Shown here: positions 1-32,000 of the stretch, one piece after another
How positions within the stretch are numbered: the first letter of the stretch is position 1
Layout of the letters: every line of letters begins with the position of its first letter
Made by a program: the position numbers and the translations under genes
Notes under the pieces: generated by a model
Database searches by the model: none
Told to the model about the DNA's origin: nothing
Seen by the model: the letters and a program-made list of their open reading frames with translations, nothing else
Source: Candidatus Methanoperedens sp.
GTDB taxonomy: Archaea > Halobacteriota > Methanosarcinia > Methanosarcinales > Methanoperedenaceae
Length of the DNA: 32,000 nucleotides
Direction of reading: 5' to 3'
Assembly (NCBI GenBank): GCA_026552855.1
Contig: JAPMTX010000164.1
Span: forward strand, 1,216 to 33,215

Positions 1-9300: not shown

Positions 9301-12300
9301 ACACGTCTACCTCACTGAACTATAGCCACAGCCTGAACGAGGGAGTTGCAGGCGGTGCAAACTGTGTCGGTTGCCATAATGCTGGAGGCACAGCAGGACC
9401 TGGACGGCTTGTCAATGTTAGTGCGATGAATGACACCAATGCAATCCACAAGAACCTTAACCGCAATGCTGTAACATCTCTTTCTGCAGAGAACAAGAAA
9501 TGCTGGGCTTGCCATGGAAGCGGCAGTGAACCCGGGAGTGGTCATCCGTCCAATTACAGGACACCATACAGATGCGCGGATTGCCATATCTCCGGCGCAG
9601 GACAGAACACCAATTTCACGCCAAGTAATATACTGGAAGTCACTCAGCACTACTGGAACGGTACCAGCATCAAGACCTCAGCAGTTACATCATGCTATGA
9701 CTGCCATAATAAGAACGAAATGATGCTTGGTCTGAACCTCGATCCAGATGGTGCAGCCAGTGTATACGGTGGAGCTAATGGTGGCAGCAACAGCACAAGC
9801 CACTACGGCAAGAAGAGATCAGATTATCCTGTTCAGGGAACTAACGAATATTGCTATCAGTGCCACAGCAATCCATCAACAGCTTTCCCGTTCGTAGATG
9901 CTGCGAACAAGACCATAGCAAACCACTCAACTAACTATGCATCAAGTCCGAATTGTGCTGACTGCCATGCAACACAGGCGGGAAGGATACACAACAGTAC
10001 GCTGTATAAACCAGCATTCAGCCTGCCGAACTCAACATTCTGCCTGAACTGCCATGGAGCAGGCGGAAGTGCTGCTATAAAGAACAAGGAACAGCACAAT
10101 GGAATCCTTGATTGTACGCAGTGCCACCTGAACTCAACAAGGAGCATACATCCAGTGCGGTACCTGCAGGATGGTGGTGCAAGCTGGGATACTGCCAGGA
10201 CAAATGCAGTTAATTGTACGAATTGCCACCAGGGTGCAGGTATAGCAGGGTTTAATAACGCCCCGATAATCCCAGACACATTAAAACACAGTGCAAGCCT
10301 CTCAAACGGCACGACATGGGGCACGTACTGGACATCGGAGCAGGGCTCATGTTATTATTGTCATGGGAACACGAAGCACAATAACACAGCTCTTGGTACT
10401 ATCAACAGCTTAACTCTTGATCCGAATAACACCAGGAGTGGAGCTCTCACCACAACCACTTGGTGCGCTGATTGCCACTACAGCGACTCAGCCAATGCCA
10501 ATTATCTTGGCAGCCAGTGGAGCCCAGCGCCTCCAGCAATCACAGTCAATAACACAGGCAAGAGCGGCTGGGAGAACCATACCAGTTATATAGCCAGCGG
10601 ATACAAGGATGAAAAGTGCAGGTCATGCCATGCCCTGAACGGAGCATATGGAACAACCTCACTGAACTATTCGCACAGCCTTAATGTAGGCATAAGCGGT
10701 GGCGCTGATTGTATAAGCTGCCACTATGTGGGCAGCTCGTACCATAACATCGATACAATAGCAGCCAATGCCAGTGTCCATTCAGGTATGAATAGCAATA
10801 ACGCTACCAGCGCAGGCTTCGCAGCGATCGACGGTGCATGCTGGGCATGCCACGACACGGATGGAAACGTTACAAACAATCCGAGCAATCAGATAATGGG
10901 CGATATATACAATACACCCAAGAAATGCGACGACTGCCATCTTGCCTCAGGTACGTATTACTCACAGGCATCAGGCTGGGGTGCGCCAACTGTAAGCGAA
11001 CATTATTACAGTGCGAGCCAGATAAAAGCTGGAAACTCAGACTCGAATATAGCTTCATGCATCAACTGCCATGAGAACGTAAGCGAGATGGTACTCCGCA
11101 ATAACGATTCAGATTATGGCTCATTCGCAGGAGACGGTATCAGGCTCGCAGGCGGAAACATGAGCTTCTATCACTACGGTAAATCCAGAAGTGATCTACG
11201 CACGTGGGATTCAGGTCAGGCAGAAAATTGCAGCTACTGCCACCAGAACACAAGCACAGCGTTTGCAGCAGGTATGCTCAATCCGGCCTACAACAGCTCA
11301 ATCCAGAACCACAGCTCAACTCAAGCATCGCCAGGTTGCTACAATTCAACCTGTCATAACAGCGGCTGGATACACAACAGTACTCTTACCAGACCTGCAT
11401 TGAATCCAGACAGCGCAGCGACGTTCTGCCAGAACTGCCATACAACCAAGCAGAAACATAACGGTACTCTTGACTGCAGCAACTGCCACATCAACCAGAG
11501 CAGCACCGACACGATCCATCCAATAAAGTTCTTACAGAACTCAGGTTCATTTGATCTCATCAGAACATCAGCAGTTAACTGTACGAGCTGCCACCAGGGT
11601 GCAGGTATAAGCGGGCTTAATGCTCCAAAGATACCAGATCCAGTAAACCATTCTGTATCACCCAGTGCAGGTCAGAAATGGGGCAACTACTGGGACAATA
11701 CCTCACAGGTAACTGCATGCTATTACTGCCACCAGAACGAGATCCATAAAATCAATGCTGACCTTCTCGGCAATGTCTCAACTGTAAAAGGCTCAAATAC
11801 CTTCAATAACGCAGACCTTGCAAATTCAACATGGTGCGCGAACTGCCACTATGCTGGCGCCCAGGAATACAAAGGCATGTTCTTACCCGTACCTCCACCC
11901 GAGATAACGGATGCAAGCCTTGTAGCCAGCGATGGGACAATGTTCTTTAACCACAGCGGACTTTCGAATTTCAACGACTCCAACTGTAAGGCATGCCATG
12001 GACTTGTATTATCAGGATATTCGGAAACCTCACTTAACTTCTCGCACAGCGTAAGCGTGGGAGGCGGCGGAGATAACTGTATTGACTGCCATGGCACAAA
12101 TTACATCGGAGCATCGCCGTCGGTTACCCGGACATTCGTTAACATCTCAGCCTTCAACGAATCCATTCACCAGGACATTAACAATACCCCACCGGCTACC
12201 ATGGAGAACCTTGATTGCTGGTCTTGCCACTATAATAAGGACATGAACCGCCAGAACGTAAAGAAATGCGGCGACTGCCACAGGAAACCGAGCCAGTGGC

Positions 12301-12344
12301 ACGGTAATGCCAATATTACTACCAACTTATCAGAACTCTGGTAA
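6315..12344 (+). CDS. Giant secreted multiheme cytochrome (2009 aa, ~48 CxxCH plus 2 CX4CH by manual count)
   Basis: A GGAGAG SD lies 8 nt upstream of the ATG. The signal peptide ends ...SNTAYA/AQ. An N-terminal Ig-like domain is followed by heme motifs throughout. Four copies of a ~450-aa 12-heme module are present, the last truncated. N-x-S/T sequons are dense. Confidence 0.9.
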   Translation: MQLKKNTPTVDGLIKFSIVLLLTILLVSNTAYAAQVLQVSSSRHSLFSPWMNKASDTSLSANFTAYALFLNTNGTPVSGANITFEIYSQSVKKVTKYNNTQQNGLASVPYDTINDFTASTDTDYGNWSIVAYPTGNPALKDKINMSIQAGGSALQGCSKDYCHETATKDVGGYPRSPYTDSYGQSNTRAEAAHTQSNHANAGCYYCHVGYAATKTGTYGYTGDVHRNRTCDFCHGTWTYIRDTGSSGGKGIPKMPSCSDCHLIFNNNLTDMNTLANLAAGNNISVYSYNYDRKAPLTAHNGTDYSLIKSVPCVVCHGPAHNNTKPDPNIVNTNNVTEYTQCISCHNSYNRHNNSVSCTVCHSQDAHSIKVFAQNATYVTGKTNPARGNCTNCHQNSTFQDILEAQPKAGGYTGRNPPQIPTPLNHSIDPYSGALWNGTQPGYWNNKSQLSACNYCHGSVLHNTSALGNISKVKGTNFLNQSLIGGSWCANCHYKNAPNYAGNQFSPQPPEVLNLNGLVPSNARDGTTFYNHSDALSSGSDDATCKGCHNNRLASDATSLNLSHNVATGSEGGRDCVSCHDKGKSIEKVDVSKMNQTDSIHNVLNNNSVIVTPGLNPDNKRCWACHTNSSLGADNVVNEAELPSSGHPNSYNVPKKCTQCHIQGNFSGLVVSEHFSGSTDIRTKFYANTNDSCVNCHNKTEMLLPNSDPSGPKSIYASVSHYGSNKTNDVPYISGSSANCSYCHQNLTSAFTTEMNDASWNSTISNHTALGTNPACINCHNSGRIHFATLTKPAVSATLCANCHTNKDKHNGSVQCSQCHMQSNRSIHPIQYLQPDATFKVNSPANKSTAINCTNCHQGAGITGFNNAPIIPDPLKHSANLSNGTIWGMYWTSEQGSCYYCHGNTKHNNTALGRINNLTQDANNTKNGALQTTTWCADCHYSDAANTKYLGSQWSPVPPTITIDNTGKNGWQNHSTYLSGGYRDSNCQTCHASNGTYTSTSLNYSHSLNEGVAGGANCVGCHNAGGTAGPGRLVNVSAMNDTNAIHKNLNRNAVTSLSAENKKCWACHGSGSEPGSGHPSNYRTPYRCADCHISGAGQNTNFTPSNILEVTQHYWNGTSIKTSAVTSCYDCHNKNEMMLGLNLDPDGAASVYGGANGGSNSTSHYGKKRSDYPVQGTNEYCYQCHSNPSTAFPFVDAANKTIANHSTNYASSPNCADCHATQAGRIHNSTLYKPAFSLPNSTFCLNCHGAGGSAAIKNKEQHNGILDCTQCHLNSTRSIHPVRYLQDGGASWDTARTNAVNCTNCHQGAGIAGFNNAPIIPDTLKHSASLSNGTTWGTYWTSEQGSCYYCHGNTKHNNTALGTINSLTLDPNNTRSGALTTTTWCADCHYSDSANANYLGSQWSPAPPAITVNNTGKSGWENHTSYIASGYKDEKCRSCHALNGAYGTTSLNYSHSLNVGISGGADCISCHYVGSSYHNIDTIAANASVHSGMNSNNATSAGFAAIDGACWACHDTDGNVTNNPSNQIMGDIYNTPKKCDDCHLASGTYYSQASGWGAPTVSEHYYSASQIKAGNSDSNIASCINCHENVSEMVLRNNDSDYGSFAGDGIRLAGGNMSFYHYGKSRSDLRTWDSGQAENCSYCHQNTSTAFAAGMLNPAYNSSIQNHSSTQASPGCYNSTCHNSGWIHNSTLTRPALNPDSAATFCQNCHTTKQKHNGTLDCSNCHINQSSTDTIHPIKFLQNSGSFDLIRTSAVNCTSCHQGAGISGLNAPKIPDPVNHSVSPSAGQKWGNYWDNTSQVTACYYCHQNEIHKINADLLGNVSTVKGSNTFNNADLANSTWCANCHYAGAQEYKGMFLPVPPPEITDASLVASDGTMFFNHSGLSNFNDSNCKACHGLVLSGYSETSLNFSHSVSVGGGGDNCIDCHGTNYIGASPSVTRTFVNISAFNESIHQDINNTPPATMENLDCWSCHYNKDMNRQNVKKCGDCHRKPSQWHGNANITTNLSELW
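7479..12344. repeat. Intragenic tandem modules of ~1.35 kb (12 heme motifs each): 7479, 8868, 10215 and 11580 (truncated)
   Basis: The anchor motif NC-T-[NS]-CHQ recurs at aa 389, 852, 1301 and 1756. Modules 2 and 3 are about 83% identical at DNA level in a 60-nt spot check (8881.. vs 10225..). Confidence 0.8.
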
Positions 12345-12457
12345 CTGGATAGGAAACAGGTTTGATTGTCAGCGGGGAGTGGGTGGTTTAGTTTTACCGA
12401 TCTAAAGACAGTCGTGTGATAACAGGTGCACATGTGGCGGCAAATATCACGTACTGG

Positions 12458-12483
12458 ATATATGAAAAACTATATATGAAAAA
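12458..12483 (+). promoter_or_regulatory. Tandem direct repeat atatatgaaaaa x2 (TATA-like), possible promoter of the propeller gene
   Basis: 12458..12469 and 12472..12483 are identical 12-mers, 50-75 nt upstream of the ATG at 12534. Confidence 0.25.
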
Positions 12484-12533
12484 TCGGGTGAAAGAGCAAT
12501 AAAATAATTGGCAATCAAAACGGTCGGATCCTC

Positions 12534-13805
12534 ATGTATTATAAAAAAAATGTAATAATTGCCGTACTTGTAAACATTTTTCTTGCCGGCTCAGTACTTG
12601 GCGCAGTCCCTGCCTGGGATATGACTTTTGGAAGAACGGATGATGAATCTGCTGCCTCGGTACAGCAGACCTCAGACGACGGGTATATATTTGCAGGGAC
12701 CACGTCTACTTACGGCTGGGGTGAACGCGATGCATGGATGGTCAAAACCGATTATAAAGGAACACGGCTTTGGGATACGGCATTCGGAGGAAAATATTAC
12801 GATGCGGCAACCTCAGTGCAGCAGACCCCGGATGGCGGGTATATTGTTGCAGGGACTACGTTCACTTACGGCGCAGGTGGCTCTGATGCATGGCTGGTCA
12901 AAACTGATGCTAATGGAAATAAAGTCTGGGATAGAACATTCGGGGGAGTTGGTAACGAATCTGCCTCTTCGGTGCAGCGAACCTCAGACGACGGGTTTAT
13001 TATCGCAGGGACGACGTTCACTTACGGCGCCGGAGGTTCCGATGCCTGGCTTATCAAAACGGATTACAAAGGATTCAGGATGTGGGACAGAACATTCGGA
13101 GGAGTTGGCAACGAATCAGCCTCTTCGGTGCAGCAGACCCCGGATGGCGGGTATATTATTGCAGGGACTACGTTCACTTACGGCGCCGGAGGTTCCGATG
13201 CCTGGCTACTTAAAACGGATTCCAACGGGACCAGGCTGTGGGATAAAACCTTCGGAGGACCCGGTAATGAGTCTGCTTCTTCGGTGCTACGAACCTCAGA
13301 CGGCGGGTATATCATTGCAGGGACTACATCTTCATATGGCGCCGGAGGTTCCGATATCTGGCTTATCAAAACTGATGCTAACGGAACCAGATTCTGGGAC
13401 AGAACATTCGGAGGAACTGGCAATGATTCAGCTTCCTCGGTGCAGCAAACTTCAGACGGCGGGTATATTATTTCAGGAACTACATCTTCATATGGCGCCG
13501 GAGGTTCCGATGTCTGGCTTATCAAAACTGATCACAGGGGAAATAGGCTGTGGGATAAAACTTTTGGAGGAACTGACAATGATTCTGCAGCCCAGGTGAA
13601 GCAATCTAAAGAGGGCGGTTATGTGATTGCAGGAACTACATCTTCCTACGGTGCAGGAGGAACTGATGCCTGGCTCGTCTATGTTCTGGACGAAACAACT
13701 GCTCCACCTGCCGCAGATAATAAATCTATACCTGGATTTGATATCATAACAACCGCGGTGGGATTATTGGCTGCTGTATACATACTGGATAAATTAAAAA
13801 AATAG
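12534..13805 (+). CDS. Surface protein: signal peptide, seven 52-aa beta-propeller-type repeats and a PGF-CTERM archaeosortase sorting signal
   Basis: There are seven repeats of FGGxGNESASSVQQTSDGGYIIAGTTxSYGAGGSDAWLIKTDxNGxxxWDxT. The C-terminus is PGFDIITTAVGLLAAVYILDKLKK (PGF, then a TM helix, then a basic tail). Confidence 0.85.
   Translation: MYYKKNVIIAVLVNIFLAGSVLGAVPAWDMTFGRTDDESAASVQQTSDDGYIFAGTTSTYGWGERDAWMVKTDYKGTRLWDTAFGGKYYDAATSVQQTPDGGYIVAGTTFTYGAGGSDAWLVKTDANGNKVWDRTFGGVGNESASSVQRTSDDGFIIAGTTFTYGAGGSDAWLIKTDYKGFRMWDRTFGGVGNESASSVQQTPDGGYIIAGTTFTYGAGGSDAWLLKTDSNGTRLWDKTFGGPGNESASSVLRTSDGGYIIAGTTSSYGAGGSDIWLIKTDANGTRFWDRTFGGTGNDSASSVQQTSDGGYIISGTTSSYGAGGSDVWLIKTDHRGNRLWDKTFGGTDNDSAAQVKQSKEGGYVIAGTTSSYGAGGTDAWLVYVLDETTAPPAADNKSIPGFDIITTAVGLLAAVYILDKLKK
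12627..13698. repeat. Coding tandem repeat, 7 x 156 bp
   Basis: The period is exactly 156 bp. For example, the 38-mer acgttcacttacggcgccggaggttccgatgcctggct occurs at 13014..13051 and again at 13170..13207. Confidence 0.85.
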
Positions 13806-13831
13806 GCTAAAAAGAACATTGACTTACAACC

Positions 13832-14731
13832 ATGACAAGCGTACCCAGCAAAAAAAGACTTCCAGTAAGCGTCGGTGTCTGTGTCTATAATGAAGAAAAA
13901 AACATAGTCCGGCTTCTGCATTCCCTTCTCGCGCAGAAGACAAATATTGCGGAAATCAGGGAAATAATAATTGTATCCTCAGGTTCTACCGACAAGACAG
14001 ATGCAATAGCTTCTGATTTCATTAAAAGGTACAGCAATATTAAGCTATTGACCCAGGAGAAGCGGGAAGGTAAATCTTCGGCTCTTAATCTTTTCTTTGA
14101 GAATGCAACCCAGGATATTTTAGTGTCCGTGAATGGTGATATCCTGCTTCAGGAGGATACGATTGAAAAGCTTGTATTGCCTTTTTGTGATCCGGAAGTA
14201 GGTATGACGGGAGGTCATACCATACCTGTGAATGATAAAAATCATTTCCTTGGCTTCACAGTCCATCTGCTCTGGAATCTCCACCATCTCATCTCTTTGA
14301 AAAATCCTAAACTTGGTGAGCTCATCGCTCTACGAAACATGGTCAGAATTCCGGGCAATATTGCTTTCGATGAAGCCTGGCTGGAAGCATCTATTAAAAG
14401 CAGGGGTCTTAAACTGATTTATGTCCCCGACGCGGTATTATTCAACAAAGGTCCTGACACAGTATCAGATTTTCTGAAACAGCGAAGGAGGAATTTTGCA
14501 GGCAACCTGTACATTACAAAAAAAACCGGGCATAAACTTTCCACCATGAACTCACTTAATGTTTTGATCCTGACATTGAAAGGACTTAAATTTAATAGCA
14601 AGGTAATAGTGTATACATTTGGCGCTATTCTCCTGGAAATGCTGGGTAGAGCCCTGGGTTTCTATGATTTCTATGTTAAAAAAAGAAACCCGGTTATATG
14701 GGAAGTTATAAAAACTACCAAGGAGATGTAA
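13832..14731 (+). CDS. Family 2 glycosyltransferase (GT-A fold)
   Basis: The N-terminal VGVCVYNEEKNIVRLLHSLLAQ...IIVSSGSTDKTD pattern is typical of Glycos_transf_2. The gene starts 26 nt after the propeller gene. Confidence 0.8.
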   Translation: MTSVPSKKRLPVSVGVCVYNEEKNIVRLLHSLLAQKTNIAEIREIIIVSSGSTDKTDAIASDFIKRYSNIKLLTQEKREGKSSALNLFFENATQDILVSVNGDILLQEDTIEKLVLPFCDPEVGMTGGHTIPVNDKNHFLGFTVHLLWNLHHLISLKNPKLGELIALRNMVRIPGNIAFDEAWLEASIKSRGLKLIYVPDAVLFNKGPDTVSDFLKQRRRNFAGNLYITKKTGHKLSTMNSLNVLILTLKGLKFNSKVIVYTFGAILLEMLGRALGFYDFYVKKRNPVIWEVIKTTKEM

Positions 14732-14742
14732 AAGCAGTACAG

Positions 14743-16806
14743 TTAATCATCAGGCTTGGTTTTAGAAACAGACGCCCTGAATACGGGAACAGAACCGGTA
14801 TTATCTTTTTTCCATATCAGAAATTGTTGCTGTATTCCAGCCTTTTTACCATCAGCGTCTGAGTACAGTGATTCAGGGACCTCAAATTCTGACCGGATTA
14901 TGTTTTTTGTATTTTTAAGTTTTATTTCTCCAATACTTATATTCATGTTATTCCTGACCGTATCAAAAATCAGGGTATCATAGCCAACATCCTGTAATGT
15001 AACTTCTAACTTTGAATTATAACCGGGCTCAGGAATAGTTAAGATCATGCCGCCATATCCTGAGTTCTGGATAAGTCTTGATTTGTTTTGCGCCTGGCTC
15101 CATGCCTTCCCGTATATCCATCCGTTATTACTTTTAGTCCAGTTGTCCGCAGGTTCGCCTATGAATATTGTTGGTTTTTCAGTCCTGGTAAATGTATTAT
15201 TTGTATGTCGTTTGAAAACATAAGAGGATATATTATACTTGTCTGTAAATTTCTCCTTGTAGTCATAATAATTTGCCAGGTACTCATTTAAAAAACCATC
15301 TGTATACCAGGAAAAAGATATGCTTGCTGTGTAAAGCACATCTTTAGGATCAATTTTTGTGTACTTATCCACCAGTACTATGTAGGTAGCATTTTGCTCG
15401 CTCCCGGCATCCAGGGGGAATGTTCCCAGTGCATTATTTTTATACCCCAGCCAGTATAGATAAATGCTTTCGGGTGAACTTCCCATGTAGAACGCACCCT
15501 TGATGCCGCTATAAGCTTCAAGAACAGGATAGTGGGCATTCGTAATGAAAAACTCCCCCCCGGCGCGGAGGTCTTTATTGTCTGTAATATAATAAGGCGT
15601 GTTATTGTTTGAAATATATTTTCCTACGTCTTTTAACGAATCTATATACCACCAGTCGTCTACGAGGGTGGCTGAATAAACAGTGCCATTAGCCACGCTG
15701 CTGTAATCAAAAGACAATCCTGCCACCAGAAATATCGTAATTACCGCGGCTATCCCGGTTTGATAGCTTCTTATTTTATAGATCATCTTATCCATGGAAT
15801 AACCGAAAAATATGCATACCGACGGCGTCAGGATCAAAAGGTAGCGCGCGAAATACGTCCCTGAAAAAACAGTAAAGATAACTATGTTCAACAGGAAAGC
15901 CAGCACATAGAAGGCGCTCAACCGGTGGTGCTCATGAAGAGCTTTTTCGATTAAGTACCCGAGACCTAACATGGAGATAACAAAAGATATGAACCCTATA
16001 TGGGTACTTACGGTTATCAGCGCCCAGTTAAAAGCGATTTTCTGTCCCACGCTCCACCCGTAAGACGTTTTGAGAATGGTCCACGGGAAATAGATGCTCT
16101 GTCCCAGTATCAGTGATATCAATAATATTACAGCGGTGTAGGGTGCTGTAAATTGCACTATCTCCAGGGGCTTTTTAGTTCTTTTTATCATCAAATGGAT
16201 AATGGTTATCAACAGGAATACGCCGGCGTATATCTTGGTAAACGTTGCAAGACCAAACATTATTCCTGCTGTTTGCAGCAGGTATGATTTCCCGGACGAC
16301 ATGTACTTTGAGTAAAAGTAAATACCCGCTGTTATGAAAAGGACTGTAAGCATGTCCAGTGTCGCAAACCTCGAATATGCTATAAAGTAAGGGTTAAAAG
16401 CAAAAATTAGCGAGGCAATAATACCTGTAGATGGACTGTATTCCGAGCCCAGTTTATATATAAAATAAGTGATTGCCACAGATATTAATACTGTTACAAC
16501 CCGGAAAAAAGCCTCGTCGTTCATAAAATAAAAATACTTATAGAGAAACGACATGAGCATAAAATAAACAGGAGGGTGGGCTGTCCCAAGCATCCTCATG
16601 CTCTGCCAGTCGTACCCGTTCGCTACGATATCCTTTACGATTTTCACGTAAATGGCTTCGTCAAAAACGAACGCATGTTCATCTATTCTGATAATGCGCA
16701 CTAAAAAAGCCGATACCAGCACTATTAAAATAATGATTTCAGAGAGCTTGGAAGATTTACCTGAATGCTCTTTATCTCTTATATGCCTTATTTTTCTTGA
16801 TTGCAT
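14743..16806 (-). CDS. GT-C fold membrane glycosyltransferase, PMT_2/ArnT (GT39/83)-like, with a ~300-aa C-terminal soluble domain
   Basis: The protein has many TM helices. The first-loop FDEAIYV motif, a later HPPVY, and an FTK-containing helix match the PMT_2/ArnT pattern. Confidence 0.7.
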   Translation of the reverse strand: MQSRKIRHIRDKEHSGKSSKLSEIIILIVLVSAFLVRIIRIDEHAFVFDEAIYVKIVKDIVANGYDWQSMRMLGTAHPPVYFMLMSFLYKYFYFMNDEAFFRVVTVLISVAITYFIYKLGSEYSPSTGIIASLIFAFNPYFIAYSRFATLDMLTVLFITAGIYFYSKYMSSGKSYLLQTAGIMFGLATFTKIYAGVFLLITIIHLMIKRTKKPLEIVQFTAPYTAVILLISLILGQSIYFPWTILKTSYGWSVGQKIAFNWALITVSTHIGFISFVISMLGLGYLIEKALHEHHRLSAFYVLAFLLNIVIFTVFSGTYFARYLLILTPSVCIFFGYSMDKMIYKIRSYQTGIAAVITIFLVAGLSFDYSSVANGTVYSATLVDDWWYIDSLKDVGKYISNNNTPYYITDNKDLRAGGEFFITNAHYPVLEAYSGIKGAFYMGSSPESIYLYWLGYKNNALGTFPLDAGSEQNATYIVLVDKYTKIDPKDVLYTASISFSWYTDGFLNEYLANYYDYKEKFTDKYNISSYVFKRHTNNTFTRTEKPTIFIGEPADNWTKSNNGWIYGKAWSQAQNKSRLIQNSGYGGMILTIPEPGYNSKLEVTLQDVGYDTLIFDTVRNNMNISIGEIKLKNTKNIIRSEFEVPESLYSDADGKKAGIQQQFLIWKKDNTGSVPVFRASVSKTKPDD

Positions 16807-17788
16807 CCAATATCTCTATTATACGTACAGATTCTTTAAGCTTATTAAAATTATTTAGCCCTTCTTTTATATGATTTATGAAAGTTGTATCCTGCTCCAG
16901 GTATGACCTGTTTAAAGCCCACATAGGATTTCTTAAGTCCGTATTCTCCGGATAAATGGTATGGGTCCCTTTTCCTGCCCTGTATTCATTTATCTTTCCA
17001 CTGTATATGGCAGGGGTAAGAACGCCCCTGTCCCCTACAACCCTGAGGGTCTTGAGCATCTCGGTATGGAGATACTCAGATAGAGGTGCCCACAGTGCCT
17101 GGAGGTGACCGATAACCCCGTTCTCAAACCTGACCGAGATATCCGCTATATTCTCAACAGGCAGGTCATCATAAGTACCGCTAAACCCGTATGCCTCCTC
17201 GATGCTGCTGTCCGCAAGCCATGAGCTTATGTCGATAAGGTGGCATAAGCCGTCCATGAGCACGCCGCCCCCTTTCTTCGGGTCTAAATAAAAGGATTTG
17301 TTCTCCCGCAAATAAGCCAATTCAGCCAGGTAATACCCGTTTATTGTAATAATCCTGCCGATATGCCCTTTTTTCAACAATTTTTTTGCCAATTTCATCT
17401 GCGGCATGTACCTCAGGTTATAGCCGGTTTCAACGATAAGACCGGCGTTCCCGGCTGTTTTTTCGATACTTAGCGCCTCGTCTGCCGTCATGCACAGCGG
17501 CTTTTCCACAAATATGTGTTTTTTATGGTTCAGGCAATCCATTACCAGGGCATAATGCGTATGGGGAGGTGTCAGTATGAACACGGCATCCACGAAGCCA
17601 AGAAATTCACTGTAGTCCGGGAACCTCCTGTTCCCTTCAATACCGAACCGCTCACCGATGTTCTCCAGCGCTTTCGCATCGGTATCAGAGATAAAAACCG
17701 CCTTTATATCCGGGTTCTTGACCAGGATTGGCAGATGTACGCTCTTTGCTATGTTACCACAGCCGATAATTCCTATGTTGAGTTTCAT
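16772..17788 (-). CDS. Gfo/Idh/MocA family NAD(P)-dependent oxidoreductase (likely sugar-modifying)
   Basis: MKLNIGIIGCGNIAKSVHLPIL is a Rossmann motif, and the EKP motif (FVEKPL) is present. The gene overlaps the downstream gene by 35 nt. Confidence 0.85.
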   Translation of the reverse strand: MKLNIGIIGCGNIAKSVHLPILVKNPDIKAVFISDTDAKALENIGERFGIEGNRRFPDYSEFLGFVDAVFILTPPHTHYALVMDCLNHKKHIFVEKPLCMTADEALSIEKTAGNAGLIVETGYNLRYMPQMKLAKKLLKKGHIGRIITINGYYLAELAYLRENKSFYLDPKKGGGVLMDGLCHLIDISSWLADSSIEEAYGFSGTYDDLPVENIADISVRFENGVIGHLQALWAPLSEYLHTEMLKTLRVVGDRGVLTPAIYSGKINEYRAGKGTHTIYPENTDLRNPMWALNRSYLEQDTTFINHIKEGLNNFNKLKESVRIIEILDAIKKNKAYKR

Positions 17789-17795
17789 TTCTCAC

Positions 17796-18770
17796 CTATA
17801 TGTCGATTTTAGTCGTTCTCCTGAGTAATACTGAGAAGGCGTCACGATATGATATCTTCTGCTTCAGCACTTCCATATCAACAGCTCCGAGGGCGTCGCC
17901 CGCAAATGCAATGGAGTTCCCCAGCATCTCAAGACGCTTCCCGATGGATGCGATATAAAAACCAAACCTTGTAGTGGTGTAAGGCAGACGAGCCGTTATC
18001 TTATACGGATCAGGATTATCGAGCAGCCCTGCCTCGCCGGTTAAATGTAGATCCCTTTTACCGAGGACCTTCTGCGCCAGCTCAAGATGGGACACTTTCT
18101 TTATTCCCATATAGGCTGAAGCTACAAGGTCTGTAGCTATAACATCATCCCCCGCGATGAAAACATTATCCTGCCTGGGCAGCCCGTCTACAGGTCCTCT
18201 CCCTTCCAGGCCCGTGTTTCCCTCGATTATGGTAAGATGCGGTCTGTAGAACTGTACCAGGTCTACAAGGATGCTGTCAAGGAATGGATGAAGGCTTTCC
18301 TTATCTTTCCTTGTGATCATGCCAAAGAGGTTTTTGGTCCCAAGACTGACTTTTGTAAATACATGTGTTTTCAATCTTGCCATGTTTATCAGGCACTCGC
18401 TCTCGTACAGAGTAAGGGGTACGTTAAGCATGCCTATTATCCTGCCGTTCACGTCCACTTTCACAGCATCATCCTTTGACAGGTTTACAACCCCGGCGCC
18501 TTCAAGTTCCGTGTATCCGAGCCTCTTAAAAGCGATGTCTGCGCGCAGGGCTGTGGCGTCGGATTCTACGACCTTTATCAGGGCATCAGGATTGATCTCC
18601 AGTATGCGATCTACTATCTTTTTTACAGACTCTACGCTCGTCGTTATCGGACAGGATGCGATGGTGCAGAGGTTTACCTTGATGACGTAATTATCGACTT
18701 TCGGGATATTTTTAAAAGCTGCTGCCAGCACTTCTTCTGAGTTTCTCCCGATGGTTACTGATGAGTTCAT
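17796..18770 (-). CDS. DUF362 domain protein
   Basis: The pattern IKVNL...T..., LKTH, KNLFG, and EG.GP.DG.P...IAGDD.IA.D matches the DUF362 family as I remember it. Confidence 0.6.
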   Translation of the reverse strand: MNSSVTIGRNSEEVLAAAFKNIPKVDNYVIKVNLCTIASCPITTSVESVKKIVDRILEINPDALIKVVESDATALRADIAFKRLGYTELEGAGVVNLSKDDAVKVDVNGRIIGMLNVPLTLYESECLINMARLKTHVFTKVSLGTKNLFGMITRKDKESLHPFLDSILVDLVQFYRPHLTIIEGNTGLEGRGPVDGLPRQDNVFIAGDDVIATDLVASAYMGIKKVSHLELAQKVLGKRDLHLTGEAGLLDNPDPYKITARLPYTTTRFGFYIASIGKRLEMLGNSIAFAGDALGAVDMEVLKQKISYRDAFSVLLRRTTKIDI

Positions 18771-19039
18771 ATGTTGCCATTCCTTATCCAGATAAGAATA
18801 GGTATACCTGTAAGGACTAACAGGACTATTCCGGCGTTAATAAGGGTGATCCTGACGCCCAGCAGCGAGTTCAGGAAAAAGATGCTTAATGTCGAAAGGG
18901 ATATCGACAGGGCGATCGATAAAGCCGCAAGCTCCAGGATATCCTTTTTCTCTTTCTCGAAGAGCAAAAGGCACCATGCCGCGCCGGGAACCAGGAACAG
19001 GAAAATGCCGCCCAGGACAGCCTGCAGTATCTCTATCAT
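18767..19039 (-). CDS. Small integral membrane protein (3 predicted TM helices)
   Basis: The sequence is hydrophobic. It has 4-nt overlaps with both neighbours (19036..19039 and 18767..18770), which suggests translational coupling. Confidence 0.55.
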   Translation of the reverse strand: MIEILQAVLGGIFLFLVPGAAWCLLLFEKEKKDILELAALSIALSISLSTLSIFFLNSLLGVRITLINAGIVLLVLTGIPILIWIRNGNI

Positions 19040-20514
19040 CTTACCTCGTAGATAAACGTCTTGTTCTCACTGTGTACCAGTTTCAAGGAACTCATACTGA
19101 TTTCTTCCTTGCTGTATATATAATCAGGTTTTAGTTCTGCCAGTATTTTTTCTCTTGTCCCGGTATTCCCTCTGAAAAAGTCCAGGCTCTTATTAACACT
19201 ATCTTCACTTGATCCCAGCCTTCCCCGTATCAGGGATACTACGTTCCTGTCTGCGATTACCCCGATAGCTGCTGATGCTCTTGGCATCGCCAGGATAACA
19301 GCATCCTGCGGAGTATTATCTTTTAACCATAAGATCGGCTCATATTCCCCCGGCTCTATCACCAGGGGTATATCCTCTTTATAAGTGAAGATGGAATTGA
19401 CCTGGAAAACCAATATTATAATAACGAGCGCAGCCGCTAATTTTTGGATTTTGATAGACCGGTATACGTGATACAGTCCGATTCCAGCCAGTATCAATAG
19501 TATTTCAGATATATACACAACCACCCGCTCGTACGGAGCAAAAAAAGCGTATCCCAGGTAAATGTAAGCCAGTATAATAAAGAGCAGCGCGTCCACAGAC
19601 AGCGGAAGTATTTTCGCCTCATTGTCCATCATTGCCTTAAAGAAGCCAAAGATTGAGAACCCGAAGGCGATTACCCCCATGTATGCCGGGAATTGCATTA
19701 CGACCTCGAACCTGTTCATTGGAATAGAGCGCGGGAATGTAAGGATTTTAAGTATCTTTGCAATATAGCCTGCAACAGAACCCTCAAAAGGCACGACCAC
19801 AAGTAACAGGACAAGTAATAAGAAGATAGAACCGAGCAATTTGTTCTTATTCTGTCTGATTATACCGGGGTTAAATATTATGTAGAGGGCTAACATCGGG
19901 ATAAATATGACCGCTGAGGCTGGATGAGCCAGTGCTGTGGCTGCAAAAACCAACAGAAATACCGGGATATATCTATTTGAGATCTGGGATTTCAGGAAAA
20001 GATAAAAGATCAGGGGTAAGAAAGCCATTCCAAAGGATAATGCCACCAGGAACCACGGACCGAGAAAAAATACATCGCTCTTAAGAGTCATTACAAAAAT
20101 AGCAGACAGTAATGCAGGAAGGTCGTTTTTTGTAAGGTACCTCACCAGGATAAAAGTATTGAAAGACAGTATGAAAACGAAAACAGCAGGGAGGATCAGC
20201 CCTGTATCCAGAGGGGAGATCCCTGTGAAAAGGCTTGAGAGCGCAATAAAAAGGTTATAATTCAGTTCCCACATGGCAGAATTGGTATTCGCAACGCCAT
20301 GGGCTTCCTCATTGAAATTAACGTAATACGGGTTCCCGGGGAGAAAGGGATTATACTCCACCAGCTTTTTTTCCTTCAGGATCTCCTGGGCGATCTTTAT
20401 ATTATCCCATTCGTCCGCATGGAACGGGAAGCGGTAGTTGAGATGAATGCTGCCTGTTGTGTAGATGCTCAGTGAGATTAATATCAGTATGCAAACTAAC
20501 AATTTATTTTTCAA
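19036..20514 (-). CDS. Polytopic membrane protein, possibly a GT-C/STT3-like glycosyltransferase (function uncertain)
   Basis: There are at least 10 hydrophobic segments, a first-loop HADEWD, and a C-terminal ILWLKDNTPQDAVILA segment that resembles the region preceding WWDYG in STT3/AglB. No WWDYG motif is present. Confidence 0.6.
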   Translation of the reverse strand: MKNKLLVCILILISLSIYTTGSIHLNYRFPFHADEWDNIKIAQEILKEKKLVEYNPFLPGNPYYVNFNEEAHGVANTNSAMWELNYNLFIALSSLFTGISPLDTGLILPAVFVFILSFNTFILVRYLTKNDLPALLSAIFVMTLKSDVFFLGPWFLVALSFGMAFLPLIFYLFLKSQISNRYIPVFLLVFAATALAHPASAVIFIPMLALYIIFNPGIIRQNKNKLLGSIFLLLVLLLVVVPFEGSVAGYIAKILKILTFPRSIPMNRFEVVMQFPAYMGVIAFGFSIFGFFKAMMDNEAKILPLSVDALLFIILAYIYLGYAFFAPYERVVVYISEILLILAGIGLYHVYRSIKIQKLAAALVIIILVFQVNSIFTYKEDIPLVIEPGEYEPILWLKDNTPQDAVILAMPRASAAIGVIADRNVVSLIRGRLGSSEDSVNKSLDFFRGNTGTREKILAELKPDYIYSKEEISMSSLKLVHSENKTFIYEVR

Positions 20515-20584
20515 GATGTTTCTATTCTTAGCCGAATCTACATAAATAATTATTCTCTTCCATCCGGGGTTGAAAAATGTTTAT

Positions 20585-21028
20585 ATGCCACAGCGCTTAT
20601 TACATTTCATGAAACAATTCGTCAAAAATACACTGGTTATCATATTTGTTATCGCTGTGCTTCTGCTGAGTTTCTATTATCTTGGCGGGCTAAAGCAGGC
20701 ATCTGTCCTGAAAGTCCAGGTAAAGGTAAGTGGCAACCAGAGCAGTGCAACCATAGACAATATCACAGCGCATGTAGAGCAGGTAAGTAAAGTAAGTGAA
20801 CCAAAAGGCACTTTACTGGTAACACCGGGTGTAACAGTAGTAGTTATGCAGAACATGGAGATGATAGGGGAATGGACTTCAGTTCCCTTTAATGGAAGCG
20901 GTACTTACAGCCTGGCAGTCGGACTGAACAGGTACATAGGGCCCGGAGAGACTGTGCGGGTTATAGCGCGAGTGATGAATGAAAAGGCTGAGAATATGGA
21001 TGTACGCTCACAGGAAACGAGAATATAA
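20585..21028 (+). CDS. Small membrane-anchored beta-rich hypothetical protein (paralogue of 1012..1476)
   Basis: One TM helix is followed by LKQASVLKVQVKV...GTYSLAVG...GETVRVIARV, which aligns by eye with LMKPALVLKVSTNI...GVYTLQVF...GDVLILPIRI. The start is ambiguous (TTG 20570, ATG 20585 or ATG 20609). Confidence 0.55.
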   Translation: MPQRLLHFMKQFVKNTLVIIFVIAVLLLSFYYLGGLKQASVLKVQVKVSGNQSSATIDNITAHVEQVSKVSEPKGTLLVTPGVTVVVMQNMEMIGEWTSVPFNGSGTYSLAVGLNRYIGPGETVRVIARVMNEKAENMDVRSQETRI

Positions 21029-21034
21029 AAAAAT

Positions 21035-21060
21035 CTCAACCGGTTCCACTGCCGGCTGAG
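21035..21060. terminator. Imperfect hairpin between convergent genes (possible bidirectional terminator)
   Basis: ctcaaccgg / loop ttccactg / ccggctgag forms 9 bp with one mismatch, flanked by A/T runs. Confidence 0.3.
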
Positions 21061-21073
21061 GTTGGTTTAATAA

Positions 21074-21754
21074 TTACGGATTCGTTCCATCCGCTGTCAC
21101 ATTACCACCCTTGGTATGTGTCTCATTATAGCTGTTGTTGGCTGAGATATGGATGGTGTATAAACCGCTGGTGTTCTCATAGACTAATAGATCCATGCCT
21201 ACAGATCTTCTCCAGGTTGCATTGATGTTGGTGTGGGTATGGCAGCCTACGCATGCTTCATTTGCGCCTTTCAGAATCGTTCCGTTGTTTTTAGCACCGG
21301 CTAACGCAGAGGTATTGGTAACACTCTCATTGTAGAACGGTCCATGAGCTTCATTAACATTCAGCAGCTCACCCGGAACTCCTGTATGGCATCCTGCGCA
21401 TTCCATTGTCACTGCTGCATGGGCACCCTTTTCTGCTACGTTCTGAGAAAAATTACCGCTGTAATCACGTGTCCCGTTGGAAAACTTGGCTATCGGTATG
21501 CTGTCTATGGTACCGGTTCTGTGACAACCTTTACATTCTTTAAGTGCAGGAGTATTGACATGCGCTGTAGAAATGCCGTACTGACCTGAGGCAGAGCTCA
21601 TTTCATCATAGATATCCTGATGGCATTTTTCACACCTTACACTTGTTCCGTTGTCGAAAGTATGCTGTCCTGCAAAGAGCGATAATGAGTTTGGCATTGC
21701 GAACAGCCCCACTGCCGCCACTGCGACAGTTAGCAAAAATATTTTACTGTTCAT
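21074..21754 (-). CDS. Tetraheme c-type cytochrome, 'LFAGQH' family (226 aa)
   Basis: Four CxxCH motifs (CEKCH, CKGCH, CAGCH, CVGCH). The N-terminus is MNSKIFLLTVAVAAVGLFAMPNSLSLFAGQH. An AGGAGG SD lies 7 nt upstream. Confidence 0.85.
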   Translation of the reverse strand: MNSKIFLLTVAVAAVGLFAMPNSLSLFAGQHTFDNGTSVRCEKCHQDIYDEMSSASGQYGISTAHVNTPALKECKGCHRTGTIDSIPIAKFSNGTRDYSGNFSQNVAEKGAHAAVTMECAGCHTGVPGELLNVNEAHGPFYNESVTNTSALAGAKNNGTILKGANEACVGCHTHTNINATWRRSVGMDLLVYENTSGLYTIHISANNSYNETHTKGGNVTADGTNP

Positions 21755-21949
21755 GATATTTCCTCCTTACCTATCTATCATAAATTTATTAAGACAAGAT
21801 ATAATCTAACGTAATTATAATTGTATTTTGTATGGTATATATCTTACTATCTATTCCTCTGAAGCCCTTGGATTGATGCATCTTACATCCTGTAAACATT
21901 AACTGAGTTACAGTTGCATACTTAAATCAGTAACTACTAATCAAAGGAT

Positions 21950-22954
21950 ATGAAAATATTGCTGATCCCTGCACTTCTGCTCGTCATTGCATCAGCGTAT
22001 ATTTCCTCGGTTGTATTCGGCAGTCTTGACGACCCGCTCTACTGTGCCAGGTGCCACGTATCTAATTATAAGTCTTACATTTCCCCGCCTAACAATTCGG
22101 ACATGCCAGCCCATAATAAAACAGGCATTACCTGCATAGAGTGCCATTCTTCTCCAGGATTCCAGTCAAGTCTGGCTGCTAAAAAGTTCCTCATAAATAT
22201 CCAGTTCATAAACTACTCACTCCCTGTGCTTAACAGGCTTTTGTCCTCAAATTTTACATTGAACCAGAGTGTTAATGCCTCAGATTTTGCCATACTGAAA
22301 GCCAACTGCACAAAATGCCATAATGTTAAAAAGATAACCTCATTTAAGTTCAACCATTCCAATACTTCCTCCTGTGAAGGCTGCCATATCATGCACAAAG
22401 AGATGCCAACAAAGCCCGATACGAGCTTCTGGAAGCGCATGGGCGAGGGAGGGCACAGGAACAGGACATGCGGAGATTGCCATGGAACCGACCCTACGAG
22501 ACTGGAAGATCTTCCACAGTGCACCAAATGCCATAAGCCCCACTTAAAGGATTCACTGTGGGACAGGAGCATCTGCCTCGGCTGCCACAGCGACCCGCAT
22601 CTTCCTGTCAGGGATGCCGTTTTCAAGGACACCCTGACAAAAGAGATGTGCGCTGCCTGCCATATTGATGTATACAACAACCTCACGATACGCAACAGCA
22701 AACATAACCAGAACGTACCCGCCTGCATCAACTGCCATCCCAAACACAGGCAGGCAGAGGCTTGTATAAAATGTCATAAACCCCACGGACCTCCTCATAA
22801 AGGCAGTAGTTGTAACAGTTGCCACAAATACGTCAGCGTATGCACCGACTGCCATACCAATCCGCATGACCCGCTAAACGGTCTTCCTACAATATCTGAT
22901 GAAGGACAGTGGGAAGAATTCGCAAAGCAGGTAAGAGACAGGAAAACGGGTTAA
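21950..22954 (+). CDS. Membrane-anchored 12-heme cytochrome with NapC/NirT/NrfH-like N-terminal module
   Basis: Twelve CxxCH motifs. A single N-terminal TM helix is followed by YCARCHVSNYKSY...H.K.GI.CIECH....F......K. This matches the NapC-type pattern C..CH.M...Y..Y..S.H......V.C.DCH..H.F...... Several CxxCHxPH doublets follow. Confidence 0.8.
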   Translation: MKILLIPALLLVIASAYISSVVFGSLDDPLYCARCHVSNYKSYISPPNNSDMPAHNKTGITCIECHSSPGFQSSLAAKKFLINIQFINYSLPVLNRLLSSNFTLNQSVNASDFAILKANCTKCHNVKKITSFKFNHSNTSSCEGCHIMHKEMPTKPDTSFWKRMGEGGHRNRTCGDCHGTDPTRLEDLPQCTKCHKPHLKDSLWDRSICLGCHSDPHLPVRDAVFKDTLTKEMCAACHIDVYNNLTIRNSKHNQNVPACINCHPKHRQAEACIKCHKPHGPPHKGSSCNSCHKYVSVCTDCHTNPHDPLNGLPTISDEGQWEEFAKQVRDRKTG

Positions 22955-23733
22955 TTATATCTCCTTTTTACAGGACTGCTGTCCGTATGATTATACGGCG
23001 GCGGAGGGATTATCGTGACGCTGACAGCCGTTCCTGTATGGCACCCTTCGCATGCCCAGTGCCCTTTTGAAATGCTTTCGCCGTATATGTTGCCCGGCGT
23101 CTGGTTGAACGCCATAATTGCCGCATAACGTGAGGATTGGTTGCTCGTCTCCAGGTAGTATGGCTGGTGGATATTCGCCTGGCTCAGGTTATGCCCTGCT
23201 GCTGTAGTATCCGGCGCGGTCTTACCGAAGAGCAGCGGATTGTTATAAATGTGATTCCTGTTACCATGGCACCTGTCATCATCGCACCCTCTTATCACTA
23301 TCCCCGTATGGTCTGTTGCACCAGCAAGAGATGCATTATGACATAGCATGCATATCTCAGCCCCATCTATTATGCCGTTATTATTCCTGTCAAGGCTGAA
23401 ATTCCGAAGCTGTGATCCATCCTTCCATGCTTTTTGGGTTGAATTCCATGTCCAGTTTGTCCCATCGTATGCTGTTATAACCCCGGCAGAATAATCTATG
23501 CCCCCAAGGGAAAGGTATGTAGTATAATTAGTATTACCCGCCGCATCCCTGTGTTTTTCATAAACATACCCGCTTGTTTCAATCTCAGCCAGTATATCGG
23601 AGTGGCACTTCTCGCACTCTATTCCCATCCCGCTGTAGTACGTATGCTGACCTGCGAACAATGCTACCGTCCTGGGCATTGCATAGAAGCTGACAGCCAT
23701 AAAAGCCAGGAATAATATTATTTTCTTGTTCAT
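22951..23733 (-). CDS. c-type cytochrome, 'LFAGQH' family (260 aa; 3 CxxCH plus 1 CX4CH) with an EF-hand-like loop
   Basis: Heme motifs are CEKCH, CMLCH, CDDDRCH and CEGCH. The N-terminus is MNKKIILFLAFMAVSFYAMPRTVALFAGQH. DRNNNGIIDGAEI lies immediately before CMLCH. A GAGGTG SD is present. Confidence 0.8.
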   Translation of the reverse strand: MNKKIILFLAFMAVSFYAMPRTVALFAGQHTYYSGMGIECEKCHSDILAEIETSGYVYEKHRDAAGNTNYTTYLSLGGIDYSAGVITAYDGTNWTWNSTQKAWKDGSQLRNFSLDRNNNGIIDGAEICMLCHNASLAGATDHTGIVIRGCDDDRCHGNRNHIYNNPLLFGKTAPDTTAAGHNLSQANIHQPYYLETSNQSSRYAAIMAFNQTPGNIYGESISKGHWACEGCHTGTAVSVTIIPPPPYNHTDSSPVKRRYN

Positions 23734-23740
23734 CTACACC

Positions 23741-24184
23741 TCATGAACCATTAAAATACTGTCTTGCCCTGTCATACACCTTGGCTTTGTTCCCTTTCGC
23801 AATAATATAATGTGCGGACTGGTTAATCCCGCTTATACTCCCGATATTATCATCCTGGTGTATAATTATGTTGTTAGTATCTATAGAGTAGTTAGTGTGG
23901 CAGTTGGTGCAGTAGATCTGCTTGGTAAGATTATGAGCTAAATTAATATTATAAAGCTCGGATGTGTTAGGATTGTAACCGTGGCATATGCATCCTGCAT
24001 TGCGATGGACGCTTGTATTCACAAAAGATACTTTATCCGGGTGGCATTTGGTACAGAACTCAGGCGCTGTGGTCTTATTCTCATAGACCGTATGCCCCCC
24101 TGAGAAAACAGCATAGGTTTTAAAAGTGGAGACCAGGAAAAGTGCCCCGAAGATTGCAAATATCAATAATATTCTCTTGTCCAT
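23741..24184 (-). CDS. Small diheme c-type cytochrome, divergent 'LFAGQH' family member (147 aa)
   Basis: Two CxxCH motifs (CTKCH, CTNCH). The N-terminus is MDKRILLIFAIFGALFLVSTFKTYAVFSGGH. The gene starts 4 nt after the stop of the 1070-aa gene. Confidence 0.7.
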   Translation of the reverse strand: MDKRILLIFAIFGALFLVSTFKTYAVFSGGHTVYENKTTAPEFCTKCHPDKVSFVNTSVHRNAGCICHGYNPNTSELYNINLAHNLTKQIYCTNCHTNYSIDTNNIIIHQDDNIGSISGINQSAHYIIAKGNKAKVYDRARQYFNGS

Positions 24185-24188
24185 TTGA

Positions 24189-27100
24189 TCACCACGATGA
24201 ATAGTTTTTATCAGGATACGTATGGCAGTAGTTGCAATCTACCGGTTTGTTAAATCCATATGTGGCAATAGCCTTATTATATAAATTCCGGTCATGGCAT
24301 ATTGTACAGTCTGTAATATCTACAACTGATACCCCTCCGACTTTATAATTGCCAGGGTCTCCAGTTATGTTGTGCCTTTCCCGCAGGTTGTTCGGGTCCA
24401 GAACAGCATGGCAGTCCTCACAGGCTTTTCTTGCGCCGATATTGTTATGCCCCCCGGTATGGCAGCTCCTGCAGATGACATTACCGTGAGGACTTTCATT
24501 GAACATGGCGGAATTAACGAATCTCGCAGGAGCTGTCGGACTCCCGCTGCTGTTCATAACAGGATAGGAGAAGTGGCAGTCTTTGCAGTCCCTGGCTGTA
24601 ATATTATGTAAAAAGGCATCCATTGTCCCGTTACCCGGACCGATGCTGTGGCAGGTTTTACATGTAGAATCGTTGTAATCCGGCGTCAGGTTATGGTAGT
24701 AGAAACCTGGCATGGTATTTACCGCATAAGTCCCGTTCGTGATCTCAGGAGGAACTGGAAGGTTTGCCGATATAAATGTTGATGTCATATCTTCGTAACT
24801 CTTTCCTCCGTTCGAATATCCCCGGTAGTGGCAGCCTGCACACCAGTTGCTTGTATTTGTAATACTTGAATTGACTATATTGTTCCCTCTCCAGTTCCCG
24901 GGTCTGCCGAGAGCCGCTGCCTTATGCCTGGTATCATTGTGGCAGTAAATACAGGCTGTAATCTCTGAAGTGTTGTCCCAGTAGCCTGATGAGTTCCAGC
25001 GCGTTCCGTTGGAGAGATTGTCGCTGTGGTGCATTGGAGACGGTATCTTTGGAGGTGCCCTTGACAGGTTCGGATAAAACGCAGGGTCCTGGTGGCAGTT
25101 AATGCAGTTAACACCCGTGGAATTGCTTGTACTGTAATTCACATCTGACTGGACTGACTGGAGGTATTTAACAGGGTGGATATCCCCACTGCTGTTAAGA
25201 TGGCATTCCGTACAATTCACCGAATTATTGTGCTTCTGCCTGATGCCGGTAACCATTCCTGAGTAATTCGTTCCTCCGGTGTCGTTGCTGCCATGGCATG
25301 ACAGGCAGAATGTTGAGTTGGGAAGAGTAAGTGCAGGCTTGGTAAGAGTGGAGTTGTGTATCCAGCCTGAGTTGTGGCACCTGATACATCCCGGATTTGA
25401 GTTATTATAGCGCAGGCTGTGGTTAGAGATGTTACTGTTGTTTGAGTCCATCATTGCTACAGCGAACGCCGTGCTGGTATTTTTATGGCAGTATGCGCAG
25501 TCGGCAGCATTCCCCTGCCTGACCTGCGGGTCAGGAGCCCTGCTTCTGCCGTAGTGTGAGGGAAGTGAAAAGTTTGTACCATAATTATCGCCTGTATAAT
25601 CCACTTTCATCTCGGTCAGGTTGTGGCACATTATACATGAGGAAGAATTGTCAGAAGCATTTAAGGCTGCCTTTATACTGGTCCCGTTTATGAAATGCTG
25701 GCTCACGTTCGGGGCATTGCTGACATTACCATACGGTTTGCCTGTACCGTTGTGGCAGTCATAGCACTTATACGGGTTGCTGAACCGGCTGCCCATACTG
25801 TCGTTAGCCGGCTGGCTTCCGGCGGAATCATGGCATCCCCAGCATTTCTTGTTCTCGGCTGGTACCCCTGTTGAATTAGTCGCATTCCTGTTCAGGTTGG
25901 CATGGATAGCGCCGCTTGAGTTCATGGCTGAACTATTTACCTGGTGAAATGCAGACTTTCCTGTATTATGACAGTCTATGCAGTTCGGACCCGCAACGAA
26001 GGTTACATTATGCGGGTCACTCCCATGACAGGTTGTGCATTGCGTCCCCATATTATGAGTTATGCCTGAGTGGCAGGTCCTGCATACTGTAGCATCCAGG
26101 GTGTAGAGGGATTTTACATCGTGCTCCCGGTTATGGCACAGACCGCAGGCTACTGTTTTCCGGGTAGAATGCGTCGTGTTTTCGATGGAATCGGGAATGG
26201 TTGTATTGTTCAGGATTGATCCTGGTCTCGGATGGCAGGTTATACAATTCGGTTTAGTTATCAGACTGGTCAGGTTATTATGGCAGTCATTACATGTCGC
26301 GTTCAAATAATGTCTATCCAGACCGTAGCGCGGGGATAGGGCGTTTTGACCGGTCGTAATATCGCCGTGGCAGTTCACACATGCAAGAGCCGCATTTCCA
26401 CCTGACGAAGTTCTGTGGCAGTTGTTGCATTGTCCTGCCCGTGGATGCGCTACCCAATCGGGATAATGGAGACTATGGCAGTCCCCGCATTGAAGTGTTG
26501 AGGTAATGAAATTACCCGGATCAGGGTGTTCCACATATATCTGTGTGGTATCGAAGTGCTTTGGATGAACATATCCTGATTCGAATGTAGAAGGATAATT
26601 GTCTCCACCAGCACTGTGGCAGTTAGCGCAGCCCCATCTCAAGACGCTGAACTCTCCTGCAATATTGGGATAATCTGTTATTCTTATCACGTATCCGCCT
26701 TCATCCAGATAATCAGGCAGAACGAAGTCACCTGAATAAGGACCTGCACCGCTCAGGTTCGTTCTTCCTATCTCGCCGCCTGTGCTGTTGTAGATAACAA
26801 CTTCCAGCGAGAGACCCTGAACATAGCGTCCGCTAACGTTATTAAGAATTGCAGTGGATATGTTTACAGTCCTGAAGTTAGCAGGCGAGCCTGTCCATCC
26901 TGGTGGACTTACCATGTACTCCGAGGGACTTGTCCATACACCTGGTCTGAGAGTTACGAGAACGCTCGCTGGCACCGAATCATTGGCATTTGTAAAGTTC
27001 CAGCTCTCAGGCTTATAGTAGTAAGTGGTGTTTGCGGATAGACCTGACAACCTGATGCTCACATTGAATGTATTATTGTTCCAGATGCTCCAGCTCCCGT

Positions 27101-27401
27101 TCGTCAGATTATTGATATCTGTTTCACTCATACCATAATATACTCTGCTACTGCCGGGGATGTTGGTATCCCAGAAAATAAAAGAGCCGCTGGAAGTGGG
27201 TCCAGAGTTTGTCAGATTAGAAATGGATGGAGAAAAATAAGGGTTGGATGCGGCATTTACTCCATTTGTACCTGAATTGAAAAAAGGCGAGCCGGCGAGT
27301 ACCAGAAGAAGTACGGTTATGCCGGTAAGAAAACGGGCTGGAAGTTTTCCTCTATCAGAGGCAGCCATCAGCTTTATCAAATGCGAACCTGTCCTATCCA
27401 T
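24189..27401 (-). CDS. Giant secreted 26-heme cytochrome (1070 aa), mosaic of modules shared with the 569-aa and 2009-aa proteins
   Basis: I counted 26 CxxCH motifs by hand. The N-terminal ~476 aa are near-identical in stretches to the 569-aa protein. The middle ~450 aa align with the 12-heme module of the 2009-aa protein. The last four heme motifs form a unique C-terminal segment. Confidence 0.9.
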   Translation of the reverse strand: MDRTGSHLIKLMAASDRGKLPARFLTGITVLLLVLAGSPFFNSGTNGVNAASNPYFSPSISNLTNSGPTSSGSFIFWDTNIPGSSRVYYGMSETDINNLTNGSWSIWNNNTFNVSIRLSGLSANTTYYYKPESWNFTNANDSVPASVLVTLRPGVWTSPSEYMVSPPGWTGSPANFRTVNISTAILNNVSGRYVQGLSLEVVIYNSTGGEIGRTNLSGAGPYSGDFVLPDYLDEGGYVIRITDYPNIAGEFSVLRWGCANCHSAGGDNYPSTFESGYVHPKHFDTTQIYVEHPDPGNFITSTLQCGDCHSLHYPDWVAHPRAGQCNNCHRTSSGGNAALACVNCHGDITTGQNALSPRYGLDRHYLNATCNDCHNNLTSLITKPNCITCHPRPGSILNNTTIPDSIENTTHSTRKTVACGLCHNREHDVKSLYTLDATVCRTCHSGITHNMGTQCTTCHGSDPHNVTFVAGPNCIDCHNTGKSAFHQVNSSAMNSSGAIHANLNRNATNSTGVPAENKKCWGCHDSAGSQPANDSMGSRFSNPYKCYDCHNGTGKPYGNVSNAPNVSQHFINGTSIKAALNASDNSSSCIMCHNLTEMKVDYTGDNYGTNFSLPSHYGRSRAPDPQVRQGNAADCAYCHKNTSTAFAVAMMDSNNSNISNHSLRYNNSNPGCIRCHNSGWIHNSTLTKPALTLPNSTFCLSCHGSNDTGGTNYSGMVTGIRQKHNNSVNCTECHLNSSGDIHPVKYLQSVQSDVNYSTSNSTGVNCINCHQDPAFYPNLSRAPPKIPSPMHHSDNLSNGTRWNSSGYWDNTSEITACIYCHNDTRHKAAALGRPGNWRGNNIVNSSITNTSNWCAGCHYRGYSNGGKSYEDMTSTFISANLPVPPEITNGTYAVNTMPGFYYHNLTPDYNDSTCKTCHSIGPGNGTMDAFLHNITARDCKDCHFSYPVMNSSGSPTAPARFVNSAMFNESPHGNVICRSCHTGGHNNIGARKACEDCHAVLDPNNLRERHNITGDPGNYKVGGVSVVDITDCTICHDRNLYNKAIATYGFNKPVDCNYCHTYPDKNYSSW
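25970..27401. repeat. Right arm of the ~1.4-kb inverted repeat (partner 4512..5960)
   Basis: See the left arm. Identity is 95-98% in the spot-checked stretches, interrupted by a divergent patch around heme motifs 2-3. Confidence 0.8.
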
Positions 27402-27459
27402 TCCGACTTCAGCCTATCCCTTTTTATTCACAAGAGCACTCATTTCTCAACCTTAGTTG

Positions 27460-27492
27460 GATATTACATATTATTAGTTTGATATTACATAT
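27460..27492. promoter_or_regulatory. Direct repeat gatattacatat x2 with 21-nt period in a divergent AT-rich intergenic region
   Basis: 27460..27471 and 27481..27492 are identical 12-mers, 59-91 nt upstream of the ATG at 27401 of the 26-heme gene. Confidence 0.25.
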
Positions 27493-27726
27493 AAGCTATA
27501 TATATTCAATCAAGTTTAAAATACATCGTTATTGCATATCTATTTTAGTCACCAGTGGGACTTATAAAAAAGTACTGAGATAGCTATAAATACATGTACT
27601 TAATTATTAAATATTACAATTCAAGAAGTCAAGCTGTTAAGGAATCAAGATTGGGAATGAATGCTTGTATTGAAAATAGCTGGACAGATGACAATCATAA
27701 CATATTATTAATACAGGAGGTAGAAA

Positions 27727-28032
27727 ATGGTTGGACTGGAAAGCTCGATGGATCTTGCGGAAACGGCTAAGAAAATCAAGAGACCTGAAGTCGGAAGTAC
27801 AGAAAGGGAGAGACAGAATAAGTTCCTTGCACAGTTGAGAGCCCGTAAACCGGTAAAGATAAAATCGGCTTCACCAGAGAAAAGAAAAGCGAAGCCGAAA
27901 AAAGGAAAGAAAATGAATAGAGCCAAGAAAGGTGAGACCTATTACTGTACGGTCTGCGGCTGTGAAATCATGTGCACAACCAGCAGCAAAAGCCCGATCG
28001 TCTGCTGCGATGAAGTAATGTACATATTTTAA
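27727..28032 (+). CDS. Desulforedoxin-like Fe(Cys)4 domain protein with a ~60-aa lysine/arginine-rich N-terminal extension
   Basis: The C-terminal YYCTVCGCEIMCTTSSKSPIVCCDEVM matches desulforedoxin spacing (C-x2-C-x15-CC, as in YKCelCGqvv...lvCCGedM). A strong AGGAGG SD lies 7 nt upstream of the ATG at 27727. Confidence 0.65.
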   Translation: MVGLESSMDLAETAKKIKRPEVGSTERERQNKFLAQLRARKPVKIKSASPEKRKAKPKKGKKMNRAKKGETYYCTVCGCEIMCTTSSKSPIVCCDEVMYIF

Positions 28033-28113
28033 TTCGCAGGTTTGCGGAATATATGCATTCCAAAAGCTTTATTAGAACATCATATACAATAGTGGATGAA
28101 GGAGGTTAGAACC

Positions 28114-28284
28114 ATGTGCAGTACATATGTGCCGTTCTCACTGATGCCTGAAGACCTGGAGCGTATGGCAAAAGAAAGCGGGATGTTCTATTGTACATCA
28201 TGCAAGAAGACATTCATGATGAAGAACCCCAGTACAAGCTGTCCGCACTGCGGCTCAGATAAGATAAAGCCAAGAGCCAGATGA
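28114..28284 (+). CDS. Small zinc-ribbon protein (56 aa)
   Basis: The motif is CTSC-x13-CPHC. A GGAGG SD lies 8 nt upstream of the ATG at 28114, so I prefer this start over the ORF-track start at 28096. Confidence 0.55.
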   Translation: MCSTYVPFSLMPEDLERMAKESGMFYCTSCKKTFMMKNPSTSCPHCGSDKIKPRAR

Positions 28285-28310
28285 ACATAAAAGAGACATG
28301 AAAAAGAGAA

Positions 28311-30482
28311 TCACCTGTTCTTAGCGTAGATAATGTTCCTGTCCATTAACCCCTGCAGGAGGCTCTTGCATTTCGATTCAGCCTCATCATTAGGAAGTTT
28401 GTACTTCTCTTTTATCGATTCAACTATTTCGGATACTTTGGATTCTCCCCTGCTCATCTCCAGTATATCCCTGGCAAAATCTGTTACAGTGAACACCCTG
28501 TTATTGTTGGTATCGAACAGTACGTTCACCCTTTCCTGCGCAAGCCCGTTCTTTTGAGCACTGCCAGCCATCATGTCATGTATTATCTGCGCAAGATTGA
28601 AATTGAACGTCCCTACAAAGACGCCTTCTTTGATTGATAGGTACTGCTTCCTGTTCTTCGGGTTAATGCCGACTTGCACTTTTTTTAATTGCTTCTTCTG
28701 TATCCTGTCAATCAGCATGGATATCTGCGGAACTCGATTTTTAGTCCTTTTGTAATGTGAGATATACAGGAAGAGGTGTTCCCTGTCAAGGTTGCTCCAG
28801 ACAGGAAAATCCCTGTACTTTAAGGAAAGCTCATTGTAGAACCCCTGTATAAGTGCGTCTGTTTCCTTCTTCGACATCCCGGAAGCTGTTTCATAATCGT
28901 ACCACAGGGAAATGTCAATATTATCGTCCTGGTTTACTCTCCCGACTTCGAACGATGATGGCGTCTCATATACTTTTGAATGTTTGGTGAGCTGAAAGCT
29001 GCCAAACGACATTGAGCGGATGATCGCGCGGTTTTGCAGGATGAAATCCATCGTCTCCCTTGCCTCCTCCCGCGTCTCAGTAGGGAACCCGAATATCAGG
29101 AAAAGGTGCGTCCAGATACCCGCCTCTGTACTGTACCTGCATATCTTCAATACATCCTCTTTTTTGATTCCCTTATCCATGCATTTCAGTACCCTCTCAT
29201 TGGCTGATTCCAGCCCGAAATAGAGCATCCTGCACCCTGCTTCAGAGAGCTTACTGCCGTATTCAGCAGAGAACGAGGGCTCAAACCTCGAATCCCCAAG
29301 CCACGATATTCCCAGCTTGTTACTTATTATCCTGTCAGAAAGGGCGCTCATCAGTTTTGTAGAGACCCCTTCATCCTGGAACGTAAAGAACCCTGTCTTA
29401 TATTTACTCTTCAGCGTCTCCAGGTCGTTGTAAAGCAGTTCAACGCTCCTCGGTCTGTAATTCCCTGAATAGCCGTATCCGTGGTCGCAGAACGTACACC
29501 GCTTCCAGTAGCATCCCCTGGATGAGAGCACCGGAAGTATCAGCTCGGGTGAAAAATACGCATCAAGGGGAAAACCATCGAAACACGGCGCAGGCAGCGA
29601 GTTTATATCCTCCCCTTCCGAACATATCCTGTTCATCCTGATAAGGTCCCCGTCCCTGTAGATAAGGTTCGGAACTTCCCTGACCTCAAGTTCATTGTCC
29701 AGGTGTTTGATAAGGCTAAGAAGCGCGGTCTCGCCCTCGTGTACGATCACGCTATCGAATACAGAGAACAGTTCTTTGTTCCGGCTTACCTCGTTTATAA
29801 GGCGCGTGAAGACGCTTCCACCGATGTTTATATGTACTTCTTTATCTGCTTTTTTAATAAGGTTCGCAAGCGTCAACCCGGGAATTAACTGGCTTGTATT
29901 GATTATTGAGATACCTATAAGATCCGCTCTGTCCCGCAGCAGTGCCGGGACCGTGTTTTTTTCAAAATAATCGATAAAAAGGTTCTCTTCCCGGTCATTG
30001 ACAGCCGAAAGTACTTCCCTGCTTGATCGGCACGAGTAGCGCATATCGTAGGAATGGAAGGTCAGGTTCGTGGGGTAGTATGCAGAAGATGCAAGTTTAA
30101 GACCAAGTTCAAGGAGTTTAAATGCCCTGAACAGTTCTTCTATATCGTAAAAATCCTCCTTATTCCTCAAAAGCCGTTTTGCATCCTCAACCTCGTTAAT
30201 AACGTATTCTCCAAAGAGCATGGAACTGCTAAGGGCAGCGTATTGCCCCTGAAGTTCGGGCAGCAGTTCTTTTTTAGAGTCCAGTTCCTGGAACCTCGAT
30301 TGCACTCTCTCAAAATGGTCATGAAGCCCCTGTTTGCTCAGAAGCGTATCATAAAATGATATATTGGCATCCATCTGTTCGACACTGCAGTGGCTGGCTT
30401 TTAAAAAGGCGGTCAGTGAAGGAAGACTTAAATAAGGCTGGGTTGGGATCCACTGGGGCGGGAAAACTAATCTCGTAAGCAT
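28311..30482 (-). CDS. B12-binding-domain radical SAM enzyme with PqqD/RRE-like C-terminal domain (723 aa)
   Basis: The cluster motif is SSRGCYWKRCTFCDHG (29487..29513). A B12-binding-type segment (DLIGISIINTSQLIPGLTLANLIKKADKEVHINIGGSVFT) lies upstream. The C-terminal NRVFTVTDFARDILEMSRGESKVSEIVESIKEKYKLPNDEAESKCKSLLQGLMDRNII matches the PqqD-like winged-helix pattern. Confidence 0.8.
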   Translation of the reverse strand: MLTRLVFPPQWIPTQPYLSLPSLTAFLKASHCSVEQMDANISFYDTLLSKQGLHDHFERVQSRFQELDSKKELLPELQGQYAALSSSMLFGEYVINEVEDAKRLLRNKEDFYDIEELFRAFKLLELGLKLASSAYYPTNLTFHSYDMRYSCRSSREVLSAVNDREENLFIDYFEKNTVPALLRDRADLIGISIINTSQLIPGLTLANLIKKADKEVHINIGGSVFTRLINEVSRNKELFSVFDSVIVHEGETALLSLIKHLDNELEVREVPNLIYRDGDLIRMNRICSEGEDINSLPAPCFDGFPLDAYFSPELILPVLSSRGCYWKRCTFCDHGYGYSGNYRPRSVELLYNDLETLKSKYKTGFFTFQDEGVSTKLMSALSDRIISNKLGISWLGDSRFEPSFSAEYGSKLSEAGCRMLYFGLESANERVLKCMDKGIKKEDVLKICRYSTEAGIWTHLFLIFGFPTETREEARETMDFILQNRAIIRSMSFGSFQLTKHSKVYETPSSFEVGRVNQDDNIDISLWYDYETASGMSKKETDALIQGFYNELSLKYRDFPVWSNLDREHLFLYISHYKRTKNRVPQISMLIDRIQKKQLKKVQVGINPKNRKQYLSIKEGVFVGTFNFNLAQIIHDMMAGSAQKNGLAQERVNVLFDTNNNRVFTVTDFARDILEMSRGESKVSEIVESIKEKYKLPNDEAESKCKSLLQGLMDRNIIYAKNR

Positions 30483-30540
30483 AAATCCACCATAAGCTTT
30501 ATGTGACCTAATAAAGATTTCATACTAAAAAGTGATTCCT

Positions 30541-30849
30541 ATGAATGATGACAAATCTAAATACGTTGGCGATGAATTCGCAGAAGAAAGTGAAACCGCG
30601 GTTAACGAGGAAGAAAAAGCACTTGAAGGAATGTATGATCTGGTATTGCCGCCGGGAGTTCCTCAAAAAGTAATCATGGAGGCTATAGATAAATTCAATT
30701 TAGAAGTTAAAACCCGTAAATGTGCGCTAAAAACCATAGATGTAGAAGCTGGGAATCTTCTTGTACTGCGCGGTGAATTAGAGGCAGTGAACAAAGCGCA
30801 TGATTATATTTACCAAAAAATTAGTGAAAAGTATAACTACAAGAAGTAG
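30541..30849 (+). CDS. Hypothetical acidic protein (102 aa from the ATG)
   Basis: This ORF is divergent from the radical SAM gene across a 58-nt spacer. I recognise no motif. The ORF-track start at 30532 is GTG, and an ATG follows at 30541. Confidence 0.45.
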   Translation: MNDDKSKYVGDEFAEESETAVNEEEKALEGMYDLVLPPGVPQKVIMEAIDKFNLEVKTRKCALKTIDVEAGNLLVLRGELEAVNKAHDYIYQKISEKYNYKK

Positions 30850-30905
30850 TAATATTTCTATATTTTTTAAATAATTCTATAAAAACTCTTTTTGATAAGG
30901 ATATT

Positions 30906-30920
30906 GGGGATTTAATCCCC
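30906..30920. terminator. Short hairpin ggggat-tta-atcccc between convergent genes, flanked by T-runs
   Basis: The two 6-nt arms are perfectly complementary. Oligo-T tracts lie at ~30863..30870 (plus strand) and downstream on the minus strand. Confidence 0.3.
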
Positions 30921-30929
30921 TCTTTCCCT

Positions 30930-31184
30930 TTAAAATAATCGCTGCTTGTTGATGGGTCTTGTGTAGCCGGTTCCACCGCATACAGTGCATGGAATTCCCT
31001 TCATCAGAAAACCTCTACCCTTGCACCACTGGCACTTTTGTGTCATGTCAACGACTTCCACCTTTCCGGAGCCGCCACAAACAATGCATTTCTGATCCTG
31101 GTGTTTGCCTGTCCCGTCACAGTACCTACAAGTTACTTCACCGGGTATCCTCTGCCTTTTTTCTTTTGGTTTTGCTTCTGCCAT
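30930..31184 (-). CDS. DnaJ-type cysteine-rich zinc-finger protein (84 aa)
   Basis: Four CxxCxGxG repeats (CRYCDGTG, CIVCGGSG, CQWCKGRG, CTVCGGTG). Confidence 0.7.
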   Translation of the reverse strand: MAEAKPKEKRQRIPGEVTCRYCDGTGKHQDQKCIVCGGSGKVEVVDMTQKCQWCKGRGFLMKGIPCTVCGGTGYTRPINKQRLF

Positions 31185-31246
31185 TTTAAATCACATCACT
31201 ATGAATATCAAACTATAATATATTCTTTTCCTTTTAATCGTGTCCC

Positions 31247-31280
31247 AAAAAAATAAGAAAAGTAGGCATAAAGCCTACTT
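31247..31280 (-). terminator. mcr operon terminator: 8-bp hairpin followed by a T-rich tract
   Basis: The minus strand, 7 nt after the mcrA stop, reads aagtaggc-tttat-gcctactt followed by TTCTTATTTTTTT. Confidence 0.55.
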
Positions 31281-31286
31281 ATGGGT

Positions 31287-32000
31287 TTACTTTGCTGGGA
31301 TAACGAAGGCTCTCTCACCGGCGCAGCGGTCCCACTCTCTGAGTGCAGCCTTACCGAAGCATCCTCTTGGATCCGCGAAGTCGAAGTTGACTAACTCATC
31401 TGCGAAGCAGGCTTTGACCAGCGGGTTCACAACGAATGCATCCTTCTTTCCGGCGTGTGCTGCCTGAACTACTGCGGTGTATCCACCCTGATGTCCTACG
31501 TTCATTGCGTAGTTGGGGTAGTTAGCACCTCTGCACTCGCCTATGCAGCCCTCATCAGAGCCGAGCGAGAACACGTTGGTTGCGCCGCACTGATCCTGCA
31601 AGTCATACCCGTAGAATCCGAGTCTTCCGTGACCCTCTTTGTGGAGGTACATGCTCAGATACCATGCTGCTAGACCGGCATTGCTGTGTCCGGTTGCCAG
31701 AGCTGTTGCACCGCCTGCTGCCATTGCTACGGCTGTTGCTCTCAGTGAACCACCGAAATGGTCTTCCAGTGTTGTCGGGTACTTCTCGTATGCTTCAAGA
31801 CTGTACAATGTTGATTCTGTAGCGATATCTTTTACAGTTTCAATGGTGGCTTTTGCTTTGCTAAATCCACCGTACTTCTTAATTGCATAGTCAGTGCCCC
31901 AGTACAGGAAGTCGTCAAGGATATCGTTGCAGTATGCTGGTAATGCATACATTGTGAATCCGACGCCGCCTGACATGTAGCCGCCGAGCCATATCTGGTC
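31287..32000 (-). CDS. mcrA: Methyl-coenzyme M reductase alpha subunit, C-terminal ~237 aa (gene continues beyond the window)
   Basis: Diagnostic McrA blocks are present: (DQIWLGG)[57 protein letters not shown], and [10 protein letters not shown] at the C-terminus. The reading frame stays open to position 32000. Confidence 0.95.

Follow-up and report, generated by a model that had tools for sequence, protein, structure and literature searches.

Genes and features at the locus

The window considered here is a 32,000-nucleotide stretch of a Candidatus Methanoperedens sp. contig (JAPMTX010000164.1), which encodes McrA at its end and contains a block of minus-strand cytochrome genes within which one cytochrome gene is read from the plus strand. 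The genes and intervals discussed below are the following.

20570..21028, plus strand: a protein of ~145 aa with an N-terminal TM helix, the third conserved gene of the neighbourhood (homologue in 13/20 loci)
21074..21754, minus strand: the partner gene, a 226-aa 4-heme cytochrome homologous to AvECN (phmmer against PDB 8e5g_A, E 8.3e-15, residues 3-223)
21755..21949, no strand: divergent intergenic region of 195 bp, AT-rich by sequence, common to the 12-heme gene and the AvECN-like gene
21950..22954, plus strand: the 12-heme c-type cytochrome gene (protein P0001), from the ORF, its translation, 58 homologous clusters and 12 conserved CxxCH
22951..27401, minus strand: convergent operon abutting the 3' end, with a 1070-aa 26-heme cytochrome followed by 147-aa and 260-aa cytochromes (ORFs, Pfam)

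The ORF at 21950..22954 (+) opens with ATG and encodes a protein of 334 aa in which an N-terminal hydrophobic helix precedes 12 CxxCH motifs, as the earlier note had read it; the motifs start at residues 32, 62, 120, 142, 174, 191, 209, 234, 259, 272, 288, and 298. Across an alignment of 55 homologues, which underlies all motif and alignment counts given here, ten of the twelve motifs are invariant, and the other two, at hemes 3 and 4, show conservation of 90% or more. Homologues of P0001 fall into 58 clusters with identities of 26-85%, almost all of them of Ca. Methanoperedens origin, and conservation on this scale marks the gene as real. Its last 4 nt overlap the end of the convergent gene 22951..23733 (-), and this overlap, already described, proved genuine, since both stop codons lie inside the TTAA at 22951-22954. 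Three details of the earlier note required adjustment. The gene had been called the only plus-strand gene of its block; because the non-cytochrome gene at 20570..21028 (+) lies just upstream, it is the only plus-strand cytochrome gene instead. Moreover, 11 rather than 13 residues separate the ...KSY segment from H55, and 6 rather than 7 separate ...PGF from K78.

A putative NrfH-type head

The following features were assigned within the 12-heme gene.

21956..22024, plus strand: N-terminal hydrophobic helix, residues 3-25, membrane anchor or cleaved signal peptide (uncharged run, AF2 helix)
22028..22405, plus strand: head with hemes 1-4, residues 27-152, very probably a diverged NrfH/NapC-type tetraheme module (hhalign, TIGR03153, the homologue L046, His count)
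22043..22063, plus strand: heme-1 motif CARCH followed by V-S, with Ser38 in place of the Met of NrfH CxxCHxM (alignment of 55 members)
22181..22186, plus strand: K78-K79, at +12/+13 from the heme-2 His, putative equivalent of NrfH Lys82, CymA Lys91, and NapC Lys103 (hhalign to the invariant Methanoperedens NrfH Lys)
22406..22879, plus strand: tail with hemes 5-12, residues 153-310, an MtrA/NrfB/DmsE-like predicted heme wire (eight distal His, PDB profile matches, TIGR03508)
22901..22948, plus strand: C-terminal charged amphipathic helix, residues 318-333 (AF2 helix 318-333; consensus ...QW.EYAKQ.GKK)

The relationship of the first four hemes to the NapC/NirT/NrfH family was examined with profiles, profile-profile alignments, and predicted structures. 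The NrfH model TIGR03153 was matched by 53 of the 55 family members (best E 1.1e-12), with genome-scan matches covering positions 5-134 of the 138-position model, while TIGR02161 was matched by a single member (1/55). All family scores fall below the curated cut-offs of PF03264 and TIGR03153, P0001 itself scoring 19.1 against 24.1 bits for the former and 32.7 against 134.2 bits for the latter. Single-protein scores to the Pfam NNT model and TIGR03153 were dropped as evidence because unrelated cytochromes of the window score similarly or better, as shown by a 2009-aa protein with an internal score of 38 bits and by the 226-aa neighbour (E 1.6e-6). Some family members already carry the NCBI name "NapC/NirT family cytochrome c."

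By hhalign, the family aligned with canonical Methanoperedens NrfH at a probability of 96.6% (E 5.5e-10) over 108 columns, from heme 1 through heme 4 to the NrfH C-terminus, and P0001 alone at 95.5% over 81 columns. Paired CxxCH motifs inflate such probabilities, and unrelated cytochromes run as controls reached 47-93%, but over 27-38 columns only, that is, two hemes. Because of these controls the probability by itself was set aside in favor of the aligned extent and of bridging homologues. One of the latter, the 12-heme protein L046, keeps CHVM at heme 1; its match to P0001 is full-length (E 6e-28), and its match to NrfH extends over 106 columns. A MAFFT alignment of the head agrees, placing four CxxCH hemes collinear with those of NrfH directly after the N-terminal helix. 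Structure prediction, which had been suggested as a check, yielded no NrfH-like fold: Foldseek against the PDB returned neither NrfH nor any other match, whether the full AF2 model (pLDDT 73.8) or that of the head (pLDDT 78.4, pTM 0.70) was used, a null result that is uninformative, though not supportive, because the models contain no hemes. PDB sequences searched with single sequences and with profiles likewise never yielded NrfH, the matches being MtrA, UndA, NrfB, and GSU1996 alone, for the tail.

These results bear on the question of whether the resemblance to NrfH could be convergent or motif-driven, with P0001 being another multiheme cytochrome of MtrA/NrfB/c7 type that has a signal peptide and is secreted. 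The matches of PF03264 and TIGR03153 to unrelated window cytochromes, the hhalign controls of up to 92.7%, and the silence of Foldseek on NrfH are consistent with such an origin, but the two-heme extent of the controls against the 108 columns of the family, the conservation of the aligned Lys, and the relatives that keep CHxM and bridge to canonical NrfH make it quite improbable. Of the NapC/NirT/NrfH-like head proposed in the earlier note, which had also called for profile searches, the TIGR03153 match, the extended alignment, the aligned K78, and the eight further hemes were borne out, while the scores stayed below the curated cut-offs. The alignments thus point to a head that very probably derives from NrfH, and we read P0001 as a diverged, extended NapC/NrfH-type cytochrome.

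An eight-heme tail of the MtrA/NrfB type

Eight conserved non-motif His (169, 198, 217, 252, 266, 279, 283, and 306) are available for the eight tail hemes. The family profile matched PDB entries over this region (MtrA 6r2q_A, E 1e-7; NrfB 2ozy, E 2e-6), and the decaheme DmsE/MtrA model TIGR03508 was matched by 52 of 55 members, P0001 scoring 30.3 bits against a cut-off of 192.2. From these matches the tail is assigned to the MtrA/NrfB type. Like MtrA/DmsE and NrfB, it shows (residues ~133-305) CxxCH-x2-3-H spacing and one distal His per heme. Unlike MtrA/DmsE, P0001 has no porin partner, and the similarity is limited to the tail; to our knowledge, Archaea have no outer membrane. The unit formed by residues 167-293 occurs in 9-14 copies in proteins of 975-1466 aa. 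The 12-heme family matched AvECN (8e5g) weakly, over the tail (E 0.0019) rather than over the full length.

Features of the putative quinol site and the N-terminus

At the second position after the heme-1 His, 42 of the 55 members carry T, A, or S, and the Met of CxxCHxM has been lost from 51; the four that keep it all belong to a divergent clade (P0053-56). This Met is dispensable in the NapC/NirT/NrfH family and is absent from CymA (bioRxiv 10.1101/2022.01.10.475773). At the position of K78-K79, +12/+13 from the heme-2 His, K or R is present in 49/55 members, or 53/55 when indels are allowed; the role of the corresponding Lys in NrfH, CymA, and NapC is treated in the same work (bioRxiv 10.1101/2022.01.10.475773). 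Three conserved non-motif His (55, 136, and 149) serve four head hemes, which suggests that one head heme, probably heme 1, has no His distal ligand, and one heme is likewise without such a ligand in NrfH, CymA, and ImoA. N-glycosylation sequons are concentrated in the head (9/11), some of them near the Lys helix. The electron carrier in Methanoperedens is menaquinone, and methanophenazine, which the earlier note had named as a potential donor, was rejected as unlikely on published quinone analyses (PMC4683180, PMC13748539). Direct oxidation of menaquinol by P0001 is plausible, and we advance it tentatively.

Residues 3-26 of P0001 are uncharged, heme 1 starts 5 residues further on, and an uncharged run of ~20-24 residues is found in most family members. 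AF2 predicts a helix at residues 5-25 (pLDDT 84-92), and the N-terminal segment is as well conserved as the head (identities of 56% and 57%, respectively). In 45 of 55 N-termini there is a small-x-small-Tyr motif, which in P0001 reads ASA-Y (residues 14-17); the Ala-x-Ala-Tyr follows an 11-12-residue hydrophobic core and fits a signal-peptidase site, so that signal-peptide cleavage, which the earlier note had named as refuting its reading, may occur. Anchors are long and devoid of Ala-x-Ala in the divergent clade and in remote relatives. Overall, we lean slightly toward an uncleaved helix acting as a putative membrane anchor.

The same features admit a second reading, in which P0001, cleaved or merely tethered, performs no quinol chemistry and relays electrons from NrfD/4Fe-4S or cytochrome b menaquinone:cytochrome c oxidoreductases to the ECN-like and giant cytochromes. 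The loss of the CxxCHxM Met and the gain of Ala-x-Ala-Tyr in the same clade, as well as the dense sequons on the head, are what a relay might be expected to show. The retained quinol-site Lys/Arg, the head heme still devoid of a His distal ligand, an N-terminal segment as strongly conserved as the domain itself, and the fact that CymA functions without the Met speak against it. We regard this relay as possible, though on the doubtful side, and the genomic evidence below adds to its case.

Genomic neighbourhood and distribution

The divergent arrangement of the 12-heme gene with an AvECN-like gene recurs in most orthologous loci, and in 14 of 20 genome loci the 12-heme gene has an AvECN-like homologue no more than ~2 kb away. 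AvECN (8E5G) is the nanowire subunit of Archaeoglobus veneficus (PMC12954529). The ~145-aa protein encoded at 20570..21028 gave no Pfam match above cut-off. On the 3' side, the giant-cytochrome operon abuts the 12-heme gene in 5-6 of 20 loci, distant paralogues included; the same convergent arrangement is present at L024, L025, L038, L039, and L042, where the 12-heme gene shares 29-74% identity with that of P0001. Both small cytochromes of this operon (147 aa and 260 aa) have AvECN-like N-termini, the 260-aa protein matching the AvECN N-terminus at E 3.4e-7. Giant cytochromes as constant partners were rejected, since most orthologous loci lack them; the link to them drawn previously therefore applies to the minority of loci just given, and the constant partner is the AvECN-type 4-heme cytochrome. 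Taken together, this makes it likely that P0001 is part of an extracellular electron pathway with its ECN-like partner, and an NrfH-like head encoded beside a nanowire-subunit homologue suggests that P0001 may be the electron entry to an export chain.

The neighbourhood also bears on whether P0001 could be to a soluble periplasmic reductase what NrfH is to NrfA, serving as its membrane partner and not in an extracellular pathway; such a reductase might act on nitrite, arsenate, selenate, or the like. Partnership of this sort is the usual role of the bacterial NrfH, NapC, and CymA relatives, and canonical NrfH-NrfA pairs occur in four Methanoperedens genomes. No reductase gene was present in the 20 neighbourhoods examined, whose constant members are cytochrome and glycosylation genes, and no nrfA was found in any 12-heme neighbourhood examined, making a reductase partnership most improbable. 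Nor does the conserved neighbourhood of the 12-heme gene contain an NrfD or cytochrome b gene.

In terms of distribution, the family is confined to Methanoperedenaceae and a few relatives, and 22 of the 53 species genomes of Methanoperedenaceae contain it; it is absent from genome G002 (ten contigs). The 12-heme gene is thus accessory in Methanoperedenaceae, a point in favor of the relay reading. Further menaquinone:cytochrome c oxidoreductase clusters, several per genome, are encoded in most Methanoperedenaceae (PMC7327174), which favors it as well. A further point comes from the genome of the window itself, where a 365-aa 12-heme paralogue (contig C67) with a better-conserved NrfH head is encoded inside an NrfD/4Fe-4S operon. 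This context suggests that NrfH-type heads in these organisms may accept electrons from NrfCD-type modules instead of acting as stand-alone quinol dehydrogenases.

Comparison with known cytochromes

P0001 shares with NrfH (D. vulgaris 2J7A; Methanoperedens L008-L011) a hydrophobic helix, a heme 1 within ~10 residues of it, four collinear hemes, the Lys 12 residues past the heme-2 His, and a conserved His after heme 4. It differs in size and heme number (334 aa and 12 hemes vs ~140-170 aa and 4 hemes), in the replacement of the CxxCHxM Met by Ser/Thr/Ala across its family, in having no NrfA partner gene, in eight residues that are inserted between heme 1 and H55 and include an NxS sequon, and in a longer helix after heme 2. 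The Shewanella menaquinol dehydrogenase CymA is comparable in its single helix and NapC/NirT-type head, in having no heme-1 Met while keeping the Lys that is essential (Lys91 in CymA), and in its place where an extracellular electron pathway begins (PMC9012536), the place proposed here for P0001. In contrast to CymA, which has four hemes and uses separate periplasmic cytochromes as acceptors, P0001 fuses eight more hemes to the head; moreover, the activity of CymA is demonstrated and that of P0001 is putative.

Extended NapC/NirT-type cytochromes include Geobacter ImcH (7 hemes) and TorC (5 hemes). For the decaheme GAH_01256 of Geoglobus ahangari, which has a NapC/NirT-like module, a role as the membrane entry point of metal reduction has been proposed (PMC8280799). 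Compared by description only, these three proteins resemble P0001 in combining the module with extra hemes and differ from it in heme number and tail type.

Within Methanoperedens, other NrfH-headed cytochromes form 6-, 12-, 15-, and 16-heme families present in most of the 53 genomes searched. These cytochromes, of which the C67 paralogue is an example, have the same order of helix, NrfH head, and heme tail as P0001, to which the match is collinear but weak (E 8e-11, 21% identity). In these other families heme 1 is still followed by the Met (CGKNCHIM, a CxxxCH motif, or CxxCHEM), and scores to TIGR03153 are ~60 bits; the family of P0001 is the most diverged of them and stands alone beside ECN-like genes. 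NrfH-headed cytochromes of 6 to 16 hemes make up a whole radiation in Methanoperedens, of which no description was found in the literature searched on Methanoperedens.

Proposed mechanism and significance

The best explanation of the evidence as a whole, offered with some reservation, is that P0001 is an accessory NrfH-headed 12-heme cytochrome that would feed menaquinol electrons to extracellular cytochromes, and it is probably the cell-proximal input to that pathway. The uncleaved helix would tether the head at the outer face of the cytoplasmic membrane, where it would oxidise menaquinol in a CymA-like manner that dispenses with the NrfH Met, and the 12-heme chain would carry the electrons on into the pseudoperiplasm. 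From there they would pass to the divergently encoded AvECN-type 4-heme cytochrome, a probable filament subunit, and, in some lineages including that of this window, to the products of the giant-cytochrome operon at the 3' end of the gene. A bolder version, which we consider unlikely, would make one polypeptide a menaquinol-to-nanowire adaptor, in which an anchored CymA-like head is joined to an eight-heme arm that plugs into the base of an AvECN-type filament or into an S-layer-crossing giant cytochrome. If true, Methanoperedens would possess an electron-export module, complete in itself and horizontally mobile, through which electrons bypass oxidoreductases of the NrfD and cytochrome b types.

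The 12-heme family bears on the route by which electrons leave the membrane of anaerobic methanotrophs for extracellular cytochromes or filaments. The menaquinone:cytochrome c oxidoreductases listed in published models of Methanoperedenaceae are all NrfD- or cytochrome b-based (PMC7327174), and for archaeal ECN filaments both the physiological role and the electron donor are still open (PMC13748539). With a putative quinol-dehydrogenase-type head and a gene tied to an ECN homologue, the 12-heme family offers a small, tractable candidate for this missing link.

The 12-heme family and the gene of P0001

Comparative analysis shows P0001 to be a conserved 12-heme c-type cytochrome that joins an NrfH-derived four-heme head (residues 27-152) to an MtrA/NrfB-like eight-heme tail (residues 153-310) and is genetically tied to an AvECN-type cytochrome. 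It is encoded as follows.

21950..22954, plus strand: P0001, ORF with an ATG start and a GGA-rich stretch upstream, 334 residues

An uncharged run (residues 3-26) is followed five residues further on by the first heme cysteine, and CxxCH motifs beginning at residues 32, 62, 120, 142, 174, 191, 209, 234, 259, 272, 288 and 298 bear out the twelve hemes assigned in an earlier note, whose spacings were slightly wrong (the gaps ahead of H55 and K78 hold 11 and 6 residues, where 13 and 7 had been counted). The TAA stop at 22952-22954 (+) shares a TTAA palindrome with the minus-strand stop of the convergent gene 22951..23733, and the 4-nt overlap noted between these genes is therefore real. P0001 had also been described as the only plus-strand gene in its block, which is not so, as a non-cytochrome gene (20570..21028, plus strand) lies just upstream. 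The window comes from a Methanoperedens-like archaeon: a McrA C-terminal domain lies within it at 31287-32000, and the homologues of P0001 point to the same group. The host genome comprises 3.4 Mb in 211 contigs.

A homologue search gave 58 homologous clusters, mostly 50-85% identical to P0001 and 319-338 aa long, nearly all from Ca. Methanoperedens. The 12-heme family is small: among 1.84 billion representatives, an exhaustive phmmer search picked up just 120 proteins at E <= 1e-3, of which 15 reached E <= 1e-30. Of 53 Methanoperedenaceae species-representative genomes, 22 carry the family (14 of the 34 high-quality ones), with few relatives outside Methanoperedenaceae in a 401-genome sample of the phylum. 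In the 55-sequence alignment only the motifs of hemes 3 and 4 vary, each with a conservation of at least 90%; the other ten are the same throughout. Several genomes (L022, L032-L035) carry tandem paralogues at ~40% identity, one copy being ~55% and the other ~38% identical to P0001, set 25-35 bp apart where gene calls are clean.

Relation of the head to NrfH and NapC

The earlier note had proposed a NapC/NirT/NrfH-like head, to be checked by profile searches. P0001 itself stays below the curated cut-offs (19.1 against 24.1 bits for PF03264, the NapC/NirT model; 32.7 against 134.2 bits for TIGR03153, the NrfH model), and single-protein scores of such size are not specific, given comparable scores in a 2009-aa cytochrome of the window (internal PF03264 match, 38 bits) and in the 226-aa neighbour (TIGR03153, E 1.6e-6). 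The breadth of the matches is better evidence: TIGR03153 hits 53 of the 55 members (best E 1.1e-12), and matches in a six-frame genome scan span model positions 5-134 of 138. Against four canonical NrfH genes from other Methanoperedens genomes (142-170 aa, CxxCHVM, adjoining nrfA-like genes), hhalign aligned the family profile at 96.6% over 108 columns (E 5.5e-10), the aligned stretch beginning just ahead of heme 1 and ending at the NrfH C-terminal His, and P0001 alone at 95.5% over 81 columns.

Table. hhalign controls against the NrfH profile (query; probability; aligned columns). Probabilities are inflated by paired CxxCH motifs.
226-aa neighbour; 47%; 32
P0001's own tail; 53%; 27
334-aa cytochrome (window 48-1049); 78%; 33
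569-aa cytochrome (window 4512-6218); 92.7%; 38

What sets the 12-heme family apart is that its alignment runs collinearly through four hemes and is placed immediately after the N-terminal helix. Bridging sequences point the same way: CxxCH(E/V)M is kept in a divergent clade of the family (P0053-56) and in L046, a 12-heme protein of 321 aa from a different family within the phylum, which aligns with P0001 from end to end (E 6e-28) and with NrfH over 106 columns. Taken together, the head very probably descended from an NrfH/NapC-type module. AlphaFold2 models reached pLDDT 73.8 at full length and pLDDT 78.4 with pTM 0.70 for the head only, and a Foldseek search of the PDB matched neither, adding no support; both models are heme-free, and multiheme folds consist largely of loops.

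Possible membrane attachment and orientation

Whether the N-terminal helix is an anchor or a cleaved signal peptide was weighed across the alignment. Counting for an anchor are the uncharged run of 20-24 residues in most members, a main-clade identity to P0001 as high in the N-terminal segment (56%) as in the head (57%), and the long helices without Ala-x-Ala, or the lipobox-like Cys, of remote relatives. Counting for cleavage are the short charged start and 11-12-residue hydrophobic core of the main-clade N-terminus (MKKWLI.A.LLIA.SA-YASS) and the small-x-small-Tyr motif that follows the core in 45/55 members. Judged on these sequence features, an uncleaved anchor is slightly favoured.

In two remote relatives (L046:1492-2457 and L049:1477-2496), a lipobox-like ...IIGC or ...AIGC closes the hydrophobic stretch, which suggests lipid anchoring in place of a TM helix in these lineages. 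The wider L046 match in the genome scan contains one TGA and one TAG; the L046 ORF itself reads open.

P0001 carries 11 NxS/T sequons, where composition-matched shuffles give 3.3 +/- 1.6. The head holds nine of these, and most are conserved. Read from sequence, this set places the head outside the cell, with possible glycans near the Lys helix. Genes for PMT_2-type glycosyltransferases are syntenic between the window, the two loci most closely related to it (L024, L025) and the more distant L022.

The modular tail and a possible heme wire

Over residues ~133-305 the family profile matches MtrA (6r2q_A, E 1e-7; wrongly labelled in the PDB table), UndA, NrfB (E 2e-6) and GSU1996, and the DmsE decaheme model matches 52/55 members, far below its cut-off. 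Cytochromes of 975-1466 aa (P0061, P0065-P0067, P0070) contain 9-14 copies of a tail unit (residues ~167-293), which is therefore a modular building block that P0001 shares with giant cytochromes. If MtrA is taken as a guide, the twelve hemes might make up a wire of ~10 nm.

Genetic linkage to an AvECN-like cytochrome

The 226-aa neighbour (21074..21754, minus strand) is a near full-length homologue of 8E5G (8e5g_A, E 8.3e-15, residues 3-223), the extracellular cytochrome nanowire AvECN of Archaeoglobus veneficus (PMC12954529); a 260-aa protein matches the N-terminal 76 residues of AvECN (E 3.4e-7). Context was compared across 20 genome loci and two metagenome contigs. A homologue of the 226-aa gene lies within ~2 kb of the 12-heme gene in 14/20 loci, usually divergently oriented, and a second neighbour recurs almost as often.

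20570-21028, plus strand: product of ~145 aa with a TM helix at the N-terminus, assigned to no family; conserved beside the 12-heme and ECN-like genes in 13/20 loci

The protein might act in assembly or anchoring, and the TTG start of its gene is probably placed too far upstream because homologues have 139-148 aa. The convergent pair of small cytochromes with a giant cytochrome (here 22951..27401) is also found at L024, L025, L038, L039 and L042, and in part at L043. With paralogues of just 29-39% identity to P0001 among them, these loci speak for a functional link that recurs. ECN-like genes occur in 43/53 Methanoperedenaceae genomes and 62/401 sampled phylum genomes, much more commonly than the 12-heme family, so the dependence is one-way: the 12-heme gene nearly always has an ECN-like neighbour, and the converse does not hold. 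In G058, a genome of another family, a 12-heme relative lies ~3 kb from an ECN-like gene. The ECN homologue of 'Ca. M. vercellensis' (ECN^Mv) was described by Wissink et al. 2026 (PMC13748539), who make no mention of a NapC-like neighbour.

Three small cytochromes (21074-21754, 22951-23733 and 23741-24184, all minus strand) share an N-terminus ending ...LFAGQHT/VFSGGHT, and this 80-residue module heads many cytochromes (reading frames of ~360-460 aa) across Methanoperedenaceae. Where 20570-21028 (+) and 21074-21754 (-) converge, a GC-rich hairpin with a T-run behind it (21035-21060, minus strand) could plausibly terminate the ECN-like gene.

Quinol oxidation or electron relay

In the ImoA study (bioRxiv 10.1101/2022.01.10.475773), the functional hallmarks of the NapC/NrfH family are a high-spin heme 1 and a conserved Lys (NrfH Lys82, CymA Lys91, NapC Lys103), and the Met of CxxCHxM is reported to be universal in NrfH only and absent in CymA. 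In P0001, K78 stands at position +12 from the heme-2 His, and hhalign pairs it with the invariant Lys of NrfH; K or R occupies position +12/+13 in 49/55 members and is shifted by an indel in four of the other six. Eight conserved non-motif His (169, 198, 217, 252, 266, 279, 283, 306) are available for the eight tail hemes and three (55, 136, 149) for the four head hemes, as would be expected of a head in which one heme has no distal His. The Met position holds Ser, Thr or Ala in 42/55 members, and Met only in the divergent clade. Unlike NrfH, the family has an 8-residue insert between heme 1 and H55, with a conserved NxS sequon inside, and P0001 has a longer helix after heme 2 (residues 71-97, AlphaFold2).

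NrfH-headed cytochromes form a wider radiation in Methanoperedens genomes, with 6, 12, 15 or 16 hemes, of which we found no description in the Methanoperedens literature searched. In the set from other genomes (L012-L019, L046, L050, L053, L054) the heme-1 Met is kept or absent, and some heme-1 sites read CxxxCH (CGKNCH, CGTTCH). The best conserved of these families (~365-400 aa, ~60 bits to TIGR03153) occurs in most of the Methanoperedenaceae genomes searched; its heme-1 motif is a CxxxCH with the Met retained behind it (CGKNCHIM). In the genome of P0001, the member of this family closes an operon.

L060:123-4734 (contig C67): small cytochrome, 4Fe-4S protein (Fer4_11), NrfD, 5-heme cytochrome and, last, a 365-aa 12-heme cytochrome whose NrfH-type head is intact

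This is the type of NrfD menaquinone:cytochrome c oxidoreductase cluster in Leu et al. 2020 (PMC7327174). In this genus an NrfH-type head can therefore adjoin a dedicated quinol-interacting membrane subunit, which weakens any automatic reading of an NrfH-like head as a quinol dehydrogenase that stands alone. The main rival to direct quinol oxidation, that P0001 is a relay fed by other oxidoreductases, is a serious minority possibility. No conserved NrfD, cytochrome b or reductase neighbour of the 12-heme gene was found in the 20 genome loci and two metagenome contigs.

Some members already carry the NCBI label 'NapC/NirT family cytochrome c'. An extended NapC/NirT cytochrome, the decaheme GAH_01256 of Geoglobus ahangari, has been proposed as an entry point (PMC8280799). 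Geobacter ImcH is another such extended cytochrome with a proposed entry role. Full-text literature on Methanoperedens with NapC/NirT/NrfH dealt only with canonical NrfAH or with unrelated matters, and the Methanoperedens electron-transfer literature searched held no description of the 12-heme family or its ECN link.

By analogy with CymA, P0001 might oxidise menaquinol directly, a reading we give just under even chances; menaquinone, rather than the methanophenazine of the earlier note, is the relevant carrier. Tethering by its N-terminal helix would be marginally the better bet, and P0001 is likely to be the cell-proximal member of an extracellular electron pathway in Ca. Methanoperedens.

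What the first reader, a model, noticed from the sequence alone, without database searches (positions are those of the whole stretch)
28311..30482. A large B12-binding radical SAM enzyme with a C-terminal RiPP-recognition-like (PqqD-type) domain ~800 bp from the end of mcrA
The protein combines three elements. First, an interrupted N-terminal B12-binding-type domain. Second, a radical SAM core whose cluster motif reads C-YWKR-C-TF-C, i.e. CX4CX2C by my reading rather than the canonical CX3CX2C. Third, a C-terminal ~90 aa with the beta-strand and three-helix pattern of PqqD/RRE peptide-binding domains. McrA is heavily post-translationally modified. At least one modification (5-methylarginine) is made by a B12-dependent radical SAM enzyme (Mmp10) that is often encoded next to mcr. 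This enzyme is much longer than I would expect for Mmp10, and its RRE-like tail suggests peptide or protein substrate recognition. It may be an uncharacterised McrA-modifying enzyme, or a maturase for an unidentified peptide. Lipid-modifying class B radical SAM enzymes are an alternative.
Basis: partly seen in the sequence, partly recalled or inferred. Interest (0 to 1): 0.65.

Follow-up and report, generated by a model that had tools for sequence, protein, structure and literature searches.

The report
Candidate McrG histidine C-methyltransferase of Methanoperedens
A vitamin-B12-dependent radical enzyme with a built-in peptide-gripping domain sits beside the methane-enzyme genes only in Methanoperedens archaea, making it the best available candidate for installing the unusual methyl-histidine recently found only in their methane-activating enzyme.

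Summary
ORF 28311-30482 (-) encodes a 723-aa class B (cobalamin-type) radical SAM protein. It has a Rossmann domain split by a helical insertion, a CX4CX2C cluster motif (C324/C329/C332) and a C-terminal PqqD-type RRE. It starts 804 bp downstream of mcrA. The CX4CX2C spacing is a family hallmark (143 of 149 representatives) and is shared with OxsB.

Orthologues (61-79% identity) occur only in Methanoperedenaceae. An exhaustive search finds nothing between them and 41-42% bacterial relatives. In 27 of 32 informative species the order is mcrBDGA, zinc-finger gene, MJ0093-like gene, rSAM.

Relatives elsewhere (Dehalococcoidia, a Methanosarcina MAG) sit in RiPP clusters with precursor peptides. 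No such peptide was found near the Methanoperedens genes.

ANME-2d MCR carries an orphan modification, 3(S)-methylhistidine on gamma-His159, which needs this kind of chemistry (PMC12413448). Both crystallised strains have the gene beside mcr.

Best reading (about 0.58): a RiPP-type C-methyltransferase recruited to methylate McrG His159. This rests on genomic inference only. No paper proposing it was found.

The parts
28311..30482 (-). Gene for the 723-aa class B (cobalamin-type) radical SAM enzyme with a C-terminal RRE. Candidate McrG His159 C-beta-methyltransferase.
   Evidence: ORF. Pfam and NCBIfam matches. AF2 model pLDDT 88.5. Foldseek hits to OxsB, TsrM, TokK and MgmA.
29613..30482 (-). 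Residues 1-290: Rossmann-type cobalamin-binding domain, interrupted by a helical insertion at residues 39-182 (window 29937-30368).
   Evidence: Pfam B12-binding matches residues 176-256 only. All 42 members match PF02310 at E <= 0.01. Secondary structure of the model.
28983..29540 (-). Residues 315-500: radical SAM partial TIM barrel.
   Evidence: PF04055 at residues 320-481, 63.4 bits. Model.
29487..29513 (-). [4Fe-4S] cluster motif CYWKRCTFC (C324, C329, C332), which is CX4CX2C.
   Evidence: Translation. Invariant in alignments A1 and A2. Present in 143 of 149 family representatives. Same spacing in OxsB.
28329..28532 (-). Residues 651-718: PqqD-type RiPP recognition element (winged helix-turn-helix, b-b-a-b-a-a).
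   Evidence: PF05402 at 32.8 bits, above the 23.4 gathering score. Foldseek hits to TbiB1, PqqD and TfuB1 with target-normalised TM 0.71-0.83. Profile against the PDB.
31287..32000 (-). 3' part of mcrA (the C-terminal domain of the MCR alpha subunit). It runs off the window end.
   Evidence: PF02249 at 180 bits. 87% identical to M. nitroreducens McrA.
31260..31280 (-). Terminator-like hairpin followed by a T-run, just after the mcrA stop. It suggests the rSAM gene is not simply read through from mcr.
   Evidence: Consensus scan only. The number of such sites is not above the shuffle expectation, so this is weak evidence.
30930..31184 (-). 84-aa DnaJ-type CXXCXGXG zinc-finger protein between mcrA and the rSAM gene. 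Part of the conserved block.
   Evidence: PF00684 at 33.8 bits. Present in 27 Methanoperedens loci. Homologues found only at 70% identity or more.
30532..30849 (+). 105-aa MJ0093-family protein, transcribed divergently from the rSAM gene across an intergenic region of about 50 bp.
   Evidence: The orthologue in L001 carries PF27275. Conserved position. Intergenic sequence with a TTTATTA element about 26 nt upstream of the rSAM ATG (read by eye, inference).
28096..28284 (+). 62-aa zinc-ribbon protein, convergent with the rSAM gene. A frequent downstream neighbour.
   Evidence: Zinc-ribbon Pfam and NCBIfam hits below cutoff. Adjacent to the rSAM in 19 loci, including four of the five not next to mcr.
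27727..28032 (+). 101-aa protein with a Lys-rich N-terminal part and a desulforedoxin-like CxxC C-terminus. Often follows the zinc-ribbon gene.
   Evidence: PF06397 at 18.9 bits, below cutoff. Synteny.

Best explanation
The gene encodes a cobalamin-dependent (class B) radical SAM C-methyltransferase. The Methanoperedenaceae ancestor acquired it from a bacterial RiPP-maturase family and recruited it to mature methyl-coenzyme M reductase.

Proposed mechanism:
1. The C-terminal PqqD-type RRE grips an extended stretch of the not-yet-assembled gamma subunit (McrG). This places the loop ...RGCTVHG-H159-SLRLQ... in the active-site cleft.
2. The [4Fe-4S] cluster, held by C324/C329/C332, reductively cleaves SAM to a 5'-deoxyadenosyl radical.
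3. The radical abstracts a C-beta hydrogen of His159.
4. The substrate radical takes a methyl group from methylcobalamin, giving 3(S)-methylhistidine.
5. Cob(II)alamin is reduced and re-methylated by a second SAM.

Shown here: the domain architecture and folds, the family relationships, the lineage restriction, and the conserved position next to mcrBDGA.
Taken from the literature: the existence, position and orphan status of the modification.
Inferred: the substrate, the site, the role of the RRE and the catalytic cycle.
For: 1. The chemistry fits. The fold matches class B rSAM enzymes: OxsB 5e-16, TsrM, TokK, and the MCR glutamine methylase MgmA 9ccb at 6e-13. The best NCBIfam models are peptide C-methyltransferases and a P-methyltransferase (TIGR03975, ApyD, PhpK).

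2. There is an orphan modification. ANME-2d MCR carries a C-beta-methylated His159 on the gamma chain. It is absent from ANME-2c and from all methanogen MCRs studied. No enzyme is known for it, and the authors expect Mmp10/MgmA-like radical chemistry (PMC12413448).

3. The phyletic match is exact.
- 40 GTDB species genomes of Methanoperedens or Methanoperedenaceae have an orthologue at 61-79% identity, and no other methanogen or ANME does.
- In an exhaustive HMMER search of 1.84 billion representatives, the whole clade is one cluster (1175 bits). The next hit scores 597 bits at 41% identity.

4. The gene is linked to mcr.
- The order mcrBDGA, zinc-finger gene, MJ0093-like gene, rSAM is found in 27 of 32 informative species loci and in the window.
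- The 5 exceptions fall at 3 or more separate positions in the tree, so adjacency is ancestral.
- One exception sits next to an ORF that looks like a transposase fragment by eye.

5. Both strains whose MCR was crystallised have the gene beside mcr. The McrG encoded in L021 (BLZ2) matches PDB 9qr1 chain C at every position except 159, which is X in the PDB sequence. The McrG in L020 (METP1) matches 9qqt chain C in the same way.

6. Relatives outside the clade have precursor peptides next to them. No such peptide lies near the gene in the window or in M. nitroreducens, and a profile search found none in Methanoperedens.

7. The RRE is retained in the clade: 39 of 42 members match PqqD.

8. Every Methanoperedens McrG in the loci reads RGCTVHGHSL, with Cys155 and Leu161 invariant. 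Methanosarcina and M. shengliensis read RGATVHGHS[V/C].

9. There is precedent. MgmA was found by the same logic of phyletic profile plus mcr clustering, and it binds unfolded peptide (PMC11796369).
Against: - There is no biochemical, genetic or expression evidence.
- The nearest relatives are RiPP maturases that act on small leader-bearing peptides, not on a 249-aa enzyme subunit. No known MCR-modifying enzyme uses an RRE.
- Five species have the gene away from mcr (L014, L041, L042, L027, L029).
- A terminator-like hairpin and an opposite-strand gene separate it from mcrA, so it is not co-transcribed with mcr.
- I could not profile whole Methanoperedens genomes. Other lineage-specific radical SAM genes, or a distant precursor peptide, are therefore not excluded.
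- The leader-peptide search has low sensitivity for short peptides.
- Because every Methanoperedens has the gene, its presence in the two crystallised strains adds little discrimination.
- The RRE is the least conserved folded domain (54% mean identity against 77% for the core).
Confidence: 0.58

Rival explanations
1. It is an ordinary RiPP maturase. The enzyme C-methylates (or otherwise modifies) a small ribosomal peptide encoded elsewhere in the genome or nearby in an unusual orientation. Its position by mcr is a historical accident of where the acquired gene landed.
For: - The RRE fold is intact.
- The sister clade at 41-43% identity has a homologous precursor immediately upstream, with the leader V.KAVEALK..SPEVL.EA..EIPEM and an Asn-rich core.
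- A Methanosarcina MAG paralogue sits between an rSAM-SPASM gene, a second B12-rSAM gene and a Frankia_peptide precursor.
- Five Methanoperedens species keep the gene away from mcr. Four of them (L014, L041, L042, L027) keep the small zinc-ribbon and Dx-like genes beside it.
Against: - No member of the leader family was found in the window, in the 22 kb around the M. nitroreducens gene, or in a 5.8-billion-protein search (low sensitivity).
- No same-strand small ORF precedes the gene. The upstream 50 bp run straight into a divergent gene.
- The other genes typical of RiPP clusters (protease, transporter, second tailoring enzyme) are not conserved next to it.
- Linkage to mcr (27 of 32 loci) is better kept than linkage to any downstream neighbour (19 of about 35).
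Confidence: 0.22
2. It is MCR-related but does something other than His159 methylation. It could install another modification (didehydroaspartate, 6-hydroxytryptophan) or act on a neighbouring small protein, such as the 84-aa zinc-finger protein or the 62-aa zinc ribbon.
For: - Class B-fold enzymes also catalyse non-methylation chemistry: OxsB, the best structural match, and AprD4.
- The enzymes for didehydroaspartate and 6-hydroxytryptophan are unknown to my knowledge. This rests on recall and was not checked here.
- The zinc-finger protein appears lineage-restricted and always lies between mcrA and this gene.
Against: - Didehydroaspartate and 6-hydroxytryptophan also occur in ANME-2c MCR (PMC12413448). 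ANME-2c lacks this family.
- The ANME-2d structures are atomic-resolution, and the paper reports no ANME-2d-specific modification other than 3-methylhistidine.
- The zinc-finger gene is absent from the five relocated loci.
Confidence: 0.12
3. It acts on a non-peptide substrate, such as a lipid, a cofactor like F430, or a quinone, as many class B radical SAM enzymes do.
For: Weak sub-threshold NCBIfam similarity to HpnJ (75 bits against 578), the ladderane-lipid B12 rSAM (70 against 360), BchE and BzaD.
Against: - All of those scores are far below cutoff.
- The protein carries a peptide-binding RRE that is kept across the clade.
- The relatives are peptide-linked.
- ANME-2d MCR contains classic, unmodified F430 (PMC12413448).
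Confidence: 0.05

Closest known systems
MgmA (MCR glutamine C-alpha-methyltransferase; TIGR04014; PDB 9ccb)
   Same: - It is a class B cobalamin radical SAM enzyme.
- It methylates an sp3 carbon of an MCR residue near F430.
- It is often clustered with mcr.
- It acts on unfolded peptide (PMC11796369).
- It is a structural match at Foldseek E 6e-13.
   Different: - MgmA is about 420-450 aa and has no helical insertion and no RRE.
- It has canonical spacing where it aligns: in the alignment, 9ccb reads rgcpg-nctfc with a one-residue gap against rgcywkrctfc.
- Sequence similarity to the query is only 57 bits against a cutoff of 360.
- Its target is McrA Gln, a modification that ANME-2d lacks.
Mmp10 / MamA (MCR arginine C5-methyltransferase)
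   Same: It is a B12-dependent radical SAM methyltransferase for an MCR residue and is frequently encoded next to mcr.
   Different: - It has a different architecture, with an N-terminal rSAM domain and a C-terminal cobalamin domain (from established knowledge).
- No Mmp10 model is among the 25 best NCBIfam matches.
- No Mmp10 structure is among the 50 best Foldseek matches.
RiPP class B radical SAM C-methyltransferases (TIGR03975 'rSAM_ocin_1', PoyB/PoyC-type; ApyD NF050148)
   Same: - They give the best profile matches: 119 and 112 bits over the B12 and rSAM domains.
- They perform peptide C-methylation at unactivated carbons.
- They use leader-dependent recognition.
- The query's own sister clades have precursor peptides.
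   Different: - The scores are far below the family cutoffs (281.85 and 750).
- The query belongs to a distinct, uncharacterised family with an RGCYWxxCxFC (CX4CX2C) motif and a split Rossmann domain.
- No adjacent precursor is present. The gene lies by mcr instead.
OxsB (oxetanocin A biosynthesis; PDB 5ul2-5ul4)
   Same: - It is the best solved-structure match by sequence (E 1.4e-10) and by fold (E 5e-16).
- It is of similar length (744 aa).
- It has the same CX4CX2C spacing, SRGCDYSRCTFC.
   Different: - OxsB acts on a nucleotide, catalyses ring contraction rather than methylation, and has no RRE.
- Identity is only 16-19% in the Foldseek alignments, with TM about 0.42.
PqqD-type RREs (PqqD, lasso-peptide B1 proteins TbiB1 and TfuB1)
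   Same: The C-terminal 70 residues match Pfam PqqD above the gathering score and share the fold (target-normalised TM 0.71-0.83).
   Different: - Here the RRE is fused to the C-terminus of a class B rSAM enzyme.
- The bound partner is unknown and may be a segment of a full-size protein.

Membership tests
Radical SAM superfamily (PF04055) | Partial TIM barrel with a three-cysteine [4Fe-4S] motif. Pfam score above gathering. | tested here: met
   63.4 bits against 29.5. The barrel is in the model. Three Cys are at positions 324, 329 and 332, but spaced CX4CX2C rather than CX3CX2C.
Class B (cobalamin-dependent) radical SAM enzymes | An N-terminal Rossmann-type cobalamin-binding domain preceding the rSAM barrel. 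| tested here: met
   PF02310 matches at E 3.4e-6 but below gathering (27.3 against 32.1). All 42 homologues match. The best Foldseek hits are all B12-rSAM enzymes with bound cobalamin: OxsB, TsrM, TokK.
Class B (cobalamin-dependent) radical SAM enzymes | Actual cobalamin binding and methyl transfer. | not testable with these tools
   This needs purified protein, UV-vis or mass spectrometry of the cofactor, and an activity assay.
PqqD-type RRE (PF05402) | A winged helix-turn-helix with a three-stranded sheet and three helices. Pfam score above gathering. | tested here: met
   32.8 bits against 23.4. Topology b-b-a-b-a-a. Foldseek hits to TbiB1, PqqD and TfuB1 with prob 1.00.
PqqD-type RRE (PF05402) | Binds a leader peptide or a partner segment. 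| not testable with these tools
   No complex prediction or binding assay was available.
MgmA (TIGR04014, MCR glutamine C-methyltransferase) | Score at or above the equivalog cutoff of 360 bits. | tested here: not met
   57.4 bits, with only partial alignments.
Mmp10 / methanogenesis marker 10 | A significant match to the family model or structure. | tested here: not met
   It is absent from the 25 best NCBIfam matches, the last of which has E 0.0034. It is absent from the top 50 Foldseek PDB hits.
TIGR03975 RiPP maturation rSAM C-methyltransferase (PoyB/C-like) | Score at or above 281.85 bits. | tested here: not met
   118.8 bits over residues 169-513.
TIGR03975 RiPP maturation rSAM C-methyltransferase (PoyB/C-like) | An adjacent precursor peptide gene. 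| tested here: not met
   None was found in the window or in the M. nitroreducens locus L001. One is present in the sister clade.
ApyD (NF050148) / PhpK (TIGR04479) | Score at or above the cutoffs of 750 and 600 bits. | tested here: not met
   112 and 114.9 bits.
Lipid or hopanoid class B rSAM enzymes (TIGR04072, HpnJ, HpnR) | Score at or above the cutoffs of 360, 577.6 and 650 bits. | tested here: not met
   70, 75.5 and 31.4 bits.
MCR-modification enzymes (functional class) | A phyletic pattern matching a specific MCR modification, plus clustering with mcr. | tested here: met
   The gene is found only in Methanoperedenaceae, the only lineage with 3-methylhistidine (PMC12413448). It is adjacent to mcrBDGA in 27 of 32 species.
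MCR-modification enzymes (functional class) | Demonstrated modification of an MCR subunit. | not testable with these tools
   This needs heterologous expression or an in vitro assay.

The most novel reading that the evidence does not exclude
A bacterial RiPP-maturase scaffold (B12 radical SAM enzyme plus RRE) was captured by the Methanoperedenaceae ancestor and re-targeted to a full-size catabolic enzyme. It uses its RRE to bind an internal segment of nascent McrG as a built-in 'leader' and installs 3(S)-methylhistidine, a modification the 2025 paper describes as not previously reported in a natural protein. The enzyme may be helped by the lineage-specific DnaJ-type zinc-finger protein encoded between it and mcrA. 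This would be the first histidine C-beta-methyltransferase, the first gamma-subunit MCR modification enzyme, and the first RRE-dependent modification of a large metabolic enzyme.
Probability: 0.35. Interest if true: 0.85.

Novelty: new variant of a known kind. Interest (0 to 1): 0.68.

Why it matters
MCR is the enzyme that makes and consumes nearly all biological methane. Its modifications affect activity, and they must be reproduced for heterologous methane-capture systems.

The 2025 atomic-resolution structures left 3(S)-methylhistidine on the gamma subunit without an enzyme. This gene gives a single, clonable candidate. The question can then be tested by the route that validated MgmA: expression in Methanosarcina acetivorans, and a peptide assay.

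If the assignment is confirmed, three things follow:
- It shows that RiPP machinery can be repurposed for protein maturation.
- It adds histidine C-beta-methylation to radical SAM chemistry.
- It gives a function to one branch of a large uncharacterised CX4CX2C class B family (more than 2,000 clusters at 50% identity).

Tried and rejected
1. Search for the sister-clade leader peptide. tblastn of the three leader peptides against the window and the M. nitroreducens loci gave no hit better than E 0.02. A profile search of 5.8 billion proteins returned only 4 peptides, none from Methanoperedens. Sensitivity for short peptides is low, so this is weak negative evidence.

2. A motif similar to the leader (REAVEILKQLQAYDPKVLTDL) occurs in the 207-214-aa proteins upstream of the Bacteroidales homologues. 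I did not use it. Those proteins carry what looks like a twin-arginine signal, and the resemblance may be chance.

3. By-eye comparison of the leader motif with the McrG N-terminal helix (DDLEKLRDIADEDLTAILGHRAPG) found no convincing match. I dropped it.

4. The sigma-70 promoter and terminator scan gave counts no higher than in shuffles. It is of little value for an archaeon.

5. NCBIfam scans of the four small neighbouring proteins gave nothing above cutoff.

6. Five literature searches found no paper linking any gene to 3-methylhistidine. The ANME-3 comparative paper does not mention radical SAM genes.

7. The lipid, F430 and Mmp10/MgmA-membership readings were rejected on scores and on the report of classic F430 in ANME-2d.

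8. I could not model an RRE-McrG complex because no multimer prediction was available. I could not scan whole Methanoperedens genomes for other lineage-specific radical SAM genes.
Full report
**1. What is in the window**

The ORF at 28311..30482 on the minus strand encodes 723 aa.

Pfam finds three domains:
- Radical_SAM at residues 320-481, 63.4 bits.
- PqqD at residues 654-718, 32.8 bits, above the gathering score of 23.4.
- A partial B12-binding match at residues 176-256, 27.3 bits, below the gathering score of 32.1.

An AlphaFold2 model built on 42 homologues is confident (pLDDT 88.5, pTM 0.90). It explains the partial B12 match.
- Rossmann strands b1-b2 (residues 2-38) are separated from b3 onward (residue 188 on) by a helical insertion of about 145 residues.
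- The barrel spans roughly residues 315-500.
- The C-terminus folds as b-b-a-b-a-a.

The cluster motif reads CYWKRCTFC, with Cys at 324, 329 and 332.

mcrA ends at 31287, and the gap to the rSAM start is 804 bp.

**2. The unusual cysteine spacing is a family trait**

The string SRGCYWx(R/K)C(T/A)FCDH is invariant in the alignments of homologues. It is present in 119 of the 120 closest homologues. A CX4CX2C motif occurs in 143 of the 149 best representatives of the wider family.

The best solved-structure relative, OxsB, has the same spacing, SRGCDYSRCTFC. The spacing is therefore real, but it is not specific to this gene.

**3. Fold-level identity**

Foldseek against the PDB puts cobalamin-dependent radical SAM enzymes first:
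- OxsB, 5e-16
- TsrM
- TokK
- the MCR glutamine methylase MgmA (9ccb), 6e-13
- AprD4

The C-terminal domain was modelled on its own (pLDDT 82). It matches TbiB1 with its leader peptide, PqqD, TfuB1, TglHI (the TglH-TglI complex) and CteB, with target-normalised TM scores of 0.71-0.83 for the three stand-alone RREs. A sequence profile of the domain ranks five PqqD-family chains first in the PDB, though weakly (E 0.015-0.7). Of 42 members scanned, 39 hit Pfam PqqD. The RRE assignment stands.

**4. Which named families it does not belong to**

All NCBIfam matches are far below their cutoffs:

| Model | Score (bits) | Cutoff (bits) |
|---|---|---|
| TIGR03975 (RiPP C-methyltransferase) | 119 | 282 |
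| PhpK | 115 | 600 |
| ApyD | 112 | 750 |
| MgmA (TIGR04014) | 57 | 360 |
| HpnJ | 75.5 | 577.6 |
| Ladderane-lipid B12 rSAM (TIGR04072) | 70 | 360 |
| HpnR | 31.4 | 650 |

No Mmp10 model appears among the 25 best. The protein is a member of an uncharacterised family. An exhaustive HMMER search finds 2,278 clusters (at 50% identity) with E <= 1e-30. Many are 560-750 aa long, some with the RRE and some without.

**5. Distribution**

A scan of one genome per GTDB species found orthologues at 61-79% identity in 40 Methanoperedens or Methanoperedenaceae genomes. Below that there is a gap, followed by:
- Dehalococcoidia, 42%
- Nitrospinota, about 36%, about 590-600 aa, with no C-terminal match to the RRE region
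- a Thermococci MAG, 32%
- Bacteroidales, 31-32%

No other methanogen or ANME appeared. That scan is pattern-based and could miss divergent genes. The exhaustive representative search closes the gap: the entire Methanoperedens clade collapses into one representative (1175 bits), and the next protein scores 597 bits at 41% identity.

The nearest relatives carrying a source name are largely Dehalococcoidia. This suggests an old horizontal acquisition, which is an inference. Base composition of the gene does not stand out from the window.

**6. Gene neighbourhood**

In M. nitroreducens the order is mcrB-mcrD-mcrG-mcrA, an 81-aa DnaJ-type zinc-finger protein, an opposite-strand MJ0093-family gene, and then this rSAM. 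The window has the same block.

tblastn of these proteins against all fetched loci gave these counts for the 40 GTDB Methanoperedens-clade loci:
- 27 loci show the block, or as much of it as the contig holds.
- 3 more have only the MJ0093-like gene, because the upstream flank is short.
- 5 have too little upstream sequence to judge.
- 5 have no mcr within 3-10 kb (L014, L041, L042, L027, L029).

A neighbour-joining tree places those five at three or more separate positions. Adjacency is therefore ancestral and was lost several times. In L029 the upstream ORF looks by eye like a transposase fragment.

Downstream neighbours are less stable. A convergent 62-aa zinc ribbon follows the gene in 19 loci. 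The M. nitroreducens lineage has an NTP-transferase gene there instead.

A terminator-like hairpin follows mcrA, although the scan is no better than chance. The rSAM shares an intergenic region of about 50 bp with the divergent MJ0093-like gene. That region has a TTTATTA element at about -26 and a GGTGGA just before the ATG (read by eye). The gene probably has its own promoter.

**7. What the relatives do**

Three members of the 41-43% sister clade each have a small ORF immediately upstream.
- The three peptides are homologous, with pairwise E of about 1e-6 to 2e-8 in a small database.
- They share a leader, V.KAVEALK..SPEVL.EA..EIPEM.
- In two of the three the leader is followed by an Asn-rich core (ANNNNNNNN; AAANNINGGQNN).

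A 38%-identical paralogue in a Methanosarcina MAG lies between an rSAM-SPASM gene, a second B12-rSAM gene and a Frankia_peptide-family precursor.

The family is therefore ancestrally a RiPP-maturase family, and the RRE presumably binds those leaders. In Methanoperedens no such peptide is found:
- not in the window,
- not in the 22 kb around the M. nitroreducens gene,
- not in a profile search of 5.8 billion proteins, which returned just 4 peptides (low sensitivity).

**8. The link to a known orphan modification**

PMC12413448 (Nat Commun 2025) reports atomic-resolution MCR structures from two ANME-2d enrichments and one ANME-2c.
- All three have seven modifications.
- The ANME-2d enzymes lack 2(S)-methylglutamine and instead carry 3(S)-methylhistidine, a C-beta methyl group, on gamma-His159.
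- They note that the loop would be exposed in free McrG.
- They expect a dedicated methyltransferase using Mmp10/MgmA-like radical chemistry, and they name no gene.

Five literature searches found no later paper assigning one.

The McrG encoded in L021 (Methanoperedens sp. BLZ2) matches PDB 9qr1 chain C at every position except 159, which is X in the PDB sequence. The McrG in L020 (isolate METP1) matches 9qqt chain C in the same way. Both loci have the rSAM about 2.5 kb downstream of mcrG.

The PDB sequences of M. shengliensis and M. acetivorans McrG have a plain His at that position.

Every Methanoperedens McrG in the fetched loci reads RGCTVHGHSL. Methanosarcina and M. shengliensis read RGATVHGHS[V/C]. 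This lineage-specific Cys155 and Leu161 around the target may be adaptation or may be plain phylogenetic signal.

**9. Best explanation**

I judge this to be a class B radical SAM C-methyltransferase, of RiPP-maturase ancestry, that methylates C-beta of McrG His159 before MCR assembles. The RRE would hold an extended stretch of McrG.

The assignment follows the logic that correctly identified MgmA: a phyletic profile plus clustering with mcr, then expression in M. acetivorans and a 20-mer peptide assay (PMC11796369).

- Shown here: architecture, folds, family position, lineage restriction, conserved linkage to mcr.
- Taken from the literature: the modification and its orphan status.
- Inferred: substrate, site, RRE role and catalytic cycle.
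- Confidence: about 0.58.

**10. Rivals**

- A conventional RiPP maturase with a precursor encoded elsewhere (about 0.22). It is supported by what the relatives do and by the five relocated loci. It is weakened by the missing precursor and by the better-conserved linkage to mcr.
- Another MCR-related or neighbour-directed role (about 0.12). It is disfavoured because the other orphan modifications also occur in ANME-2c, which lacks the family.
- A non-peptide substrate (about 0.05). It is disfavoured by the conserved RRE and by classic F430 in ANME-2d.

**11. Limits**

- No whole-genome comparison was possible. Other Methanoperedens-specific radical SAM genes cannot be excluded.
- No complex modelling or expression data were available.
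- Short-peptide searches are insensitive.
- The RRE is the least conserved folded domain: 54% mean identity within the clade, against 77% for the barrel. This is usual for RREs, but it is also compatible with relaxed constraint.

**12. Verdict**

Its leading interpretation is right in kind but aimed at the wrong subunit. The gene is a specific, testable candidate for a recently discovered orphan modification of the key enzyme of anaerobic methane oxidation.

I rate it a new variant of a known kind, with interest about 0.68.

Noticed in passing
window 30930-31184 (-): An 84-aa protein made almost entirely of a DnaJ-type CXXCXGXG zinc-finger domain lies directly after mcrA. It is conserved at this spot in 27 Methanoperedens loci. 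Homologues were found only at 70% identity or more. It could be a lineage-specific holdase for MCR maturation, but that is speculation.
   Followed up: partly
window 30532-30849 (+): A 105-aa MJ0093-family protein is transcribed divergently from the rSAM gene across about 50 bp. The orthologue in L001 carries PF27275. The pair is conserved in the mcr-adjacent loci. Its function is unknown.
   Followed up: partly
window 28096-28284 (+) and 27727-28032 (+): Two small genes lie convergent with the rSAM: a 62-aa zinc ribbon, and a 101-aa protein with a Lys-rich N-terminal part and a desulforedoxin-like C-terminus. They stay next to the rSAM in 19 loci, including four of the five where it has moved away from mcr. 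Some loci carry a truncated second copy of the 101-aa gene.
   Followed up: partly
window 45-12344 and 21074-27401: There is a large multihaem c-type cytochrome island. It includes a 2009-aa protein with 48 CXXCH motifs (6315-12344 +), a 1070-aa protein with 26 (24189-27401 -) and nine smaller ones. This is typical of the extracellular electron-transfer gear of Methanoperedens. The N-terminal part of the 1070-aa protein is 68% identical to the 569-aa ORF at 4512-6221.
   Followed up: partly
L004 9658-9858, L005 312-476, L006 3771-4049: A tiny, apparently undescribed precursor-peptide family sits upstream of the Dehalococcoidia-type sister enzymes. It has a conserved helical leader, and in two of the three peptides an Asn-rich core (for example ANNNNNNNN). 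Only 4 members were found among 5.8 billion proteins.
   Followed up: partly
L068-L070 6400-12000: A Methanosarcina sp. MAG carries a RiPP-like cluster. It contains an rSAM-SPASM gene, a 38%-identical paralogue of this enzyme, a second B12-rSAM gene and a Frankia_peptide (PF14407) precursor, next to cobalt/ECF transporter genes.
   Followed up: no
mcrG in L001-L045 (e.g. L021 6686-7432): Every Methanoperedens McrG in these loci has Cys155 and Leu161 flanking the modified His159 (RGCTVHGHSL). Methanosarcina and Methermicoccus have Ala155 and Val or Cys at 161.
   Followed up: partly
proteins P0159, P0171, P0237, P0123: There are giant proteins of 1411-2331 aa with two to six matched stretches to this rSAM family. 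They look like tandem fusions of several class B radical SAM modules. Origin and context were not examined.
   Followed up: no
L047, L050-L056 (Nitrospinota): Homologues of about 590 aa that do not match the query's RRE region are each preceded by a conserved cupin-like protein of about 105 aa. This suggests a different, possibly non-peptide, partner in that branch.
   Followed up: no

Follow-up and report, generated by a model that had tools for sequence, protein, structure and literature searches.

The window analyzed here is a 32,000-nucleotide stretch of a Candidatus Methanoperedens contig (G000:C154:1216-33215), and this contig ends inside mcrA, the gene for the alpha subunit of MCR (methyl-coenzyme M reductase), by which almost all biological methane is made and consumed. 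The part of the gene that lies in the window (31287..32000, minus strand) comprises codons 327-563 and the TAA stop codon of a 563-codon gene. The frame is open from the window end to the stop, and the 237 encoded residues match the C-terminal domain of MCR alpha in Pfam (PF02249) with 201 bits (cut-off 25); the best PDB matches are the alpha chains of the ANME-2d MCRs 9qqt and 9qr1 (E 1e-143). The 5' part, encoding the first 351 residues, was found at the end of contig C72 of the same genome, and this end shares with the reverse complement of the C154 end an exact 78-nt overlap that spans the variant-specific codons for YALPAYCN. The joined gene follows mcrB-mcrD-mcrG on C72, where Pfam searches matched MCR_beta, MCR_D and MCR_gamma along with the N-terminal domain of MCR alpha (PF02745, MCR_alpha_N; 446 bits). 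The window gene thus supplies the alpha subunit in a complete mcrBDGA operon, which the assembler divided between two contigs. The GGVGFTxY segment and the motif that carries the thioglycine, didehydro-Asp and S-methyl-Cys sites (31584..31619, minus strand; read from the translation, with sites numbered according to PMC7581889) are both present in the fragment and invariant across the family alignment; the latter was described as intact when the sequence was first read, and so it is. In the trees, the window McrA falls inside the Methanoperedenaceae McrA clade, and full-length McrA from the closest species that share the leucine variant described below (G037, G030, G038, G022 and G018) are 94-96% identical to it.

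Downstream of mcrA, the window encodes an 84-aa protein with a DnaJ-type CxxCxGxG zinc finger (30930..31184, minus strand; Pfam PF00684), which is conserved at this place, a 105-aa open reading frame with no family match and conserved synteny (30532..30849, plus strand), and a 723-aa B12-binding radical SAM (rSAM) protein with a C-terminal PqqD peptide-recognition domain (28311..30482, minus strand; Pfam). The gene order in 27727-31184, including the N-terminal part of a 101-aa Cys-rich open reading frame, is found family-wide, even in genomes without the rSAM gene (G022, G001). A Borg or another extrachromosomal origin of the window was considered, as Methanoperedens is a host of these elements, and rejected: the G+C content of the window (0.40-0.49) matches that of the genome (0.458), and the synteny is kept in chromosomal contigs of the relatives.

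In the joined protein, residue 412 (86 in the fragment) is leucine, encoded by a CTG codon (31743..31745, minus strand), at the position of Gln400 of M. marburgensis, Gln420 of M. acetivorans and Val419 of the ANME-1 enzyme. The surrounding block aligns without gaps with every canonical MCR shown in the PDB search; the Gln420 partner was located by counting along 8gf5_A (M. acetivorans) from chain residue 329, with a 6-residue insertion included. Gln420 is equivalent to ANME-1 Val419 and to the (2-methyl)glutamine of other MCRs (PMC11256747), that is, Gln400 in the M. marburgensis numbering (PMC7581889), and in a modelled M. ruminantium enzyme this position is listed as lying within 5 Å of F430 (PMC12842094). 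The same contact table includes the GGVGFTQY segment and two McrG histidines; the equivalents of Thr335 and Thr339 are absent from it (PMC12842094). In the M. acetivorans numbering, Gln345 and Phe416 position the C17(2) substituents, and Gln420 clashes with these substituents (PMC11256747). The sequence-only reading, which had assigned the leucine to the Gln400 equivalent and had named a misalignment of this position as a possible refutation, is right: the PDB alignment to reference McrA sequences and the published correspondence (PMC11256747) place it at this site.

To delineate the distribution of the variant, 53 genomes of the same family were searched with the fragment, and 47 McrA sequences were extracted, with leucine at position 412 in 11 (the Leu type), glutamine in 35 (the Gln type), and one partial sequence (G041b) that ends short of the site. 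The Leu type accordingly accounts for about one-quarter of the species representatives, which answers in the negative the question of whether leucine is the norm for the whole of ANME-2d. When database sequences from NCBI, ENA, JGI and Logan assemblies, collected with a full-length Leu-type relative as the query, were added, the Leu type made up 18 of 107.

Leu412 does not come alone. In the window gene, it is accompanied, all on the minus strand, by Leu346 (codon TTA, 31941..31943; Thr335 in the M. marburgensis numbering, and ACA in all Gln-type genes), Cys350 (codon TGC, 31929..31931; Thr339 in the same numbering), one helical turn after 346, and Ala416 (31731..31733), one helical turn after Leu412, where the Gln type has Val or Thr. 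The three changes T346L, T350C and Q412L co-occur in 11/11 Leu-type McrA and in 0/35 Gln-type ones in the family alignment (the divergent G027 copy, one of 36 Gln-type rows, was left out of this count). In the larger set, all three are present in 18/18 Leu-type sequences, and none of the 80 Gln-type sequences has any of them; no sequence among the 107 has Leu412 without Leu346 and Cys350. Two further positions follow the same pattern less strictly, namely Ala416, found in 10 of the 11 Leu-type genomes, and Ala502, also in 10 of 11 and otherwise mostly Ser. To judge from these alignments, the co-variation of the three changes is far beyond chance, and L346, C350 and L412 (with A416 and A502) are the specific residues, characteristic of a sub-clade and not of the window gene alone. 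At the DNA level, the three codons are TTA/TGC/CTG in all 11 Leu-type genomes and ACA/ACC/CAG in the Gln type (with ACC once replaced by ACA), so that the passage from the Gln type to the Leu type amounts to five base changes, four of these in two double-hit codons (ACA to TTA alone takes two). A moderately confident AF2 model of the fragment (mean pLDDT 63) places 346/350 in a helix spanning residues 13-43 and 412/416 in a helix spanning residues 85-103 of the fragment. With standard textbook values for residue volumes, the four side chains sum to about 516 cubic angstroms in the Gln type (Thr+Thr+Gln+Val) vs about 531 in the Leu type (Leu+Cys+Leu+Ala).

Phylogenetic analysis shows a single origin of the variant. 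In the family tree, the Leu-type sequences are monophyletic even when the three trait columns are removed (SH-aLRT 98), and in a denser tree, the main Leu clade includes 17 sequences (SH-aLRT 96), with G032 outside. In that denser tree, the G032 McrA pairs with the Gln-type sequence P0134 (support 98); residues 1-307 encoded by the G032 gene (L024, L067) are identical to those of P0134, and the Leu-clade states appear at 309, 318, 319, 346, 350, 362, 412, 416, 417 and 502. The pattern is clear at the protein level and is matched weakly by DNA sliding windows. Given that the G032 gene has the Leu-clade states together with the same three codons, import of a Leu-type segment by recombination is indicated, rather than convergence, and the G032 mosaic mcrA probably arose by recombination between Methanoperedens lineages. 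Five genomes (G018, G037, G038, G012 and G032), with a completeness of 98-99%, have the Leu-type gene as their sole mcrA match, so it must be the enzyme with which these methanotrophs work.

Several genomes of the family carry more than one mcrA. Two full copies lie 36 kb apart in G047:C10 (55233-55940 and 91580-92287), two identical copies are present on contigs C8 and C34 of G046, and of the two in G039, on contigs C37 and C42, one is of the Leu type and the other of the Gln type. The genome from which the window comes has, on the 5-kb contig C23 (L001 514-3155), a second, divergent mcrA of the Gln type that is 85% identical to the window gene and is followed directly by mcrG; the two products have similar acidic tails (...ETETPMYDENL and ...ETETPIHDDDLYDLYAR). 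On G000:C144, at about 18583-18789 (L050 1583-1789), lies a decayed C-terminal remnant of an mcrA with the same kind of tail. The C23 copy groups (SH-aLRT 94) with a long-branched set of Methanoperedenaceae-like McrA (P0160, P0162, P0164, P0165, P0167, P0168 and P0172; L077 1105-3087) that are 570-676 aa long, most with N-terminal extensions, and several of which read GFTQYALPAYTDD. In the joint alignment, six members of this set have Leu at position 346 and P0168 has Met, and Gln412 is kept in all; P0162 is located among housekeeping genes, and the open reading frame adjacent to it is not McrG. Finally, G027 encodes, besides a normal mcrA, an extra McrA-like frame (G027:C106:1112-1768; L049) of 759 aa that is about 50% identical and contains one in-frame TGA.

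Other peculiarities of the window protein turned out to be common property of the family. The sequence-only reading had listed altered conserved blocks, and this stands for Leu346 and Cys350, which are specific to the sub-clade; the Met of GFTMY and the Pro of YAxPAY occur throughout ANME-2d. Of these two, Met343 (31950..31952, minus strand), in place of the canonical F430-anchoring Gln, has already been published. The extra cysteines that were pointed out are likewise all present, but the family as a whole has those of DEGCIGEC and DRCAGER (the latter motif is present in 7nkg, too) and that of VKxCFADE, and the cysteine of PRGCFGK varies within both the Gln and the Leu types. The crystallised enzymes 9qqt and 9qr1 already have VKxCFADE and EWDRCAGER. 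The suggestion that the VKACFADE cysteine is missing from Methanosarcina-type sequences does not hold, given that Methanosarcina reads LKVCFADE.

Two Gln-type ANME-2d MCRs have been solved at 0.98 Å (PDB 9QQT and 9QR1; Muller et al. 2025, PMC12413448). They contain canonical F430 and seven modifications, and 2(S)-methylglutamine is absent; a new modification, 3(S)-methylhistidine, was found on McrG His159, in the vicinity of both F430 and the Gln site, and is put forward as a possible compensation for the lack of methyl-Gln (PMC12413448). The study assigns no methyltransferase to it (PMC12413448). That study describes the ligand-coordinating residues as almost perfectly conserved, and mentions only a Gln-to-Met change and no Leu variant (PMC12413448). 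Consistent with the lack of 2(S)-methylglutamine in the solved enzymes, no orthologue of MgmA (TIGR04014, cut-off 360 bits) was found in any of the 53 family genomes, the best score being 144 bits; hence the premise that this glutamine is normally 2-methylated does not apply to ANME-2d. McrG shows no variation at His159 or in the His159 loop, the Leu clade included, and none of its positions in residues 80-249 separates the Leu type from the Gln type. The otherwise invariant McrG Trp146 is replaced by Pro in G030, G038, G022, G012 and G032 (L008, L009, L010, L012 and L024), with DWGLAG becoming CPGLAG or DPGLAG 11-13 residues before the His157/His159 loop; the window genome keeps Trp. In a literature search, neither an account of the Leu variant nor a methyltransferase assigned to methyl-His was found, and a review (PMC9118554) has nothing on the Leu412-equivalent residue.

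The rSAM gene is of interest in connection with these modifications. Its product scores 57 bits against TIGR04014 (MgmA), for which the cut-off is 360, and in NCBIfam, the families that it matches best, none above cut-off, are those of peptide C-methyltransferases. The order mcrA, zinc finger, 105-aa frame, rSAM is kept in both Gln- and Leu-type genomes. The sequence-only reading had argued that this neighbour is not a glutamine methyltransferase, and we concur, on better grounds: the score is low, the gene also adjoins Gln-type mcrA, and the glutamine of the solved Gln-type enzymes is unmethylated, so that the rSAM enzyme cannot be its methylase. Among the 11 Leu-type genomes, the orthologue of window 28311-30482 (L062-L072) is defective or absent in 6-7: only remnants survive in G018 and G012, no trace is left in G038 and G022, the gene is frameshifted in G021 and interrupted in G032, and the G039 copy contains a stop; it is intact in the window genome, G037, G030 and G041. 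Among the typed genomes, the gene is intact in 28/31 of the Gln type vs 4/10 of the Leu type (Fisher p = 0.003, uncorrected for shared ancestry). Counted as independent events, there are 3-5 losses in the Leu clade vs 3 elsewhere (G001, G014 and G010), with a binomial p from 0.06 to 0.004 that depends on a Leu-clade share of the tree length of about 0.16, which is possibly an underestimate, since some of the outgroup branch may have stayed in the total; we accordingly place no weight on these p values. Decay of the rSAM gene thus appears to be commoner in the Leu clade, a suggestive pattern that fits a relaxed need for methylation nearby.

Judging by its recurrence in related genomes, the Leu variant is natural, neither an error nor unique to the window gene. 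We consider it likely that the window gene encodes a functional methane-oxidising MCR of Methanoperedens whose F430 pocket is a hydrophobic variant specific to the clade, a polar cluster having been repacked and canonical F430 retained. Under this scenario, a single episode in one sub-lineage would have converted the polar Thr346/Thr350/Gln412/Val416 into the hydrophobic Leu/Cys/Leu/Ala beside F430, with 346/350 on one helix and 412/416 on the other, the members of either pair being separated by one turn. The four residues would be in mutual contact, as suggested by the helical periodicity, the 5 Å list and the published statement on the 17(2) pocket. The contact of the Gln amide with F430 would be lost without a new cavity being opened, with a small effect on function, perhaps fine-tuning, and the enzyme would most likely still bind canonical F430 and perform ordinary reverse methanogenesis; both the unmodified state of F430 and the smallness of the effect in the Leu type are what we infer. 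The nearly constant side-chain volume implies that the pocket would be repacked rather than enlarged, which makes an ANME-1-like cofactor cavity unlikely. Nevertheless, the stem branch is short and the five base changes crowd into two short segments, which suggests selection rather than drift, and the change may matter more than fine-tuning.

Several alternatives have to be weighed against this reading. The variant could be an assembly or sequencing artefact, or come from a decaying or contaminant gene copy, given that the contig breaks inside mcrA, that the metagenome-assembled genome (MAG) has an estimated contamination of 6.5% and a second mcrA on C23, and that one substitution suffices to turn CAG into CTG. 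This explanation is hardly credible: the same three codons recur in 10 other species-level genomes as well as in additional clusters from the databases, which rules out an artefact or a pseudogene, no stop interrupts the frame, the two contigs agree exactly where they overlap at the YALPAYCN codons, and the flanking genes are typical of Methanoperedens, with conserved synteny. A quite improbable alternative is that the Leu pocket is an adaptation to an F430 modified at or near C17(2), in parallel to the 17(2)-methylthio-F430 of ANME-1. There, the same position is substituted and Val419 makes room for the 17(2)-methylthio group; in the window protein, both polar residues that are said to position the 17(2) substituents have become hydrophobic (M. 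acetivorans Gln345 to Met, Gln420 to Leu), Leu is one heavy atom shorter in reach than Gln, and some divergent alkyl-CoM-reductase-like representatives have Leu or Ile at the site (these matches are mostly fragments). However, Leu is bulkier than Gln and comes with T-to-L, T-to-C and V-to-A replacements that leave the net volume nearly constant, if slightly up, whereas ANME-1 uses the short Val or Ala, keeps Thr339 and has a cysteine-rich patch, the motif of which is absent here; owing to these differences, a modified cofactor is not expected in the Leu type. Furthermore, the solved ANME-2d enzymes have canonical F430, and there is no known F430-modification gene to search for. The analogy with ANME-1 drawn in the sequence-only reading is weak.

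The decay of the rSAM gene brings up a different possibility, namely, that the packing otherwise provided by methyl-His159 of McrG has been taken over by the hydrophobic cluster as a genetically encoded replacement, so that the rSAM enzyme, as the candidate installer of this modification, becomes dispensable and its gene decays. The proximity of methyl-His159 to the Gln site and its proposed compensation for the absent methyl-Gln (PMC12413448) are compatible with such a substitution, as are the position of the rSAM gene next to the mcrA region in genomes of both types, its loss or breakage in G018, G012, G038, G022, G021 and G032 together with the stop in the G039 copy, and the excess of intact genes in the Gln type given above. 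We nonetheless regard it as rather unlikely, because the substrate of the rSAM enzyme is unproven, the gene is intact in four Leu-type genomes including that of the window, losses occurred outside the Leu clade as well (in G001 and G014, for example) and the independent losses inside the clade are few, frameshifts in MAGs can be assembly errors, and the Leu clade keeps McrG His159 and its loop as they are in the other genomes. A broader formulation, unlikely as well but still worth entertaining, is that Leu/Cys/Leu/Ala is an adaptive genetic alternative to tuning the F430 pocket by modification, either taking over the packing of the ANME-2d-specific methyl-His159 or making room for a slightly altered F430; it would be mobile between Methanoperedens lineages by recombination and would free the rSAM gene from selection.

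The cofactor-contacting residues of MCR are regarded as almost invariant, and here is a variant, maintained by a clade, that removes an F430-contacting glutamine that is methylated in other lineages, and with it three neighbouring residues are altered in concert. It amounts to a natural experiment on the role of this glutamine and its modification, of use to structural biologists and enzyme engineers, and it flags Methanoperedens enrichments for differences in the cofactor or in the modifications. The decay of the rSAM gene in the Leu clade additionally provides a comparative handle on the methyl-histidine methyltransferase.

Among the known systems, the most distant are the alkyl-CoM reductases and their divergent relatives, which are only about 32-36% identical to the window protein even though some have Leu or Ile at the site; ethyl-CoM reductase 7B1S is the weakest PDB match of the fragment (181 bits), and the window protein belongs inside the methane-MCR clade of Methanoperedens, so an alkane-type reductase was rejected. 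The sequence-only reading had recommended a comparison with alkyl-CoM reductases; nothing links the window gene to these enzymes. The ANME-1 MCR (3SQG, with 17(2)-methylthio-F430) resembles the window protein in having an aliphatic residue in place of Gln next to C17(2), but this is Val (Ala in a relative), the Gln of GFTQY and Thr339 are kept, the patch reads SVRACC where the window protein has none, the set of modifications differs, and the fragment scores 213 bits against it vs 480 bits against ANME-2d MCR. The Methanosarcina MCRs (1E6Y, 8GF5) come from the same order-level lineage and share the FGGS-x-RA block and the VKxCFADE cysteine, but have Gln420, GFTQY and the two threonines, and are without the DEGC and DRC cysteines. 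The closest are the ANME-2d MCRs 9QQT and 9QR1, which represent the same enzyme in the same genus and match the fragment over all 237 residues. They share with the window protein, whose 563 aa are typical of ANME-2d MCRs, the Met in GFTMY, the Pro in YAxPAY, the DEGCIGEC and DRCAGER cysteines and the intact modification motif, and the operon type and downstream neighbours are alike; the difference lies at 346/350/412/416, which are Thr/Thr/Gln/Val in the solved enzymes and Leu/Cys/Leu/Ala in the window protein.
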